Assembly: GCA_943348815.1 (NCBI GenBank)
Contig: CALQYT010000001.1
Coordinates: forward strand, 158,994 to 207,289
Source: Candidatus Nomurabacteria bacterium
GTDB taxonomy: Bacteria > Patescibacteriota > Minisyncoccia > Phycocordibacterales > SBAW01
DNA: 48,296 bases
Direction: 5' to 3'
The translations under genes were made by a program, and so were the position numbers. How positions within the stretch are numbered: position 1 is the stretch's first letter; each line of letters starts with the position of its first letter. The notes under the pieces were generated by a model. That model ran no database searches and had not been told where the DNA came from. It saw nothing but the letters and a program-made list of their open reading frames with translations. This document shows positions 1 to 48,296 of this stretch, piece after piece.

Positions 1-357
1 CTTAAGACAGCTCTCGCACGTGCTAACGCCAAGCGGGTGGTTATGGTCGAGGATCTCAATGACGATACGCTCGGGGAAGTGATGCGATTTAGTTTAGAAA
101 ATTTTCCCAATGCAAACCCGGAAGTAAAACTAGAAGGCTTTCCGTACGGCTATCAAAAAATAAAATCAGTGCCGTTTAAAGCAACCTTACGCTCGGACAC
201 CTTTGAGGAATTGGCGACGCAGTGTCTTTACTTAATGGACGTTGAGGTGGCCAAAGAAAATATTGCCCATATGAGCGACTTTCTAAAAACTCGAATCGCT
301 ACTCCCGAATTTACGATCAACCAGGAGATAGCGGTGTACGAAAAGTCCCAGGCCTAG
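1..357 (+). CDS. hypothetical protein, 5' end outside window
   Basis: Frame 1 is open from base 1 to TAG 355-357 (first ATG at 37). No recognisable motif. Confidence 0.4.
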   Translation, partial: LKTALARANAKRVVMVEDLNDDTLGEVMRFSLENFPNANPEVKLEGFPYGYQKIKSVPFKATLRSDTFEELATQCLYLMDVEVAKENIAHMSDFLKTRIATPEFTINQEIAVYEKSQA

Positions 358-500
358 ATCAACCCTGCAGAGACAGCGCGTGTACATTTCGTATCGCGGT
401 TTGTTCTTCGTGGTCTGGACCCCCGATCCCACCCAATTCACATGCCAGTAATTTAATGCTATGGTTTTGTCGGCGTAATTCCCACCCTCAGGAGTGTTCC

Positions 501-872
501 ATGACATCCATTCGCTTGCCTTCCTCCGCTCGGAAAGTCCTCGAGTTCGTTTTCGCCATCGTCATCGGTCTGGCGATAGCGGCAGCTTTCTTTGTAGTGG
601 CAGCTTGGTTGAAGCTGCTCGCAGGCGGCCTGTTGGCCAACGAAGCGCTCTGTGTCCTTGCGGGAGTGACGGTCGCGGTGGCGATTTTCTGCGGGATAAC
701 CTGGCATCTAAAGTGGCACCCTCAATCAATTGTCGTTATGGGCGCGACGCTTGTTCTTGCGACACTTGCCCTCCTCCTCGATTCCCCCATGACTGTTTGG
801 CAACAATGGGCGGGGGTCGCTGTCTGCTTTGTGATCTATATTGTGGCCTGGCTCGATGAGCTGATGGGTTAG
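501..872 (+). CDS. small integral membrane protein (about 4 TM helices)
   Basis: ATG 501 is preceded by AGGAG about 7 nt upstream. Hydrophobic helices include FVFAIVIGLAIAAAFFVVAAWL, LCVLAGVTVAVAIFCGI and VVMGATLVLATLALLL. A terminator follows. Confidence 0.6.
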   Translation: MTSIRLPSSARKVLEFVFAIVIGLAIAAAFFVVAAWLKLLAGGLLANEALCVLAGVTVAVAIFCGITWHLKWHPQSIVVMGATLVLATLALLLDSPMTVWQQWAGVAVCFVIYIVAWLDELMG

Positions 873-877
873 ATCAC

Positions 878-911
878 AAAACCGCCCCGGACCTCTCCGG
901 AGCGGTTTTTT
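878..911. terminator. bidirectional intrinsic terminator
   Basis: ACCGC-C-CCGG / CCGG-A-GCGGT hairpin flanked by an A-run upstream and T6 downstream, between convergent genes. Confidence 0.6.
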
Positions 912-933
912 AATTTCAAATATTTTTAACCGG

Positions 934-1176
934 TTAGATCAGCCCTGCCTCTTTGAGCGTTTTGTAGGCGCCATTTTTGGCGACCGTACGGATACCTTTG
1001 GTCGAGAGGGTAACGGTGACGCTGCGGTTGAGCTCCGGCACAAAAATGCGCTTCTTTTGGAGGTTGGCGTGCTTACGGACCTTGCCCGTCGGGTTAAATT
1101 TAGTTGCGCGCACGCGGTTAGAGTAGCCGCCGGCTACTTTAGAGCTCTTCCCCGTTACTGCGCAGATTTTAGCCAT
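934..1176 (-). CDS. rpmB: 50S ribosomal protein L28
   Basis: MAKICAVTGKSSKVAGGYSNRVRATKFNPTGKVRKHANLQKKRIFVPE is a typical L28 sequence of 80 aa. Confidence 0.93.
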   Translation of the reverse strand: MAKICAVTGKSSKVAGGYSNRVRATKFNPTGKVRKHANLQKKRIFVPELNRSVTVTLSTKGIRTVAKNGAYKTLKEAGLI

Positions 1177-1213
1177 ATGAGTGACCGCGATATGCTACCA
1201 TAATTTGTACTGC

Positions 1214-1858
1214 ATGCAAATAGATCTAATTTTTGGCATCGTCGTACTTATATTCTCTGTCATCTTGCACGAGGTGGCGCACGGCTACATGGCAGAGTGG
1301 CTCGGCGACCCGACCGCGCGTTTGGCAGGGCGGCTGACGCTCAACCCCATTAGCCACATCGACCCGGTCGGTTCTATTTTGTTGCCCGGGCTTTTGCTCA
1401 TTACCCACGCACCGATACTCATTGGCTACGCTAAGCCGGTGCCGTACAACCCGTATAACTTGCGCGGTAAGTATGGCGAGGGGCTGGTCGCTTTTGCGGG
1501 CCCTGCGACCAATATTTTGATCGCCATACTTTTTGGACTCTGCATTCGTTTTGCTTCTGCCCAGTTGGGACCCGACCTTATTACAGCATTTGGCATTATC
1601 GTCTACGTCAACATGCTCCTTGCGCTGTTTAACCTGATCCCGCTCCCGCCGCTCGATGGCAGCAAAGTCTTAGGGGCACTTTTCGGGATGATCTCGCCCT
1701 CGCTCGAGCGCGGCTATGACACCTTCCTTATTAACTTTCAGCGATTTGGATTTTTGCCCATGACCATTGTGGTGCTGCTTGTTTTTTATCTTTTGGCGCC
1801 CTATTTCAACCTTCTCCTCTTCTTCCTCTTTAGCCTTTTGACAGGGGCGTCGCTATAA
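1214..1858 (+). CDS. site-2 protease family (M50) zinc metalloprotease
   Basis: HEVAHG (HExxH) lies in the first TM helix and NLIPLPPLDGSKV is the second metal-ligand motif. The protein is polytopic. Start moved to ATG 1214 inside ORF 1181-1858. Confidence 0.85.
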   Translation: MQIDLIFGIVVLIFSVILHEVAHGYMAEWLGDPTARLAGRLTLNPISHIDPVGSILLPGLLLITHAPILIGYAKPVPYNPYNLRGKYGEGLVAFAGPATNILIAILFGLCIRFASAQLGPDLITAFGIIVYVNMLLALFNLIPLPPLDGSKVLGALFGMISPSLERGYDTFLINFQRFGFLPMTIVVLLVFYLLAPYFNLLLFFLFSLLTGASL

Positions 1859-1903
1859 GATAGATTAATGGTGCTCCCGCCAAGGCGGGATTCTTTATAC
1901 CGA

Positions 1904-2317
1904 ATGGCACGCCTATCACAACTCGTCCGCAAGGGCCGCACCGAGCGCCCCAACAAAACCAAGTCACCCGCATTGGCGCGTGGTTTTAATGTGCTCAAAA
2001 ACCGCCCGGTCTTCTACCCGTCGCCGTTTAAACGCGGTGTGTGCACCAAAGTAACGACCACCACGCCCCGCAAACCAAACTCCGCTATCCGCAAGATCGC
2101 TCGCGTCCGTTTGACCAACGGCATGGAGATCACCGCCTACATCCCCGGCGAGGGTCACAACCTCCAGGAACACTCGGTCGTTATTGTGCGCGCCGGCCGC
2201 GTAAAGGACATCAACGTCCGTTACACGATCGTGCGCGGCAAACTCGATGCGGCAGGTTTGGACAAGCGCCGTGTTTCCCGCTCGCGCTATGGAGCAAAAG
2301 CCCCGAAAGGAAAATAA
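1904..2317 (+). CDS. rpsL: 30S ribosomal protein S12
   Basis: [23 protein letters not shown] and [10 protein letters not shown] motifs. Start at ATG 1904 within ORF 1868-2317. Confidence 0.95.
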
Positions 2318-2329
2318 TAACTAACTACC

Positions 2330-2800
2330 ATGCGTCGCCCTGTTAAAAATCGTAATATCGCCGGCCCGGACATTAAGTTTGGCTCTGTTCGCGTTGAAAA
2401 GTTTATCAACTCGGTTATGTGGGATGGCAAAAAGTCGACCGCACGCAAAGTGGTCTACGATGCCTTCGATATCATCAAAGAAAAAGCAAAGACCGAAACG
2501 CCGCTCGATGTATTTGAAACCGCTATCCGCAACGTAGGCCCCGCGATGGAGATCCGCTCACGCCGCGTGGGTGGTGCTAACTACCAGGTGCCGCGCGAGG
2601 TTCGCCCCGAGCGCAAACAAGCATTGGCATTTCGCTGGATCCTTATTGCCGCTCGTGGTGGCAAAGGTAAACCGATGGCCGAAAAGTTGGCAACCGAGCT
2701 GATGGCCGCTGCCAACAACGAAGGCGCTGCAATCAAAAAGAAAGAAGACACACTCCGCATGGCAGAGTCCAACAAAGCCTTCGCCCACTTTGCGTGGTAA
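2330..2800 (+). CDS. rpsG: 30S ribosomal protein S7
   Basis: [23 protein letters not shown] motif. Lies directly after rpsL. Confidence 0.95.
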
Positions 2801-2810
2801 CGAGAGGAGT

Positions 2811-3260
2811 TTAAGAAAGAATCTTTTTCCGCTCCTCCAGTTCCCGATCCAGCTCACTTTCAACGTAGGTGATAAGTTTTGGCGTTGGTTTTAGCAAAAC
2901 TTTACGAGCATCTTGAGCAGAAGTTTCTCGAGAGATGTAACCTTTGGCACACGCGTCGTCGATATATTTTTGGCTCGTCATAGGGTGCTTAAACACCGTA
3001 TATTCCGCCGCCTGTGTTGCAGAAAGGTACTTGCCGTCAGAGTGCAAGACATACATCTGCACAAATAGACCCTGCAAATTGTGCAACAAATCTTCGTCGC
3101 CTTTGTCTTCAGGAATCTCCGCAGATTTCTTCCACTCACTGGCGATCGTGCGTGCAACGGCCGCTCTGACACCAGGGTCCTTGCGCAGATCTTCTCTCGA
3201 TCGTGCGGTGCCTTCCGTCCCGCCGCCTATGTTAGTATCCCCTGGTTTTTCTTGCTGCAT
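2811..3260 (-). CDS. hypothetical protein with MarR-like winged-helix C-terminal half
   Basis: The LSATQAAEYTVFKHPMTSQKYIDDACAKGYISRETSAQDARKVLLKPTPKL pattern resembles a wHTH (helix-turn-helix plus wing). The N-terminus is disordered. Family assignment is unverified. Confidence 0.5.
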   Translation of the reverse strand: MQQEKPGDTNIGGGTEGTARSREDLRKDPGVRAAVARTIASEWKKSAEIPEDKGDEDLLHNLQGLFVQMYVLHSDGKYLSATQAAEYTVFKHPMTSQKYIDDACAKGYISRETSAQDARKVLLKPTPKLITYVESELDRELEERKKILS

Positions 3261-3317
3261 AGCTTCTGTTTAATGATAACGCCTATCACCTATAGTATAG
3301 AGGGTTTTTGTATGCTC

Positions 3318-3345
3318 TTGTTTAAGAACGTTAAGTCGCTATACT
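3318..3345 (+). promoter_or_regulatory. sigma70-like promoter TTGTTT-16-TATACT
   Basis: Hexamers at 3318-3323 and 3340-3345, 30 nt upstream of ATG 3376, in a divergent intergenic region. Confidence 0.4.
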
Positions 3346-3375
3346 GCGGGCAGTTGTTTCTTTCGGGGTTTCGCC

Positions 3376-3717
3376 ATGTCGTTAAGGTCTCAGGTACGAC
3401 GGGAGCGCAGAGCTGCCCACGCTAAAGCAATGGCAACCTACGGCCTCTACCTCGACTATTACCATCGCTGCCGGGCTAGTCGGCCGTTTCTGCACGTTGG
3501 TGGCAACGCCCACCTTTGCATGCTGATCTTGGCGATGATCGGGGAATTGGAAAAGGCCTGTCTTGCAGCGGAGGGGTTGGGTTGGAAACCCAAAGTTGAA
3601 GAGTATCGACAGGATATCGTCACTTGGCGCAAGAAACTCGATGATATTCCGCCGCCCCTTGGCCCTGCTGCCGCCCGCTTACCGCGGGCATTTTTAATGC
3701 TAGGATATTCGGTATGA
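3376..3717 (+). CDS. hypothetical protein
   Basis: 113-aa ORF whose stop overlaps the next start (ATGA at 3714-3717). An alternative start is ATG 3430. No motif. Confidence 0.4.
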   Translation: MSLRSQVRRERRAAHAKAMATYGLYLDYYHRCRASRPFLHVGGNAHLCMLILAMIGELEKACLAAEGLGWKPKVEEYRQDIVTWRKKLDDIPPPLGPAAARLPRAFLMLGYSV

Positions 3718-4037
3718 ATAATCCTGAGACCGCATCGCCGCAACCGAGACCTCCAGAGCACTCTCCGACTGCCGGAGTATTTGCCCGGGCCATAAAAATC
3801 ATTGAGGAGCGTAATAAAGATGAACGATTTAAAGGTATGCCCAAGGAAGGCTCGTTGCAGGGTCTAAGTGAATTAGCACTAAATTTTCTCCGTGCCGACA
3901 AGGCTCTTCGTACACAAGTAGAGGAGTCAATCAGCCGGTATATTGCTAAACCAAGAGAGACGCCAATAGTACGGAGTCAAAAAATTTCGTACGACGATTT
4001 GATACCTATGCTCCGCGAGCTAGAAGCGGGCTTATAG
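3714..4037 (+). CDS. hypothetical protein
   Basis: 107-aa ORF, translationally coupled to its neighbours. No motif. Confidence 0.5.
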   Translation: MNNPETASPQPRPPEHSPTAGVFARAIKIIEERNKDERFKGMPKEGSLQGLSELALNFLRADKALRTQVEESISRYIAKPRETPIVRSQKISYDDLIPMLRELEAGL

Positions 4038-4044
4038 ACTAAGT

Positions 4045-4818
4045 ATGCCCGGACGAGATCCATCGGTACCCAATACTCCGCGGACTACGGCGGTCGAACA
4101 AAATAAATTTGAGGTAGAACGCGAGCAGATTGCTGGACGAGTTGCGGCTCTGGTACCTGAAATTAAAAGATTGGAAGTGATTGATGAAGAATCTGACCCT
4201 TTGGTTACCCATTGGACAGAAGAAGATGAAGAATATCGCGAGAGCGTCCAAGCACAACGAGACAACGTTTATCATGAGCTTCAGAAATGTATTTACGATG
4301 CGATGAATCTGGTCAGGCGTGACCCCGCAGTGCAATGGAAGGACGAAACTCTGCAAGAAGAAGCGGAGATCGCTGATGCCGTTGGTCATGCAGAGGAAGA
4401 AGAAGGTCAATCTCTGGTCTATACGACACCGATTACTACTCGTTATCAATTGGAAATACAAAAAATCTTTCTTCCACCAGTAAAGTCCCCAGCTAGAAGT
4501 GGTAGTGACGAGGAGATTAGGGTTTCAATCGTTTCTACACGACCCTTGACTCGCGAAGAGCAGATGAAAATGACTCACGCTGGTCTAGTAGAAGGTCCGC
4601 AGGCAGAAAAACTCATGAGGCTGCTTTCACCAGTACGTTCAGAGGTCCCGGGATATCTGAGTTTGTGGATTCAACGGAAAAAGGGGGGAGAGTACACGCT
4701 AGTACCCGGGAGTTTGTCTTTTGCCAAGAGGGATGGAAAGGATGCCCGCACACTAGTAAAAGATATTCTTACCCTTGCAGAGGAGGTAGAAAAAAAGGCG
4801 ATCCCGGCCACGGCATAA
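4045..4818 (+). CDS. hypothetical acidic protein
   Basis: 257-aa ORF starting 7 nt after the previous stop. E/D-rich centre. No motif. Confidence 0.55.
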   Translation: MPGRDPSVPNTPRTTAVEQNKFEVEREQIAGRVAALVPEIKRLEVIDEESDPLVTHWTEEDEEYRESVQAQRDNVYHELQKCIYDAMNLVRRDPAVQWKDETLQEEAEIADAVGHAEEEEGQSLVYTTPITTRYQLEIQKIFLPPVKSPARSGSDEEIRVSIVSTRPLTREEQMKMTHAGLVEGPQAEKLMRLLSPVRSEVPGYLSLWIQRKKGGEYTLVPGSLSFAKRDGKDARTLVKDILTLAEEVEKKAIPATA

Positions 4819-4845
4819 TCGAAGAAATTCTAAAATCCTTGTGAG

Positions 4846-4873
4846 TTGCGTTTTTACAGTTTTCGGCTATTCT
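4846..4873 (+). promoter_or_regulatory. possible promoter TTGCGT-16-TATTCT for fusA
   Basis: Hexamers at 4846-4851 and 4868-4873, 40 nt upstream of fusA. Confidence 0.3.
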
Positions 4874-4912
4874 ACTGACTAACGCCTTCGGCGCGTTTTC
4901 TTTTGTAAAATC

Positions 4913-7093
4913 ATGCCCACCCGAGACTACCCACTAGAAAAAGTACGAAATTTTGGAATCATCGCACACATCGATGCGGGTAAGACCACTACGTCTGAAC
5001 GTGTTTTGTATTACACCGGCAGCCAGCACAAAATCGGTGAGGTGCACGACGGTGCGACGACCACCGACTGGATGGAGCAGGAGCGCGAGCGCGGCATCAC
5101 TATTACGGCCGCCGCCATTACCTGTTTTTGGTCCAAGACCAGTGAGCGACTAAATCCCGACGCGGCTTCGCCGGTCGGGACCCCGACCAAAGCGTCGGGG
5201 AAATATCGCTTCAACATCATTGACACTCCGGGCCACATCGACTTTACCGTAGAGGTTAAGCGCTCGATGCGCGTGCTCGACGGCGCCGTGGTGGTGTTTG
5301 ACGGTGTTGCCGGCGTAGAGCCGCAATCCGAAACTAATTGGCGCTATGCCGACGAAGCCAACGTGCCGCGCGTGTGCTTTATCAACAAGATGGATCGCAC
5401 CGGTGCAAGTTTTGAAAAATCCTACGCCTCGATTCTTGATCGCTTGACCAAACACGCGGTGCGTATGCAGCTCCCGATCGGTGCTGAGGGCGACTTTGAT
5501 GGCGTGATCGACCTCCTGACCATGCAGGCTTACAAGTTTGAAGGAGAGATGGGCTCGGTAGTTACTCCTTACGAAATCCCCGAAAATTTGAAAGCCGAAG
5601 CCACCAAATATCACAACGAGTTGGTGGAGAAAATTGTCGAACACGACGACGCGCTTATGACCGCCTACCTCGACGGTACGATGCCGACCCTTGAGCAACT
5701 TAAAGCAACGCTCCGCAAGGCGGTTATTGCTAATAAAATCTTCCCCGTGTACACTGGCTCCGCTCTTAAAAACAAAGGCGTGCAGCTAGTGCTCGATGCG
5801 GTCGTCGACTTTTTGCCATCGCCGCTCGACATGCCGCCAGTAACGGGCATCAATCCTAAAACCGGCGATCCTATCCAGCGTCATGCCGACGACAGCGAGC
5901 CGTTTTGTGCGCTCGCCTTTAAACTCCAGGCCGACCCCTTTGTGGGGCAGCTGACCTTCTTCCGCGTCTACTCAGGCACGATCGAGGCGGGTTCGTATTT
6001 GTACAACGCAACCACCGGTAGCAAAGAGCGCCTCGGCCGCATCGTGCGCTTGCAAGCCAACGAGCGCGAGGAAGTTAAGAAAGTCTACGCCGGCGAAATT
6101 GCCGCCGCAGTGGGTCTTAAAGACACCAAAACCTCGCATACGCTCTGCGACGAGGCTAATCCGATTATTCTTGAGCAAATTAAATTTCCTGAGCCGGTTA
6201 TCTCGCTGCGTATTGAGCCTAAAACTAAAGCCGACCAAGAAAAGATGGGTATGGCAATGAAGAAACTTGCCGACGAAGACCCGACCTTCCGTGTGTCGAC
6301 CGATACCGAAACCAACGAGACGCTTATTTCGGGCATGGGTGAGTTGCATCTCGAAATTTTGGTTGACCGCATGAAGCGCGAGTTTGGTGTCGAAGCTAAT
6401 GTAGGCAAACCGCAGGTGGCCTACCGCGAAACCATCACTCAGGCGGCCGAGGCAGAAGGGAAGTACATCAAACAAACGGGCGGTCGCGGTCAGTACGGCC
6501 ACGTGCGCCTGCGGCTGAAGCCCCTTGAGGCCGTTGATCCTGATAAAAAAATATCTAAAAATGTTACGCGCGAGGATCACTTTGAGTTTATTAACTCCAT
6601 CAAAGGCGGTGTCGTCCCGCAGGAGTTTATTGGCCCAGTCGAGGACGGCGTGCGCGAGGCCATGGAGCGCGGCTTTGTGGCCGGCTTTAAAATGGTCGAC
6701 ATTTCTTGCGAGCTCTACGACGGCAGCTATCACGATGTCGACTCCTCAGAAATTGCCTTTAAAATCGCCGCATCGATGGGCTTCCAAGAGGCAGCAAGGG
6801 CGGCCAAGGCCGTATTGCTCGAGCCGATTATGCGCGTCGAGGTAGTGACGCCCGAAAAGTTCATGGGTGATGTCACCGGCTCGCTTAACGGCAAGCGCGG
6901 ACAAATTGAGGGTATGGAAGAGCGTGGTTTGGCGCGCGCCATCAAGGCTAAAGTGCCGCTCTCTGAGATGTTTGGTTACACCACGCAGCTGCGCTCGATG
7001 ACCGAGGGTCGCGCATCCTTTACGATGGAGTTCGACCACTACGAAACCGTCCCCCCGAACGTCGCCGCGACTATCATTGCCGCACGAAAGTAG
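4913..7093 (+). CDS. fusA: translation elongation factor G
   Basis: [32 protein letters not shown] and [12 protein letters not shown] motifs. 726 aa. Confidence 0.97.
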
Positions 7094-7107
7094 GATATAC
7101 TAGCCGT

Positions 7108-7332
7108 ATGCAAACAAAAATAATGGCTCATCCGGGCTTTCGCACCATTACTATGGGTATTGTGGGTGCCGCGTTGGTCGTTTCGTGCTTTTTTGCCGCA
7201 GGAGTGCCTAAGGCGCATGCCGCGCAACTGACCGAGACGCAGATCCAGGCGATCCTGAACCTGCTTCTGTCGTTTAATGTCCCGCAAGCAACGGTTACGA
7301 ACGTCTCCAACATTCTCCACAACAAGAAGTAG
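7108..7332 (+). CDS. small secreted protein (signal peptide plus LTxxQxQAILNL module)
   Basis: The hydrophobic core IVGAALVVSCFFAAG is followed by AHA-AQ. The module is paralogous to the 5' end of the next gene. Confidence 0.6.
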   Translation: MQTKIMAHPGFRTITMGIVGAALVVSCFFAAGVPKAHAAQLTETQIQAILNLLLSFNVPQATVTNVSNILHNKK

Positions 7333-7441
7333 AAGCCGCCTTCGCCTATAGGAATAGGCATAAGTGTCGTCGAGGACTCCTACCTTATCCACACCACCTA
7401 CTTGTGCAATAAGCAAGAGAGGGTAGAGTAGGAGAGCAACA

Positions 7442-7476
7442 GGGTACCAGCGGAAGCTGGTGCCCTCTCTCGTTTT
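7442..7476 (+). terminator. intrinsic terminator
   Basis: GGGTACCAGC-GGAA-GCTGGTGCCC hairpin (one G-U pair) followed by a T-rich tail. Confidence 0.65.
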
Positions 7477-7510
7477 GGGCCCTTATTAAAAAATTTATTC
7501 TAACGTTTTT

Positions 7511-7729
7511 ATGACTTCAGCCATCCGTTTGTTCTCCGCGCACAAGTTTTATACGCAGCTATTTGTCGCCGCAGCCATCGCGTGCTGCCTTTTTGCTTTT
7601 TCGGCGCCCCGCGTACAGGCCGCTAGCCTTACGGGCGCGCAAGTCCAAGCTATTTTGAACTTGGTAGCCTCTTTATGGAGCCTCCCAATCGACCTTGGAC
7701 AACGTGCAGCTGGCCCTTGGCATAGGTGA
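7511..7729 (+). CDS. signal peptide plus N-terminal module, apparently the out-of-frame 5' end of 7695-10370
   Basis: LFVAAAIACCLFAFSAPRVQA-AS signal peptide, then LTGAQVQAILNLVAS. Homology to the 7108 paralog continues in frame +1 after about 7673. Confidence 0.55.
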   Translation: MTSAIRLFSAHKFYTQLFVAAAIACCLFAFSAPRVQAASLTGAQVQAILNLVASLWSLPIDLGQRAAGPWHR

Positions 7730-10370
7730 TATGCCGGTTACAACCCCTGCACCAACTACCCCGCCAGCCACAGGATCCCTCGTTGTTTCGACCGATGCTT
7801 CGAACCCGTCCTACCAAATCGTTGCAGGTGGCATGACCGGCGTCACGATGGGGGACTTCCTCTTTGGTGCGCAGGGTGAGTCTATGACCTTAACGAAAGT
7901 CGGGTTGCGCCTCGATAGCGGCAAACCCAGCGATCTTATACAAGCCTACATTTATAACGGCTCAACCTTGCTTGGTACCGCAACATTTACGGGCACCAAC
8001 ACCACGGCAACTTCGACCCTTATGACCCCCATAACGGTTATGAAGGAAAAGACCGTAGGAGGTCGGATCACGGTCAAAGTTGATGTTAGCTCAGTCGGCG
8101 TTTCAGGACCGGCAACCTCCGGTGACCTTATCCAGGTCTCAGTGCTCAACTACGAAGCGGTAGGACAGAGTACAGGGGTGACCGTTCCTGGCAGCGCTTC
8201 GACCAACGTTGCGGGCGTACGCATCTTTAAATCGTATCCAACGATCGCAAGTACTCCATTACCGACGAGCGTACTCACTGCCGGTGTGTCACAACGACTC
8301 ATCCGGGTGATTGTCAGCGCCAACTCATCGGGCCCGGTCGGCATTCAACAACTGACCTTCAACACCGGCTATTCGGCAGCAGTTACTCTAAACAATCTCA
8401 AACTCTACGCGTTCACTGACAGCGCCTTCTCTCAACAAGCACCCGGGACTGCTGCAACGACGCTTCTCTATGGTGCAAAAAATGGCAGCAACGAACTTAA
8501 CTTCAACTCACCCATCGAAATTCCTGCCGGTCAGGCAATGTTCTTTGAGTTGCGCGGCGATATAAACCTGCAACAAGGCTTGCAGCCAGGTACGGCCTCT
8601 GTGGTGACCCAACTGGTTGGTGACACGGCATACGCCGGGCTTGGCAACGCGGTCACCATCGACAGCTCGTCACCAAACTCAAACTTTATTTGGTCACCCA
8701 ATACTCGCACTACTTCGGCTGCGACTGATGCCGATTGGACTAACGGGTACGGTGTTGCCGGGCTTTCTCAAACTATCTCGCAGTCGATCTCGAGTAGCGG
8801 CACTACGGTGCCAAACCCGGTGCTCACGTTTTCTGCGGTGCCGAGCAGCATATCGTCGGGGAACTCATCCTCGCTGCACTGGACTGCGGCCAACTCAGGC
8901 CTCTGCGCCATCACTAACCAACAAACCGGTGTTGCGCTCGACCTCTCTCATGCAAATGATAATTCGAGCGGCACCTTCTCTGCGGTTTCGACTGGAGCTT
9001 TGACTCAATCAACCACTTTCCGCTTGCGTTGCGCACCGCTTACGGGTGCCACGGGCGGCGATGCGGTAAGCGATGTCACCGTCATGGTTACGCCAATAAC
9101 GACCCCGAACACCTGCAAAGCACCCCACATACGGCCGCTCGGTGCTACGGGCTCAAGCCCCAATCAGGAGTTCGGCTATGCATTGTCGGCGGATCAGGTT
9201 GTCACCTGGACAGCGCCAAGTCTTCCATCGTGGGCAGCACTCAAAGCTGATCAAATTTATGTGAAGTCTCCTGGCGAAGGAAGCTACACTATTTCTGTCA
9301 CGGCGACGAACAGCTGTGGAGCAAGCGATACCTCGGTGGGCACGCTCATTGTTTCGAATGGTTCTGCGGCGCTTGATCAACCCAACCAGACGACGACCAG
9401 CGGTACACCAACGATCTCTGGCACATCGCCGAATGTCGGCGCAGTTGGCATAACGATCAGCAACAGTGGTGGCAAAGTCTACGGTAGTGGTCAGGTTGGC
9501 AACAGTGGCGGCAAATGGTCCGTTGTAGTCTCTCCGGCACTTCCCGTCGGCAGTTACGCGGTGAATGTGTACAACTACTTTAGCAACGTAAATCTCACCT
9601 CAGGCACGCTCACGATTCAAGGAGCTTCTCCAACTCCAAAAAAAATAGTTTTGACCTCCGGCTCGAGCTGGACAGTGCCGAGCGATTGGAATAACTCAAA
9701 CAATACTATCGAAGCAATTGGCGGTGGTGGTGGCGGCGGTAACTCAGGCGGTGGCGGTGGAGGAGGTGGCGGCGGAGGCGGCTATGCTTCGCGCACCAAC
9801 GTGTCTCTCACCGCGGGAGCGAGCATAGCTATTCGAATCGGCGCAGGTGGTGTTGGGGGCAATGGGTACGGAGACAATGCGAACGGTACTAACGGCGGTG
9901 CGACCTCCTTTAACGGATGCGGCAGCGCAACCAGCGTATGCGCAAGCGGCGGCTCGGGCGGTACTCAAATACAAGACACTTCAAATCCGGGTGGGCCGGG
10001 TGGTAGCGGTACGGTCGGTGCAACGATGCAAAACGGTGCGGCCGGAGCGTACGGCTCGGGTCGACCGGGTGGCGCGGGTGGCGCGGCGGGTGGAAGTGCC
10101 GGCGGCTCGTATGGTCGCGGAGGCAATGGAGGTGACTGGGGTGGTGGTGTAGGCGCTGCAGGTAGCACAGGTACCATCATCATTAGCTACACGCCGGCAA
10201 CAACTGCCTCTAATGCCGTAGCCTCTGTTGCGGCATCAGAAAATACTTTCTCCCTCGCCAACTGGTTTGGAGATGCAACCTCAATGACTGCGGCAGTAGC
10301 GGCAGTGCCGGTGCAAGTACTGATCGGCGCATTTACCGAACTGTTTCTCGCGATCGGGCTCGGTAATTAA
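7695..10370 (+). CDS. large surface protein (PT linker, beta-rich Ig-like regions, glycine-rich C-terminal domain, hydrophobic tail)
   Basis: 891-aa ORF. As drawn it starts at TTG and lacks a signal peptide. It contains PVTTPAPTTPPATG, S/T/N-rich repeats, SSWTVPSDW...IEAIGGGGGGG (Gly_rich-like) and a C-terminal VPVQVLIGAFTELFLAIGLG. Confidence 0.8.
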   Translation: MDNVQLALGIGDMPVTTPAPTTPPATGSLVVSTDASNPSYQIVAGGMTGVTMGDFLFGAQGESMTLTKVGLRLDSGKPSDLIQAYIYNGSTLLGTATFTGTNTTATSTLMTPITVMKEKTVGGRITVKVDVSSVGVSGPATSGDLIQVSVLNYEAVGQSTGVTVPGSASTNVAGVRIFKSYPTIASTPLPTSVLTAGVSQRLIRVIVSANSSGPVGIQQLTFNTGYSAAVTLNNLKLYAFTDSAFSQQAPGTAATTLLYGAKNGSNELNFNSPIEIPAGQAMFFELRGDINLQQGLQPGTASVVTQLVGDTAYAGLGNAVTIDSSSPNSNFIWSPNTRTTSAATDADWTNGYGVAGLSQTISQSISSSGTTVPNPVLTFSAVPSSISSGNSSSLHWTAANSGLCAITNQQTGVALDLSHANDNSSGTFSAVSTGALTQSTTFRLRCAPLTGATGGDAVSDVTVMVTPITTPNTCKAPHIRPLGATGSSPNQEFGYALSADQVVTWTAPSLPSWAALKADQIYVKSPGEGSYTISVTATNSCGASDTSVGTLIVSNGSAALDQPNQTTTSGTPTISGTSPNVGAVGITISNSGGKVYGSGQVGNSGGKWSVVVSPALPVGSYAVNVYNYFSNVNLTSGTLTIQGASPTPKKIVLTSGSSWTVPSDWNNSNNTIEAIGGGGGGGNSGGGGGGGGGGGGYASRTNVSLTAGASIAIRIGAGGVGGNGYGDNANGTNGGATSFNGCGSATSVCASGGSGGTQIQDTSNPGGPGGSGTVGATMQNGAAGAYGSGRPGGAGGAAGGSAGGSYGRGGNGGDWGGGVGAAGSTGTIIISYTPATTASNAVASVAASENTFSLANWFGDATSMTAAVAAVPVQVLIGAFTELFLAIGLGN

Positions 10371-10392
10371 ATTACAAAAAATAAAACAAAAG

Positions 10393-10416
10393 CGGCTCCC
10401 GTAGGGGAGCCGTTTT
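10393..10416 (+). terminator. intrinsic terminator
   Basis: CGGCTCCC-GTAG-GGGAGCCG followed by TTTT. Confidence 0.7.
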
Positions 10417-10618
10417 AATTGAAACTGCCGGCGGGGAACACGTGGAGCACGCCGTCCTCACCAATGTAAAAGCAGGGCCATTGGTTGACCACTGCGTAGC
10501 GGAGTTCAAACGCAGTCTATCGAGAGTTGCGCTTGTGGCAAGGGGTGATTGAATAGTAGTAGACGACCCTTCTGAACTACGCTGTAACAGCACACCTAGC
10601 ACACCAAGGGGTACTGTA

Positions 10619-11209
10619 ATGCAAAAATCACCTTTGCTTGTCGCACGCGATGCTATCCTCGGCAAAAGCGAATCTCCGGATACGGCGCTCGAGCCGGGCG
10701 AAACCCGGTTTGCGGTCGAACTCTCGTTCCCCATAGCCGACAAGGTGGGGCGTCCTCCGCGATCATTCGTCACCAAGGTGGTGTATGCACCGAAGAAAAA
10801 ACATCTGGTGATGGGTACGGCATTGAGAGAGCCGTGCTTTGCGCCGCCACCCAAGAGTAATAAGTTTTTTCAAGCGTTGGATGCCCGGGTGGCACCGTTC
10901 CTCGACGAACCAGTTGGCGGCGGTGGTCGCCTACTCAGCTTTCCCACCGAGGCCGATCCAACGCTGCATGTAGCAGGGCACCGGGCGATCTTCAACTGCG
11001 CTGAAGCTGATGAAGAAATGTTGTTCCAGGCCTTCCACTCGGTCTTCTTTCGGACTATGGTGGGACTCCTCTTGATCCATCCCATCGTGGCTCATCTTGC
11101 GGTCGGCAGGGTTCCTGACGTCGGAGAGCAAATGCGTCTGCTCACCATTGAGTCTGGACTCCAGCAGATGGTGGTTCCTAACGAAAAAGAAACAATAGCC
11201 CGCCACTAG
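10619..11209 (+). CDS. questionable ORF / orphan hypothetical
   Basis: Longest ORF (196 aa) in an 850-bp gap. No motif or RBS, and antisense ORFs of similar quality overlap it. Confidence 0.3.
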   Translation: MQKSPLLVARDAILGKSESPDTALEPGETRFAVELSFPIADKVGRPPRSFVTKVVYAPKKKHLVMGTALREPCFAPPPKSNKFFQALDARVAPFLDEPVGGGGRLLSFPTEADPTLHVAGHRAIFNCAEADEEMLFQAFHSVFFRTMVGLLLIHPIVAHLAVGRVPDVGEQMRLLTIESGLQQMVVPNEKETIARH

Positions 11210-11267
11210 TTTGGCGGACTTTTTGTAATTCATCGACGCTTGAGGCGTCATATGATACGTTAAGCCC

Positions 11268-12248
11268 ATGCATAAACTAGCTAAAATAATTGCGGTCGGG
11301 GCTCTCGTTACTATGGCGCTGCCAGTGCTTGCCCAGGTATATACCTACCCGAGCTATCCGGTTTCTTCGCCCCCTATATACAACTCTTGCCCGCAACTTT
11401 CGTTCAATCTTTATCGTGGCCTTTCTGACTATTACCCTGGCCGGGCAGGCACCCAAGGGCAGGTAACGATGCTGCAGCAATTTTTGGCAGCGCGCGGCTA
11501 TGCGCAGGGCGTGACCGGTTATTTTGGCAATCAAACCTGGGCCAATGTTGCGCGCTTCCAGCAAGAACAAGCGGTGTATCCAATCACCGGTGGGGTAGGG
11601 CCGCTGACGCGCGCCGCAATACAACGCGTGTGCGGTGGTATACCGACTCCAATTCCGACTCCGGGCGGTGCCATCTCTATCACTAATGTGAGCGGACCAA
11701 ACGCACTAGCGGTGGGGCAAACGGGCACCTGGAGTATCACGACCAATGCAGCGTACGGCAGCACTGTTTCGATGAGTGTTCGTTGGGGCGATGAAAATAT
11801 GTACGCTTACGGTGTCGCTTCAGCCCAAAGCCCGTCGTACATTAGTCAGCAAAATACTTTTACGCACAGCTACCAATCTGCGGGCACTTACACCATTACC
11901 TTTTCGGTGACCGATCAATACGGCCGCACTAACAGTGCGTCTGCGACGGTGCAGGTAACCGGTGGTGTTTCTCAAGGCACTATCTCAGCCTATCCGCAAT
12001 CGGGTTACGCCCCGCTCGTGGTTACTTTCACGCCTAATAATCTTTCGTCCGGCGGCTATTATGCGGTCTCGTTTGGTGATGGCACGAGTGCCACTATGCT
12101 CCAGGGCCCGGTGACTCATACCTATGCGGCACGCGGTACTTATACGGCTCAGTTTACGAGCGACTTGCCTTGTTTACACACGACACCGCAGTGCTACACT
12201 TTTGCAGCGCAGCAAAATTACGGTTCGGTCACCATCAACGTCTTTTAG
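11268..12248 (+). CDS. secreted protein with peptidoglycan-binding domain and two PKD-like domains
   Basis: Signal peptide AVGALVTMALPVLAQ. QVTMLQQFLAARGYAQGVTGYFGNQTWANVARFQQ resembles PG_binding_1. TFTHSYQSAGTYTITFSVTDQYGRTNSASATVQV and VTHTYAARGTYTAQF resemble PKD domains. Confidence 0.8.
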   Translation: MHKLAKIIAVGALVTMALPVLAQVYTYPSYPVSSPPIYNSCPQLSFNLYRGLSDYYPGRAGTQGQVTMLQQFLAARGYAQGVTGYFGNQTWANVARFQQEQAVYPITGGVGPLTRAAIQRVCGGIPTPIPTPGGAISITNVSGPNALAVGQTGTWSITTNAAYGSTVSMSVRWGDENMYAYGVASAQSPSYISQQNTFTHSYQSAGTYTITFSVTDQYGRTNSASATVQVTGGVSQGTISAYPQSGYAPLVVTFTPNNLSSGGYYAVSFGDGTSATMLQGPVTHTYAARGTYTAQFTSDLPCLHTTPQCYTFAAQQNYGSVTINVF

Positions 12249-12251
12249 CCC

Positions 12252-12279
12252 TTGCACTTTGGACGGGGTTTGCTAGTAT
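12252..12279 (+). promoter_or_regulatory. sigma70-like promoter TTGCAC-16-TAGTAT for tuf
   Basis: Hexamers at 12252-12257 and 12274-12279, 84 nt upstream of tuf. Confidence 0.45.
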
Positions 12280-12362
12280 GGGCAACAACACGCTTCGCGC
12301 GGGTTTGGTGTGCTCAAAAATTAGTTAGATTATTATTGGTCTTAATTATTTAAGTTTTTTGT

Positions 12363-13556
12363 ATGGCAAACTTTGAACGAACTAAGCCGCACCTCAACGT
12401 CGGCACCATTGGGCACGTCGACCACGGCAAGACCACGCTCACCGCGGCTATCACGCACGTGTTGGACATGGCTAAAGGGCAAGGTTACGGCGCCCGTGTT
12501 GAAGGCGTCGACAAGATCGACAACGCTCCGGAGGAAAAGGCACGCGGTATTACCATTGCACTCCACCACTCGGAGTACGAAACGCCGAATCGCCACTACG
12601 CGCACATCGACGCGCCGGGCCACGCCGACTACATCAAGAACATGATCACCGGTGCCGCTCAAATGGACGGCGCAATCCTCGTGGTTGCGGCAACCGACGG
12701 CGCCATGCCGCAGACGCGCGAGCACATTCTCCTTGCTCGCCAAGTGGGCGTACCCAAGATCGTTGTCTTCCTCAACAAAGTAGACATGGTTGATGACAAA
12801 GACCTCGTCGACCTCGTTGAAGAGGAAGTTAAAGAACTTCTCAAGAAGCAGGGCTACACCGACTCGCCGGTTATCCGCGGCTCGGGTCTCAAAGCACTCG
12901 AAGCTAAGTCGCTCGACGATGAGTGGGCCAAGAAGGTGCTTGAGCTTGCAAACACGCTCGACAGCTATATCCCAGAGCCAAAACGCGAGCTCGACAAACC
13001 CTTCCTCATGCCGGTTGAAGACATCTTCTCGATCGAAGGTCGCGGCACCGTGGTGACCGGCCGCATCGAACGCGGTGTCATTAAAGTAGGTGAGGAAATC
13101 GAGATCATCGGTCTCCAGCCGACGACCAAGACGACCGTTACCGGTATCGAAATGTTTAACAAGCAGCTTGAGACCGGTCAGGCCGGCGACAACGCAGGTA
13201 TTCTCCTCCGCGGCACTGCCAAGGATGATATCCACCGCGGTCAGGTGCTTGCGAAACCAGGTTCGGTAACCCCGCACACCGAGTTTGAGGCCGAGGTGTA
13301 TGTCCTCACCAAGGACGAGGGTGGCCGTCACACGCCGTTCTTTACCGGCTACAAACCGCAGTTCTATGTCCGCACAACCGACGTGACCGGCGAGGTAACA
13401 CTCCCAACCGGTACCGAGATGGTTATGCCGGGCGATACGATCACCTTTAAGGTCAAACTCGTCGCCCCCGTGGCGATGGAAAACCAGACCCGCTTTGCAG
13501 TCCGCGAAGGCGGCAAGACGGTAGGTGCCGGAGTGGTTACAAAAATTGTTGCGTAA
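12363..13556 (+). CDS. tuf: translation elongation factor Tu
   Basis: [15 protein letters not shown] and [21 protein letters not shown] motifs. 397 aa. Confidence 0.97.
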
Positions 13557-13570
13557 TTTTTGTCACCACA

Positions 13571-13679
13571 AATAGCAAGTACCAAATCACAAGTAACAAA
13601 AAAGTATCAAAACTTCAAGTTTTAAATACTTTACATTTATTTGACATTTGATGCTTGAAACTTGATACTTTACGAAGTC
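13571..13679 (+). repeat. AT-rich word-repeat spacer, family 2 copy A
   Basis: Shares CAAGTACCAAAT, AAGTATCAAAA, CTTGAAACTTGA and CTTGATACTT, in the same order, with 24993-25085. Shares CAAATCACAAG with 23457-23496. Confidence 0.7.
13641..13669 (+). promoter_or_regulatory. sigma70 promoter TTGACA-17-GATACT for rpsJ
   Basis: Consensus -35 at 13641-13646 and -10 at 13664-13669. Only 10 nt separate the -10 from ATG 13680. Confidence 0.5.
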
Positions 13680-14051
13680 ATGCCAACTGAAACTAAAAAG
13701 AAAACAGCTCCCAAAAGGGCAAAGAAACCTGCCGAACCAGCAGCCCCTCAACGACTTCGTATAAAGGTGCGCGCGTACGAGCACAAAGTGCTCGATGCGT
13801 CGGTGAAGCAGATTCTCGACACCGCATTGCGCTATGATGCAAAAGTTGCGGGCCCGATTCCTCTGCCGACCGAAATTAAAAAGTATACGGTCAACCGCTC
13901 GACGTTTATCTACAAAGATGCACGCGAGCAGTTTGAGATGCGGGTCCACAAGCGCGTGATCGACATCCTCGATCCGTCTCCGAAAGTCATCGAAGCTCTG
14001 ACGAACCTCTCGCTCCCTTCTGGCGTGACGATCGACGTCAAGATGGCGTAA
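13680..14051 (+). CDS. rpsJ: 30S ribosomal protein S10 with Lys-rich N-terminal extension
   Basis: [15 protein letters not shown] and GPIPLPT motifs. Start at ATG 13680 within ORF 13662-14051. Confidence 0.9.
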
Positions 14052-14065
14052 AGAAGATTTTAAAC

Positions 14066-14094
14066 AAAAAGCTCCTCGCAAGAGGGGCTTTTTG
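14066..14094. terminator. bidirectional intrinsic terminator after rpsJ
   Basis: AAAAAGCTCCTC-GCAA-GAGGGGCTTTTT. Confidence 0.65.
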
Positions 14095-14123
14095 TTGCAC
14101 AAATTTTAAACGCACTTCATACT
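14095..14123 (+). promoter_or_regulatory. sigma70-like promoter TTGCAC-17-CATACT
   Basis: Hexamers at 14095-14100 and 14118-14123, directly upstream of the GC-rich non-coding element. Confidence 0.4.
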
Positions 14124-14129
14124 AAAAAG

Positions 14130-14460
14130 GCGAGGGGACTCTCTCGGTCTTGCCGCACGCACTGTGCGCGCGGTGGGTTCTGCCGAGAAAAGCCTTTGTT
14201 GGTTGGCATCCACAACTGCTGGCTGGCCGGGGCGCGCAGTGCGCTCCGGCTGGTCGAAAAATTCACCCGACACCCAATGAACTTGGAGGACGTGTCGTGT
14301 ACGATGGTTTTAGTGCGGACCAAGGTCCCTTGGCCTCGCGCGCAACAGCGCGCTTTTGGGCAAATCTTGACTATTGGTTCGAGCGGTTGGGTGGGGGTGG
14401 TCACGCCCACGCTTCCCGAACTGCGCGAATGATCTATCGGGTTCATCGCAATTATTAAAA
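14130..14460 (+). ncRNA. candidate structured non-coding RNA, family unknown, strand tentative
   Basis: About 330 nt at about 60% GC (hand count). No protein-like ORF. At least six local hairpins. Bounded by a promoter and a strong terminator. Confidence 0.4.
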
Positions 14461-14484
14461 GCCTGACCTCTGTCAGGCTTTTTT
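14461..14484 (+). terminator. intrinsic terminator
   Basis: GCCTGAC-CTCT-GTCAGGC followed by T6. Confidence 0.7.
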
Positions 14485-14493
14485 GTTTAAAAT

Positions 14494-14522
14494 TTGCATA
14501 AAACCAGACACTCGGGTATAGT
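14494..14522 (+). promoter_or_regulatory. sigma70-like promoter TTGCAT-17-TATAGT for rplC operon
   Basis: Hexamers at 14494-14499 and 14517-14522, 58 nt upstream of rplC. Confidence 0.45.
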
Positions 14523-14580
14523 CCCTGGGACGCCTTAAATAGCGTTGATCCGCGTCGGCCTACGCCGACCTACAGACAAC

Positions 14581-15222
14581 ATGACGAAATTAATCCTTGG
14601 AACCAAGGGCAAGATGCTTACGGTATTTACCGACGACGGTCGGGCCTTTGCCGCAACCGTGGTTAACGCTGCTCCCAACATGGTGACGCAAATCAAAACG
14701 AAAGAAAAAGAGGGCTACGCTGCCATGCAAGTGGGTGCACTCGAGACAAAGCCGGTGCGTATTAACAAAGCGCAGCTTGGTCACACCAAAGGTAAAGCAC
14801 TGCGATTTTTCCGCGAGTTGCGTCCGCGCGCCGCGATGGTGGGTGGCGAAGTTGCCACTAATTTTCCTGAACTTGGTTCGACGATCGATGTTTCGACTTT
14901 TACCGTCGGAGACAAAGTAACCGTATCGGCAGTTTCGAAAGGCAAAGGCTTCCAGGGCGTGGTTAAGCGCCATGGCTTCCACGGTGGTCCGCGCTCGCAC
15001 GGTCAAAAGCACTCTGAGCGCTCGCCCGGCTCTATCGGCGGCTCGGGTGGTCGCGCCGGTGGTCGTGTGGCCAAAGGTATGCGCATGGCCGGCCGTATGG
15101 GCCAAGATCGTGTGACGGTGCGCAACCTTGCAGTCTTGCAAGTACTCCCCGAAACCAACGAGCTTGTGATCGCCGGCGCAATACCCGGTCGTCGCGGCAC
15201 GCTGGTAGAAATCCGCGGATAA
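14581..15222 (+). CDS. rplC: 50S ribosomal protein L3
   Basis: FQGVVKRHGFHGGPRSHG motif. Start at ATG 14581 (MTKLILGTKG) within ORF 14545-15222. Confidence 0.93.
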   Translation: MTKLILGTKGKMLTVFTDDGRAFAATVVNAAPNMVTQIKTKEKEGYAAMQVGALETKPVRINKAQLGHTKGKALRFFRELRPRAAMVGGEVATNFPELGSTIDVSTFTVGDKVTVSAVSKGKGFQGVVKRHGFHGGPRSHGQKHSERSPGSIGGSGGRAGGRVAKGMRMAGRMGQDRVTVRNLAVLQVLPETNELVIAGAIPGRRGTLVEIRG

Positions 15223-15230
15223 ATAAATCT

Positions 15231-15866
15231 ATGGAAACTAAACTTTTTAACATACAAGGCAAAGAAGTAGGCAAGCTCGAAATCCCCGAAGGTGTTTTTG
15301 GGTTGCCGTGGAATGCCGACTTGGTGCACCAGGTCGTCACCTCGATGCAGGCCAACTTGCGTGGCCCTATTGCTAACACCAAAGGTCGCGGCGAAGTGCG
15401 CGGCGGCGGCAAAAAGCCTTGGCAGCAAAAGGGCACCGGTCGCGCGCGCCACGGCTCGAGCCGCTCGCCAATCTGGAAGGGTGGCGGTGTAACGCACGGT
15501 CCGCTCAAAGAGGCTATCTACACGACGAAGATCAACCGCGGCATGGCGCAAAAAGCGTTTCTTGTTGCACTCTCGCGTAAGTACAAAGATGGTGAAATAG
15601 TGTTTGTCGACGGTGTTTCGATGGCCGAACCAAAAGCAGCTGAGGCTAAGAAGTTCCTCGCCGCCTTTGCGATACAAAAACGAAACAACGCCGCACTGGT
15701 GGCACTTCCTACCCGCGATGTTGCTACCCAAAAGAGCTTCCGCAACTTTGGCAATGTCGAGGTTGAGGAAGTGCGCAACTTAAACACACTCTCGATCCTT
15801 TCTAAAAAAACGCTCTTCATTGTTGATCCGAAAAACGCCTTCGAAATTCTGAACAAAAAAATATAA
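15231..15866 (+). CDS. rplD: 50S ribosomal protein L4
   Basis: RGEVRGGGKKPWQQKGTGRARHGS motif. Confidence 0.93.
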   Translation: METKLFNIQGKEVGKLEIPEGVFGLPWNADLVHQVVTSMQANLRGPIANTKGRGEVRGGGKKPWQQKGTGRARHGSSRSPIWKGGGVTHGPLKEAIYTTKINRGMAQKAFLVALSRKYKDGEIVFVDGVSMAEPKAAEAKKFLAAFAIQKRNNAALVALPTRDVATQKSFRNFGNVEVEEVRNLNTLSILSKKTLFIVDPKNAFEILNKKI

Positions 15867-15868
15867 TT

Positions 15869-16156
15869 ATGAACAAGCACCCAAGCACCATACTCTTTGC
15901 ACCGCGCATCACCGAAAAGGCCGCCTACCTCGGCGAGCAGGGCGCGTACGCGTTTAATGTCGCACCAAGTGCGACTAAACGCGAGGTTGCCGCCGCGATA
16001 CACGAGGTCTACAAAGTGCATCCGCGCAAAGTTACCCTGGTGCGCATTCCGCGCAAGCAAGTAAAGGTCCGCAACAGCAACCGAGTAGGCCACAGCGCGG
16101 GCGGCAAAAAAGCTTACGTGTTTCTTAAACAGGGTGACAAGATCGAAATTGCATAA
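15869..16156 (+). CDS. rplW: 50S ribosomal protein L23
   Basis: 95 aa. ITEKAAYL...YAFNVAPSATKREVAAAIHEVYKV. Position in S10 order. Confidence 0.9.
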   Translation: MNKHPSTILFAPRITEKAAYLGEQGAYAFNVAPSATKREVAAAIHEVYKVHPRKVTLVRIPRKQVKVRNSNRVGHSAGGKKAYVFLKQGDKIEIA

Positions 16157-16158
16157 GT

Positions 16159-17004
16159 ATGAAATCTTACCGACCCTACACTAAGTCCCGCCGCCACATG
16201 ACCACCGTGAGCTTTGACTCGCTGACGGTAGCCGAGCCGCACAAAGCGCTGACCGGCGGTTTTCGCCGCGGTTCGGGCCGCAACAACGCGGGCCGCATTT
16301 CGGTGCGCCACAAAGGCGGCGGTCACAAGCGCCTCTATAGGGATATCGACTTTGGCTACGGCAAACGCGTTGCCGCACGCGTCGAGACGGTTGAGTACGA
16401 TCCGAACCGCTCGGGCTTTATTGGCCTCTTGCTCTATCGCGATGGCGAGCGCCGCTACGCGCTGTTGCCTCGTTCGGTAAAAGTTGGTTCAACGATCGAA
16501 ACCTCCGAGACCGCACCGGCAACACCGGGCAATCGCATGCCGCTTAAAAACATGCCGATCGGCGCGTTTATTTACAACGTCGAACTCAAGCCGGGGCAGG
16601 GGGGCAAACTGGGCCGCGCCGCCGGTACGCACATCGAGCTTATTGCGCGCGACCAGGGCTATGCCGATCTTAAGATGCCGAGTTCGGAAATTCGCAAAGT
16701 ACTCGAAACTTGCTGGGCAACTTTGGGCGAAGTCTCCAACGATGAGCACCACCTGCGCACGATAGGCAAAGCCGGCCGCAGCCGTTGGTTGGGTATCCGC
16801 CCGACCGTCCGCGGTACGGCGATGAACCCGGTCGACCACCCACACGGCGGCGGCGAGGGTCGCCAAGGTCGTGGTTTGCGCCGCGCCAAGAGCCTCTGGG
16901 GTAAGCCAACGGGCAAGGGTCAGAAGACGCGCCGCCCGAAAAAATACAGCAATTACCTCATTGTTTCGCGCCGCAAGGTTGGCAAACGTAACAAAATAAT
17001 GTAG
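16159..17004 (+). CDS. rplB: 50S ribosomal protein L2
   Basis: [14 protein letters not shown] and [14 protein letters not shown] motifs. Confidence 0.95.
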
Positions 17005-17024
17005 TATTTTGCTTCCTAATCACT

Positions 17025-17393
17025 ATGTCACGATCACTTAAAAAAGGACCCTACGTCGACGCAAAACTCCTCAAGAAAATTGAGGGCAAAAAGCCGCAAA
17101 CCGCGGAGGTGATTAAGACGTGGGCACGCCGCTCGCAGATTGCCCCGGAGATGGTGGGCTTTAAATTTGGCGTCTACAACGGCCGCGTACACATCGAGGT
17201 CTTGGTGAGCGAAGACATGGTGGGGCACCGCTTGGGCGAGTTTAGCCCGACCAAGAAGTTCGTTCGTCACGGCGGTAAGATGCAGAAGGAGATCGAGACC
17301 AAGGCTAAAGAGGCCGAGATTGCAGCCGCACAGGCTTCCAAAGCTGCGGCCGATGTCGCCGGAGCTAAAAAGGCCGCCGCACCGGCAAAATAA
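17025..17393 (+). CDS. rpsS: 30S ribosomal protein S19 with Ala/Lys-rich C-terminal extension
   Basis: [12 protein letters not shown] and VYNGR motifs. About 30 extra C-terminal residues. Confidence 0.92.
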
Positions 17394-17396
17394 TTT

Positions 17397-17768
17397 ATGG
17401 CTATCGCAACCGCACAACTCAAAAACTACCGTCAAGCACCGCGCAAAGTGCGTTTGGTTGCCGACCTCGTGCGCGGCAAGTCGGCCGAGCGCGCACTCTC
17501 GTTGCTTGCCATGTTGCCTAAGCGCGCGAGCTTGCCGATGCAGAAACTTATCCAGTCTGCCGTTGCGAACGCCAAAGATGTTTCGGCCGCTGAACTCTAT
17601 ATTTCTAAAATAGAGGTCAACGGCGGGATTGTCTTTAAACGACACATGCCCCGCGCACGAGGAAGAGCGGCTGAGATATTGAAACGCACTTCTCATGTGT
17701 CTGTGTCCTTGGATCGAAAAAAGAAATCCGAAGCACGAAATCCGAAATCCGAAAAAAACCATGAGTAA
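17397..17768 (+). CDS. rplV: 50S ribosomal protein L22
   Basis: YRQAPRKVRLVADLVRGK motif. The C-terminal tail KKKSEARNPKSEKNHE is encoded by the repeat cassette. Confidence 0.92.
   Translation: MAIATAQLKNYRQAPRKVRLVADLVRGKSAERALSLLAMLPKRASLPMQKLIQSAVANAKDVSAAELYISKIEVNGGIVFKRHMPRARGRAAEILKRTSHVSVSLDRKKKSEARNPKSEKNHE
17723..17754 (+). repeat. family 1 cassette GAAATCCGAAGCACGAAATCCGAAATCCGAAA
   Basis: Near-identical words occur at 23042-23073, 25526-25551, 33348-33437 and 33627-33650. This copy ends 6 nt before the rpsC ATG. Confidence 0.75.
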
Positions 17769-18429
17769 AGTAGTACATCCGTTTGCACATCGTTTGGGAG
17801 TCTTGCGAGACTGGCGCCACCGCTGGTTTGCCATCGGCCCTGCCTATCTTGAAAATCTCAAGACCGGCGTTTTGCTGCGCGAATATCTACAGAAGCAGTT
17901 GCGCGGTATGTACATAGGCGACATCGAGCTTGAGCGCAACACCAAGTCTTTGCGCGTGATTGTTAAAACCTCGCGCCCCGGCCTTATCATCGGCCGCTCG
18001 GGCGAAGGCTCGCAGAAGCTCCGTGCCTCTATCGAAAGCTTTTTGCGCAAGCACAAACTGACCGTACCGGATATCAAACTCGATATCGAAGAGATCCGCA
18101 GCCCCGAGTCGAGCGCCGCTATTGTGGCCTACATGGTGGCCGAAGGTTTGGAAAAGCGTCTGCCCTTCCGCCGTGTGCTCAAACAAACGATCGAAAAGGT
18201 GATGGCAAACCGCGACGTCAAAGGCGTACGCATTGTTATCTCCGGCATGTTGGGCTCTGGTTCGATGTCACGCACCGAAGTTTTGAAGAAAGGTCGCATT
18301 CCGCTGCAGACGATCCGCGCCGATGTAGACTTTGCCAAAGAGCGCGCCAACCTCCCGCTTGGTGTCATTGGCGTCAAGGTATGGATCTACAAGGGTGACG
18401 TCTTTGCCGCTCGCGGCAAAGACAAATAA
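17761..18429 (+). CDS. rpsC: 30S ribosomal protein S3
   Basis: MSKVVHPFAHRLGV and a KH-domain region. Start at ATG 17761 within ORF 17695-18429. Overlaps rplV by 8 nt. Confidence 0.93.
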   Translation: MSKVVHPFAHRLGVLRDWRHRWFAIGPAYLENLKTGVLLREYLQKQLRGMYIGDIELERNTKSLRVIVKTSRPGLIIGRSGEGSQKLRASIESFLRKHKLTVPDIKLDIEEIRSPESSAAIVAYMVAEGLEKRLPFRRVLKQTIEKVMANRDVKGVRIVISGMLGSGSMSRTEVLKKGRIPLQTIRADVDFAKERANLPLGVIGVKVWIYKGDVFAARGKDK

Positions 18430-18455
18430 AGAAGATTGCTAAGACTTAAAAATTT

Positions 18456-18872
18456 ATGATGTTTCCTAAAAAAGTAAAATTCCGCAAGTGGCACACGATG
18501 CGCCGCAACCCAAAACCGACTAAGCTCGCGACGCGCGGCATTACGGTTGCGTTTGGCTCGCATGGGCTTAAGGCGACGACGCATGCACGCGTGCGCTCCA
18601 ACCAGATAGAGTCGGCGCGCAAAGTTATCGCCCGCGCACTCGGCAAAACCGGCAAGCAATGGATCCGCATCTTCCCCGACAAGCCGTACACGCAAAAGCC
18701 GCCCGAGGTTAAGCTCGGCAAGGGTAAGGGCGACCCGCAAGGCTACGAGGTAGAGGTGTGGCCGGGCCGCGTCATGTTTGAGGTAGACGGTGTTGCCGAC
18801 GCGCTTGCGGTCCAAACATTGATTAAAGCTGCAAAAAAGTTGCCGCTTACCGCTAAAGTGGTCACCCGCTAA
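18456..18872 (+). CDS. rplP: 50S ribosomal protein L16
   Basis: PKKVKFRKWH and GKGDPQGYEVEVWPGRVMFEV motifs. Confidence 0.94.
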   Translation: MMFPKKVKFRKWHTMRRNPKPTKLATRGITVAFGSHGLKATTHARVRSNQIESARKVIARALGKTGKQWIRIFPDKPYTQKPPEVKLGKGKGDPQGYEVEVWPGRVMFEVDGVADALAVQTLIKAAKKLPLTAKVVTR

Positions 18873-18885
18873 CATCCCCGACGGG

Positions 18886-19113
18886 ATGATGAAACATCAT
18901 ATGACTAAAAAACTTAACTTAAATAATCACTCGGTCGAAGACTTGCAAAAGCTTTCGGCCGAACGCCGCGAAGAGCTGCGGAGCTTGCGTTTTAACGTCG
19001 CTGGTAGTAAGAATCGGGATGTTAAGCGGGCGTCAAAACTGCGCAAAGAGGTTGCCCGCGCGATGACCGAGCTCAGCAAACGCAACCCCGCTAAGCCGCC
19101 CCGCACCAAATAA
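18886..19113 (+). CDS. rpmC: 50S ribosomal protein L29
   Basis: LSAERREELRSLRFNVAGSKNRDVKRASKLRKEVARAMTEL. The start could be ATG 18901. Confidence 0.88.
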   Translation: MMKHHMTKKLNLNNHSVEDLQKLSAERREELRSLRFNVAGSKNRDVKRASKLRKEVARAMTELSKRNPAKPPRTK

Positions 19114-19118
19114 TATTT

Positions 19119-19364
19119 ATGGAAACTAAACAACCACAACGCAAAACCTTCCGCGGGACCGTCATGTCCACGAAGATGCAAAACACGGCTATTGTCGCGG
19201 TCTCGCGCTATGTGAAGCACGTTAAGTATAAAAAGTTTCTCAAAAAGACCTCGCGTTTTGCCGCACACAACGAGGGCAACAAAGCCAAAGAGGGTGATGT
19301 GGTAACGATCCGCTCGTGCCGCCCGCTGTCCAAAACCAAACATTTCGAGATTGTATTCGAATAA
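19119..19364 (+). CDS. rpsQ: 30S ribosomal protein S17
   Basis: FRGTVMSTKMQNTAIVAVSRYVKHVKYKKF motif. Confidence 0.93.
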   Translation: METKQPQRKTFRGTVMSTKMQNTAIVAVSRYVKHVKYKKFLKKTSRFAAHNEGNKAKEGDVVTIRSCRPLSKTKHFEIVFE

Positions 19365-19369
19365 AATTT

Positions 19370-19750
19370 ATGATTCAAGACCGTTCACTTGTAGTAATTG
19401 CAGATAACTCCGGCGCCAAAATTGGACGCATTTTCAAGATCCCCGGATCGTCCAAAAAGCGCTATGCCGAAATCGGCCAGCTCGTTATCCTCTCGGTCCA
19501 GACCGCCGAGCCCCGCAAAGCGGTTAAGAAAAAAGACGTGCTCACGGGTGTGGTGGTGCGCCAGCGCAAACCCTTCCGCCGCAAAGACGGCTCGTACATC
19601 CGCTTTGATGAAAATGCGGTCGTAATTTTGGAAACCGGCGGCAAAGACAAAAAAGAGCCGAAGGCTGGACGCATCTTTGGTCCTATCCCGCGTGAGTTGC
19701 AAGACTTGGGCTACCAGACGATAATCTCCCGCGCACCAGAAGTTGTATAA
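19370..19750 (+). CDS. rplN: 50S ribosomal protein L14
   Basis: MIQDRSLVVIADNSGAK. Start at ATG 19370 within ORF 19316-19750. Confidence 0.94.
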   Translation: MIQDRSLVVIADNSGAKIGRIFKIPGSSKKRYAEIGQLVILSVQTAEPRKAVKKKDVLTGVVVRQRKPFRRKDGSYIRFDENAVVILETGGKDKKEPKAGRIFGPIPRELQDLGYQTIISRAPEVV

Positions 19751-19754
19751 TTTT

Positions 19755-19979
19755 ATGAACACTCTCCACGTAAAAAAAGGTGATACCGTCACGATCCGCT
19801 CCGGTGTCGACAAAGGCAAGTCGGGAAAAGTGACGCGTGTATTCCCTAAACTCCAAAAGGTATCGGTGGAGGGAGTAGGGAAGCACGTCAAACACCAAAA
19901 GCCGCGCCGCCAAGGCCAGGCCGGACAGATTGTCGAGAAGTTTCGCCCGATCCATGTCAGTAAGGTCACCAAAAAATAA
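19755..19979 (+). CDS. rplX: 50S ribosomal protein L24
   Basis: HVKKGDTVTIRSGVDKGKSGKV (KOW motif). Start at ATG 19755. Confidence 0.92.
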   Translation: MNTLHVKKGDTVTIRSGVDKGKSGKVTRVFPKLQKVSVEGVGKHVKHQKPRRQGQAGQIVEKFRPIHVSKVTKK

Positions 19980-19981
19980 CC

Positions 19982-20521
19982 ATGCCGCCGCTTATTGCTG
20001 AAAAACAAAAAATTGCTTTTAACACGCTGAAGTCTGACTTTGGTTGGAAGAACGCTATGCAAACACCCAAGATTACCAAAGTAGTGATCTCGGTTGGCGT
20101 GGGCAAAATGATTAAAGAAAAAGGCCGCCTCGAGTTTGTCGAAGGCCGCTTGGCTAAAATCGCGGGCCAAAAAGCCGCGCACCGCGGTGCTAAAAAATCG
20201 ATCGCAACCTTTAAGACGCGTATTGGCGACAAAATTGGCTACCAGGTAACGCTCCGCGGCAAGCGCATGGAAGACTTCCTCAATCGTCTCATCCACATCG
20301 CACTTCCTCGCACCAAAGACTTTAAAGGCATTTCGACCGCTGGTATCGACGAGATGGGCAACTACACGCTCGGCATGAAAGAGCATACGGTCTTCCCCGA
20401 AACGGCCGACGAAGATATCAAAGACATTTTTGGGATGGCAGTTACGGTCGTCACCACTTCCAAAGACAAAAAAACTACCGAGGCTTACCTCAGACACTTG
20501 GGTTTTCCGTTTAAGAAATAA
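19982..20521 (+). CDS. rplE: 50S ribosomal protein L5
   Basis: 179 aa. PKITKVVISVGVG...YQVTLRGKRMEDFLNRL. Confidence 0.94.
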   Translation: MPPLIAEKQKIAFNTLKSDFGWKNAMQTPKITKVVISVGVGKMIKEKGRLEFVEGRLAKIAGQKAAHRGAKKSIATFKTRIGDKIGYQVTLRGKRMEDFLNRLIHIALPRTKDFKGISTAGIDEMGNYTLGMKEHTVFPETADEDIKDIFGMAVTVVTTSKDKKTTEAYLRHLGFPFKK

Positions 20522-20538
20522 ATAAAAACAGCTGCGGG

Positions 20539-20886
20539 TTAGGCAGCTGCTGTAAATTCGAATTCGAGTTGAGCAACGTCTCTTAACTCGTACGGTTCTT
20601 CTAGCTCGGTCGCTTGCAAAAGCGGTTGTACAAGGTAGGGGAGCGTCTGCAAGCGTTTGAGTGCCTCAAGTGGGTCAAGTTCGCTTGAGATGTAACACTC
20701 GCATTCTTCTGACTCGGGATGCCCGCACTCATCATCCATGTACCACTCTACAAATACGCCGTCATTCCGTAAGAACAAATGACGACCTTGGTGGCGCTCA
20801 GGCATCAGACACTCACGGGGAGTGCGGTCAGAGCCAGTTGATAGGCTATCTAAGAAGGGGACTAGGATGCCGCAGTGGTAGGGCAT
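20539..20886 (-). CDS. hypothetical acidic Cys-containing protein
   Basis: 115-aa ORF antisense to the ribosomal cluster. No motif. The stop is embedded in a hairpin followed by a T-run. Confidence 0.5.
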   Translation of the reverse strand: MPYHCGILVPFLDSLSTGSDRTPRECLMPERHQGRHLFLRNDGVFVEWYMDDECGHPESEECECYISSELDPLEALKRLQTLPYLVQPLLQATELEEPYELRDVAQLEFEFTAAA

Positions 20887-20945
20887 GGCTCAGCTCCTCG
20901 TGCTCGCCAACTGTTATATACCACAGTTGAGGGTATAATTCGTGC

Positions 20946-21485
20946 ATGATTCGCTGGCACGAAGTTACTTGGTACTCCCGTTGGGGAGCGATACTATTAT
21001 TCCTCGTCGTGGTGCCAGTACTTTGTTTTTACATCGGAACGCAATATGAACTTGCTTCTCAAAGTGTAATAAAACCTTTGCCCACAGCATCCGTTTCAAC
21101 CGTCTCACCGAAAATTACTTGTGCTCAAGCAGCAGATGCTCAGCTTAAGACTGATGCAGGTATCCTCCCTCACCTTACGGAGTCAACGACTTCTGTACAC
21201 ATTAGTGATTACGGATTGATCCAAAATTGTTACTTTCTTAACAAAAATGTATCGAACTCAACTTTAGACCAAGCCTATGATCCCAAGGTTGATCCTCCCA
21301 CGTATGAGCAAGATACTCTCTATTTTTACCCCTTAGCTCACGGTTATATTTCTGGGGAAGGAAGATTAATAGCTAGTTATACGACAGTGTCGGGGTATCA
21401 GATAAGTACCTCAAGGACTTTTCTTAATATATCAAAGAATTTTTTTGACGAGTTGATCAAAGATATTTGGCAGAAAAACGAATAA
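20946..21485 (+). CDS. hypothetical membrane-anchored protein
   Basis: N-terminal TM helix WGAILLFLVVVPVLCFYIG, then an AT-rich extracytoplasmic domain. Confidence 0.6.
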   Translation: MIRWHEVTWYSRWGAILLFLVVVPVLCFYIGTQYELASQSVIKPLPTASVSTVSPKITCAQAADAQLKTDAGILPHLTESTTSVHISDYGLIQNCYFLNKNVSNSTLDQAYDPKVDPPTYEQDTLYFYPLAHGYISGEGRLIASYTTVSGYQISTSRTFLNISKNFFDELIKDIWQKNE

Positions 21486-21502
21486 TTTTTTAATTAAAAA
21501 CC

Positions 21503-21868
21503 CTACTTATAAAACAGCGGGGAGATGAAGAGGGTAGCGAGGAAGATTGCGGTGATGACGGCAAAGGCACCGATGGTGTGCACGCCGAGTTTAACCGCTT
21601 CAACTTTTTGGCCATCAAGATACAGCAGCACGGGTTGGTAGAAAAAGGTGTAGGCCATCACTGCTGCCGAAAGGGTGAGTAACGAAAGCATCGTAATGGG
21701 CATCAGCACATTGTCGACCGGGTCAACGAGCGGCTGTCCAAAGTACATAACCGAAGACACTACGCCAATGTAGAGTGCCGCCATGAGCGCGTTTAAAACA
21801 GGGTTTTTGGTCATACGATGCTTCATCGCCCTTGTGAGGGTGTGTTTAGTATAACTTTGGCCAATCAA
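21503..21868 (-). CDS. hypothetical small membrane protein (3 TM)
   Basis: Helices LNALMAALYIGVVSSVMYF, ITMLSLLTLSAAVMAYTFFY and IGAFAVITAIFLATLFI. Start uncertain. Confidence 0.6.
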   Translation of the reverse strand: MIGQSYTKHTLTRAMKHRMTKNPVLNALMAALYIGVVSSVMYFGQPLVDPVDNVLMPITMLSLLTLSAAVMAYTFFYQPVLLYLDGQKVEAVKLGVHTIGAFAVITAIFLATLFISPLFYK

Positions 21869-21890
21869 AACGAGTTACTTTCCAAATTAA

Positions 21891-21919
21891 AAAACCCCGC
21901 CGCGGACGATGCGGTGGGG
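21891..21919 (-). terminator. intrinsic terminator of 21920-22351
   Basis: CCCCGCCGC / GCGGTGGGG hairpin followed (minus sense) by TTTT. Confidence 0.5.
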
Positions 21920-22351
21920 TTAAGCTCGGCGCTCAATAAGTGCCTTCTGCAGGCCGGGGAAGCGCTTGATGAGATCGCGCACGCCTTGGGCAAGAGTGTG
22001 ACGTCTCTTCTCAACTCGCTCGATAAGCTTCGCTGCCCTTTCGACCCTTGCCGGTCGCGCAGGCGCCACTGGGTTATCAAGCCAGGGGGTGAGTTGCTCG
22101 AGTTCCGCCGCATCTTTGGCCAAGAACCACGCAAGGGTCCGCATCACCGAAACAGTGCCTCGGCAGTTTGCGCGTCCGTGGCGCCACTGTCGGCACTCAA
22201 CACTCAGTCGGTCGAAGAATGAAGCCGAGGGAACCTCGTACATTTTGTGGTGCGGCAATGGGATCTCGATCGTGAGTCCCGGCTCGTAGTTTTGGGCTTG
22301 TGACGCCGTTATCAGCAGCATCAGTAGGCAAACCGTGATCAATGCCTTCAT
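21920..22351 (-). CDS. hypothetical secreted protein
   Basis: Signal peptide MKALITVCLLMLLITASQAQ. Strong SD (GAGAGGAGGTGG) upstream. Confidence 0.65.
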   Translation of the reverse strand: MKALITVCLLMLLITASQAQNYEPGLTIEIPLPHHKMYEVPSASFFDRLSVECRQWRHGRANCRGTVSVMRTLAWFLAKDAAELEQLTPWLDNPVAPARPARVERAAKLIERVEKRRHTLAQGVRDLIKRFPGLQKALIERRA

Positions 22352-22392
22352 AGGCCACCTCCTCTCTCGACCTTATCACTAAAATAAAAATT

Positions 22393-22424
22393 AAAAAACC
22401 CCGCCTCAAGATTGAGAGGAGGGG
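22393..22424 (-). terminator. intrinsic terminator of 22406-22648
   Basis: CCCCTCCTC / GAGGCGGGG hairpin followed (minus sense) by T6. Confidence 0.5.
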
Positions 22425-22648
22425 AGATTCAGTACGAGCTCGCGGGCGGCTTGCAAAGCGACGAGACCGGGGATGCCCTTGCGGACAAACGGTTCGGCGA
22501 GCGCCGCAATGTGCTCGTCTTCGTCGGTGGCGGGGCACTTGGCGTGGAGTTCTTCAGCCAATTTCAGTGCCTCGTAAAAATCTTTATCGGTGGCGAAGTT
22601 GAGGCTTTCTTTCCTCAAATTCCCCAACTTTTCCGCAAAGGTACGCAT
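22406..22648 (-). CDS. hypothetical small helical protein
   Basis: 80-aa ORF with its own terminator. No motif. Confidence 0.5.
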   Translation of the reverse strand: MRTFAEKLGNLRKESLNFATDKDFYEALKLAEELHAKCPATDEDEHIAALAEPFVRKGIPGLVALQAARELVLNLPSSQS

Positions 22649-22720
22649 GACCTGTTGTTTCCTCTGGTTGGGGGCCTCTAACCAACAAATACCCTAATCC
22701 CGAAAATGAGTCAACCATAT

Positions 22721-22749
22721 TTGCAGTGGGGAGAGCACCGTGCTATATT
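22721..22749 (+). promoter_or_regulatory. sigma70-like promoter TTGCAG-17-TATATT for rpsN block
   Basis: Hexamers at 22721-22726 and 22744-22749, restarting the spc genes after the island. Confidence 0.45.
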
Positions 22750-22857
22750 CCTCGAAGCCCTCAGGGCTCCTTTTTTCTGTTAGGTGCCGCTTAGTCGAAA
22801 GGCGAGGCATACCGGCAGAATCGTAACTCCCAAGGCATGGGGAGTAACCATTTACAA

Positions 22858-23043
22858 ATGGCAAAAAAATCCACAGTCGCGCGTTCGAACCGACCCCCGA
22901 AATTCAAAAGTAGGGTAGTTCGCCGTTGTTTCCGCTGCGGCCGCAAGCGCGCCTTTATGCGTGACTTCGGACTCTGCCGCGCCTGCTTCCGCGAGGCGGC
23001 TAACGAAGGCCTTATCCCAGGAGTCCGAAAGTCCTCCTGGTAA
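22858..23043 (+). CDS. rpsN: 30S ribosomal protein S14, zinc-binding type Z
   Basis: 61 aa. [20 protein letters not shown] (CxxC...CxxC). Start at ATG 22858. Confidence 0.93.
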
Positions 23044-23073
23044 ATACGAAGCACGAAATTCGAAATCCGAAAC
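23042..23073 (+). repeat. family 1 cassette AAATACGAAGCACGAAATTCGAAATCCGAAAC
   Basis: Same word set as 17723-17754. Ends 2 nt before the rpsH ATG. Confidence 0.75.
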
Positions 23074-23075
23074 TT

Positions 23076-23456
23076 ATGAACACCGACCCAATAGCAGATC
23101 TTCTAGTCAGACTTCAAAACGCTTCGCGCGTTGGGCACACCTCTATCGAGGTACCCTTCTCGGCGATGAAGATGGCCATCGCACGCGTACTCGCAACCGA
23201 AGGCTACGTGGGCGATGCCGACAAGAAAAACAATTCCATCACGATTGCACTTAAATACCAAAACGGCACGCCAGCCATCAGCGGTGTTAAGCGCGTTTCC
23301 AAACAGTCGCGCCGCATCTATATGGGTGTCCGTGATGTCCGCCCTATTAAACGCGGCCGCGGTTTGCTCGTCCTCTCGACTCCCAAAGGCATCATGTCGG
23401 GCAAAACGGCCCGCACCGAACGCGTTGGCGGAGAAGCCCTATTTGAAATCTGGTAG
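23076..23456 (+). CDS. rpsH: 30S ribosomal protein S8
   Basis: MNTDPIADLLVRLQNA motif. Confidence 0.94.
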   Translation: MNTDPIADLLVRLQNASRVGHTSIEVPFSAMKMAIARVLATEGYVGDADKKNNSITIALKYQNGTPAISGVKRVSKQSRRIYMGVRDVRPIKRGRGLLVLSTPKGIMSGKTARTERVGGEALFEIW

Positions 23457-23496
23457 ATTTCAAAAAGTTTCAAATCACAAGCATCAAATCACAAAC
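23457..23496 (+). repeat. family 2 word repeat (TCAAATCACAAG x2)
   Basis: TTTCAAATCACAAGCATCAAATCACAAAC lies directly upstream of the rplF ATG. Confidence 0.6.
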
Positions 23497-24045
23497 ATGA
23501 GTAGACTAGCTAAACGACCAATTCCGCTCCCACCCAAAACCGAGGTTACCGTCTCGGGCCTGCCCGGCCAGGGTGGCTCGGTTGCCGTCAAAGGCCCCAA
23601 AGGCACGCTGCAGCGCCCGGTGCACCGCGCCATTTCGCTCGAGGTAGGCGCCGACGGCGTGCAGGTATCGTCCAAAGGTGATGCGCTCGAAACTAAAGCC
23701 TTGCTCGGCACCTACGCGAGCCATGTGCGCAACATGCTCACCGGCGTTACGCAGGGCTTTAGCAAAAAGCTTTTGATCGAGGGCGTCGGCTTTAAGTGGG
23801 ATGTGCAGGGCAAGACGCTCAACCTGGCGCTTGGATTTTCGCACCCGGTCAAAGTACCGATCCCCGAAGGTCTTACGCTGAGCATCGACAAAGGAGTTCT
23901 CACCATCGTGGGTATCGACCGCGAGTCGGTAGGACAGTTTGCCGCCAACATCCGCGCGCTCAAGAAGCCCGAGCCCTACAAAGGCAAAGGCATCCGCTAC
24001 GAGGGCGAGGTGATCCGCCGCAAGCAAGGTAAGAAGGCCGCATAA
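23497..24045 (+). CDS. rplF: 50S ribosomal protein L6
   Basis: MSRLAKRPIPLP. Start at ATG 23497 within the longer ORF 23215-24045. Confidence 0.93.
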   Translation: MSRLAKRPIPLPPKTEVTVSGLPGQGGSVAVKGPKGTLQRPVHRAISLEVGADGVQVSSKGDALETKALLGTYASHVRNMLTGVTQGFSKKLLIEGVGFKWDVQGKTLNLALGFSHPVKVPIPEGLTLSIDKGVLTIVGIDRESVGQFAANIRALKKPEPYKGKGIRYEGEVIRRKQGKKAA

Positions 24046-24050
24046 CCACT

Positions 24051-24377
24051 ATGATTAACCGCGAACGTCGTCACAACCGCATACGCTCTAAAGTTACTGG
24101 CACCGCTGCGCGCCCGCGTTTGTGCGTATTTAAATCAAACCGTTATTTGCACGCACAGATTATTGACGACGCGCAAGGCAAAACGCTCGTTGCCGGCACG
24201 ACCAAAGGGATGAAGGACAAAAAAACCGCCGCGGCAGCAAAGTTGGGCGAAGATTTGGCAAAACGCGCCAAAGGAGCGGGCATAACCAAGGTGGTGTTCG
24301 ATCGCGGAGGTTTCCGCTATACTGGCCGAGTTGCGATATTGGCCGATGCGGCACGCAAAGGAGGTCTCGAATTTTAA
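24051..24377 (+). CDS. rplR: 50S ribosomal protein L18
   Basis: RHNRIRSKVTGTAARPRLCVFKSNRYLHAQIID motif. Confidence 0.94.
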   Translation: MINRERRHNRIRSKVTGTAARPRLCVFKSNRYLHAQIIDDAQGKTLVAGTTKGMKDKKTAAAAKLGEDLAKRAKGAGITKVVFDRGGFRYTGRVAILADAARKGGLEF

Positions 24378-24380
24378 TAT

Positions 24381-24992
24381 ATGGCTGACGAACAAGAAAT
24401 AATTGCTACTCCCGAAGATGTTGCTGCCCCCGAGGCGGTAGTCGCTGATATTGCTGCTGTTGCCCCCGCAGAAGGCGACCGTCGCGGTGGCCGCCAAGGC
24501 CGCGGCGGTGGTCGTGGTGAGCGTCGTGGGGGCCGCCAAGGTACCCGCCCGCCGCGCGTGCGCTCGGAGTTTGACCAAAAAATGATCACGATCCGCCGCG
24601 TAGCGCGCGTCGTTGCCGGTGGTCGCCGCTTCTCTTTCTCTGTCGCAATCATCATCGGCAACAAAAAAGGCAAAGTGGGTGTGGGCTTGGGCAAAGCAGG
24701 GGACACGACGCTCGCTATCGACAAGGCCGTACGCGATGCCAAAAAGCACATGATCACGGTGCCGCTGAGCAAAGACAACTCCATCCCGCACGATGTGTCG
24801 GCTAAGTACTGTGCCTCGCACGTACAAATGCAGCCGGTGCGCGGTCGCGGTTTGGTTGCCGGTTCGTCGGTACGCCCGGTGCTCGAGTTGGCCGGCATCA
24901 GCAACACCATAGCCAAACTTCACTCGGGTTCTAAAAACGGTCTCAACAATGCCCGCGCCGCGATAGAAGCTTTAAAGAAGCTTAAAGCTTAA
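24381..24992 (+). CDS. rpsE: 30S ribosomal protein S5 with acidic plus RGG-rich N-terminal extension
   Basis: RVARVVAGGRRFSFSVAIIIGNKKGKVGVGLGKA motif. About 60 extra N-terminal residues, including GDRRGGRQGRGGGRGERRGGRQG. Confidence 0.93.
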   Translation: MADEQEIIATPEDVAAPEAVVADIAAVAPAEGDRRGGRQGRGGGRGERRGGRQGTRPPRVRSEFDQKMITIRRVARVVAGGRRFSFSVAIIIGNKKGKVGVGLGKAGDTTLAIDKAVRDAKKHMITVPLSKDNSIPHDVSAKYCASHVQMQPVRGRGLVAGSSVRPVLELAGISNTIAKLHSGSKNGLNNARAAIEALKKLKA

Positions 24993-25085
24993 GTATCAAA
25001 TTACAAGTACCAAATAACAAACAAGTATCAAAATTTAAAGTATCAAACTTGAAACTTGACATCTAATACTTGATACTTACACTTT
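24993..25085 (+). repeat. AT-rich word-repeat spacer, family 2 copy B
   Basis: See 13571-13679. The internal inverted words AAGTATCAA / TTGATACTT could form a hairpin. Confidence 0.7.
25049..25077 (+). promoter_or_regulatory. sigma70 promoter TTGAAA-17-GATACT for rplO
   Basis: Hexamers at 25049-25054 and 25072-25077. Only 8 nt separate the -10 from ATG 25086. Confidence 0.45.
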
Positions 25086-25523
25086 ATGCAACTCAACGAA
25101 CTAAAACGCAAAACCCCGTACAAAGGCATCAAGCGCATTGGCCGTGGCCGCGCCTCCGGCAAAGGCAAGACCGCCGGCAAAGGTACCAAGGGTCAGAAGG
25201 CGCGCGCCGGTCACAAGATCCGCCCCGATGTCCGCGAAAAGCTCAAGAAGCTCCCTAAATTGCGCGGTTACAACTTTGCTACCATCCAGCGCAAGCCGGT
25301 AGTGATCAACCTTTCGGTACTCGAAACCGTTTTTAGTAACGGCGATACGATCAACCCAACGGTTTTGCGCGAGCGTCATGTGGTGCGCGGCCCCAAAAGC
25401 AGAAAATTGGTAGTCAAAATCCTCGGCGACGGCGAACTCACTAAAAAACTCGTCATCCAAGGCTGCGCCGTATCGGGCAGCGCACGACAAAAGATAGAAA
25501 AAGTGGGCGGCACAATAAGTTAA
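25086..25523 (+). CDS. rplO: 50S ribosomal protein L15
   Basis: GRGRASGKGKTAGKGTKGQKAR motif. Confidence 0.93.
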   Translation: MQLNELKRKTPYKGIKRIGRGRASGKGKTAGKGTKGQKARAGHKIRPDVREKLKKLPKLRGYNFATIQRKPVVINLSVLETVFSNGDTINPTVLRERHVVRGPKSRKLVVKILGDGELTKKLVIQGCAVSGSARQKIEKVGGTIS

Positions 25524-25525
25524 AC

Positions 25526-25551
25526 TCGAAATCCGAAGCACGAAATTCGAA
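25526..25551 (+). repeat. family 1 cassette CTCGAAATCCGAAGCACGAAATTCGAA
   Basis: Abuts the secY ATG at 25552. Confidence 0.75.
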
Positions 25552-26823
25552 ATGAATTCTTTTTTCCAAAAACTCACGCTCCTCATTGCCGATCCGGCGT
25601 TGCGCAACCGCTTGCTGTTTGTCATTGGCGCGCTCGCCGTCTTTCGTATACTCGCGGCTATCCCGATCCCCGGCATCAACGCTGCGCAGCTCGAACTCTT
25701 TTTTAATAACAACCAATTTTTTGGGTTGCTCAACCTCTTTTCTGGCGGCGGGCTCTCTAACCTCTCGCTCGTGATGCTCGGCGTTGGCCCCTACATCACC
25801 GCATCCATCGTCATGCAGCTGCTTACCCTCATGATCCCGCAGCTCAAGGCCCTGTATCAAGAAGAGGGCGAGATTGGCCGCCAAAAATTTAGCATGTACA
25901 GCCGTTGGCTCACGCTCCCTATTGCAGTAGTGCAGGGTATCTCCTTCCTCATCATCCTCGAGCGCCAGGGCGTCTTGCCATCGCTCGGTTACTTTGGCTT
26001 TGCGGCTAACGTCCTTACCATTGTTGCCGGCTCGATGTTGCTCATGTGGATCGGCGAACTTATTTCGGAGTATGGCCTCGGCAACGGTGTCTCGGTTCTC
26101 ATCTTTGCCGGTATTGTTGCACGCTTGCCACAAAACTTTTCGCAACTCATCTTTAGCTTCGACCCGGCACAAATTCCTTCATACCTCGCATTTTTGGTTG
26201 CGGCGCTCGCGGTCATTGCGGCGGTCGTGTTTATCACCGAGGCCGAGCGGCCGGTGCCCGTGACCTATGCCAAACGTGTCCGCGGGATGAAATTTTTTGG
26301 CGGCTCATCCACCTACTTGCCCCTGCGTCTTAACCAAGCGGGCGTGATCCCGATCATCTTTGCGCTCTCGTTCCTGCTTATCCCGCAAATGTTTGCGAGC
26401 TTCTTCCAAACGAGCTCGGTTGCGGTGTTGGCCAATACCTCGGCGTGGATACTGAGTGTGCTGCAAAACCTGCCGGTCTACGGCGTGTGCTACTTCCTCT
26501 TGGTGTTTCTCTTTACCTACTTCTACACCGCGGTTACGTTTGATCCGCACCAGATCGCTGAAAACTTGCAAAAGAATGGCGCCTTTATCCCCGGTGTACG
26601 CCCTGGCAACTCGACCCAAGAATATTTGGGTTCGGTCATCACGCGTATTACGTTTGTCGGCGCACTCTTCTTGGGTATCATCGCCGTGTTGCCAATCATC
26701 ATGCAATCCTTCACCGGCATCCAGTCTCTGGCGCTTGGCGGTACGGCACTCTTGATAGTTGTCTCGGTTATTTTGGACCTCGCTCGTCGCATCGACGCGC
26801 AAATCTCTATTCGGGAGTATTAA
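25552..26823 (+). CDS. secY: preprotein translocase subunit SecY
   Basis: 423 aa, 10 TM. LGVGPYITASIVMQLL and GELISEYGLGNGVSVLIFAGI motifs. Confidence 0.95.
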   Translation: MNSFFQKLTLLIADPALRNRLLFVIGALAVFRILAAIPIPGINAAQLELFFNNNQFFGLLNLFSGGGLSNLSLVMLGVGPYITASIVMQLLTLMIPQLKALYQEEGEIGRQKFSMYSRWLTLPIAVVQGISFLIILERQGVLPSLGYFGFAANVLTIVAGSMLLMWIGELISEYGLGNGVSVLIFAGIVARLPQNFSQLIFSFDPAQIPSYLAFLVAALAVIAAVVFITEAERPVPVTYAKRVRGMKFFGGSSTYLPLRLNQAGVIPIIFALSFLLIPQMFASFFQTSSVAVLANTSAWILSVLQNLPVYGVCYFLLVFLFTYFYTAVTFDPHQIAENLQKNGAFIPGVRPGNSTQEYLGSVITRITFVGALFLGIIAVLPIIMQSFTGIQSLALGGTALLIVVSVILDLARRIDAQISIREY

Positions 26824-26881
26824 TTGCTCTCATAAGTTAGAAGTGCTATTTTGACCTTGGAATTCCGGAATCGTTCCGGAT

Positions 26882-27727
26882 ATGGCCAGTGGTTGGGGCC
26901 TGAAGTCACATATCACCACCTTGAGCGTTGCTCTCGTACAACGCGGGGTCTTTGACATGAGGTTCAGGACAGGCGAGTCGCAAGACATCGGCAATGGTTC
27001 AGCGATTGCATTTTGGGGTCGGCGCGAGCTGAGCTCTGACGTGGCAATGCCGCAAGGCCCTCTCTTCGTGCGGCAGGGTGTGGAACTTCTTATGCAAGCA
27101 GAAATTGCCTGCACAAAAGTACCGCACCATAGTACCCGAGCTGCACTGATGCACGGACACAAGCAGGCGCTCGTCCGCAGTTTGGAAGAGCGTGCGGAAA
27201 GAGAATGGGGGATGCCCTACGATCTCAGGGTTGAAGAAAGTTACCCGTTGCTGGGGGCGGACTGGATCCGGTTGAGGTTCCGCTACTGCGTATACAAACC
27301 GCCCTCAGACCCAGCTTCGTTCCTTAAGCAATACGCCGGTCATCTCAAGCGGTGTTGGACCTTGATCGAGTGGATCGAGTTTCGGTGGGATGGGAAAGCA
27401 GAGGAGTTGGGTTTGGAATGCCCAATCCTTCCGCATGACATCACGTTCAAACAAAAAAATATCGAAATACTGCCACCGTTCCATAAAACATGTCGCCACC
27501 TCTTGGCCGTAGCCCAAAAGACGGACATGAGCTTCTGGCCGGCACTTGGTACGGCACGTTTGGGAGTAGGCCTTTCCGACGAAATGCGCCCCGAACTTGA
27601 TAGTCTCGTGCGGAGAGGATATCTGTTGCCGTGGGACCAACAATACAACTTAACTCAGCGGTTTGCGGTTGAGATGTGGAAGTGGTCTATCGGCGAACCA
27701 AATCAGCTCATTCCCGCCTCGGCTTAA
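26882..27727 (+). CDS. hypothetical protein
   Basis: 281-aa ORF between secY and adk. No motif. Start uncertain. Confidence 0.5.
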   Translation: MASGWGLKSHITTLSVALVQRGVFDMRFRTGESQDIGNGSAIAFWGRRELSSDVAMPQGPLFVRQGVELLMQAEIACTKVPHHSTRAALMHGHKQALVRSLEERAEREWGMPYDLRVEESYPLLGADWIRLRFRYCVYKPPSDPASFLKQYAGHLKRCWTLIEWIEFRWDGKAEELGLECPILPHDITFKQKNIEILPPFHKTCRHLLAVAQKTDMSFWPALGTARLGVGLSDEMRPELDSLVRRGYLLPWDQQYNLTQRFAVEMWKWSIGEPNQLIPASA

Positions 27728-27739
27728 ATGCTGGGGTTT

Positions 27740-28303
27740 TTAATTTGTGGCGAGCCACTCGTTGTATTTTTGCAAAATAAGCTGGATCACTTGCTCAAGA
27801 TTGTGTTCATTGGTGTCGATTACTAAATCAAACGCGCTTTCGGTAGGGTAGTCGATGTTGTAAAGCGTTTTGTAGCGCATCTTTTCGCTCTCGATTCGGC
27901 GCACCAAATGCGTATAAATTTCCTCTTCGGTGTTTCCGTCTTGGTTAAGCCGACCTTGCTGCTGCATTTGCATAAACGTTCGCTTGGCAGCGATGCGCGG
28001 ATCGAGTTTGAGTAACACCTTAAACGACTCAGGCAACCAATAAAACGCTATGCGCGAGTCCATAACCAGGTCAGTTTGCTCGCCCGTTTCGCGAATTTTA
28101 GCGTCTATAGCCGCATCAATAGAATTATCTTTTTCTGCAAGATGCTGCATCTGGTCGATAGTGAGCCCCCGCTCAAGCCCGAGTTGACGCATAAAATCGC
28201 CCGAGGAAAACCTCTTATAGCTAAGTGCTTTGGCAACCCCATTGGCCGTGCTGGACTTGCCTGTACCAGGGAGCCCGGAGATCGTGATTATCCTCTTCTT
28301 CAT
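27740..28303 (-). CDS. P-loop nucleoside monophosphate kinase, cytidylate-kinase-like
   Basis: ITISGLPGTGKSS Walker A, plus the SSGDFMRQ and VMDSR pattern of the archaeal-type CMP kinase family. Family unverified. Confidence 0.7.
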   Translation of the reverse strand: MKKRIITISGLPGTGKSSTANGVAKALSYKRFSSGDFMRQLGLERGLTIDQMQHLAEKDNSIDAAIDAKIRETGEQTDLVMDSRIAFYWLPESFKVLLKLDPRIAAKRTFMQMQQQGRLNQDGNTEEEIYTHLVRRIESEKMRYKTLYNIDYPTESAFDLVIDTNEHNLEQVIQLILQKYNEWLATN

Positions 28304-28330
28304 TTGGGTTAACTACGCTACTATACTCCA

Positions 28331-28921
28331 GTGGAACAACAAACGATACTATTTTTAGGCCCCCAGGGTTGCGGCAAGGGGACCCAGCTTAAGCTTTTGG
28401 CCGAGCATTTACAAAAGGTCGACCCTACCCGCACGATACTCGAACCCGCCATGGGCAATATGCTGCGCGAGCTCTCCGAACGCCCCAACTACACCGGGCG
28501 GCTACTAAAGCCGATTTTGGCCGAAGGCAAGTTGGTCGAGTATGCAATTAGCGTTTCGGTGTTTGGCAATTATGTGTTTGAGCATATGGAAGAAAATCAG
28601 CACCTCATGATTGACGGCTTTCCGCGCACCGTTGAGCAGACAACCCTGCTCGACTCGCTCTTCCGTTTTTATAATCGCACTAACCCCACGATTGTCCGCA
28701 TCGAAATTTCGGACGAAGAGGCACTCAAGCGTTTGTTGGGTCGGCACCGCAGCGATGATACCGAAGAAAGTATCCGCACCCGCTTGGCGTGGAGCCGCAA
28801 GTCTGAACAAGAAATAAAAGAATGGGCCAACAAACAAGGCCACCGCTTTGTCGAAATTAACGGCGAGCACCCGATTGAAGAAACCCAGCGTCTTATCCGC
28901 GAGGCGCTTAACGTCGCATGA
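28331..28921 (+). CDS. adk: adenylate kinase (short lid, no zinc knuckle)
   Basis: GTG start. LGPQGCGKGTQ P-loop. IDGFPRT motif. Confidence 0.9.
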   Translation: MEQQTILFLGPQGCGKGTQLKLLAEHLQKVDPTRTILEPAMGNMLRELSERPNYTGRLLKPILAEGKLVEYAISVSVFGNYVFEHMEENQHLMIDGFPRTVEQTTLLDSLFRFYNRTNPTIVRIEISDEEALKRLLGRHRSDDTEESIRTRLAWSRKSEQEIKEWANKQGHRFVEINGEHPIEETQRLIREALNVA

Positions 28922-29727
28922 TCGTTACGACCGATGAACAAAAAAAGGCATTGCGTGCTGCGGGCAAAATACTCGCCGGCGTATTGAGTGATGTCGGCGC
29001 GATGGTTAAAGACGGCGTTTCGTGCGCCGAGTTAGACCTGGCCGCCGAGCACGCCATCCGCACCCGCGGTGCGGTGCCCGCATTTTTGGGTTACACCCCG
29101 GCAGGATCGGCCCATCCGTACCCCGCAACGCTCTGCGTGTCGATCAACGACGAGGTGGTGCATGGCTTGCCCCATGCCGAAAAAATTTTACGCAATGGCG
29201 ATATCGTGACACTTGATGCGGGGCTCAGTTACAACGGCTATTTTGTCGACGCAGCGCGCACGCTGATTGTCGGCTCGGTCGTGCAATTTGAAACAACAGG
29301 AGAAAAGTCGCTCGCGCCCTCGACTGCCGACCCACAAGCGCACAAGTTAGTGTCTGCGACACACGAGGCACTGCAGGGGGCCATCGCTGCGGCGCGCGTT
29401 GGTGGGCGTGTGGGCGATATCGGTGCGGCTATTGTGCGTGTTGCACGTAAATATAATTTGACCCCGGTTGAAGAACTCGGCGGGCATGGGGTGGGCGAAA
29501 GCGTCCACGAAAAGCCCTTCATCCCCAACAGTGCCGGTGCGGGCGAGGGCGAAGTATTGAAAGAGGGGATGGTGCTCGCGATAGAACCAATGCTCGCCGA
29601 GGGCAAGGGCGCGATTATTTTAGACAAAGATCAGTGGACCTACCGCATGCGTGACCGCAAACGCGCGGCGCATTTTGAAGATACAGTCATCTTAGGCAAA
29701 AACGGCCCCGAAGTTTTGACGGCTTAG
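28918..29727 (+). CDS. map: type I methionine aminopeptidase
   Basis: INDEVVHGLP, VTLDAG, GGHGVG and LAIEPM metal-site motifs. ATGA overlap with adk. Confidence 0.93.
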   Translation: MIVTTDEQKKALRAAGKILAGVLSDVGAMVKDGVSCAELDLAAEHAIRTRGAVPAFLGYTPAGSAHPYPATLCVSINDEVVHGLPHAEKILRNGDIVTLDAGLSYNGYFVDAARTLIVGSVVQFETTGEKSLAPSTADPQAHKLVSATHEALQGAIAAARVGGRVGDIGAAIVRVARKYNLTPVEELGGHGVGESVHEKPFIPNSAGAGEGEVLKEGMVLAIEPMLAEGKGAIILDKDQWTYRMRDRKRAAHFEDTVILGKNGPEVLTA

Positions 29728-29769
29728 CCGCATTGCAAAAAAGGCGAGGGTGTTGTAGAGTTGCTCGCA

Positions 29770-30351
29770 ATGAATCCCAAGGAAGAAAAGACATTCGTGC
29801 TTATTAAACCCGACGGCGTACGCAAGGGCTTGGTGGGCGAGATTATCAAACGCTTCGAGCAGCGCGACCTTAAAGTAGTTGCGGTAGAGATGTTCCACCC
29901 CAGCCGCCGCGAGATGGATGGGCACTATCCGAAAGACGAAAAGTGGCTGCGTCGCATTGGCGAAAAGACGATGGCCAACTATGTTAAGTACGGCTACAAC
30001 GTTAAAGATGACTTTGGCACCTCCGACCTCATCCGCATCGGCAAAACCGTGCGCAGCTGGCTCCTCGACTTTATGTCCTCGGCACCAATGGTTAAAGTAG
30101 TGGTGCAGGGTGTGCACGCAGTAGATATGGTGCGCAAGATTGTGGGCCCCACGATGCCCAACACCGCCGAAATGGGTACGATCCGCGGCGACTACTCGGT
30201 CGACTCGGCCGTCTCGGCCAATATCGAAAAGCGCGCGGTGTTTAACTTGGTGCACGCCAGCGAAACTCCTGCCGAGGCCAAGCACGAAATTGCGCACTGG
30301 TTTGGCAAAAAACCCGTTTTCAAATATAAACGTTTTGGGGTTGATGAATAA
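29770..30351 (+). CDS. ndk: nucleoside diphosphate kinase (long form with insertion)
   Basis: TFVLIKPDGV and NLVHASE (catalytic His) motifs. Start at ATG 29770. Confidence 0.88.
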   Translation: MNPKEEKTFVLIKPDGVRKGLVGEIIKRFEQRDLKVVAVEMFHPSRREMDGHYPKDEKWLRRIGEKTMANYVKYGYNVKDDFGTSDLIRIGKTVRSWLLDFMSSAPMVKVVVQGVHAVDMVRKIVGPTMPNTAEMGTIRGDYSVDSAVSANIEKRAVFNLVHASETPAEAKHEIAHWFGKKPVFKYKRFGVDE

Positions 30352-30388
30352 AGTTTTCCACCAGTAAAATTTTTGTTTTGGGACGGTT

Positions 30389-30397
30389 TGGTATACT
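30389..30397 (+). promoter_or_regulatory. extended -10 promoter element TGgTATACT
   Basis: TG at 30389-30390 and TATACT at 30392-30397. No good -35. Confidence 0.4.
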
Positions 30398-30401
30398 AGG
30401 G

Positions 30402-30519
30402 GTAGGGTTTCGGAGGCAAAGTCCTTACTAACACACAGGGAGCTCGAGGTGGGTGGCTTAACAGCCACTCGGTAGGGCACCCACCTAGTGAAAACTAGGA
30501 CGAGCCTCCGGAATCCTAC
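30402..30519 (+). ncRNA. candidate small structured RNA or cis-regulatory leader, family unknown
   Basis: 16-bp closing helix (30402-30417 with 30504-30519) encloses nested helices at 30421-30425/30497-30501, 30427-30430/30486-30489 and 30448-30455/30478-30485. Confidence 0.45.
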
Positions 30520-30525
30520 AGACAG

Positions 30526-30546
30526 CCCCGCCGATGGCGGGGTTTT
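30526..30546 (+). terminator. intrinsic terminator
   Basis: CCCCGCC-GAT-GGCGGGG followed by TTTTCTGT. Confidence 0.7.
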
Positions 30547-30580
30547 CTGTACCGCAAACAAAAAGGTACAATGCAGACAC

Positions 30581-30967
30581 ATGTCTTGGCTGTATAACAC
30601 GCTCGCCCTGGCCGTCACCGGGCTCATTGGATTTTTATATTTGTACGGCATCGATAACTCGCTTTTTTGGCGTTACGACTGGTATGATGCGCCGCTCCAC
30701 ATTTTAGGCGGGGTGGTTATTGGCTTGTGGGGGAGCGCGGTGCTGAGCCGCATATCTTTGCGGCCGCTCTATACCACACTCGCGATCCTGCTGTTTGCTC
30801 TGGTAGTTGGCGGGGGGTGGGAGGTGTTTGAGCGATTGGCGGGGCTCACGAGCACCTCGCAGCCGGGGTATTGGATTGACACCCTGCAAGATGTTTTTTG
30901 CGACATTGGCGGAGCGCTTGCGGTGATGAGTTTGTACTGGGCACTGCACAAACCGCGCCATGAGTAG
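30581..30967 (+). CDS. hypothetical 4-TM membrane protein
   Basis: MSWLYNTLALAVTGLIGFLYLYG and three further helices. Start at ATG 30581 within ORF 30488-30967. Confidence 0.6.
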   Translation: MSWLYNTLALAVTGLIGFLYLYGIDNSLFWRYDWYDAPLHILGGVVIGLWGSAVLSRISLRPLYTTLAILLFALVVGGGWEVFERLAGLTSTSQPGYWIDTLQDVFCDIGGALAVMSLYWALHKPRHE

Positions 30968-32342
30968 CACACTCCAGTTTTGTGGCGGCGCGGGTGCCGT
31001 GACGGGCTCAAATTTTTTGCTCGAAGTGGATAGCCCCTCGCCGGAGCTCGGGACGATTAGCACAAAGCTGCTAATCGACTGCGGTTTGCAACAAGGGATG
31101 GGCGAGGAGCATAACTGGGAGCCGTTTTCCTACGACCCAAAAGAAATTGCGTATTTGTTTGTCACGCACGCACACCTCGACCATATTGGCCGCATCCCCA
31201 AGTTGGTCAAAGAGGGGTTTAGGGGTCAGATTATTTCGACCAAAGCCACGCGTGCGCTGATCGAGCCGCTGTTACAAGATGCGCTCGAAATTTTGCAGCA
31301 TCACGCGCATCATCAAAACAAACCCGAATTATATGCGGCGGATGACGTTGCCGCAGCTCTCGCCTTGTGGCGCGGGGTTGGCTATCACGAAAAGATTTCT
31401 GTTGATGATATAGAAGTTGAGCTATTGGATGCCGGACATATTTTGGGCTCGGCGATGGTCCAGCTGACGCGAGGAAACAAAAAAATACTTTTTACCGGCG
31501 ACTTGGGTGGGGGCAATAGCCCGCTTTTGCCGCCGACCGAAGATGTTGTGGGTGCTACCTACGTGGTGATGGAGGGGACCTATGGCGATCGCACGCGACC
31601 CGAGGACAGCGGCCGGTTTGCACAACTGGAGGATGTAATTGAAGACGCCATGGCACGTGGAGGCACCTTAGTGATACCGGCGTTCTCCACCGAGCGCACG
31701 CAAGACTTACTTTTTGATATCCGCAAACTCTACCTCGAAAAGCGCGTGCCGCTCGTGCCGGTGTATCTCGACTCGCCGCTTGCCGAAAAAATAACCAGTG
31801 CGTACTTGGCACACCCAGAATATTTTTCGGCAGATATCCGTGCGCGGGTGGAGGGAGGCGAACAAATTTTTTCCTTCGAACAGTTACACTATGCCGCCAC
31901 GATGGACGAGTCGCGCAAGCTCGACCTGATGGCCGGGAGCAAAATTATTTTAGCGGGCTCGGGGATGAGTAGCGGCGGGCGCGTGTTTGGCCACGAGAGG
32001 CAGTACTTGCCCGACCCTAACTCGACGCTGTTAGTGGTGGGCTACCAGGCTGCAGGCACGCTGGGTCGGCAGCTGATTGAGGGCGTCAAAACGCTAAAGA
32101 CGTACAAAGAAAGTATCCCCGTAAAGGCTAAAATTGAGACACTCTATGGCTACTCGGCCCACCGCGATGGGGAAGGGCTGCTCGAGTTTGCCAACAAAGC
32201 GGCCGAAAGTGGCACCAAAGAAATTTTTGTCGTGCATGCGGAACCATCGGCGGCAATGTTTTTGGCGCAGCGCATTCGCGATTATTTAAGTGTTAAAGCG
32301 TCTGCGCCCAGCGTTGGCGACCGCGTTGTGTTAGAATTTTAG
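30960..32342 (+). CDS. MBL-fold beta-CASP family hydrolase (RNA-metabolising nuclease-like)
   Basis: THAHLDHIG (HxHxDH) motif, a later GDLG... motif and a C-terminal HA motif. 460 aa. 8-nt overlap with the upstream gene. Confidence 0.8.
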   Translation: MSSTLQFCGGAGAVTGSNFLLEVDSPSPELGTISTKLLIDCGLQQGMGEEHNWEPFSYDPKEIAYLFVTHAHLDHIGRIPKLVKEGFRGQIISTKATRALIEPLLQDALEILQHHAHHQNKPELYAADDVAAALALWRGVGYHEKISVDDIEVELLDAGHILGSAMVQLTRGNKKILFTGDLGGGNSPLLPPTEDVVGATYVVMEGTYGDRTRPEDSGRFAQLEDVIEDAMARGGTLVIPAFSTERTQDLLFDIRKLYLEKRVPLVPVYLDSPLAEKITSAYLAHPEYFSADIRARVEGGEQIFSFEQLHYAATMDESRKLDLMAGSKIILAGSGMSSGGRVFGHERQYLPDPNSTLLVVGYQAAGTLGRQLIEGVKTLKTYKESIPVKAKIETLYGYSAHRDGEGLLEFANKAAESGTKEIFVVHAEPSAAMFLAQRIRDYLSVKASAPSVGDRVVLEF

Positions 32343-32345
32343 GTA

Positions 32346-32987
32346 ATGGACCCGAACCATACGCATCTCCAAATTAAACTCTGTGTATCGGGTGCGGCCG
32401 AGACGGGGCATTGCGGTATCGATGCCTACGACAAAGGGATCGAGCTCGGCCGGCAAATCGCCAAGCAGGGCGGGGTGCTTGTGAATGGTGCAACAACGGG
32501 CTTCCCCCTATGGGCGGCGATGGGGGCCAAAGAACTCAAAGGCTACACCGTTGGTTTTTCTCCGGCGAGCTCGGAGAAAGAGCATATCGAACTTTATAAT
32601 CTCCCTGTCGAATATTTGGACGTGATTATTTACACTGGTTTTGGCTACCCAGGCCGCGATTTGATTTTGACCCGCTCGTCGGATGCGGTGCTGTTTGGCT
32701 GCGGGCGCATCGGCACGATACATGAGTTTACGATCGCCTTTGAAGACAAAAAACCGATCGGCATTTTGGAGGCCGACTGGGAGACCGACGAAGTAATAAA
32801 AAGTATTTTAGAGAATGGGCACCGCCCGAGCGATCGTATTATTTTTGACAGCGATCCGAAGGCTTTGGTGGAGCGGGTCGTAGAGTTGGTTAACAAAGAC
32901 AAAATCAACCGCGCGTCCTTCCACTTTTCTCCGCAACAACCGGGCACCTCAGCTCCTTTTAGCCCTGCTGGCGCAGAGGCGCAGTAG
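32346..32987 (+). CDS. LOG/TIGR00725-like (SLOG superfamily) Rossmann protein
   Basis: KLCVSGAA...GVLVNGATTG and GCGRIGTIHEF (variant of PGGxGTxxE). Family unverified. Confidence 0.65.
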   Translation: MDPNHTHLQIKLCVSGAAETGHCGIDAYDKGIELGRQIAKQGGVLVNGATTGFPLWAAMGAKELKGYTVGFSPASSEKEHIELYNLPVEYLDVIIYTGFGYPGRDLILTRSSDAVLFGCGRIGTIHEFTIAFEDKKPIGILEADWETDEVIKSILENGHRPSDRIIFDSDPKALVERVVELVNKDKINRASFHFSPQQPGTSAPFSPAGAEAQ

Positions 32988-32989
32988 TT

Positions 32990-33340
32990 TTAGTAAACCT
33001 TTTTGACGATCCGGGCGAAGCTTTCGGGATTTTGGTTGGCCAACTCGGAGAGCATCTTGCGGTTGAGTTTGATGTTCTTTTTGTTCATCGCATTGATAAA
33101 CGTCGAGTACGAAAAGTCAGGATTGATTTGGCGCAAGCCGGCATTGAGGCGTACGGTCCACAGACGGCGGAAGTCGCCTTTTTTGTCGCGGCGGTGCGCA
33201 AAGGCATATTTACCCGCATGAAAGATAGCCTCTTTAGCCGCACGCTTTTTGGTAGAGCGGCTAAAACGGTAACCCTTGGTCATTGCCAAGATATTTTTGC
33301 GGCGCTTATTGCTGGTGACTCCTCCTTTTACGCGTGCCAT
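32990..33340 (-). CDS. rplT: 50S ribosomal protein L20
   Basis: MARVKGGVTSNKRRKNIL...GYRFSRS motif. Confidence 0.94.
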   Translation of the reverse strand: MARVKGGVTSNKRRKNILAMTKGYRFSRSTKKRAAKEAIFHAGKYAFAHRRDKKGDFRRLWTVRLNAGLRQINPDFSYSTFINAMNKKNIKLNRKMLSELANQNPESFARIVKKVY

Positions 33341-33347
33341 ATAGTGT

Positions 33348-33437
33348 TAAATCCGAAATTCGAATATCGAAATTCGAAATTTTAGTTTTTTAATTTTTAA
33401 TATTTGTTTCGTGCTTCGAACTTCGTGCTTTGGATTT
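33348..33437. repeat. inverted pair of family 1 cassettes flanking the rpmI stop / rplT start
   Basis: AAATCCGAAATTCGAATATCGAAATTCGAAAT (33348-33380) and its near reverse complement GTTTCGTGCTTCGAACTTCGTGCTTTGGATTT (33406-33437). Confidence 0.7.
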
Positions 33438-33626
33438 AATCTTGATGTAGCGTTGCATTACCTTTGCCGTCATCACATCTACGCCAATAAGCTGCGAGCG
33501 TTTGCCACTCATCTGGGTAGAACGCTTTTCTTTGGCATTAAAGTGATTTTTTCCTGGTTTGCGCGCAACAATCTTCCCGTTGCGGGTGATCTTGAGGCGT
33601 TTGCTAAATGATTTATTAGTTTTCAT
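33390..33626 (-). CDS. rpmI: 50S ribosomal protein L35
   Basis: MKTNKSFSKRLKITRNGKIVARKPGKNH. The C-terminal tail KSKARSSKHETNIKN is encoded by the cassette. Confidence 0.9.
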   Translation of the reverse strand: MKTNKSFSKRLKITRNGKIVARKPGKNHFNAKEKRSTQMSGKRSQLIGVDVMTAKVMQRYIKIKSKARSSKHETNIKN

Positions 33627-34189
33627 TGTTTTCGTGCTTTTTCGAGCACCGTTGCCAGACCTTTGGGGCTCTTCTGGATAGGGTCGGCTAGTTTGTAGTC
33701 GGCGGGGATCAGTTTGAGGAATCGCTCCAGCCTCTCTTTAAGAAACGAGAACTCCATGTACTTATACCGCCCCCACAAGAACAGATCCACCTTGACCCGA
33801 TGGCCCTCAGACAGCCATTCGGCGGCCTTTTTGGCCTTTAACTGCATATCGTGGTCGCCGGTGCCGATTTTGACCTGAACAGACTTGGTCTCGGTGGTGT
33901 GGGATTTAGCCTTAATTTCCCGGCGTTTTTTCTGCTGTTCGTACTGGAATTTACCATATTCCATTATCTTTGCAACCGGGGGGTTGGCGTTAGGGCTTAT
34001 TTCAATGAGGTCGAGCCCAAACTCCTGGGCTTTGGCTATCGCGTCCGAAAGGCCGAGCACTCCAAAATTCTCCCCCTCGGGGCCCAGCACGCGCACCTCC
34101 TTGGCGCTGATCCGATGATTGATACGAGTATCCAAAGCCTTGTTGACGACACTATAGCACAAGGGAGGTTCATTGGCCAAGCTAGGCAC
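33623..34189 (-). CDS. infC: translation initiation factor IF-3 (true start uncertain, probably internal and non-canonical)
   Basis: INHRISAKEVRVLGPEGE...LDLIEISPNANPPVAKIMEYGKFQYE. The ORF as drawn starts at GTG 34189. ATGA overlap with rpmI. Confidence 0.88.
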   Translation of the reverse strand: MPSLANEPPLCYSVVNKALDTRINHRISAKEVRVLGPEGENFGVLGLSDAIAKAQEFGLDLIEISPNANPPVAKIMEYGKFQYEQQKKRREIKAKSHTTETKSVQVKIGTGDHDMQLKAKKAAEWLSEGHRVKVDLFLWGRYKYMEFSFLKERLERFLKLIPADYKLADPIQKSPKGLATVLEKARKQ

Positions 34190-35057
34190 ATGCTACGATA
34201 ACTGGGTGAAAGAACGTTGGCGTTTTGTTTTTAAAATCCTGATACCGGTAGTTCTTTTTCTACTGCCATTTTTTCTGCCGCTCTTTGAGTATGGTTTTAA
34301 TTTTGAGGCGCTACTGTTGGTGACGCCAATCGCGTTTGCCGTGCTCGCAGGGTTTTTTATCGCCACCGCAACTACCAACTATCTCAACCTGCAAACACTG
34401 GTGGCCGAAGAAGACGCAACGCTTATTTCTGTCTACAACCTCTCAAAATTAATTGACCCAGAGCGTGCAGAGCGGGTCGCAGAGGCGATCGATCAGTATC
34501 TTATGAAGGCATTCGACTTTCAGTTTAGCGAGTATACGGACTTTACAATCACCGAGTTTGATCCGATCATCGAGTCAATCGACGCGATACAACCGGTATC
34601 ACCAACGCCAGTGCAAGAGGCGGTCTTACCGTATCTGCATGAACTCAAGAGCGGTCTTTTTAAAACAAGGCAGATTATTACACTCACCGCGCCGCGCATC
34701 GTGCTTGGGTCGCACTGGTTTATTTTGGGCACTCTTGCGGCGGCCAACGTGGTGCTGTTGTTTGGGTTGCGCAACGGGTCGCTCATACTCAACGTTGTCT
34801 TGGGGCTGACGTCCATTGCTATGTATTTAGTGCTCGTCATTCTGTACGAGATAGATGGTGATTTGTTCCAAGAAGAAAATATGGCGTATCTGAACTCTCA
34901 AAAAGTATTTCGTGCCATCGGTCGCTTGAGTTACTTCCCGGCAGACGCGATCAAGCAGGGGAGGGTGCAGAAAAAACATCTGCCCTCGCGATACCGCATC
35001 GGCATCTACAAAAATTTCCCCAAATCGCTTGAGAAAGAAGTAAAAATAGTTGGATAA
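34173..35057 (+). CDS. hypothetical membrane protein (DUF4239-like architecture)
   Basis: Two N-terminal and two C-terminal TM helices flank a soluble region. TTG 34173 or GTG 34206 start. Confidence 0.6.
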   Translation: MAKLGTCYDNWVKERWRFVFKILIPVVLFLLPFFLPLFEYGFNFEALLLVTPIAFAVLAGFFIATATTNYLNLQTLVAEEDATLISVYNLSKLIDPERAERVAEAIDQYLMKAFDFQFSEYTDFTITEFDPIIESIDAIQPVSPTPVQEAVLPYLHELKSGLFKTRQIITLTAPRIVLGSHWFILGTLAAANVVLLFGLRNGSLILNVVLGLTSIAMYLVLVILYEIDGDLFQEENMAYLNSQKVFRAIGRLSYFPADAIKQGRVQKKHLPSRYRIGIYKNFPKSLEKEVKIVG

Positions 35058-35064
35058 ACAAAAA

Positions 35065-35088
35065 GCCCCCAACTCAACTTGAGGGGGC
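35065..35088. terminator. bidirectional terminator
   Basis: GCCCCC / GGGGGC stem between convergent genes. A-run upstream and T-run downstream. Confidence 0.55.
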
Positions 35089-35111
35089 TTTCGAACAAGA
35101 AACGCTGGCGC

Positions 35112-35741
35112 TTACGACTTGGCGTCGAGGCGCAGCATCGCCTTCCATGCGTCGGCGATGATCTGTTCGCGCAGCTCGGCGGCATTGTCGATCAACTCGT
35201 CGCCACAGAGCCACTGATGAGCATCTTCGGACTTGCACATCTCGCCGTTGGCATTGACGCGATAGAACGTCGCGCCGGTCTTGTAGTAGAGCGCCGCGAC
35301 CGGTTCGACCGCCGCGATCTGACCGTCGGACTTGAAGCGTTGCGCCGGGACTACGGCGTAGTAGCCGTTGGCGTCCTGGAGCCACAACACGTAGGGCTGG
35401 CTGTAGTAGTTCGACGAACCCCACGACTCGTGCAGCTTGGCGTTGTCGGGGCACCGGTCGGTGTTGGTGCACACCGTCGCCAGTGTCAGCGCGAGCTGCT
35501 GCAGCGGCAACATATTCTTGGGCATCGCCTTGGGGAAGTATTCGTAACTGAGGAACTTTGCGGCGACGCGGCCCATTTCGGTGGCCGGGATGCGGTCGGT
35601 CGCAAGCATTGCCTCGTATTGCTTCGCTTGGATGACGACCTGGCTGAATTTCCAGCCGGCGATTCCGCCAACACCCCCGCCGACGGCGAGAAGGCCGACG
35701 CCTGCAAGGGCGAACAGCCCCGTCTTCAAGTTGAATTTCAT
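35112..35741 (-). CDS. GC-rich hypothetical exported protein (signal anchor)
   Basis: MKFNLKTGLFALAGVGLLAVGGGVGG. GGAGA SD upstream. The only protein-like frame of three overlapping long ORFs. Confidence 0.7.
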   Translation of the reverse strand: MKFNLKTGLFALAGVGLLAVGGGVGGIAGWKFSQVVIQAKQYEAMLATDRIPATEMGRVAAKFLSYEYFPKAMPKNMLPLQQLALTLATVCTNTDRCPDNAKLHESWGSSNYYSQPYVLWLQDANGYYAVVPAQRFKSDGQIAAVEPVAALYYKTGATFYRVNANGEMCKSEDAHQWLCGDELIDNAAELREQIIADAWKAMLRLDAKS

Positions 35742-35948
35742 AGCGATCTCCAGTTTTGGTGATGCTTGGCATCACGTTGAAATGAATTTGTTGTGCTCTG
35801 CCTTATGCCGGCAGTTCTGGCAATACCGTACCACTTTTAAAAAGTTTGGTCAATATCTAAATAATTTGAAACAAAAACACTCCCACCTAGGTGAGTTTTT
35901 TATTCGTGGGGGAATGAGAAAAGAAAATCTGTTTACCTAAATCTAGGT

Positions 35949-36479
35949 TTACCAGGACACTCTTTTGGTGGTTATAGTGCCATCGGGTTTAAAGGTGTAT
36001 TCGTCGATCACCGATTTATTTCCTTCTTTGCGGAAGTTTAGATTTAGTTTAAGTCCATCGTCTGCAGCTTGAAGGCCCATCCTTTTAAATTCGCCACGAG
36101 ACAAAAGTGACGAATCAAGTTTGGCTGATTTCATTACAGCTAAGGTAATTTTTTCTCCCACCTCGCCAAAGCGCTCAAGATCATTAGTATTGATGCGCCC
36201 AGTGCCCGCGTTGTTATCAAACGCACTGACCATGTTAAGCAAGAAGGGGAAGTTTTGTGGAGTAAAGGCAAAAACATCTTCGCCCCCGGTCTGATAAAGA
36301 GTGTCCAACATATCCACGTATTCTCTAAACGCAGTTCGACGTTCGTCCCAGTATTGTGTTGTTGCTTCCACGAAAGCTTTTAAAGGTACTCGTTCACCCT
36401 TCTCGTTCAATACCATATCCGATCCTCGTGGTGTTTCAGTTTGGGATTTGCCTGGTCCAGGTGGCGGTTTTGGGTCCAT
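35949..36479 (-). CDS. hypothetical protein
   Basis: 176-aa ORF, AT-rich. No motif. Confidence 0.55.
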   Translation of the reverse strand: MDPKPPPGPGKSQTETPRGSDMVLNEKGERVPLKAFVEATTQYWDERRTAFREYVDMLDTLYQTGGEDVFAFTPQNFPFLLNMVSAFDNNAGTGRINTNDLERFGEVGEKITLAVMKSAKLDSSLLSRGEFKRMGLQAADDGLKLNLNFRKEGNKSVIDEYTFKPDGTITTKRVSW

Positions 36480-36541
36480 GTATAAAATACTAAATAGTAA
36501 TGCTATGAGTATAACAGAGCGGTAACTACCCTGGCGGGGAC

Positions 36542-36784
36542 TCAGTTTAGAAAGTGTTTACTGGTGAATGCGTAGCCAGAACTAGATTTCAGATACCTTT
36601 CAAAGTTATAGGCTGTCGTCCGATTTGGAAAAGCGCAGTACCAAATAATTTTGTAAGGAATCTTAGATTTGTTTGATTTAGTTTCACCCGAGTTGTGCTC
36701 ATCGAGCCTATTTTTTAGGTCGTTAGTAGTTCCGATGTATTTTGATTTGTCCTTTAGACTTTCGAGAATGTATACGTAAAACAT
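36542..36784 (-). CDS. small GIY-YIG nuclease-domain protein
   Basis: MFYVYILESLKDKSKYIGTTNDLKNRLDEHNSG, plus Y..F..R.TA..FE..LK. 80 aa. Start at ATG 36784 within the longer ORF. Confidence 0.8.
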   Translation of the reverse strand: MFYVYILESLKDKSKYIGTTNDLKNRLDEHNSGETKSNKSKIPYKIIWYCAFPNRTTAYNFERYLKSSSGYAFTSKHFLN

Positions 36785-36802
36785 GAAATAAAGTTTACCC
36801 CA

Positions 36803-36856
36803 CTTCGCCAAGGCTACGCGGGGTCCACCACTTCTGCTCCGCGTCGCAGTGCCCGC
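36803..36856 (-). repeat. partial direct copy of tmRNA nt about 31-92
   Basis: CTTCGCC-AAGGCTACG...TCCACCACTTCTGC...CAGTGCCCGC aligns with 37227-37288 (CTTCGCACAAGGCTACG...TCCATCACTCCTGC...CAGTGCGCGC). Confidence 0.5.
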
Positions 36857-36876
36857 TGGTGCGCGCACCGCGAAGC

Positions 36877-36899
36877 AAAAGACCGCCTTTTGGGCGGCT
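36877..36899 (-). terminator. intrinsic terminator of ssrA
   Basis: Minus sense: GCCGCC-CAAAA-GGCGGT followed by CTTTTGCTT. Confidence 0.6.
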
Positions 36900-36908
36900 T
36901 TTGCGAAG

Positions 36909-37318
36909 TGGTGGAGATGGGGGGAGTTGAACCCCCGTGCAATGGATAACGGCACAAGCATCTACGAAGCGTAGTTTGCTTTATATCTTTAACCCAACTC
37001 GTAAGAAACAAACGAAATCAAGTTGAGTTGCAGCTTTGAGTTTTAGGTGCCGCTACTAAGCGAGTAGCGGCTGCCGAGTTTGGCTATATAACACTCTGAC
37101 CTTACCCGCCAAACCGGTAAGAGAGTGTCCCCTTAGGCCTTAGCGTAGGCGAAAGAGAAGGCGTCAGCCGTAAAATACGGAGACGTAACTGATTTTGCAG
37201 TTATGGTTTGATGAATTTTGACCCTTCTTCGCACAAGGCTACGAAGGGCGAAGGAAGATCCATCACTCCTGCATCGCGCAGTGCGCGCGTCAGTCCATTG
37301 TCTAAGCCTGTCATCCCC
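36909..37318 (-). ncRNA. ssrA: transfer-messenger RNA
   Basis: 5' GGGGAUGACAGGCUUAGAC. 3' GCACGGGGGUUCAACUCCCCCCAUCUCCACCA (T-arm, acceptor with G3-U70, encoded CCA). Adjacent to smpB. Confidence 0.9.
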
Positions 37319-37408
37319 GAGAAGTGCCCGACGCTAAACCGGCGCTTTTCGCGAATTTTCCCGACGTTTCAGTCGGGACTCCGACCAAAGCGTCGGAGCT
37401 GACTTTCA

Positions 37409-37852
37409 TTATTCTCTTTTCAAAGTTCTATCCATCTCGCGCTTGGTGTCGCGCTCCTTTAGTGTAGCGCGTTTATCGTACTTTTTCTTGCCGCGCGCAA
37501 CGCCTAAAAGTAGCTTGAGATTTCGCCCTTTATTATACACCTTTAAGGGCACTATTGTCAAGCCCTTCTGCCCCTCGTATTGGCTAAGCGCCATAAGCTC
37601 TTTTTTAGTGAGGAGCAGCTTGCGGGTACGGTCGGCATCGTAACCTTGGGGGGTGTTGGCCGGCTGATAGGGCGGGATATGCACCCCCACCAAGTAAGCC
37701 TCACCACCTCTGATGATTGCGTGAGACCCTTCAAGCTTGCCTTGCCCGGCGCGGAGGCTTTTTACCTCCGGCCCCAGCAGCTCCATACCCGCCTCGTATT
37801 CCTCGAGGATCTCGTAGTTGAGCCGTGCCTTTTTGTTTTCTACCAGCGACAT
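37409..37852 (-). CDS. smpB: SsrA-binding protein SmpB
   Basis: NKKARLNYEILEEYEAGMELLGPEVKSLR motif and a C-terminal basic tail. Confidence 0.93.
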   Translation of the reverse strand: MSLVENKKARLNYEILEEYEAGMELLGPEVKSLRAGQGKLEGSHAIIRGGEAYLVGVHIPPYQPANTPQGYDADRTRKLLLTKKELMALSQYEGQKGLTIVPLKVYNKGRNLKLLLGVARGKKKYDKRATLKERDTKREMDRTLKRE

Positions 37853-37871
37853 GCGGCTACTCTAACACCTC

Positions 37872-38231
37872 TTAAGAAAAAAATCCGACGTACAAAGGTA
37901 CCACCAAAAAGATAAGCGGGACGACCCAGTTAAACCACCACGGTGGCTGCCAGCCAAACCAACGCTTGGCGTAATGGTCGGTGCAGGGTTCTTTATATAC
38001 CGGTCGGTCTTCGCGCTGGCGTGCATTATTTTCCCACACGGTAAAAGGGCAGTCGCCGCCGTAGAAAAACCACGAACCGATAATCCCCACAATCAGTACC
38101 CCTATTACCCACAAAAAGTAGTGAGCAAATTCGGCAGGGTAGGCCGCTTTGATCCACGGGGTCGCCAAACACACAAGGCTAAAACCAAAAAACAAAACAG
38201 TGTGAACAAGGAGGGTTAGGCGGGAGAGCAT
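37872..38231 (-). CDS. hypothetical membrane protein (DUF2784-like)
   Basis: 3-4 TM helices and a GGDCPFTVWEN loop. Family unverified. Confidence 0.6.
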   Translation of the reverse strand: MLSRLTLLVHTVLFFGFSLVCLATPWIKAAYPAEFAHYFLWVIGVLIVGIIGSWFFYGGDCPFTVWENNARQREDRPVYKEPCTDHYAKRWFGWQPPWWFNWVVPLIFLVVPLYVGFFS

Positions 38232-38252
38232 GCAATTAGTATAGCGCCGCTT

Positions 38253-39380
38253 CTACCGCACGCTCTTGTAGCCGCCCTTTACTCCTTTTTTAGAAAGTAC
38301 AATTTGCCACAGCTGGTTGTGACGGACACGAAAGTTGGCCGCCGCACCGCAGAGGTAAAAGCGCCACATACGGCGAAAGCTTTCGCTATACTTATTTTTG
38401 AGCGTCGGCCAGGCTTCTTCGAACCGACGCAACCACTCCATCGTGGTTTTGTCGTAGTCGGTGCCAAAGCAGTGCCAGTCTTCCATCACAAAAATCTTTT
38501 CTATCGCTTGCGCAATGTGTCGTGGGCCCGGTAGCATCCCGTTGGGGAAGATGTATTTATGGATCCACGGGTCAACACCCGATACCGACTCGTTGGTGCC
38601 GATCGTGTGGAGCAAAAAGAGCCCGTCGTCTTTAAGGCAGCGCGCGGCCATCTTCATATACTCGCGATAATTTTTGACGCCGACGTGCTCAAACATACCG
38701 ATCGATACAAGGTGGTCGAACTGGCCCTGCGTGTCGCGATAGTCTTCGATCCTGATTTCAATGGGCAAGCCTTTGCAATGCTCTCGCGCAAGTTCTGCCT
38801 GTTCTTTCGAAATGGTGATGCCTACACCTTTGGCGCCATATTTCTCTGCCGCAAATTTTAAGAAGGAGCCCCACCCGCAACCGATGTCGAGCACCGTGTC
38901 TCCGGCTTTGAGACCAATCTTTTTGCAAATAAGATCGAGTTTTTGTTCTTGCGCGTCATCGAGGTCTTTGGCCGGGGTAGTGGGGGAGCTCCAGTAGCCG
39001 CAAGTGTAAACCATGCGTTTGTCCAACATTTTTTCAAACAAATCGTTGCCGATGTCGTAGTGCTCTTCGCCCACCTGAAAGGCGCGCTTTTTCGATTGCC
39101 AGTTTATAAAACGTGCTTTAAGGAAATATAAAATAGTGGTCGGATCTCTTTTTAAATGAGTGTCGATCCGTGCTTTGAGCGCGCGGGCAAACAATTCGTC
39201 GAGCTTCTCGGCATCCCACCAGCCGTCCATGTACGACTCGCCGAGGCCCATCGAGCCCGAGCTAAAAACGCGCGCAAACATCCGCTCGTCAAACACTTGC
39301 AGGTCATACGGTTCGGGACCGTTGAGCGTGATCCCGCCGAGCGCCAACAGCTCGCGTGTTTTTTGTTCGAGACTTTTCAT
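38253..39380 (-). CDS. cfa: cyclopropane-fatty-acyl-phospholipid synthase family SAM methyltransferase
   Basis: GLGESYMDGWWD, VLDIGCGWGSF and SIGMFEHVG motifs. Confidence 0.9.
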   Translation of the reverse strand: MKSLEQKTRELLALGGITLNGPEPYDLQVFDERMFARVFSSGSMGLGESYMDGWWDAEKLDELFARALKARIDTHLKRDPTTILYFLKARFINWQSKKRAFQVGEEHYDIGNDLFEKMLDKRMVYTCGYWSSPTTPAKDLDDAQEQKLDLICKKIGLKAGDTVLDIGCGWGSFLKFAAEKYGAKGVGITISKEQAELAREHCKGLPIEIRIEDYRDTQGQFDHLVSIGMFEHVGVKNYREYMKMAARCLKDDGLFLLHTIGTNESVSGVDPWIHKYIFPNGMLPGPRHIAQAIEKIFVMEDWHCFGTDYDKTTMEWLRRFEEAWPTLKNKYSESFRRMWRFYLCGAAANFRVRHNQLWQIVLSKKGVKGGYKSVR

Positions 39381-39429
39381 ATCGTCGAACTATAGCCTAA
39401 ATTCATCACAAATGGTACAGTGTTTTCAC

Positions 39430-41388
39430 ATGGCTGAACCAAAAAACAAACTTCCTCCGCCGGTTAAAAAGTCGCGCCGGCCGGGGATGCCGCAGATGCC
39501 CAAGTTTCCGCGTGGTGACTCGTTTTGGGTCAATGTCGCAACTAGCGTGCTGGTGTTGTTGTTGCTCGCGGGCGCGTACAGCTACTTTGCGGGCGGTGCG
39601 GCTACTAAAACCGAGGACATTGCACTCTCACAAGTAGCCCAGGATATTGCGGCGGGCAAAGTTACCTCGGTCGAGGTCAGCGACAACGATTTGAAGATCA
39701 TCTACACCGACAAGACCGAAAAGAAATCTAAAAAAGAGCCCGAAGCCTCACTCTCTGACACGCTCAAAAATTATGGCGTGACTCCGGCCGCGCTCGACAA
39801 AGTTTCTATCAATGTTGCGCGTGAGAGCGGCTTTCAGTATTGGTTGATCGCGCTCGCGCCATTCTTTGCACCGATCTTGCTGCTTGGATTTTTTGTCTGG
39901 TATCTCTCGCGCCAGGTGCGCGGCGCGGGGATGCAGGCGTTTAGTTTTGGTCAAAGCAAGCCGCGCGTCATTGACCCGGGCGACTCGGCGCAGCGTGTGA
40001 CCTTTAAAGATGTCGCGGGTGCCAAAGAAGCCAAACAAGAATTGCTCGAGATCGTCGACTTTCTAAAAAATCCTAAAAAATTCCTCGACATTGGTGCACG
40101 TATTCCCAAGGGCATTCTGCTCATGGGTGCACCCGGTACCGGCAAAACGCTGTTGGCTCGCGCTGTAGCGGGGGAGGCGGGTGTGCCCTTCTTCTCTATC
40201 TCCGGTTCTGAGTTTGTCGAGATGTTTGTCGGCGTGGGCGCGAGCCGCGTACGCGACCTCTTCCTCACCGCCAAGCGCGCAGCGCCCGCAATTATTTTCG
40301 TAGACGAAATTGACGCCGTCGGTCGCGTACGCGGCACGGGCGTTGGCGGTGGCAACGACGAGCGCGAGCAAACGCTCAACCAGATTTTGGTTGAGATGGA
40401 TGGCTTTGAACCGAACGAAAAGGTGATTGTGATGGCCGCAACCAACCGCCCCGACGTACTCGACCCTGCACTTTTGCGTCCTGGCCGCTTTGACCGGCGC
40501 GTCACCATCGACCTCCCTGATCGCCAAGACCGCTTGGACATTTTGGGCATCCATGCGCGCCAAAAACCGCTCGCCGAGGATGTAAACCTGATGGTTATAG
40601 CAGAGCGCACGCCAGGATTCTCCGGTGCTGATCTCTACTCGCTTATGAACGAAGGTGCGATATTAGCCGCGCGCGAAAACCGCAAAACCGTTGCGCAGTT
40701 TGACCTCATCCGCAGTATCGAAAAGGTAATGCTCGGCCCCGAGCGCAAATCGCACGTGCTCAATAAAAAAGAAAAGGAGATCACCGCCTATCACGAAGCG
40801 GGTCATGCACTGGTGGCATCGGTGCTGCCGTATGCCGACCCGGTGCACAAAATTTCGATCATCTCGCGCGGTCGTGCTGCAGGCTATACGCTCAAACTCC
40901 CATTTGAGGACAAAAAAATGCAGAGTAAAAAAGAATTTTTGGATGACATCGCTATGTCGCTCGGTGGCTACGTAGCCGAGCGCCTGGTGTTTGGCGACAT
41001 CACCACCGGCCCCAGCAACGACCTACAAGTACTCACCGGTTTGGCGCGCACGATGGTAACCCGCTACGGCATGAGCAATCTGGGCACTATTGCCTTTGAG
41101 GGCGATGGCGGTCGCGCAATGTTTGGCACCGGGGTAGATGGCGCACACTATAGCGAAAAGGTAAGTGCACAAATTGATGCCGAGGTTAAAAAGATTATCG
41201 ACGAGGCCTACGAAAAAGCCGAAGCCATAATTAAAGAGCACCGCAAGCTCCTCAATGCAATAGCCGCACGCTTGGTAGAAAAGGAGACTATGGAGCGTGA
41301 GGAGTTTGAGCAAATGCTGGTACTCCATGGCGTTGAGCCAAAGAAAAAAGAAGATATTTTGGTCGAGCCGCAGGTGGTTAATTTCTAA
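39430..41388 (+). CDS. ftsH: ATP-dependent zinc metalloprotease FtsH
   Basis: [28 protein letters not shown] and HEAGHAL motifs. Start at ATG 39430 within ORF 39160-41388. Confidence 0.95.
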
Positions 41389-41391
41389 AAC

Positions 41392-41417
41392 AAAAAGATC
41401 CGTTCGTGCGGATCTTT
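41392..41417. terminator. bidirectional terminator
   Basis: AGATCCG-TTCGTG-CGGATCT with flanking A and T runs. Confidence 0.6.
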
Positions 41418-42048
41418 ACATAAGGTCTCTCAAACTCTTGGAGTACTGCCGTTCGTGGAAGACGAAGGCAAAGAACGCGAGCGCTCCGAAGACTGCGTAA
41501 AGCGCCAAGAAGATGGCGGTAAACGTGAGCCATAGCTTGAACTCTGGCCAGCTTATGAGCGTGAGCTTCTCGACATGAGAGAGCATCCAGACGAGATTAA
41601 GAGCGATGACCACCATCAGCACCAAGCCAACCATGATGCATAGCGACAGAGTGACGCTCGAGGGTCGAAACTGCCAGAGTCGGCCCTCTTTCTTGTCTTC
41701 GTCCAGCAGGTTTTGAAAGTAGAACGGCCAGAGCAGTCGGGCGTACGTTGTGGAAGGGCCACGCTCGGCGCTTTGCATACGGATGCCGAATTCGGGTTCG
41801 GGGTCGTTCGTCATGATGATGAGAGCGAACGTCACGCCGCACCCGAGCGCCGGGAAGGCCGCGAGATAAAGAAATGGCGGCACCTTCCACCCGATCAGGG
41901 CGAAGATGATAGTGACCCCCAACAGAGAAAGGGCCACTTGCAGCATCGTGGGTTTCAGAGCCTCGATTTCTTCGGGGGTGTTGACTGTGTGCACGGGTGT
42001 ATCCTCCCTGTGCGGTTGGAGTGACGGTATCCGCGCAAACGATAGCAT
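41416..42048 (-). CDS. hypothetical polytopic membrane protein
   Basis: 210-aa ORF with 5-6 hydrophobic helices. No motif. Confidence 0.6.
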   Translation of the reverse strand: MLSFARIPSLQPHREDTPVHTVNTPEEIEALKPTMLQVALSLLGVTIIFALIGWKVPPFLYLAAFPALGCGVTFALIIMTNDPEPEFGIRMQSAERGPSTTYARLLWPFYFQNLLDEDKKEGRLWQFRPSSVTLSLCIMVGLVLMVVIALNLVWMLSHVEKLTLISWPEFKLWLTFTAIFLALYAVFGALAFFAFVFHERQYSKSLRDLM

Positions 42049-42077
42049 GAAGGCAAAGTTTCGGGTAGAGTTTAGGG

Positions 42078-42149
42078 GCGCGAGTAGCTCAGTGGTAGAG
42101 CGTCCGTCTTATACACGGATGGTCGTAGGTTCGATCCCTACCTCGCGCA
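42078..42149 (+). tRNA. tRNA-Ile, anticodon UAU (CCA not encoded)
   Basis: Cloverleaf: acceptor GCGCGAG/CTCGCGC, D arm GCTC-AGTGGTA-GAGC, anticodon arm TCCGT-CTTATAC-ACGGA, T arm GTAGG-TTCGATC-CCTAC, discriminator A. Confidence 0.88.
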
Positions 42150-42150
42150 C

Positions 42151-42873
42151 ATGGTCACTAAGCGTAACAAGGTGCATCTTCAGGAGCTATCTAAAAAAGA
42201 TCGTCAGTTTATCGACTCTGTTCGATACAAAATGTTTGAGAGTTACCGCAATACCCCTGCCAAGGGAGTAGAGGTGGTTCATTTAGGAAAGAAGTTTAAA
42301 ATTAAAAGAAATGTATTTTGGCCACAGGATGATAGTAAATCGCTCATACAAAACCTCCGAATAAAGAAAGGTGACACGGTGCTCGATCTCGGTACGGGGT
42401 CCGGTGTTATTGCAATCAATGCTGCGAAATTGGGCGCAAAAAAAGTAGTTGCAGTGGATATTAATCCTGCTGCAGTGCGATGTGCGCGAGAGAATGCGCG
42501 ACTACATGGAGTCGGAAAAATAGTTGAGGTTAGACTGTCTCGCGGTTTTCAAAAGATAAAATCCAACGAACTATTCGATGTAATAGCATCTAACCCGCCT
42601 TTTAATGACCACAAGGCACGAGATTTTGTCGAAGCCTCTATGTATGACAAGGGTTTGACCCTGTATCGAGAGATCCTTGCCAAAGCAAAGAAACATTTAA
42701 AAAAGAATGGTCGTATCTATTTGGCCCAAGCAAATTTTGGGAAAGTAAAAAAACAAATGAGTCTCGCGCGCAGAGCTGGTTATAAATCGCGTTTGCTTGG
42801 TTCGATAAAAAGTAACGGAGGAAGAGTATTTTATGCCTCGGAATTAGTGCCAGACTCCCAGAAAAAGTCTTAG
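42151..42873 (+). CDS. class I SAM methyltransferase, HemK/Mtq2-like (NPPF motif)
   Basis: VLDLGTGSGVIAI (motif I) and ASNPPF (motif IV). VFWPQDDSKSL resembles the archaeal HemK-related family. AT-rich. Start uncertain. Confidence 0.7.
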   Translation: MVTKRNKVHLQELSKKDRQFIDSVRYKMFESYRNTPAKGVEVVHLGKKFKIKRNVFWPQDDSKSLIQNLRIKKGDTVLDLGTGSGVIAINAAKLGAKKVVAVDINPAAVRCARENARLHGVGKIVEVRLSRGFQKIKSNELFDVIASNPPFNDHKARDFVEASMYDKGLTLYREILAKAKKHLKKNGRIYLAQANFGKVKKQMSLARRAGYKSRLLGSIKSNGGRVFYASELVPDSQKKS

Positions 42874-42878
42874 TAAGG

Positions 42879-45056
42879 CTACTCTAGGTGTGTTTGTGCT
42901 GCGCGGGCAGAGAGAGTAGCGGCGAGCAGGGGGTGAGCTTTTAGTTCGATATCTTTTTTGACCAACGCCAACGCTTCGGTGCGGGCGGCTTCGACTAGCT
43001 TGAGATTTTTTAGCGCTTCCATACCGACGTCCGAAATGCCCCATTGTTTAGAACCTGAGAGTTGCCCAGCACCGCGTTGCAACAAGTCTTGCTCGGCCAA
43101 CTCGAAACCATTTTTGGAAGTCGTGAGCGCTTTAAGACGTGCCAAAGTTTGCTCACCCTTACTTTCGGGGCAGACATAGCAATAGGCTTGATGGTTGGAG
43201 CGCACGACGCGGCCGCGCAGTTGATGTAGTTGAGACAAACCAAATCTTTCTGCTCCCTCGATAAAAATCATCGTCGCGTTAGGCACGTTGACGCCCACTT
43301 CGACTACCGAGGTTGCAACCAAAATATCTATTTCGTGATTCGAAAACCGTGCCATCACCTTGTCTTTGTCGGCGGGTTTCATTTTGCTATGCAAAATATC
43401 CAGCGTATATTCTGGGAATACATCTTTCTTTAATCTTTTTGCCTCGGCCTTAACCGACTTGGCCTGGAGTGCAAATGCTTTTTCAGGATCGGGCTCGTCG
43501 ATGCGCGGACAAATGACATAGGCTTGTCTACCGGCCTCTAACTGCCCGCGCATTTCGTCGTACGCTTCGTTTCTTTTTTGTGGTGCAACAATTTTAGTAA
43601 TGATGGGTTTGCGGCCGGGCGGCATTTGGTCGAGCAGGGTCAGGTCGAGATCGCCATACAACGTAAGCGCGAGCGTGCGCGGTATTGGGGTTGCGGTCAT
43701 CGATAGCAAGTGCGGCAGCCTCTTTTCTTTTTTAGCCAATGCGCGGCGTTGGTTGGTGCCAAAGCGATGCTGCTCGTCTATCACCACCAGTGCGAGATGT
43801 TTAAACTGCACACTTTTTTGTATGAGTGCATGTGTACCAATGAGTACCGGGATCTCGCCGTTAGCTACCCATTTTAAAAGTTGTGTGCGCGAGATGTTGG
43901 TGATTTCCTGCCCGCCGGCAGGCAGGTGTCTTTGTTTAATTTTTGAGGGGAATTTGTAACACCCCGAACCGGTAATAAGCCCGATGTTGATGGGGAAGCG
44001 CTCAAAAAATTTAATAAACGATTCAAAATGTTGTTTAGCCAAAATTTCGGTCGGTGCCATGTAGGCCACTTGGAGCGTGCCAAAATTCTGGCCCTCGGGT
44101 CGGGTGCGCACGCAAGCGTAGGCGGCTGTGGCCGCGACCGCCGTTTTGCCCGAGCCCACATCGCCCTCGAGCAAACGCGACATCGGTGAGCCGCGGCGCA
44201 GGTCGCCTAAAATAGTTTCGATCGCGTTGTTTTGCGCAACCGTCGCCTCAAAGGGGAAGTCTTTCATAAACTGGGCGATGTCTTGGCGCGTGGCGTCGAC
44301 CACAAAACTTTTCTCCCGCGCCTCAAGCAACCTTTCGCGTTGGCGCTCGAGTTGGATCATAAACACTTCCTCAAACGCAAAACGTTTGCGCGCGGCTTCC
44401 GCATTTTTCAACTCTTTGGGCTGATGTGCCCACACCAGTGCGGTCGCCAAGCTAGGCAGACTGTAGTTTTTGAGCAATGCGGCCGGCAGTGCGTCGGTCA
44501 AATCGGGCTTAGCATCAAAAATCTTTTTAATCGCGCTCCTAAACCACAAAGACGAAATTCCTCTACTTTCTGGATAAATGGAAAATAAATCTTTATTCTT
44601 GGATCCTGAATCCTGAATCTCAAAAAGTCCGGCTTCCGTAGCCGAGACTTTTTGTAGTTGCGGGTTGGCCAAATATAATTTGCCCTCGCTGCCCGAGACT
44701 TTGCCGGTGGCTTTTACCAACGCGCCCTCGCCGTACATTTTTGCAATGTACGGTTGGTTGAACCATCGCACTTTTATCCTTCCTGAATTGTCGCGCAAGT
44801 AGCCTTCGGTCATTGGCACGCGCGACTTCCAACTTTTTTTGGCTTCCAATTTTTCAAGCGTGCCGACCAAACTCGCTTCTTGCCCGGCCACAAGCCCGGT
44901 TACGGCCGAGGCTTCGCCGCCCACGTCGTAGCGAGAGGGGAAGTGATATAGCAGGTCGCGCACGGTCCGGATGCCTAGCTTATGCAGCGCCGATTTTTGG
45001 ATGTCGGTGAGGCGGAAATGCTCTTCGAGTCGGTCGCCAAGGCGCATGCGATGCAT
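42879..45056 (-). CDS. recG: ATP-dependent DNA helicase RecG
   Basis: GDVGSGKTAVA, VVIDEQHRFG and QLRGRVVRS motifs. Start at ATG 45056 (MHRMRLGD) within ORF 42879-45314. Confidence 0.92.
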   Translation of the reverse strand: MHRMRLGDRLEEHFRLTDIQKSALHKLGIRTVRDLLYHFPSRYDVGGEASAVTGLVAGQEASLVGTLEKLEAKKSWKSRVPMTEGYLRDNSGRIKVRWFNQPYIAKMYGEGALVKATGKVSGSEGKLYLANPQLQKVSATEAGLFEIQDSGSKNKDLFSIYPESRGISSLWFRSAIKKIFDAKPDLTDALPAALLKNYSLPSLATALVWAHQPKELKNAEAARKRFAFEEVFMIQLERQRERLLEAREKSFVVDATRQDIAQFMKDFPFEATVAQNNAIETILGDLRRGSPMSRLLEGDVGSGKTAVAATAAYACVRTRPEGQNFGTLQVAYMAPTEILAKQHFESFIKFFERFPINIGLITGSGCYKFPSKIKQRHLPAGGQEITNISRTQLLKWVANGEIPVLIGTHALIQKSVQFKHLALVVIDEQHRFGTNQRRALAKKEKRLPHLLSMTATPIPRTLALTLYGDLDLTLLDQMPPGRKPIITKIVAPQKRNEAYDEMRGQLEAGRQAYVICPRIDEPDPEKAFALQAKSVKAEAKRLKKDVFPEYTLDILHSKMKPADKDKVMARFSNHEIDILVATSVVEVGVNVPNATMIFIEGAERFGLSQLHQLRGRVVRSNHQAYCYVCPESKGEQTLARLKALTTSKNGFELAEQDLLQRGAGQLSGSKQWGISDVGMEALKNLKLVEAARTEALALVKKDIELKAHPLLAATLSARAAQTHLE

Positions 45057-45069
45057 TATACTGGGCCGG

Positions 45070-46206
45070 ATGAAGAAAAACGACACAAACTCTAAAGCTA
45101 TTGCCTTGCACAAAAAGCTCAGGGGGAAGATTACTATAAGCTCGACTATGTCGGTTACGAGCCGCGCCGAACTTAGTTTGGTATATACACCGGGGGTTGC
45201 CGCTGTTTCGTCACTGCTCCATAAAAATGCAAAACTCGCGCGCGAGTACACCATTAAAGGCAAAACCGTCGCCGTAATTTCGGATGGCTCGGCCGTGTTG
45301 GGGTTGGGGAACATTGGCCCCTATGGCGCGTTGCCGGTGATGGAGGGTAAGTGCGCACTCTTTAAAACCTTTGCTAACGTTGAAGCCTTTCCGCTCGTGC
45401 TCGACACACAAGATCCTGAAAAAATAATTGAGGCGGTGATGGCCGTGGCGCCGGTCTTTGGCGGGATTAACCTCGAGGATATCGCCGCGCCGAAATGTTT
45501 TTATATAGAAGAAGAATTAAAAAAGCGGCTCGACATCCCGGTGATGCACGATGATCAACACGGTACCGCTATTGCGGTGTTGGCAGCGCTTATTAACGCA
45601 GCAAAAGTAGTTAACAAAGATCTCAAGAAATTAAAAGTGGTCATCTCGGGTGCCGGTGCAGCAGGCACCGCGGTCGCCAAATTACTTTTGGTTGCGGGCA
45701 TTAAAGACATCGTAATTTTGGACAGCAAGGGTGTGATCGATAAAAATCGCCCCGAAGCGCATAAAAAAGCACTCGCGGCAAAAACCAACCCCCGTAAAGT
45801 AGCAGGCGGCTTGCAAGACGCACTTAAGGGAGCTGACGTGTTGTTGGGCGTCTCGGGCCCTGGGCTTGCTACCGCAGCAGATATAAAACTCATGGCCAAA
45901 AAAGCGATTGTACTGGCCATGGCAAACCCAACGCCCGAAATTTTGCCCGAAGAGGCTCTGCGTGGCGGGGCAGCCGTGGTGGGCACGGGCCGCAGTGATT
46001 ATCCAAACCAAATAAACAACTCGCTCGTCTTTCCTGGCGTCTTTCGCGGAGCACTCGACAACGGCGTGCGTAAAATTACTGACGAGATGAAGGTCCGCGC
46101 GGCGCACAATTTGGCTGCGTTAGTTAAAAAACCAACCGCACAAAAAATAGTCCCAGGGCCTTTTGAGCCCGGAGTCGCCAAAGCCGTCGCTCGTGCCATT
46201 CGGTAA
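45070..46206 (+). CDS. NAD(P)-dependent malic enzyme (short form)
   Basis: LSLVYTPGVA, GLGNIGPYGALPVMEGK, FGGINLEDI, DDQHGTA and SGAGAAG motifs. Start at ATG 45070. Confidence 0.9.
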   Translation: MKKNDTNSKAIALHKKLRGKITISSTMSVTSRAELSLVYTPGVAAVSSLLHKNAKLAREYTIKGKTVAVISDGSAVLGLGNIGPYGALPVMEGKCALFKTFANVEAFPLVLDTQDPEKIIEAVMAVAPVFGGINLEDIAAPKCFYIEEELKKRLDIPVMHDDQHGTAIAVLAALINAAKVVNKDLKKLKVVISGAGAAGTAVAKLLLVAGIKDIVILDSKGVIDKNRPEAHKKALAAKTNPRKVAGGLQDALKGADVLLGVSGPGLATAADIKLMAKKAIVLAMANPTPEILPEEALRGGAAVVGTGRSDYPNQINNSLVFPGVFRGALDNGVRKITDEMKVRAAHNLAALVKKPTAQKIVPGPFEPGVAKAVARAIR

Positions 46207-46232
46207 AAAAATGCTAGGATATCCGTCTATAT

Positions 46233-46754
46233 ATGAGAGGGCACGATCTTGAAAAAGCCTTTGAGGCCTACAGCGATGAGCTCTTCCGTCATGCATCCCT
46301 GCGGCTTAAGGACCGTGAGCGTGCGGTTGAGCTTACCCAAGAGTGCTTTCTGCGTGCCTTCGAATACGTCAAAGGTGGTGGCGTCATAGAGCAGGTGCGG
46401 CCCTTCTTGTATCGCACACTCCGCAACCTGATTATCGACGAGTACCGACGCAAAAAGTCGGTCTCGCTGGAGGCAATGGCCGAGGCGGGCGAGGATAGGA
46501 GCGTCGAAACGCTGTTGCCGGCTGATGAAACCAATACCCTGACGGCAGCGATTGAACGCTACGACGGCAAACGCGCATTGCAACTGGTGCAAAGCCTGCC
46601 CGATACGTATAAAGAAGTATTGCTGCTGCGCTTTGTCGAAGGACTCACTCCGCGCGAGATTGGCGAGATAGTGGGGGAGAGCGAAAATGCGGTATCGGTA
46701 CGGATACACCGCGGACTCAAAAAACTGAAGGATCTGTTTGAACAACCACAATGA
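46233..46754 (+). CDS. ECF-type RNA polymerase sigma factor
   Basis: Region 2 (YRTLRNLIIDEYRRKK) and region 4 HTH (LTPREIGEIVGESENAVSVRIHRGLKKL). Confidence 0.88.
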   Translation: MRGHDLEKAFEAYSDELFRHASLRLKDRERAVELTQECFLRAFEYVKGGGVIEQVRPFLYRTLRNLIIDEYRRKKSVSLEAMAEAGEDRSVETLLPADETNTLTAAIERYDGKRALQLVQSLPDTYKEVLLLRFVEGLTPREIGEIVGESENAVSVRIHRGLKKLKDLFEQPQ

Positions 46755-47893
46755 AAAATCTACAACACGAAGCACAAAAAATTAGACTAAGCGTCGCAGA
46801 AAAAGCGGCGATGAAGGCGCGTATTTTCGGCGCACCGTCACCCGTACAACCGACCCGTAGTCCGTATGTTTTCTTTTCTATATTTTCGTACCACACGCGG
46901 ATGGTGTTGGCGGGACTTTTGTTGTTTGTGCTCGTCGGCACCGGCACCGCATCGGCTGCACAAGGTTCGTTACCAGGCGACCTGCTTTACCCCGTTAAAA
47001 TTTCAGTAAACGAGCGTGTTGAGGCGGCGCTCGCGCCCACCGTGGCTGCTAAAGCGCAGGTACAGGTGGCACAAGCATCGCGTCGTGTCGAGGAGGCTCA
47101 GGTGTTGGCACAGCAAGGCCGTTTGGATGCAACCACGACCGCAACCCTGGCCGACAACTTTGATGAACACGCGCAAGAGGCGCAAGATTTGGCGCAAAAA
47201 GCCGAGGGTGATGACCCGGGCGCAGTGGCAGAGGTAAAGGCGCAGCTTTCCTCATCGCTTTTGGCGCAAGGTGCGATTTTGGCAAAGTTAGGAGATGAGA
47301 GTAATAACAAAGCTAATCGTGATCACTCGCGTGCGTTTGCCGCGCGCATTATTGCGCGTGCCGGAGCAAGCGACCGCAGTGCGGTTACGCCGAGTATCGC
47401 CATGGCATCGGCACCTGCCGAAGTGAGCACTCAGTCGAGTGCAAAAGTTGCACTACAGGTCAGCGCGCTTTCAGCACCGGCAACAACCTCGGCCTCTGCA
47501 GAATCAGAAGGCAAATTTGCGGGAGATACTCACGAAGGAGGCTCGTCTCAGGGTGCTCTTAACCTTGGCGAAAAAGCGACGCAACAAATAGCCGACGCTC
47601 GTGCACAGTTTGAACAGGTTAAACCGTCGCTCGATGCAACCACGACGGTGCGCGTGCAAACACAACTCGACTTGGCCGATAAGGCGCTTGGCCGCGGTGT
47701 CGCACAAGTGCAGAGTGGCGCCTATGCCGATGCACAGGCAAGTTTTGCGCGGGCACTTGGGATAAGCGCGCGGCTCTCGGCACTCCTTGGTGCGCAGCAG
47801 AAGTTCGACAAAGGCATTCTTAAAGCGCTTATCCGCAGCGACGGCGATAAAGCGGAAGAAGACGCGACTATCCGTGTAGAACTGCACCAATAA
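46751..47893 (+). CDS. putative anti-sigma factor / DUF5667-like membrane protein
   Basis: ATGA coupling to the sigma gene. Single TM helix MVLAGLLLFVLVG. LPGDLLYPVK motif. Ala/Gln-rich helical ectodomain. Confidence 0.65.
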   Translation: MKNLQHEAQKIRLSVAEKAAMKARIFGAPSPVQPTRSPYVFFSIFSYHTRMVLAGLLLFVLVGTGTASAAQGSLPGDLLYPVKISVNERVEAALAPTVAAKAQVQVAQASRRVEEAQVLAQQGRLDATTTATLADNFDEHAQEAQDLAQKAEGDDPGAVAEVKAQLSSSLLAQGAILAKLGDESNNKANRDHSRAFAARIIARAGASDRSAVTPSIAMASAPAEVSTQSSAKVALQVSALSAPATTSASAESEGKFAGDTHEGGSSQGALNLGEKATQQIADARAQFEQVKPSLDATTTVRVQTQLDLADKALGRGVAQVQSGAYADAQASFARALGISARLSALLGAQQKFDKGILKALIRSDGDKAEEDATIRVELHQ

Positions 47894-47948
47894 ATACCAA
47901 TACGTTGGCTTTCTTATAGAACTCAAAAGTGGTAAGGTAGCTGCTATT

Positions 47949-48038
<90 letters not shown>

Positions 48039-48296
48039 AAATTCGGAATCAGAAGAAACGGATAAAGCGGGGTCGCGCCGCAGGCGCGACACTAATGCAT
48101 TCCCCCCGCCGAATCCAGAATCCAAAAGGGTTTTCCACGCTCCGCGTGGCTCAAAAAGTACGGTTCGATCCTTAATTTGAAAGTTCGAACCGACTTTTTT
48201 GAACAAATGAGTATTTTCTTCATTTGTTCGGTCGTTTGCCAATTCCATATTGTATTTCAAAAACTTTTCGGTAAGTTCGAACCGATTATTCGCTTT

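Follow-up and report, generated by a model that had tools for sequence, protein, structure and literature searches.

A candidate lineage-specific small RNA gene between rpsJ and rplC in Candidatus Nomurabacteria

Large GC-rich structured non-coding RNAs such as OLE, GOLLD, HEARO, ROOL, and raiA occupy long GC-rich spacers in genomes whose spacers are otherwise AT-rich, and families of this type are defined by wide conservation and covariation. The leader of the Escherichia coli S10 operon, located upstream of rpsJ, serves L4-mediated attenuation. The non-coding RNAs of CPR bacteria are almost unexplored, and full-text literature searches turned up nothing on such RNAs at the rpsJ-rplC locus. 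CPR genomes are tiny and have little spare DNA, and an insulated, strongly folded transcript unit of 360 nt would therefore be a promising lineage-specific candidate for a regulatory RNA. One such segment is described here within a 48,296-nucleotide stretch of DNA from Candidatus Nomurabacteria (the window, whose coordinates are used throughout), where it lies in the genome's most conserved gene cluster and most likely makes a folded small RNA.

The element resembles the OLE/GOLLD/HEARO/ROOL/raiA group in (i) its location in a long spacer that is a GC outlier, (ii) its multi-helix architecture, and (iii) its own promoter and terminator. It differs in that it matches none of their Rfam models at E ≤ 10 and is known from a single population, whereas those RNAs are widely conserved. 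It also falls within the size range of RNase P RNA and tmRNA, which are likewise GC-rich and multi-branched, but neither these nor SRP RNA or 6S RNA match it on either strand at E ≤ 10. An initial annotation, made by eye, had failed to assign the segment to any of these four classes or to a riboswitch, and the Rfam covariance models agree even at E ≤ 10. At gathering thresholds, Rfam 15 places no family in the spacer. At E ≤ 10 on both strands, the core remains without a match except for a 12.6-bit fragment (E = 7.4), and the spacer matches are of a generic terminator type (14029-14124 and 14420-14512). The genome's tmRNA is encoded elsewhere in the window (36909-37318). Like the E. coli S10 leader, the element is a structured RNA that ends in a terminator hairpin, belongs to the S10/spc cluster, and precedes rplC-rplD. 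Unlike that leader, it lies downstream rather than upstream of rpsJ, has a conserved promoter and leader between itself and rplC, and is absent in close relatives.

Between the end of rpsJ (14051) and the start of rplC (14581) lies a spacer of 529 bp. Its elements, in order, are a terminator and a promoter-like site, then the core (14125-14456) with a strong terminator behind it, and then a promoter for rplC itself. This is the arrangement first proposed for a gap of 530 bp. The core has a GC content of 59% (initially estimated at about 60%), the flanks and spacers of the genome are indeed AT-rich at 26-45% GC, and the core is as GC-rich as the coding sequence of the same genome. The premise that the two genes are normally neighbors is false for this clade, in which the spacers measure 12-1470 bp; an argument from adjacency fails where, as here, the junction is formed by a variable cassette slot, usually occupied by small protein genes.

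The intrinsic terminator of rpsJ (terminator A, 14065-14093, both strands) comprises an upstream A-tract, a 7-bp stem (GCTCCTC/GAGGGGC, 14071-14077/14082-14088) with a GCAA loop, and T5 at 14089-14093. It is evident on direct reading, corresponds to inverted repeat I1, and matches the terminator part of R1, a covariance model built from relatives (E = 4 × 10−4), in agreement with the bidirectional terminator earlier placed at 14066-14094. A consensus terminator scan of the window does not list it, probably because A/T pairs extend the counted stem. The promoter-like site TTGCAC-17-CATACT (14095-14123, plus strand), also read directly, sits exactly where it had been annotated and has a predicted start near 14129 ± 2. 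It matches the consensus at only 3/6 and 4/6 positions and for this reason is absent from the promoter scan. Its TTGCAY −35 and NATAnT −10 elements recur in the conserved rplC promoter, and the pattern TTGnnn-16..18-nATAnT is threefold enriched on the gene-rich plus strand (19 occurrences versus about 6 expected). Intrinsic terminator B (14457-14490, plus strand) has a perfect 11-bp stem (14457-14482), a CTCT loop, and T6 followed by GTTT; both the scan and inverted repeat I3 recover it, and it confirms the strong terminator annotated at 14461-14484 plus T6. The predicted transcript (14129-14490, plus strand, about 360 nt) consists of the core and this terminator.

The promoter of the rplC operon, TTGCAT-17-TATAGT (14494-14522, plus strand), was correctly anticipated: it is found by the promoter scan and conserved in 11 related loci. 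It is followed by an rplC 5′ leader (14523-14580, plus strand) with two hairpins and then CnAnAGACAAC before the ATG, as defined by alignment A5 and a consensus fold. Promoter and leader are kept in the 11 loci, including the insert-free L001 and L182, which places the element outside the rplC 5′ UTR. With rplC set off in this way, the segment looks like the independent plus-strand promoter-to-terminator unit that it was first taken for; in silico, it has the layout of a stand-alone small RNA gene, with promoter and terminator on the same strand and insulation from its neighbors.

Folding of the plus strand with its terminator gives about −167 kcal/mol (−166.8 to −167.6; z = −5.1 versus shuffles), an advantage of 32 kcal/mol over the minus strand (−135.8 kcal/mol; z = −3.5). 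The core alone reaches z = −3.6, beyond all 62 control windows taken elsewhere in the window (−0.69 ± 1.24, minimum −2.8). The claim that the candidate RNA is structured is thus upheld by an excess of structure over the genomic background that is strand-specific, as in a stand-alone small RNA gene. The lean of the initial annotation toward the plus strand is favored both by the folding energies and by at least nine G·U pairs within high-probability helices of that strand. Pair probabilities show the same asymmetry. The closing helix, both H1 helices, H2, the H3 stem, the GC hairpin, and the terminator each attain P ≥ 0.97 on the plus strand, while on the minus strand only the helices at 14226-14250 and the terminator do so, the rest lying mostly at 0.1-0.9.

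The predicted plus-strand fold begins with a 5′ multi-branch domain (14128-14336) closed by a 12-bp helix (14128-14131/14333-14336 and 14133-14140/14324-14331), the pair probability of which is 0.97 on the plus strand versus 0.46 on the minus strand. The domain contains hairpins H1 (14142-14188; 7 + 8 + 4 bp with three G·U pairs in the middle helix; P 0.91-0.99), H2 (14221-14255; 15 bp including four G·U pairs; P 0.99), and H3 (14265-14300; 6 bp enclosing 4 bp; inverted repeat I4; no U-tract). On the minus strand, only 9 bp of H2 can form. A GCGCGC-AACA-GCGCGC hairpin follows (14338-14353; P 0.99; inverted repeat I2), and then a 3′ region of poorly defined pairing (14355-14456), in which only 14383-14388/14419-14424 reaches P = 0.9. 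The dense local helices of the initial annotation are thus present, with corrections to three of them: 14226-14250 is merely the center of the 15-bp helix of H2, the hairpin at 14320-14333 is replaced in the minimum free energy structure by the 12-bp long-range helix with 14128-14140, and the helix at 14391-14410 is poorly defined (P 0.5-0.6).

Five assemblies of one population (the window and four that were fetched) are identical across the gap, and the agreement of four independent assemblies with the window rules out an assembly artefact. Neither nhmmer nor a covariance model finds the element in any of the relatives examined. L3-guided genome and metagenome scans, a homologue search, and the look-up of twelve contigs return copies from the identical population only. 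Comparison of related spacers, proposed earlier as a check for conservation and covariation, accordingly yields just these identical copies. Across the clade, the rpsJ-rplC slot is hypervariable: some lineages have only a short junction, L001 and L182 have nothing in it, and others fill it with unrelated small protein genes, among them PaaX_M, DUF1761, and several small hypothetical genes unrelated to one another.

Several origins of the segment were considered and rejected. It is not a pseudogene of a neighboring cassette, as tblastn of the relatives' PaaX_M, DUF1761, and small hypothetical proteins against the spacer is empty, nor a recombination breakpoint, the identity to relatives being 95-98% for S10 and 74-83% for L3 with no mosaic. 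An antisense rplB fragment was suggested by a 17/20 match between 14430-14451 and the AMNP(V/I)DH codons of the window's rplB, which is at chance level (E = 3). A mobile element (IS, MITE, or repeat family) is dismissed as well: there is no second copy within the window, no direct or tandem repeat was found, and phage, plasmid, and viral collections hold no match to the element. A 14-nt inverted match between the flanks (E = 0.25) consists of the A/T tracts of the two terminators.

Four related lineages of Paceibacteria carry a conserved non-coding unit of 155-163 nt with supporting covariation directly after the rpsJ terminator (L175, 1193-1351; L171, 1693-1855; L168, 1327-1489; L178, 1735-1888). 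The unit is previously undescribed and has no Rfam family in eight relatives at gathering thresholds and at E ≤ 10. It shares with the window element the position in the slot, a promoter of the same kind (TTGnnn-16/17-(T/C)ATACT), and an AAAAAGG 5′ end: in the unit, TATACT-TAG-AAAAAGG occupies the place of the −10 element of the 14095 promoter, the transcript start (UAG)AAAAAGG.G is common to both, and the 5′ end alignment sets ATACT---AAAAAGGCG to ATACTTAGAAAAAGGCG. Both also have four consecutive stem-loops with an A-rich linker before the last (AAAGAAAUUC versus GAAAAAUUC). A degenerate pattern derived from the unit finds 67 viral matches, which are pattern-only.

Beyond these likenesses, window positions 14124-14300 are weakly collinear with the unit under long-gap scoring (z = 2.9, p = 0.006, with one of six unrelated controls at z = 2.35). 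The L178 unit is covered from end to end by a model of the window's 5′ half (E = 0.17), the L168 and L175 units give weak alignments to this model, and H3 aligns to the unit's second terminator. Standard Smith-Waterman comparison (p = 0.08-0.7) and nhmmer detect nothing between window and unit, the 3′ half of the element has no similarity to it (p = 0.72), and model R1 matches just the two terminators in the window. The element is about twice as long as the unit and is devoid of its P2 hairpin with U7, its U7/A-run helix P3, and its terminator P4; a P3 helix is strongly disfavored in the window (−19.6 versus −37.0 kcal/mol, a cost of 17 kcal/mol). The unit ends in a terminator, whereas its counterpart H3 has no U-tract. 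Homology between the two, as judged from sequence, may exist but is not statistically secure.

The coding potential of the core needs closer weighing than the initial annotation gave it. The three ORFs that it described as 78-109 aa and not protein-like do have those sizes: a 102-aa ORF (14150-14458, plus strand, TTG start) rich in R/A/G/H/W, a 78-aa ORF (14196-14432, plus strand, TTG start, in-frame ATGs at 14277 and 14304), and a 109-aa ORF (14117-14446, minus strand, ATG start) in the exact antisense frame of the 102-aa ORF. They are less clearly non-coding than was claimed, as three frames in the core stay open for at least 100 codons and only 3% of shuffles do so. The transcript would then be the mRNA of an orphan small protein, either the 78-aa product or a shorter form from ATG 14277 or 14304, with the 102-aa and antisense 109-aa ORFs as less likely candidates. 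Such an mRNA could use the same promoter and terminator, small orphan proteins occupy the slot in relatives, and the stop codon of the 78-aa frame lies 25 nt ahead of the terminator. The GC1/2/3 of this frame (.60/.49/.72) is similar to that of the genome's genes (.59/.42/.64), its GC periodicity is weak (p = 0.013, uncorrected), and its codon score of −0.015 is within the range of the window's other hypothetical genes. None of the 157 leave-one-out windows from confirmed genes, however, has so low a score, 47% of the best off-frames exceed it, and the signal is explained by a best-of-six-frames effect; the 102-aa ORF has the lowest codon score. Initiation speaks against the protein too. TTG starts just 1 of 27 checked genes (ATG or GTG the other 26), the predicted 5′ end carries no start codon in a genome where leaderless genes are common, the start of the 78-aa frame is buried in stable structure, and no convincing ribosome-binding site serves it, the GGAGG at 14285 having its best spacing to a GTG of another frame and being at chance level. 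The promoter scan finds none on the minus strand for the 109-aa ORF. No homologue of the 78-aa product occurs among 1.84 billion representatives, homologue searches with the 102- and 109-aa ORFs are empty, and Pfam, PHROGs, NCBIfam, and PDB sequences return nothing significant or above curated cut-offs. The only hits are weak, one of the 78-aa ORF to DUF2824 in Pfam (E = 0.006, 17 bits versus a cut-off of 25) and one to a single SDR chain among PDB sequences (E = 0.38); they are mutually inconsistent and treated as chance. AlphaFold2 gives the 78-aa product a β-α-β-α-β model with a mean pLDDT of 56.6, compared with 46.9 for the antisense ORF, and neither model is a confident fold. A small protein gene is on balance unlikely.

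A decaying cassette remnant is a somewhat stronger contender, though still a doubtful one. On this view, cassettes that each carry a promoter and terminator of their own come and go in the slot, and the GC-rich core is left over from a former gene or from the fusion of a unit with a gene fragment and is perhaps transcribed but functionless. It would suit the hypervariable slot (filled with cassettes in some lineages and vacant in L001 and L182), the match between core and coding GC, the restriction to one population, and a 3′ half that is poorly structured and similar to nothing; the open frames and the weak 3-base periodicity could go back to an earlier coding role. No frame, however, resembles the relatives' cassette proteins or any protein family or sequence, and the plus-strand structure excess, with its 15-bp hairpin containing four G·U pairs and its 12-bp closing helix, is unexpected in a decayed gene, the control coding windows never falling below z = −2.8. 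Small CPR genomes, moreover, seldom retain 330 bp of useless GC-rich DNA. Finally, the segment might be a cis-acting leader of the rplC operon comparable to the L4-controlled E. coli leader, with transcription from 14095 passing through the structured part and the terminator at 14457 acting as a regulated attenuator. A structured RNA and terminator directly upstream of rplC-rplD, from which read-through would enter the operon, are what such a leader would need. Against it stand the intervening promoter and two-hairpin leader, which persist in element-free loci among the 11, the lack of any Rfam leader match, and an ensemble with no alternative fold that disrupts the terminator stem (P = 0.98). 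The segment neither lies in the operon's 5′ UTR nor is conserved with the operon, and attenuation is very improbable.

A structured RNA is thus the leading reading and not an established one, because frames are open for at least 100 codons and the 78-aa frame has a coding-like GC1/2/3; as the element is limited to one population, confirmation from sequence alone is impossible. What the sequence does show is the anatomy, the asymmetry between the strands, the surplus of structure, and the absence of a known RNA or protein family. Chances are about even that the segment is a small RNA gene that stands alone on the plus strand and is specific to this lineage, possibly derived by expansion from the relatives' unit. 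On this account, RNA polymerase would start near 14129 from a σ70-type promoter at 14095-14123, transcribe about 360 nt, and stop at the strong intrinsic terminator at 14457-14490. With rpsJ ending at its own terminator and rplC having its own conserved promoter and leader, the unit would be insulated on both sides. The RNA would fold into the 5′ multi-branch domain with its 12-bp closing helix and three internal hairpins, including the 15-bp one, followed by the GC hairpin, the loosely paired 3′ region, and the terminator. It may have arisen by expansion of the 155-163 nt unit from the same slot of related Paceibacteria. Loss of the U-tract from the unit's second terminator in the window lineage would let transcription continue for about 190 nt, up to the following terminator. 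The RNA would most likely work in trans, as a regulatory or protein-binding RNA. RNAduplex comparison with 47 translation-start regions of the window points to no target or partner (best z −2.6, not significant).

A broader proposal holds that the junction of Kaiserbacteria-like Paceibacteria hosts an undescribed small RNA family with a 160-nt core of four stem-loops, of which the window element would be a 360-nt member, and that the family acts on the expression of the adjacent ribosomal protein operons, for example as a decoy or binding platform for a ribosomal protein or as an antisense regulator. This is a long shot, but such a family would amount to a CPR-specific layer of control over ribosome synthesis. 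Should the segment prove to be a remnant or the gene of an orphan peptide, it would be unremarkable. Its surroundings are testable in either case through the cassette slot of the clade, the 160-nt unit in four lineages, and the conserved two-hairpin rplC leader. The last of these is absent from Rfam, and its consensus fold carries compensatory changes in five of eight pairs.

The source of the window is an uncultivated Paceibacteria/Kaiserbacteria-type bacterium within the Patescibacteria (CPR). The top species-representative match of its L3 protein is a Minisyncoccia MAG (74%), and metagenomic L3 proteins labelled Kaiserbacteria, Adlerbacteria, or Paceibacterota are up to 80-84% identical to it. 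Local gene order runs from tuf (12363-13556) and rpsJ (13680-14051) across a 529-bp spacer to rplC (14581-15222), rplD, rplW, and rplB. The initial annotation had described this spacer as an independent RNA transcription unit, and all features it listed are found where it placed them. The rpsJ terminator (inverted repeat I1) comprises a 7-bp GC stem, a GCAA loop, a 5′ A-tract, and a 3′ T5, and matches the terminator model with E=4e-4. The promoter site TTGCAC-17-CATACT is present at 14095-14123, a perfect 11-bp stem and a T6 run make up the second terminator, and the rplC promoter TTGCAT-17-TATAGT is present at 14494-14522. The 14095 site matches the E. coli consensus at 7 of 12 positions and is not listed by the promoter scan. 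Its TTGCAY -35 and nATAnT -10 boxes are in common with the rplC promoter conserved in eleven loci; the gene-rich plus strand of the window contains 19 instances of TTGnnn-16..18-nATAnT versus ~6 expected, including the promoters of rpsJ, rplC, and rplO.

The element itself has a GC-rich core (14125-14456, 59% GC) and AT-rich flanks (26-45% GC), as had been described. Together with its terminator, the plus strand folds to -166.8 kcal/mol (z=-5.1) and the minus strand to -135.8 (z=-3.5). In 32 other 332-nt windows of this genome, folded on both strands, z is -0.69 ± 1.24 with a minimum of -2.8 among those without spacer overlap, and the core alone (z=-3.6) falls below that minimum. Partition-function analysis of the plus strand yields a long-range 12-bp helix between 14128-14140 and 14324-14336 (P=0.97), a 15-bp hairpin with four G.U pairs (14221-14255, P=0.99), and well-defined helices at H1 (14142-14188), H3 (14265-14300), and a GCGCGC-AACA-GCGCGC hairpin (14338-14353). 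The plus strand is favoured, as far as sequence can settle this, because minus-strand helices in the corresponding regions are shorter and mostly of lower certainty; the earlier lean toward the plus strand is supported by both fold energies and pair probabilities.

The element belongs to no described family and is new in that sense. The initial annotation had been unable to assign it by eye, and it matches no known RNA class: the tmRNA (36909-37318, minus strand) and two tRNAs are the sole Rfam matches of the window, and a scan of 13950-14650 at E<=10 returns terminator-like matches only. No direct or tandem repeats were found, no second copy elsewhere in the window, and no match in phage, plasmid, or viral collections. 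The plus strand at 14430-14451 is the reverse complement of rplB codons for AMNP(V/I)DH, agreeing with the window's own rplB (16819-16838, plus strand) at 17 of 20 positions and with rplB of an unrelated genome at 21 of 22. An antisense link to rplB was rejected, the 17/20 match being at chance level within the window (E about 3). Duplex predictions against 47 start regions were at chance level and gave no target or partner.

The spacer is identical in four other contigs that encode the same S10 protein, and these contigs differ from the window at 0-1 positions over 2-6 kb; the element is known as a single-population orphan. The core was found neither by nhmmer nor by a covariance model of its 5′ half in ~100 CPR loci drawn from L3-guided genome and metagenome scans and from contigs of eleven L3 relatives. 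These include family-level relatives (S10 95-98%, L3 74-83% identical). The premise that rpsJ and rplC are normally adjacent fails here, as their spacers span 12-1470 bp in these loci. Among the family-level relatives, some slots are short and hold only terminator, promoter, and leader (173 bp in L001, 120 bp in the Adlerbacteria locus L182). Others hold unrelated cassettes, every one under a promoter and terminator of its own, that encode PaaX_M-domain proteins, DUF1761, or several small hypothetical or orphan proteins of 60-130 aa. In this part of the CPR, the region between rpsJ and rplC is a hypervariable slot for cassettes, as seen in the spacers of L001-L184 (e.g., L165 759-2501, L167 925-2501, and L178 1161-2501). 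GGAGG ribosome-binding sites are clear in some cassette genes, unlike in housekeeping genes.

Directly after the rpsJ terminator, four lineages share a non-coding unit of 155-163 nt: L175 (1193-1351), L171 (1693-1855; also L173 and L174), L168 (1327-1489; also L169 and L170), and L178 (1735-1888). In L175 it is the sole spacer content, in exactly the architecture of the window, and in two lineages it sits ahead of a DUF1761 gene. The unit has a TTGnnn-16/17-TATACT promoter, a transcript start UAGAAAAAGG.GCUC, and four stem-loops, namely P1, P2 (a hairpin followed by U7), P3, and P4, which is the terminator. In P3, U7-GUUCGAC pairs with GCCGAGCAAAGAAA, the U-run being matched by the downstream AAAGAAA. 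Across just four distinct sequences, the share of paired cells is 96.6% and two-sided changes occur at six pairs, and the pairing beats 494-499 of 500 shuffles as well as all slid controls. Covariation thus supports the unit. The unit has no Rfam match and no conserved ORF.

Whether the element is homologous to this unit could go either way with about equal chance. The two share slot and promoter type; their first bases align (ATACT, a three-position gap, and AAAAAGGCG against ATACTTAGAAAAAGGCG); and each RNA has a series of four stem-loops, the final one preceded by an A-rich linker (GAAAAAUUC or AAAGAAAUUC). Under gap penalties tolerant of long insertions, window 14124-14298 is collinear with the full length of the L175 unit (p=0.003), and the alignment summed over four relatives gives z=2.9, yet in this test z=2.35 was obtained for one unrelated control segment out of six. 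With filters off, a covariance model of the window's 5′ half aligns end to end with the L178 unit, matching its coordinates exactly (rank second in 41 kb, E=0.17), and weakly with the L168 and L175 units. On the other hand, the P3 helix of the unit would cost 17 kcal/mol in the window. Neither nhmmer nor ordinary local alignment detects similarity between the two, the model built from the relatives hits nothing in the window but terminators, and the window's 3′ half (14300-14456) resembles nothing. If the two are homologous, a pair of hairpins would have grown in the window lineage and the last terminator would have lost its U-tract, and transcription would therefore run on to 14490.

A gene for a small orphan protein is unlikely. 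The element does contain the ORFs originally described (102, 78, and 109 aa), and three of its six frames are open for at least 100 codons, as seen in 3% of dinucleotide shuffles; its palindromic hairpins probably contribute to this openness. The GC1/2/3 pattern of the 78-aa frame resembles that of genes (p=0.013, uncorrected). Single-sequence AlphaFold confidence is low (56.6 for this ORF, 46.9 for the antisense ORF). No homologues of the three long frames were found by word-indexed search of 5.8 billion proteins or exhaustive HMMER search of 1.84 billion representatives, and Pfam, PHROGs, NCBIfam, and PDB sequences gave just two weak matches, to differing families. In a codon model trained on 23 confirmed genes, all four ORFs score below every leave-one-out coding window, as low as the window's other hypothetical genes. 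ATG or GTG starts are used by 26 of 27 checked genes of this genome, mostly without a Shine-Dalgarno sequence and many leaderless, right after a -10 box; the element's plus-strand ORFs have TTG starts, and its predicted 5′ end lacks a start codon. Taken together, the coding evidence for and against therefore disfavours the protein reading. A transcribed remnant of a cassette is also unlikely, though more probable than a small protein; the cassette proteins of relatives resemble no frame of the core.

It is very improbable that the element is a leader or attenuator of rplC, a reading contradicted by the presence, between the two, of a conserved promoter and leader. The promoter, TTGC[A/G]TAAA ... 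GTATAGT, and a 60-170 nt 5′ leader are conserved in 11 loci, including Adlerbacteria and Minisyncoccia (window 14493-14580, L001 2866-3003, L165 2392-2503, L175 1352-1454, and L167, L168, L171, L176, L178, L180, and L182). The leader contains a hairpin ACGY...UAGCGUUG with a variable loop, a second hairpin GUCCC...GGGAC with compensatory variants (GUCGGC/GCCGAC in the window), and an invariant CAAUAGACAAC ahead of the AUG. With no match in Rfam, this leader is a candidate for autoregulation by a ribosomal protein. About half of the overall weight falls on the element being an insulated, lineage-specific small RNA gene on the plus strand, possibly derived from the clade's 160-nt unit. That unit and the rplC leader are more tractable leads than the element.

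Several other features of the window merit mention. At its N terminus, S10 is extended by ~23 residues, many of them K, P, or A, ahead of the conserved domain (13680-13750), and S10 proteins of relatives (120-151 aa) have similar extensions. The majority of window genes lack a Shine-Dalgarno sequence, and in several the start codon lies 3-10 nt past a -10 box (GATACT, TATAAT, or TATACT), as illustrated by the starts at 13680 (rpsJ), 20946, 25086 (rplO), and 28331 (adk). Judged from this spacing, leaderless mRNAs appear widespread in the genome; AGGAGG is present in a minority of genes, such as 22351-21920 (minus strand). The window also encodes a tRNA-Ile with anticodon UAU (42078-42150, plus strand), whereas in most bacteria AUA is read by a CAU tRNA modified with lysidine; this may reflect an unusual AUA-decoding strategy of the lineage. 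Next to smpB (37409-37852), on its downstream side and on the same minus strand, is the tmRNA gene (tag peptide AKSVTSPYFTADAFSFAYAKA), and a TTGACA-18-TATAAT promoter-like site upstream of it falls within the 3′ part of smpB (~37561, minus strand).

Follow-up and report, generated by a model that had tools for sequence, protein, structure and literature searches.

The short cassette that stands directly ahead of the rpsC, rpsH and secY start codons in this Candidatus Nomurabacteria genome is likely to be one arm of a heptamer-periodic palindromic mobile repeat that is tolerated at gene junctions, and probably does not serve as a dedicated initiation signal for translation. The full element consists of a sense arm made up of roughly four 7-nt units (CGAAATY and CGAAGCA), then a centre and an inverted arm, with the centre holding either the gene for a 123-aa four-helix-bundle protein or merely AT-rich remnants. 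We picture the family as a selfish, horizontally spread insertion in a 0.82-Mb genome, which would have entered the stop-to-start spacers of operons, C-terminal protein tails, variable protein loops and the loop of a group I intron in the 23S rRNA gene. Solo arms would most likely be the remains of hairpin elements after partial loss. An earlier note on this DNA had offered a translation-initiation or coupling element, a processing site and a small mobile repeat targeting junctions as candidate readings. The last of these is supported by presence and absence at orthologous junctions, a patchy distribution within the genus, copies in an intron and in frame inside genes, and the occurrence of the arm across phyla.

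Heptamer-unit arms in the window and the genome

The window, by which we mean the whole stretch of DNA that was analysed, spans 48,296 nucleotides. The cassettes reported before rpsC, rpsH and secY are present, match each other far above shuffles and expectation, and form period-7 arrays. Allowing at most one mismatch, GAAGCACGAAA matches the window 10 times where 1.49 matches are expected, and none of 100 shuffles reaches 10; for CGAAATYCGAAA the figures are 10 observed and 1.05 expected. Tandem Repeats Finder called period-7 arrays at 17723-17754, 23054-23072, 33349-33381 and 33408-33430. The cassette is a tandem run of 7-nt CGAAATY units with the variant CGAAGCA, and the number of units differs from copy to copy. 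The copies and the genes around them, with gene products identified by Pfam, are as follows.

17397-17768: L22
17722..17754, plus strand: solo sense arm in the L22 tail before rpsC, units GAAATC-CGAAGCA-CGAAATC-CGAAATC-CGAAA, supplying the last rplV codons
17761-18429: S3
22837-23043: S14
23042..23073, plus strand: solo sense arm between the rpsN (S14) stop and the rpsH (S8) start, occupying the 32-nt spacer
23076-23456: S8
25086-25523: L15
25524..25551, plus strand: solo sense arm between the rplO (L15) stop and the secY start, occupying the 28-nt spacer, its last unit continuing into the ATG
25552-26823: SecY
32990-33340, minus strand: L20
33349..33437, minus strand: rpmI/rplT hairpin element without an ORF, both arms present
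33390-33626, minus strand: L35
33623-34162, minus strand: IF3

The arm in the L22 tail ends 6 nt before the rpsC ATG (17761), and the L22 stop codon (17766-17768) overlaps rpsC. On the mRNA strand, the rpmI/rplT hairpin runs from a sense arm (33406-33437), which encodes the L35 tail, through an AT-rich loop that contains the L35 stop codon (33390-33392) to an antisense arm (33349-33380), which is followed by 8 nt and the rplT ATG (33340). What had been counted as two copies upstream of rplT are indeed sequences of this kind, but they are the inverted arms of one hairpin element (33349-33437). The C-terminal tails of L22 (...KKKSEARNPKSEKNHE), L35 (...KSKARSSKHETNIKN) and IF3 (...LEKARKQ) all read as previously claimed, but that of IF3 is native rather than cassette-encoded. 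The supposed copy at infC/rpmI (33627-33650, minus strand) is the native 3' end of infC (..VLEKARKQ, then the stop codon), with the same IF3 end, ..LE(R/K)AKK.., in 5/5 relatives examined, and the infC/rpmI junction is an ordinary ATGA overlap. The related CGCACGAAAG before ATG 7108 falls away too: the match goes no further than an 8-mer, GCACGAAA turns up 61 times across the genome, for the most part within genes, and the ORF at 7108-7332 found no Pfam support.

Read directly from the sequence, the sense arm has no start or stop codon in any frame. The 4/4 junction solos of this genome are in mRNA-sense orientation, end 0-6 nt before the ATG, and place no AUG, GUG or UUG ahead of the real start. 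Solo arms, including the rpsC, rpsH and secY copies, are unstructured as RNA (0 to -3.7 kcal/mol, z +0.6 to +1.6). Hairpins of the same family, which we call family A, fold with z-scores of -3.2 to -8.9 into imperfect stems of 25-30 bp; the rpmI/rplT hairpin reaches -19.6 kcal/mol (z -4.25). An Rfam search of the whole window at gathering thresholds returned only a tmRNA and two tRNAs and no match at the cassettes. A promoter and terminator scan of 15000-34500 placed 0/20 promoter-like and 0/45 terminator-like sites on family-A copies.

The host genome (818,771 bp in 17 contigs, 96.7% complete; G000 among the genomes of the genus) contains 13 family-A loci: one with an ORF, five hairpins, four junction solos and three copies in frame inside genes. 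In the hairpins, a sense arm, an AT-rich centre of ~30-45 nt and an inverted arm are followed after 0-10 nt by the next ATG, and the five, all without an ORF, measure about 90-115 bp each. They lie at rpmI/rplT in the window, at rplJ/rplL, between a metallo-hydrolase gene and an ORF, between secG and the gene for a solute-binding protein, and within the 23S rRNA gene. The junction solos, all sense arms, are those of the L22 tail/rpsC, S14/S8, L15/secY and murJ/lepA, and the in-frame copies are in uvrA, uvrC and an amidase gene. The copies share the order of variant units, CGAAATC-CGAAGCA-CGAAATY-CGAAA, as well as flanking words. With terminal inverted repeats, small size, multiple copies and no coding capacity, the ORF-less hairpins have the makings of MITEs. 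Target-site duplications were not found; with AT-rich flanks (TAA...TTA/ATG) and relatives this diverged, none could be defined.

The 23S rRNA gene (contig C4:6812-10981, equivalent to L090:1013-5182) is 4170 nt long, compared with a model of 2925 positions, and contains an Rfam group I intron match (L090:4677-4884) plus further insertions. The ORF-less hairpin copy lies directly 5' of the intron match, a position that would place it in a P1-like loop of the intron.

Heptamer arrays are not confined to family A. We counted 36 lag-7 arrays in the genome, 29 of them not inside a CDS, compared with 4-12 arrays for periods of 5, 8, 10, 11 and 13. Three further elements of this type lie in the window.

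13570..13670, plus strand: hairpin-type element in the tuf-rpsJ spacer, AAGTA/CAAAT unit families, 9 nt before the probable rpsJ ATG (13680)
23470..23496, plus strand: solo arm of a third family, TCAAATCACAAGCA-type with period 7/14, adjoining the rplF ATG (23497)
24993..25085, plus strand: family-B hairpin at rpsE/rplO, units AAGTATC/CAAGTAT, RNA fold z -2.08

The rpsJ product, S10, was identified by Pfam, and the hairpin ahead of rpsJ belongs, like that ahead of rplO, to family B. Within the 19.5 kb scanned, the sigma-70-like matches that score best, TTGAAA-17-GATACT and TTGACA-16-TACACT, fall in the family-B hairpin before rplO (25049-25083), the former ending 8 nt ahead of the ATG; an outward promoter may come with this arm family.

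Elsewhere in the window, rplE and rpsN of the spc operon are set apart by about 2.3 kb of lower-GC DNA (47%; 20522-22836). The ORFs in it (20539-20739, minus; 20946-21485, plus; 21503-21868, minus; 21818-22222, plus; 22406-22648, minus) gave no Pfam match, and some are on the opposite strand. A 529-nt gap between rpsJ and rplC (14052-14580) includes a 102-aa ORF (14150-14458) without a Pfam match. The RNA genes are ordinary.

36909-37318, minus strand: tmRNA, adjoining smpB (37409-37852, minus strand)
42078-42149, plus strand: tRNA gene
47949-48035, plus strand: tRNA gene

Presence and absence among relatives and in other phyla

The relatives compared are only 66-77% identical in DNA to the present genome. 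The L22/S3 junction was TAA, 1-5 nt and ATG in 27/27 other relatives in which it was located (30 loci were fetched, of which one was the present genome itself and two were without S3). The other window junctions were followed in five relatives (G058, G016, G004, G003 and G068). At S14/S8, where G016 was not resolved, the remaining four have TAA, 3-10 nt and ATG with no arm; L15/secY is a stop codon, 3-10 nt and ATG, also armless, in 5/5; and L35/L20 has AT-rich spacers of 10-25 nt without arms in 5/5. An insertion in a loop of uvrA is missing from 4/5 relatives; in G058 that loop holds a different insertion, of 11 aa. Copies of the family have therefore come and gone since the lineages diverged, with host genes unchanged, an outcome that the earlier note had itself named as one that would refute its reading and that speaks against the arm as a translation signal.

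The distribution within the genus is patchy. A three-unit pattern gave 19 matches in the present genome, 9 in G058, 2 in G068 and 1 in G010, the last in unrelated sequence, and none in 57/61 genus genomes, so that 3 of about 60 genomes (G000, G058 and G068) carry the family. The copy in the L22 tail, the permease/IVP/permease element described below and the rplJ/rplL insertion are common to G000 and G058, although at rplJ/rplL G058 has only an antisense (U-rich) arm, ahead of rplL. G058 has in-frame copies of its own in two genes, putatively leuS-like and holB-like. The native L35 tail of G058 (the rpmI 3' end) includes an 11-nt word identical to the cassette (AATCCGAAGCA) that is not a cassette; it could be there by chance, or it could represent microhomology that guided the insertion in G000.

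The junction at C2:745 is empty in three relatives and filled by a different arm family in G068. At this junction, which holds a family-A hairpin in G000, G068 carries a family-B solo arm (contig C6, about 64085-64110). Two arm families have apparently struck one and the same stop-to-start junction, each on its own.

At the level of strains, contigs from three lake-water runs over 17000-26000 showed no indels or substitutions at the cassettes, with only repeat-sharing contigs recruited. Two metagenome scans for empty sites at the L15/secY and S14/S8 junctions found none, and no near-identical strain with an empty site.

The arms are more conserved than their surroundings. Between G000 and G058, the L22-tail arm is identical at 34/37 positions, compared with 215/314 in the body of the L22 gene and 256/340 in that of S3, and with 42/103 (L22) and 62/112 (S3) at third codon positions; the arms of the IVP element are identical at 42/45 and 36/37. 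Together with the 20-mer shared across phyla (below), conservation above neutral sites points to sequence-specific constraint or to continual homogenisation. We would assign the constraint to the element, for instance through recognition by its own protein, but host use of the solo arms could also contribute, and a host function could lie behind the pattern.

At one locus, two arms enclose a 123-aa ORF (contig C1:111163-111534) between two Liv-type (BPD_transp_2) permease genes. The ORF belongs to PF05635, 23S_rRNA_IVP (E 3.3e-16), and to TIGR02436, four helix bundle protein (E 1.6e-22), and its nearest solved chain is 2rld_A (E 1.5e-13). As in ORF-carrying 23S intervening sequences (IVSs), a PF05635/TIGR02436 gene thus lies between inverted repeats, with an ortholog in G058; the copy with the ORF is located outside the 23S rRNA helices. 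The sense arm lies ~11 nt before the IVP start codon in both G000 and G058. In sequence, the centres of the hairpins without an ORF are similar to the stretches on either side of the IVP ORF, and we therefore read these hairpins as deletion derivatives.

The full element encodes this four-helix-bundle protein only, and no transposase-bearing parent was found. No transposase, integrase or reverse transcriptase was found for the family, and RVT_1 had no match in the 96.7%-complete genome. A retro-element origin of the DGR-like kind was considered and rejected on this missing RVT_1 match.

The association of IVP genes with heptamer arms extends beyond this locus. Both IVP genes of the genome bear heptamer-unit inverted arms, of different families, those of the second gene belonging to family B. 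IVP genes occur in 12/61 genus genomes, and the flanks of 13/18 IVP loci in the genus carry inverted arrays of 7-8-nt units, the other five showing only matches of 7-10 nt. Units of the TCAAATCACAAGCA type flank IVP genes in G003 and G059, and fill the rpsE/rplO junction of G016. IVP proteins that are 76-91% identical share related arms, whereas distant proteins have different units, a correspondence that linkage alone could explain.

The arm also reaches far beyond the genus. At least 123 stretches of species-representative genomes, drawn from many phyla, contain the exact 20-mer of the secY copy; judged from record titles, the matches listed include Planctomycetota, Desulfobacterales/Deltaproteobacteria, Saccharibacteria, other Patescibacteria, Omnitrophota, Nitrospiraceae and Chloroflexi. 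Among 84 matches of 80 loci that were fetched, 42 are accompanied by an inverted arm no more than 400 nt away (median 117 nt) and one by an IVP gene that shares 65% identity with that of G000; the other 41 show neither by a strict pattern. The arm lies next to an upstream ORF stop in 17/82 cases in other phyla, compared with 262/1640 shifted controls, which is no enrichment. This indicates that the exact stop-to-start placement in the present genome is an effect of its compactness. With ~90% of the genome coding and only a few bases at each junction, solo arms come to adjoin start codons.

Translation starts and the competing readings

The cassette genes lack a Shine-Dalgarno (SD) sequence, as the earlier note had said; the observation is correct, but it is not peculiar to these genes and holds genome-wide. 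The 16S rRNA ends ...GGAACAAUUCAAAUG... without CCUCC (G000 contig C4, L001:2915-2970), and CCUCC is missing from the 16S 3' ends of all 17 relatives read, from genus and order. Our own crude gene caller (806 genes) overlooked a few short genes, among them S14 and L35, and the start statistics drawn from it are approximate: 12.2% of 800 starts have an SD core ahead of them, compared with 10.5% of random sites, TANNNT stands exactly at -12..-7 in 155/800 starts compared with 1.3%, a pyrimidine is found at -1, and positions -12 to -4 are A/T-rich and G-poor. The combination of TANNNT at -12..-7 and a pyrimidine at -1 suggests widespread leaderless mRNAs. Genes with a divergent neighbour 13-100 nt away have TANNNT within -15..-5 in 66-81% of cases, and 248/589 same-strand gene pairs overlap or are at most 12 nt apart. 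Since the 16S rRNAs of relatives and the genome-wide starts agree, the missing SD is a property of the clade and not of the cassette genes. Translation without SD pairing across the clade would proceed from leaderless mRNAs and by termination-reinitiation at tight junctions. Solo arms would persist at such junctions because the sense arm is unstructured, free of starts and stops and encodes a hydrophilic peptide, which would leave translation of the downstream cistron unblocked. Sense orientation and the lack of start codons fit selection for a reinitiation spacer and mere tolerance equally.

The earlier note's idea of an SD-independent initiation or coupling element can be put in its strongest form as an A-rich, structure-free and start-codon-free landing or scanning pad, original or exapted, over which ribosomes without an anti-SD would reach the next AUG after the upstream stop or with the help of an S1-like protein. 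The setting suits it: the host has neither anti-SD nor SD signal and encodes an S1-like protein of 384 aa, the solo arms are unstructured and all four are sense-oriented at 0-6 nt from the ATG, the same arm precedes the IVP start in the presumed master element of two genomes, and the L22-tail copy is conserved above neutral expectation. We nevertheless consider this reading unlikely. Relatives that are equally without anti-SD keep TAA, a few nucleotides and ATG at the same genes with no arm and unchanged gene structure, and the spacing to the ATG varies over 0-6 nt. The arm before rplL in the closest relative, G058, is in the opposite, U-rich orientation, and in the hairpin copies it is the antisense arm rather than the sense arm that precedes rplT, rplL and other genes. 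Copies inside ORFs and in the intron occupy places that call for no initiation, the arm shows no pairing with the 16S tail, and it is found in identical form in phyla whose translation does use SD.

RNA processing, in which the hairpins would be RNase III substrates as in rRNA IVSs and cleavage would separate cistrons and leave a very short leader, would draw on the 25-30-bp imperfect stems with z-scores down to -8.9, on the 0-10 nt between hairpin and next ATG, on an encoded RNase III (260 bits, above the cut-off), on the frequency of leaderless initiation in this genome and on an anatomy like that of ORF-carrying 23S IVSs. It is plausible for the hairpin copies only, as three solo arms are unable to form a stem. 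The intron around the 23S copy is removed in any case, and relatives manage without the hairpins; as an account of the cassette, processing is in our judgement distinctly unlikely.

Independent origin at each junction through replication slippage of a 7-nt microsatellite would agree with the varying unit number and with the over-representation of heptameric simple sequence repeats (SSRs) in bacterial intergenic DNA, as reported in the part of PMC4692102 available to us, but it is very improbable given that copies share one order of variant units and the same flanking words, that a matching inverted arm and a homologous centre come along, and that the same 20-mer recurs across phyla.

A replacement for SD pairing with the altered 16S tail, which after helix 45 is TGGAAYAATTCAAATGAA-like, conserved in the genus and partly in the order, can be set aside almost entirely: the complementarity check proposed with the cassette gave a best duplex of -3.6 kcal/mol and 3 bp, within about one standard deviation of shuffle means of -2.7 to -3.0, the 800 upstream regions pair with the tail no better than shuffles (mean -3.21 versus -3.57), and the position matrix shows no such motif. 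On these near-shuffle energies, the 16S pairing candidate was rejected.

The tempting reading of the cassette as a new ribosome-binding signal is thus set aside as probably wrong, and the palindromic mobile repeat remains our preferred account. A wider version of it, which we offer tentatively and hold to be possible but some way short of probable, would make the arms cis sites recognised by the element's IVP protein. Arm and protein would then form an undescribed selfish cassette of broad host range that spreads across phyla without transposase, integrase or reverse transcriptase, seeds the excess of intergenic heptamers and inserts into transcribed junctions, with solo sense arms kept in Parcubacteria lacking the anti-SD as reinitiation spacers free of start codons and structure.

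The family ties together two loose ends, the purpose of the 23S rRNA IVS/four helix bundle proteins and the excess of 7-base tandem repeats between genes. That the arm is identical in many phyla and better conserved than synonymous sites points to a partner with sequence specificity. Here is also a concrete case of an organism without anti-SD, and largely leaderless in its mRNAs, that tolerates insertions of 30-100 nt in core ribosomal-protein operons; such insertions amount to a natural experiment on the translation of internal cistrons without SD pairing.

Comparison with known systems

Literature searches with the cassette words returned only unrelated text, and among the partly accessible work naming PF05635, TIGR02436 or the IVS protein we found none that links IVP genes to flanking heptamer arrays. 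The closest relatives in anatomy are the ORF-carrying 23S IVSs of Leptospira and Coxiella, in which a gene of the PF05635 family lies between inverted repeats that form a long stem. The present element likewise encloses a PF05635 gene by inverted repeats in a transcribed unit, and one ORF-less copy is within a 23S gene. It differs in that most copies are in mRNA operon junctions or ORFs and not in rRNA, that the 23S copy is in a group I intron rather than in helix 25 or 45, and that the arms are tandem 7-nt units with ORF-less and solo-arm forms dominating.

Rickettsia palindromic elements (RPEs) are short palindromes of a reduced genome that occur in frame in proteins and in RNA genes and are tolerated in surface loops. 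The in-frame and RNA-gene copies in the present reduced genome are alike in this respect; there is no sequence relation, and RPEs have neither heptamer units nor an IVP gene. The Correia/NEMIS MITEs of Neisseria are inverted-repeat elements at junctions that can be co-transcribed, form hairpins and can bring promoter-like sequences. Presence and absence at junctions are similar here, and family B also brings promoter-like sequences, whereas the present family has no transposase-bearing parent and no target-site duplication that we could find, and its larger form carries a four-helix-bundle gene.

On the side of translation, Bacteroidota-type initiation is independent of SD and uses A-rich, unstructured leaders. 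In the present organism, by comparison, the A/T-rich and G-poor upstream region is a trait of the whole genome and clade and not of the cassette, and the dominant signal is the -10-like TANNNT, which points to leaderless mRNAs. Within Parcubacteria, the anti-SD motif is missing from a subgroup that overlaps the group lacking uL1, according to the portion of Tsurumaki et al. (2022, PMC9297842) available to us. The present host likewise lacks that motif, and a search of its 96.7%-complete genome yielded no uL1.

Heptameric intergenic SSRs have been described for Xanthomonas (GGGAATC) and Nostoc (GGGGA(C/T)T) by Rehm et al. (2015, PMC4692102), who also cite tandem heptanucleotides of Calothrix. 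In the part of that paper available to us, these repeats are tandem 7-nt units, mostly intergenic, often near an ORF and sometimes in inverted pairs, with a function that is not known. That the arms go together with an IVP gene and form part of a defined palindromic element is a feature of the present family that is absent from that part of PMC4692102. Within the same limits, tandem 7-nt units and enrichment in non-coding DNA are shared by both, while the present units are A-rich rather than G-rich, so that quadruplex formation is not expected of them.
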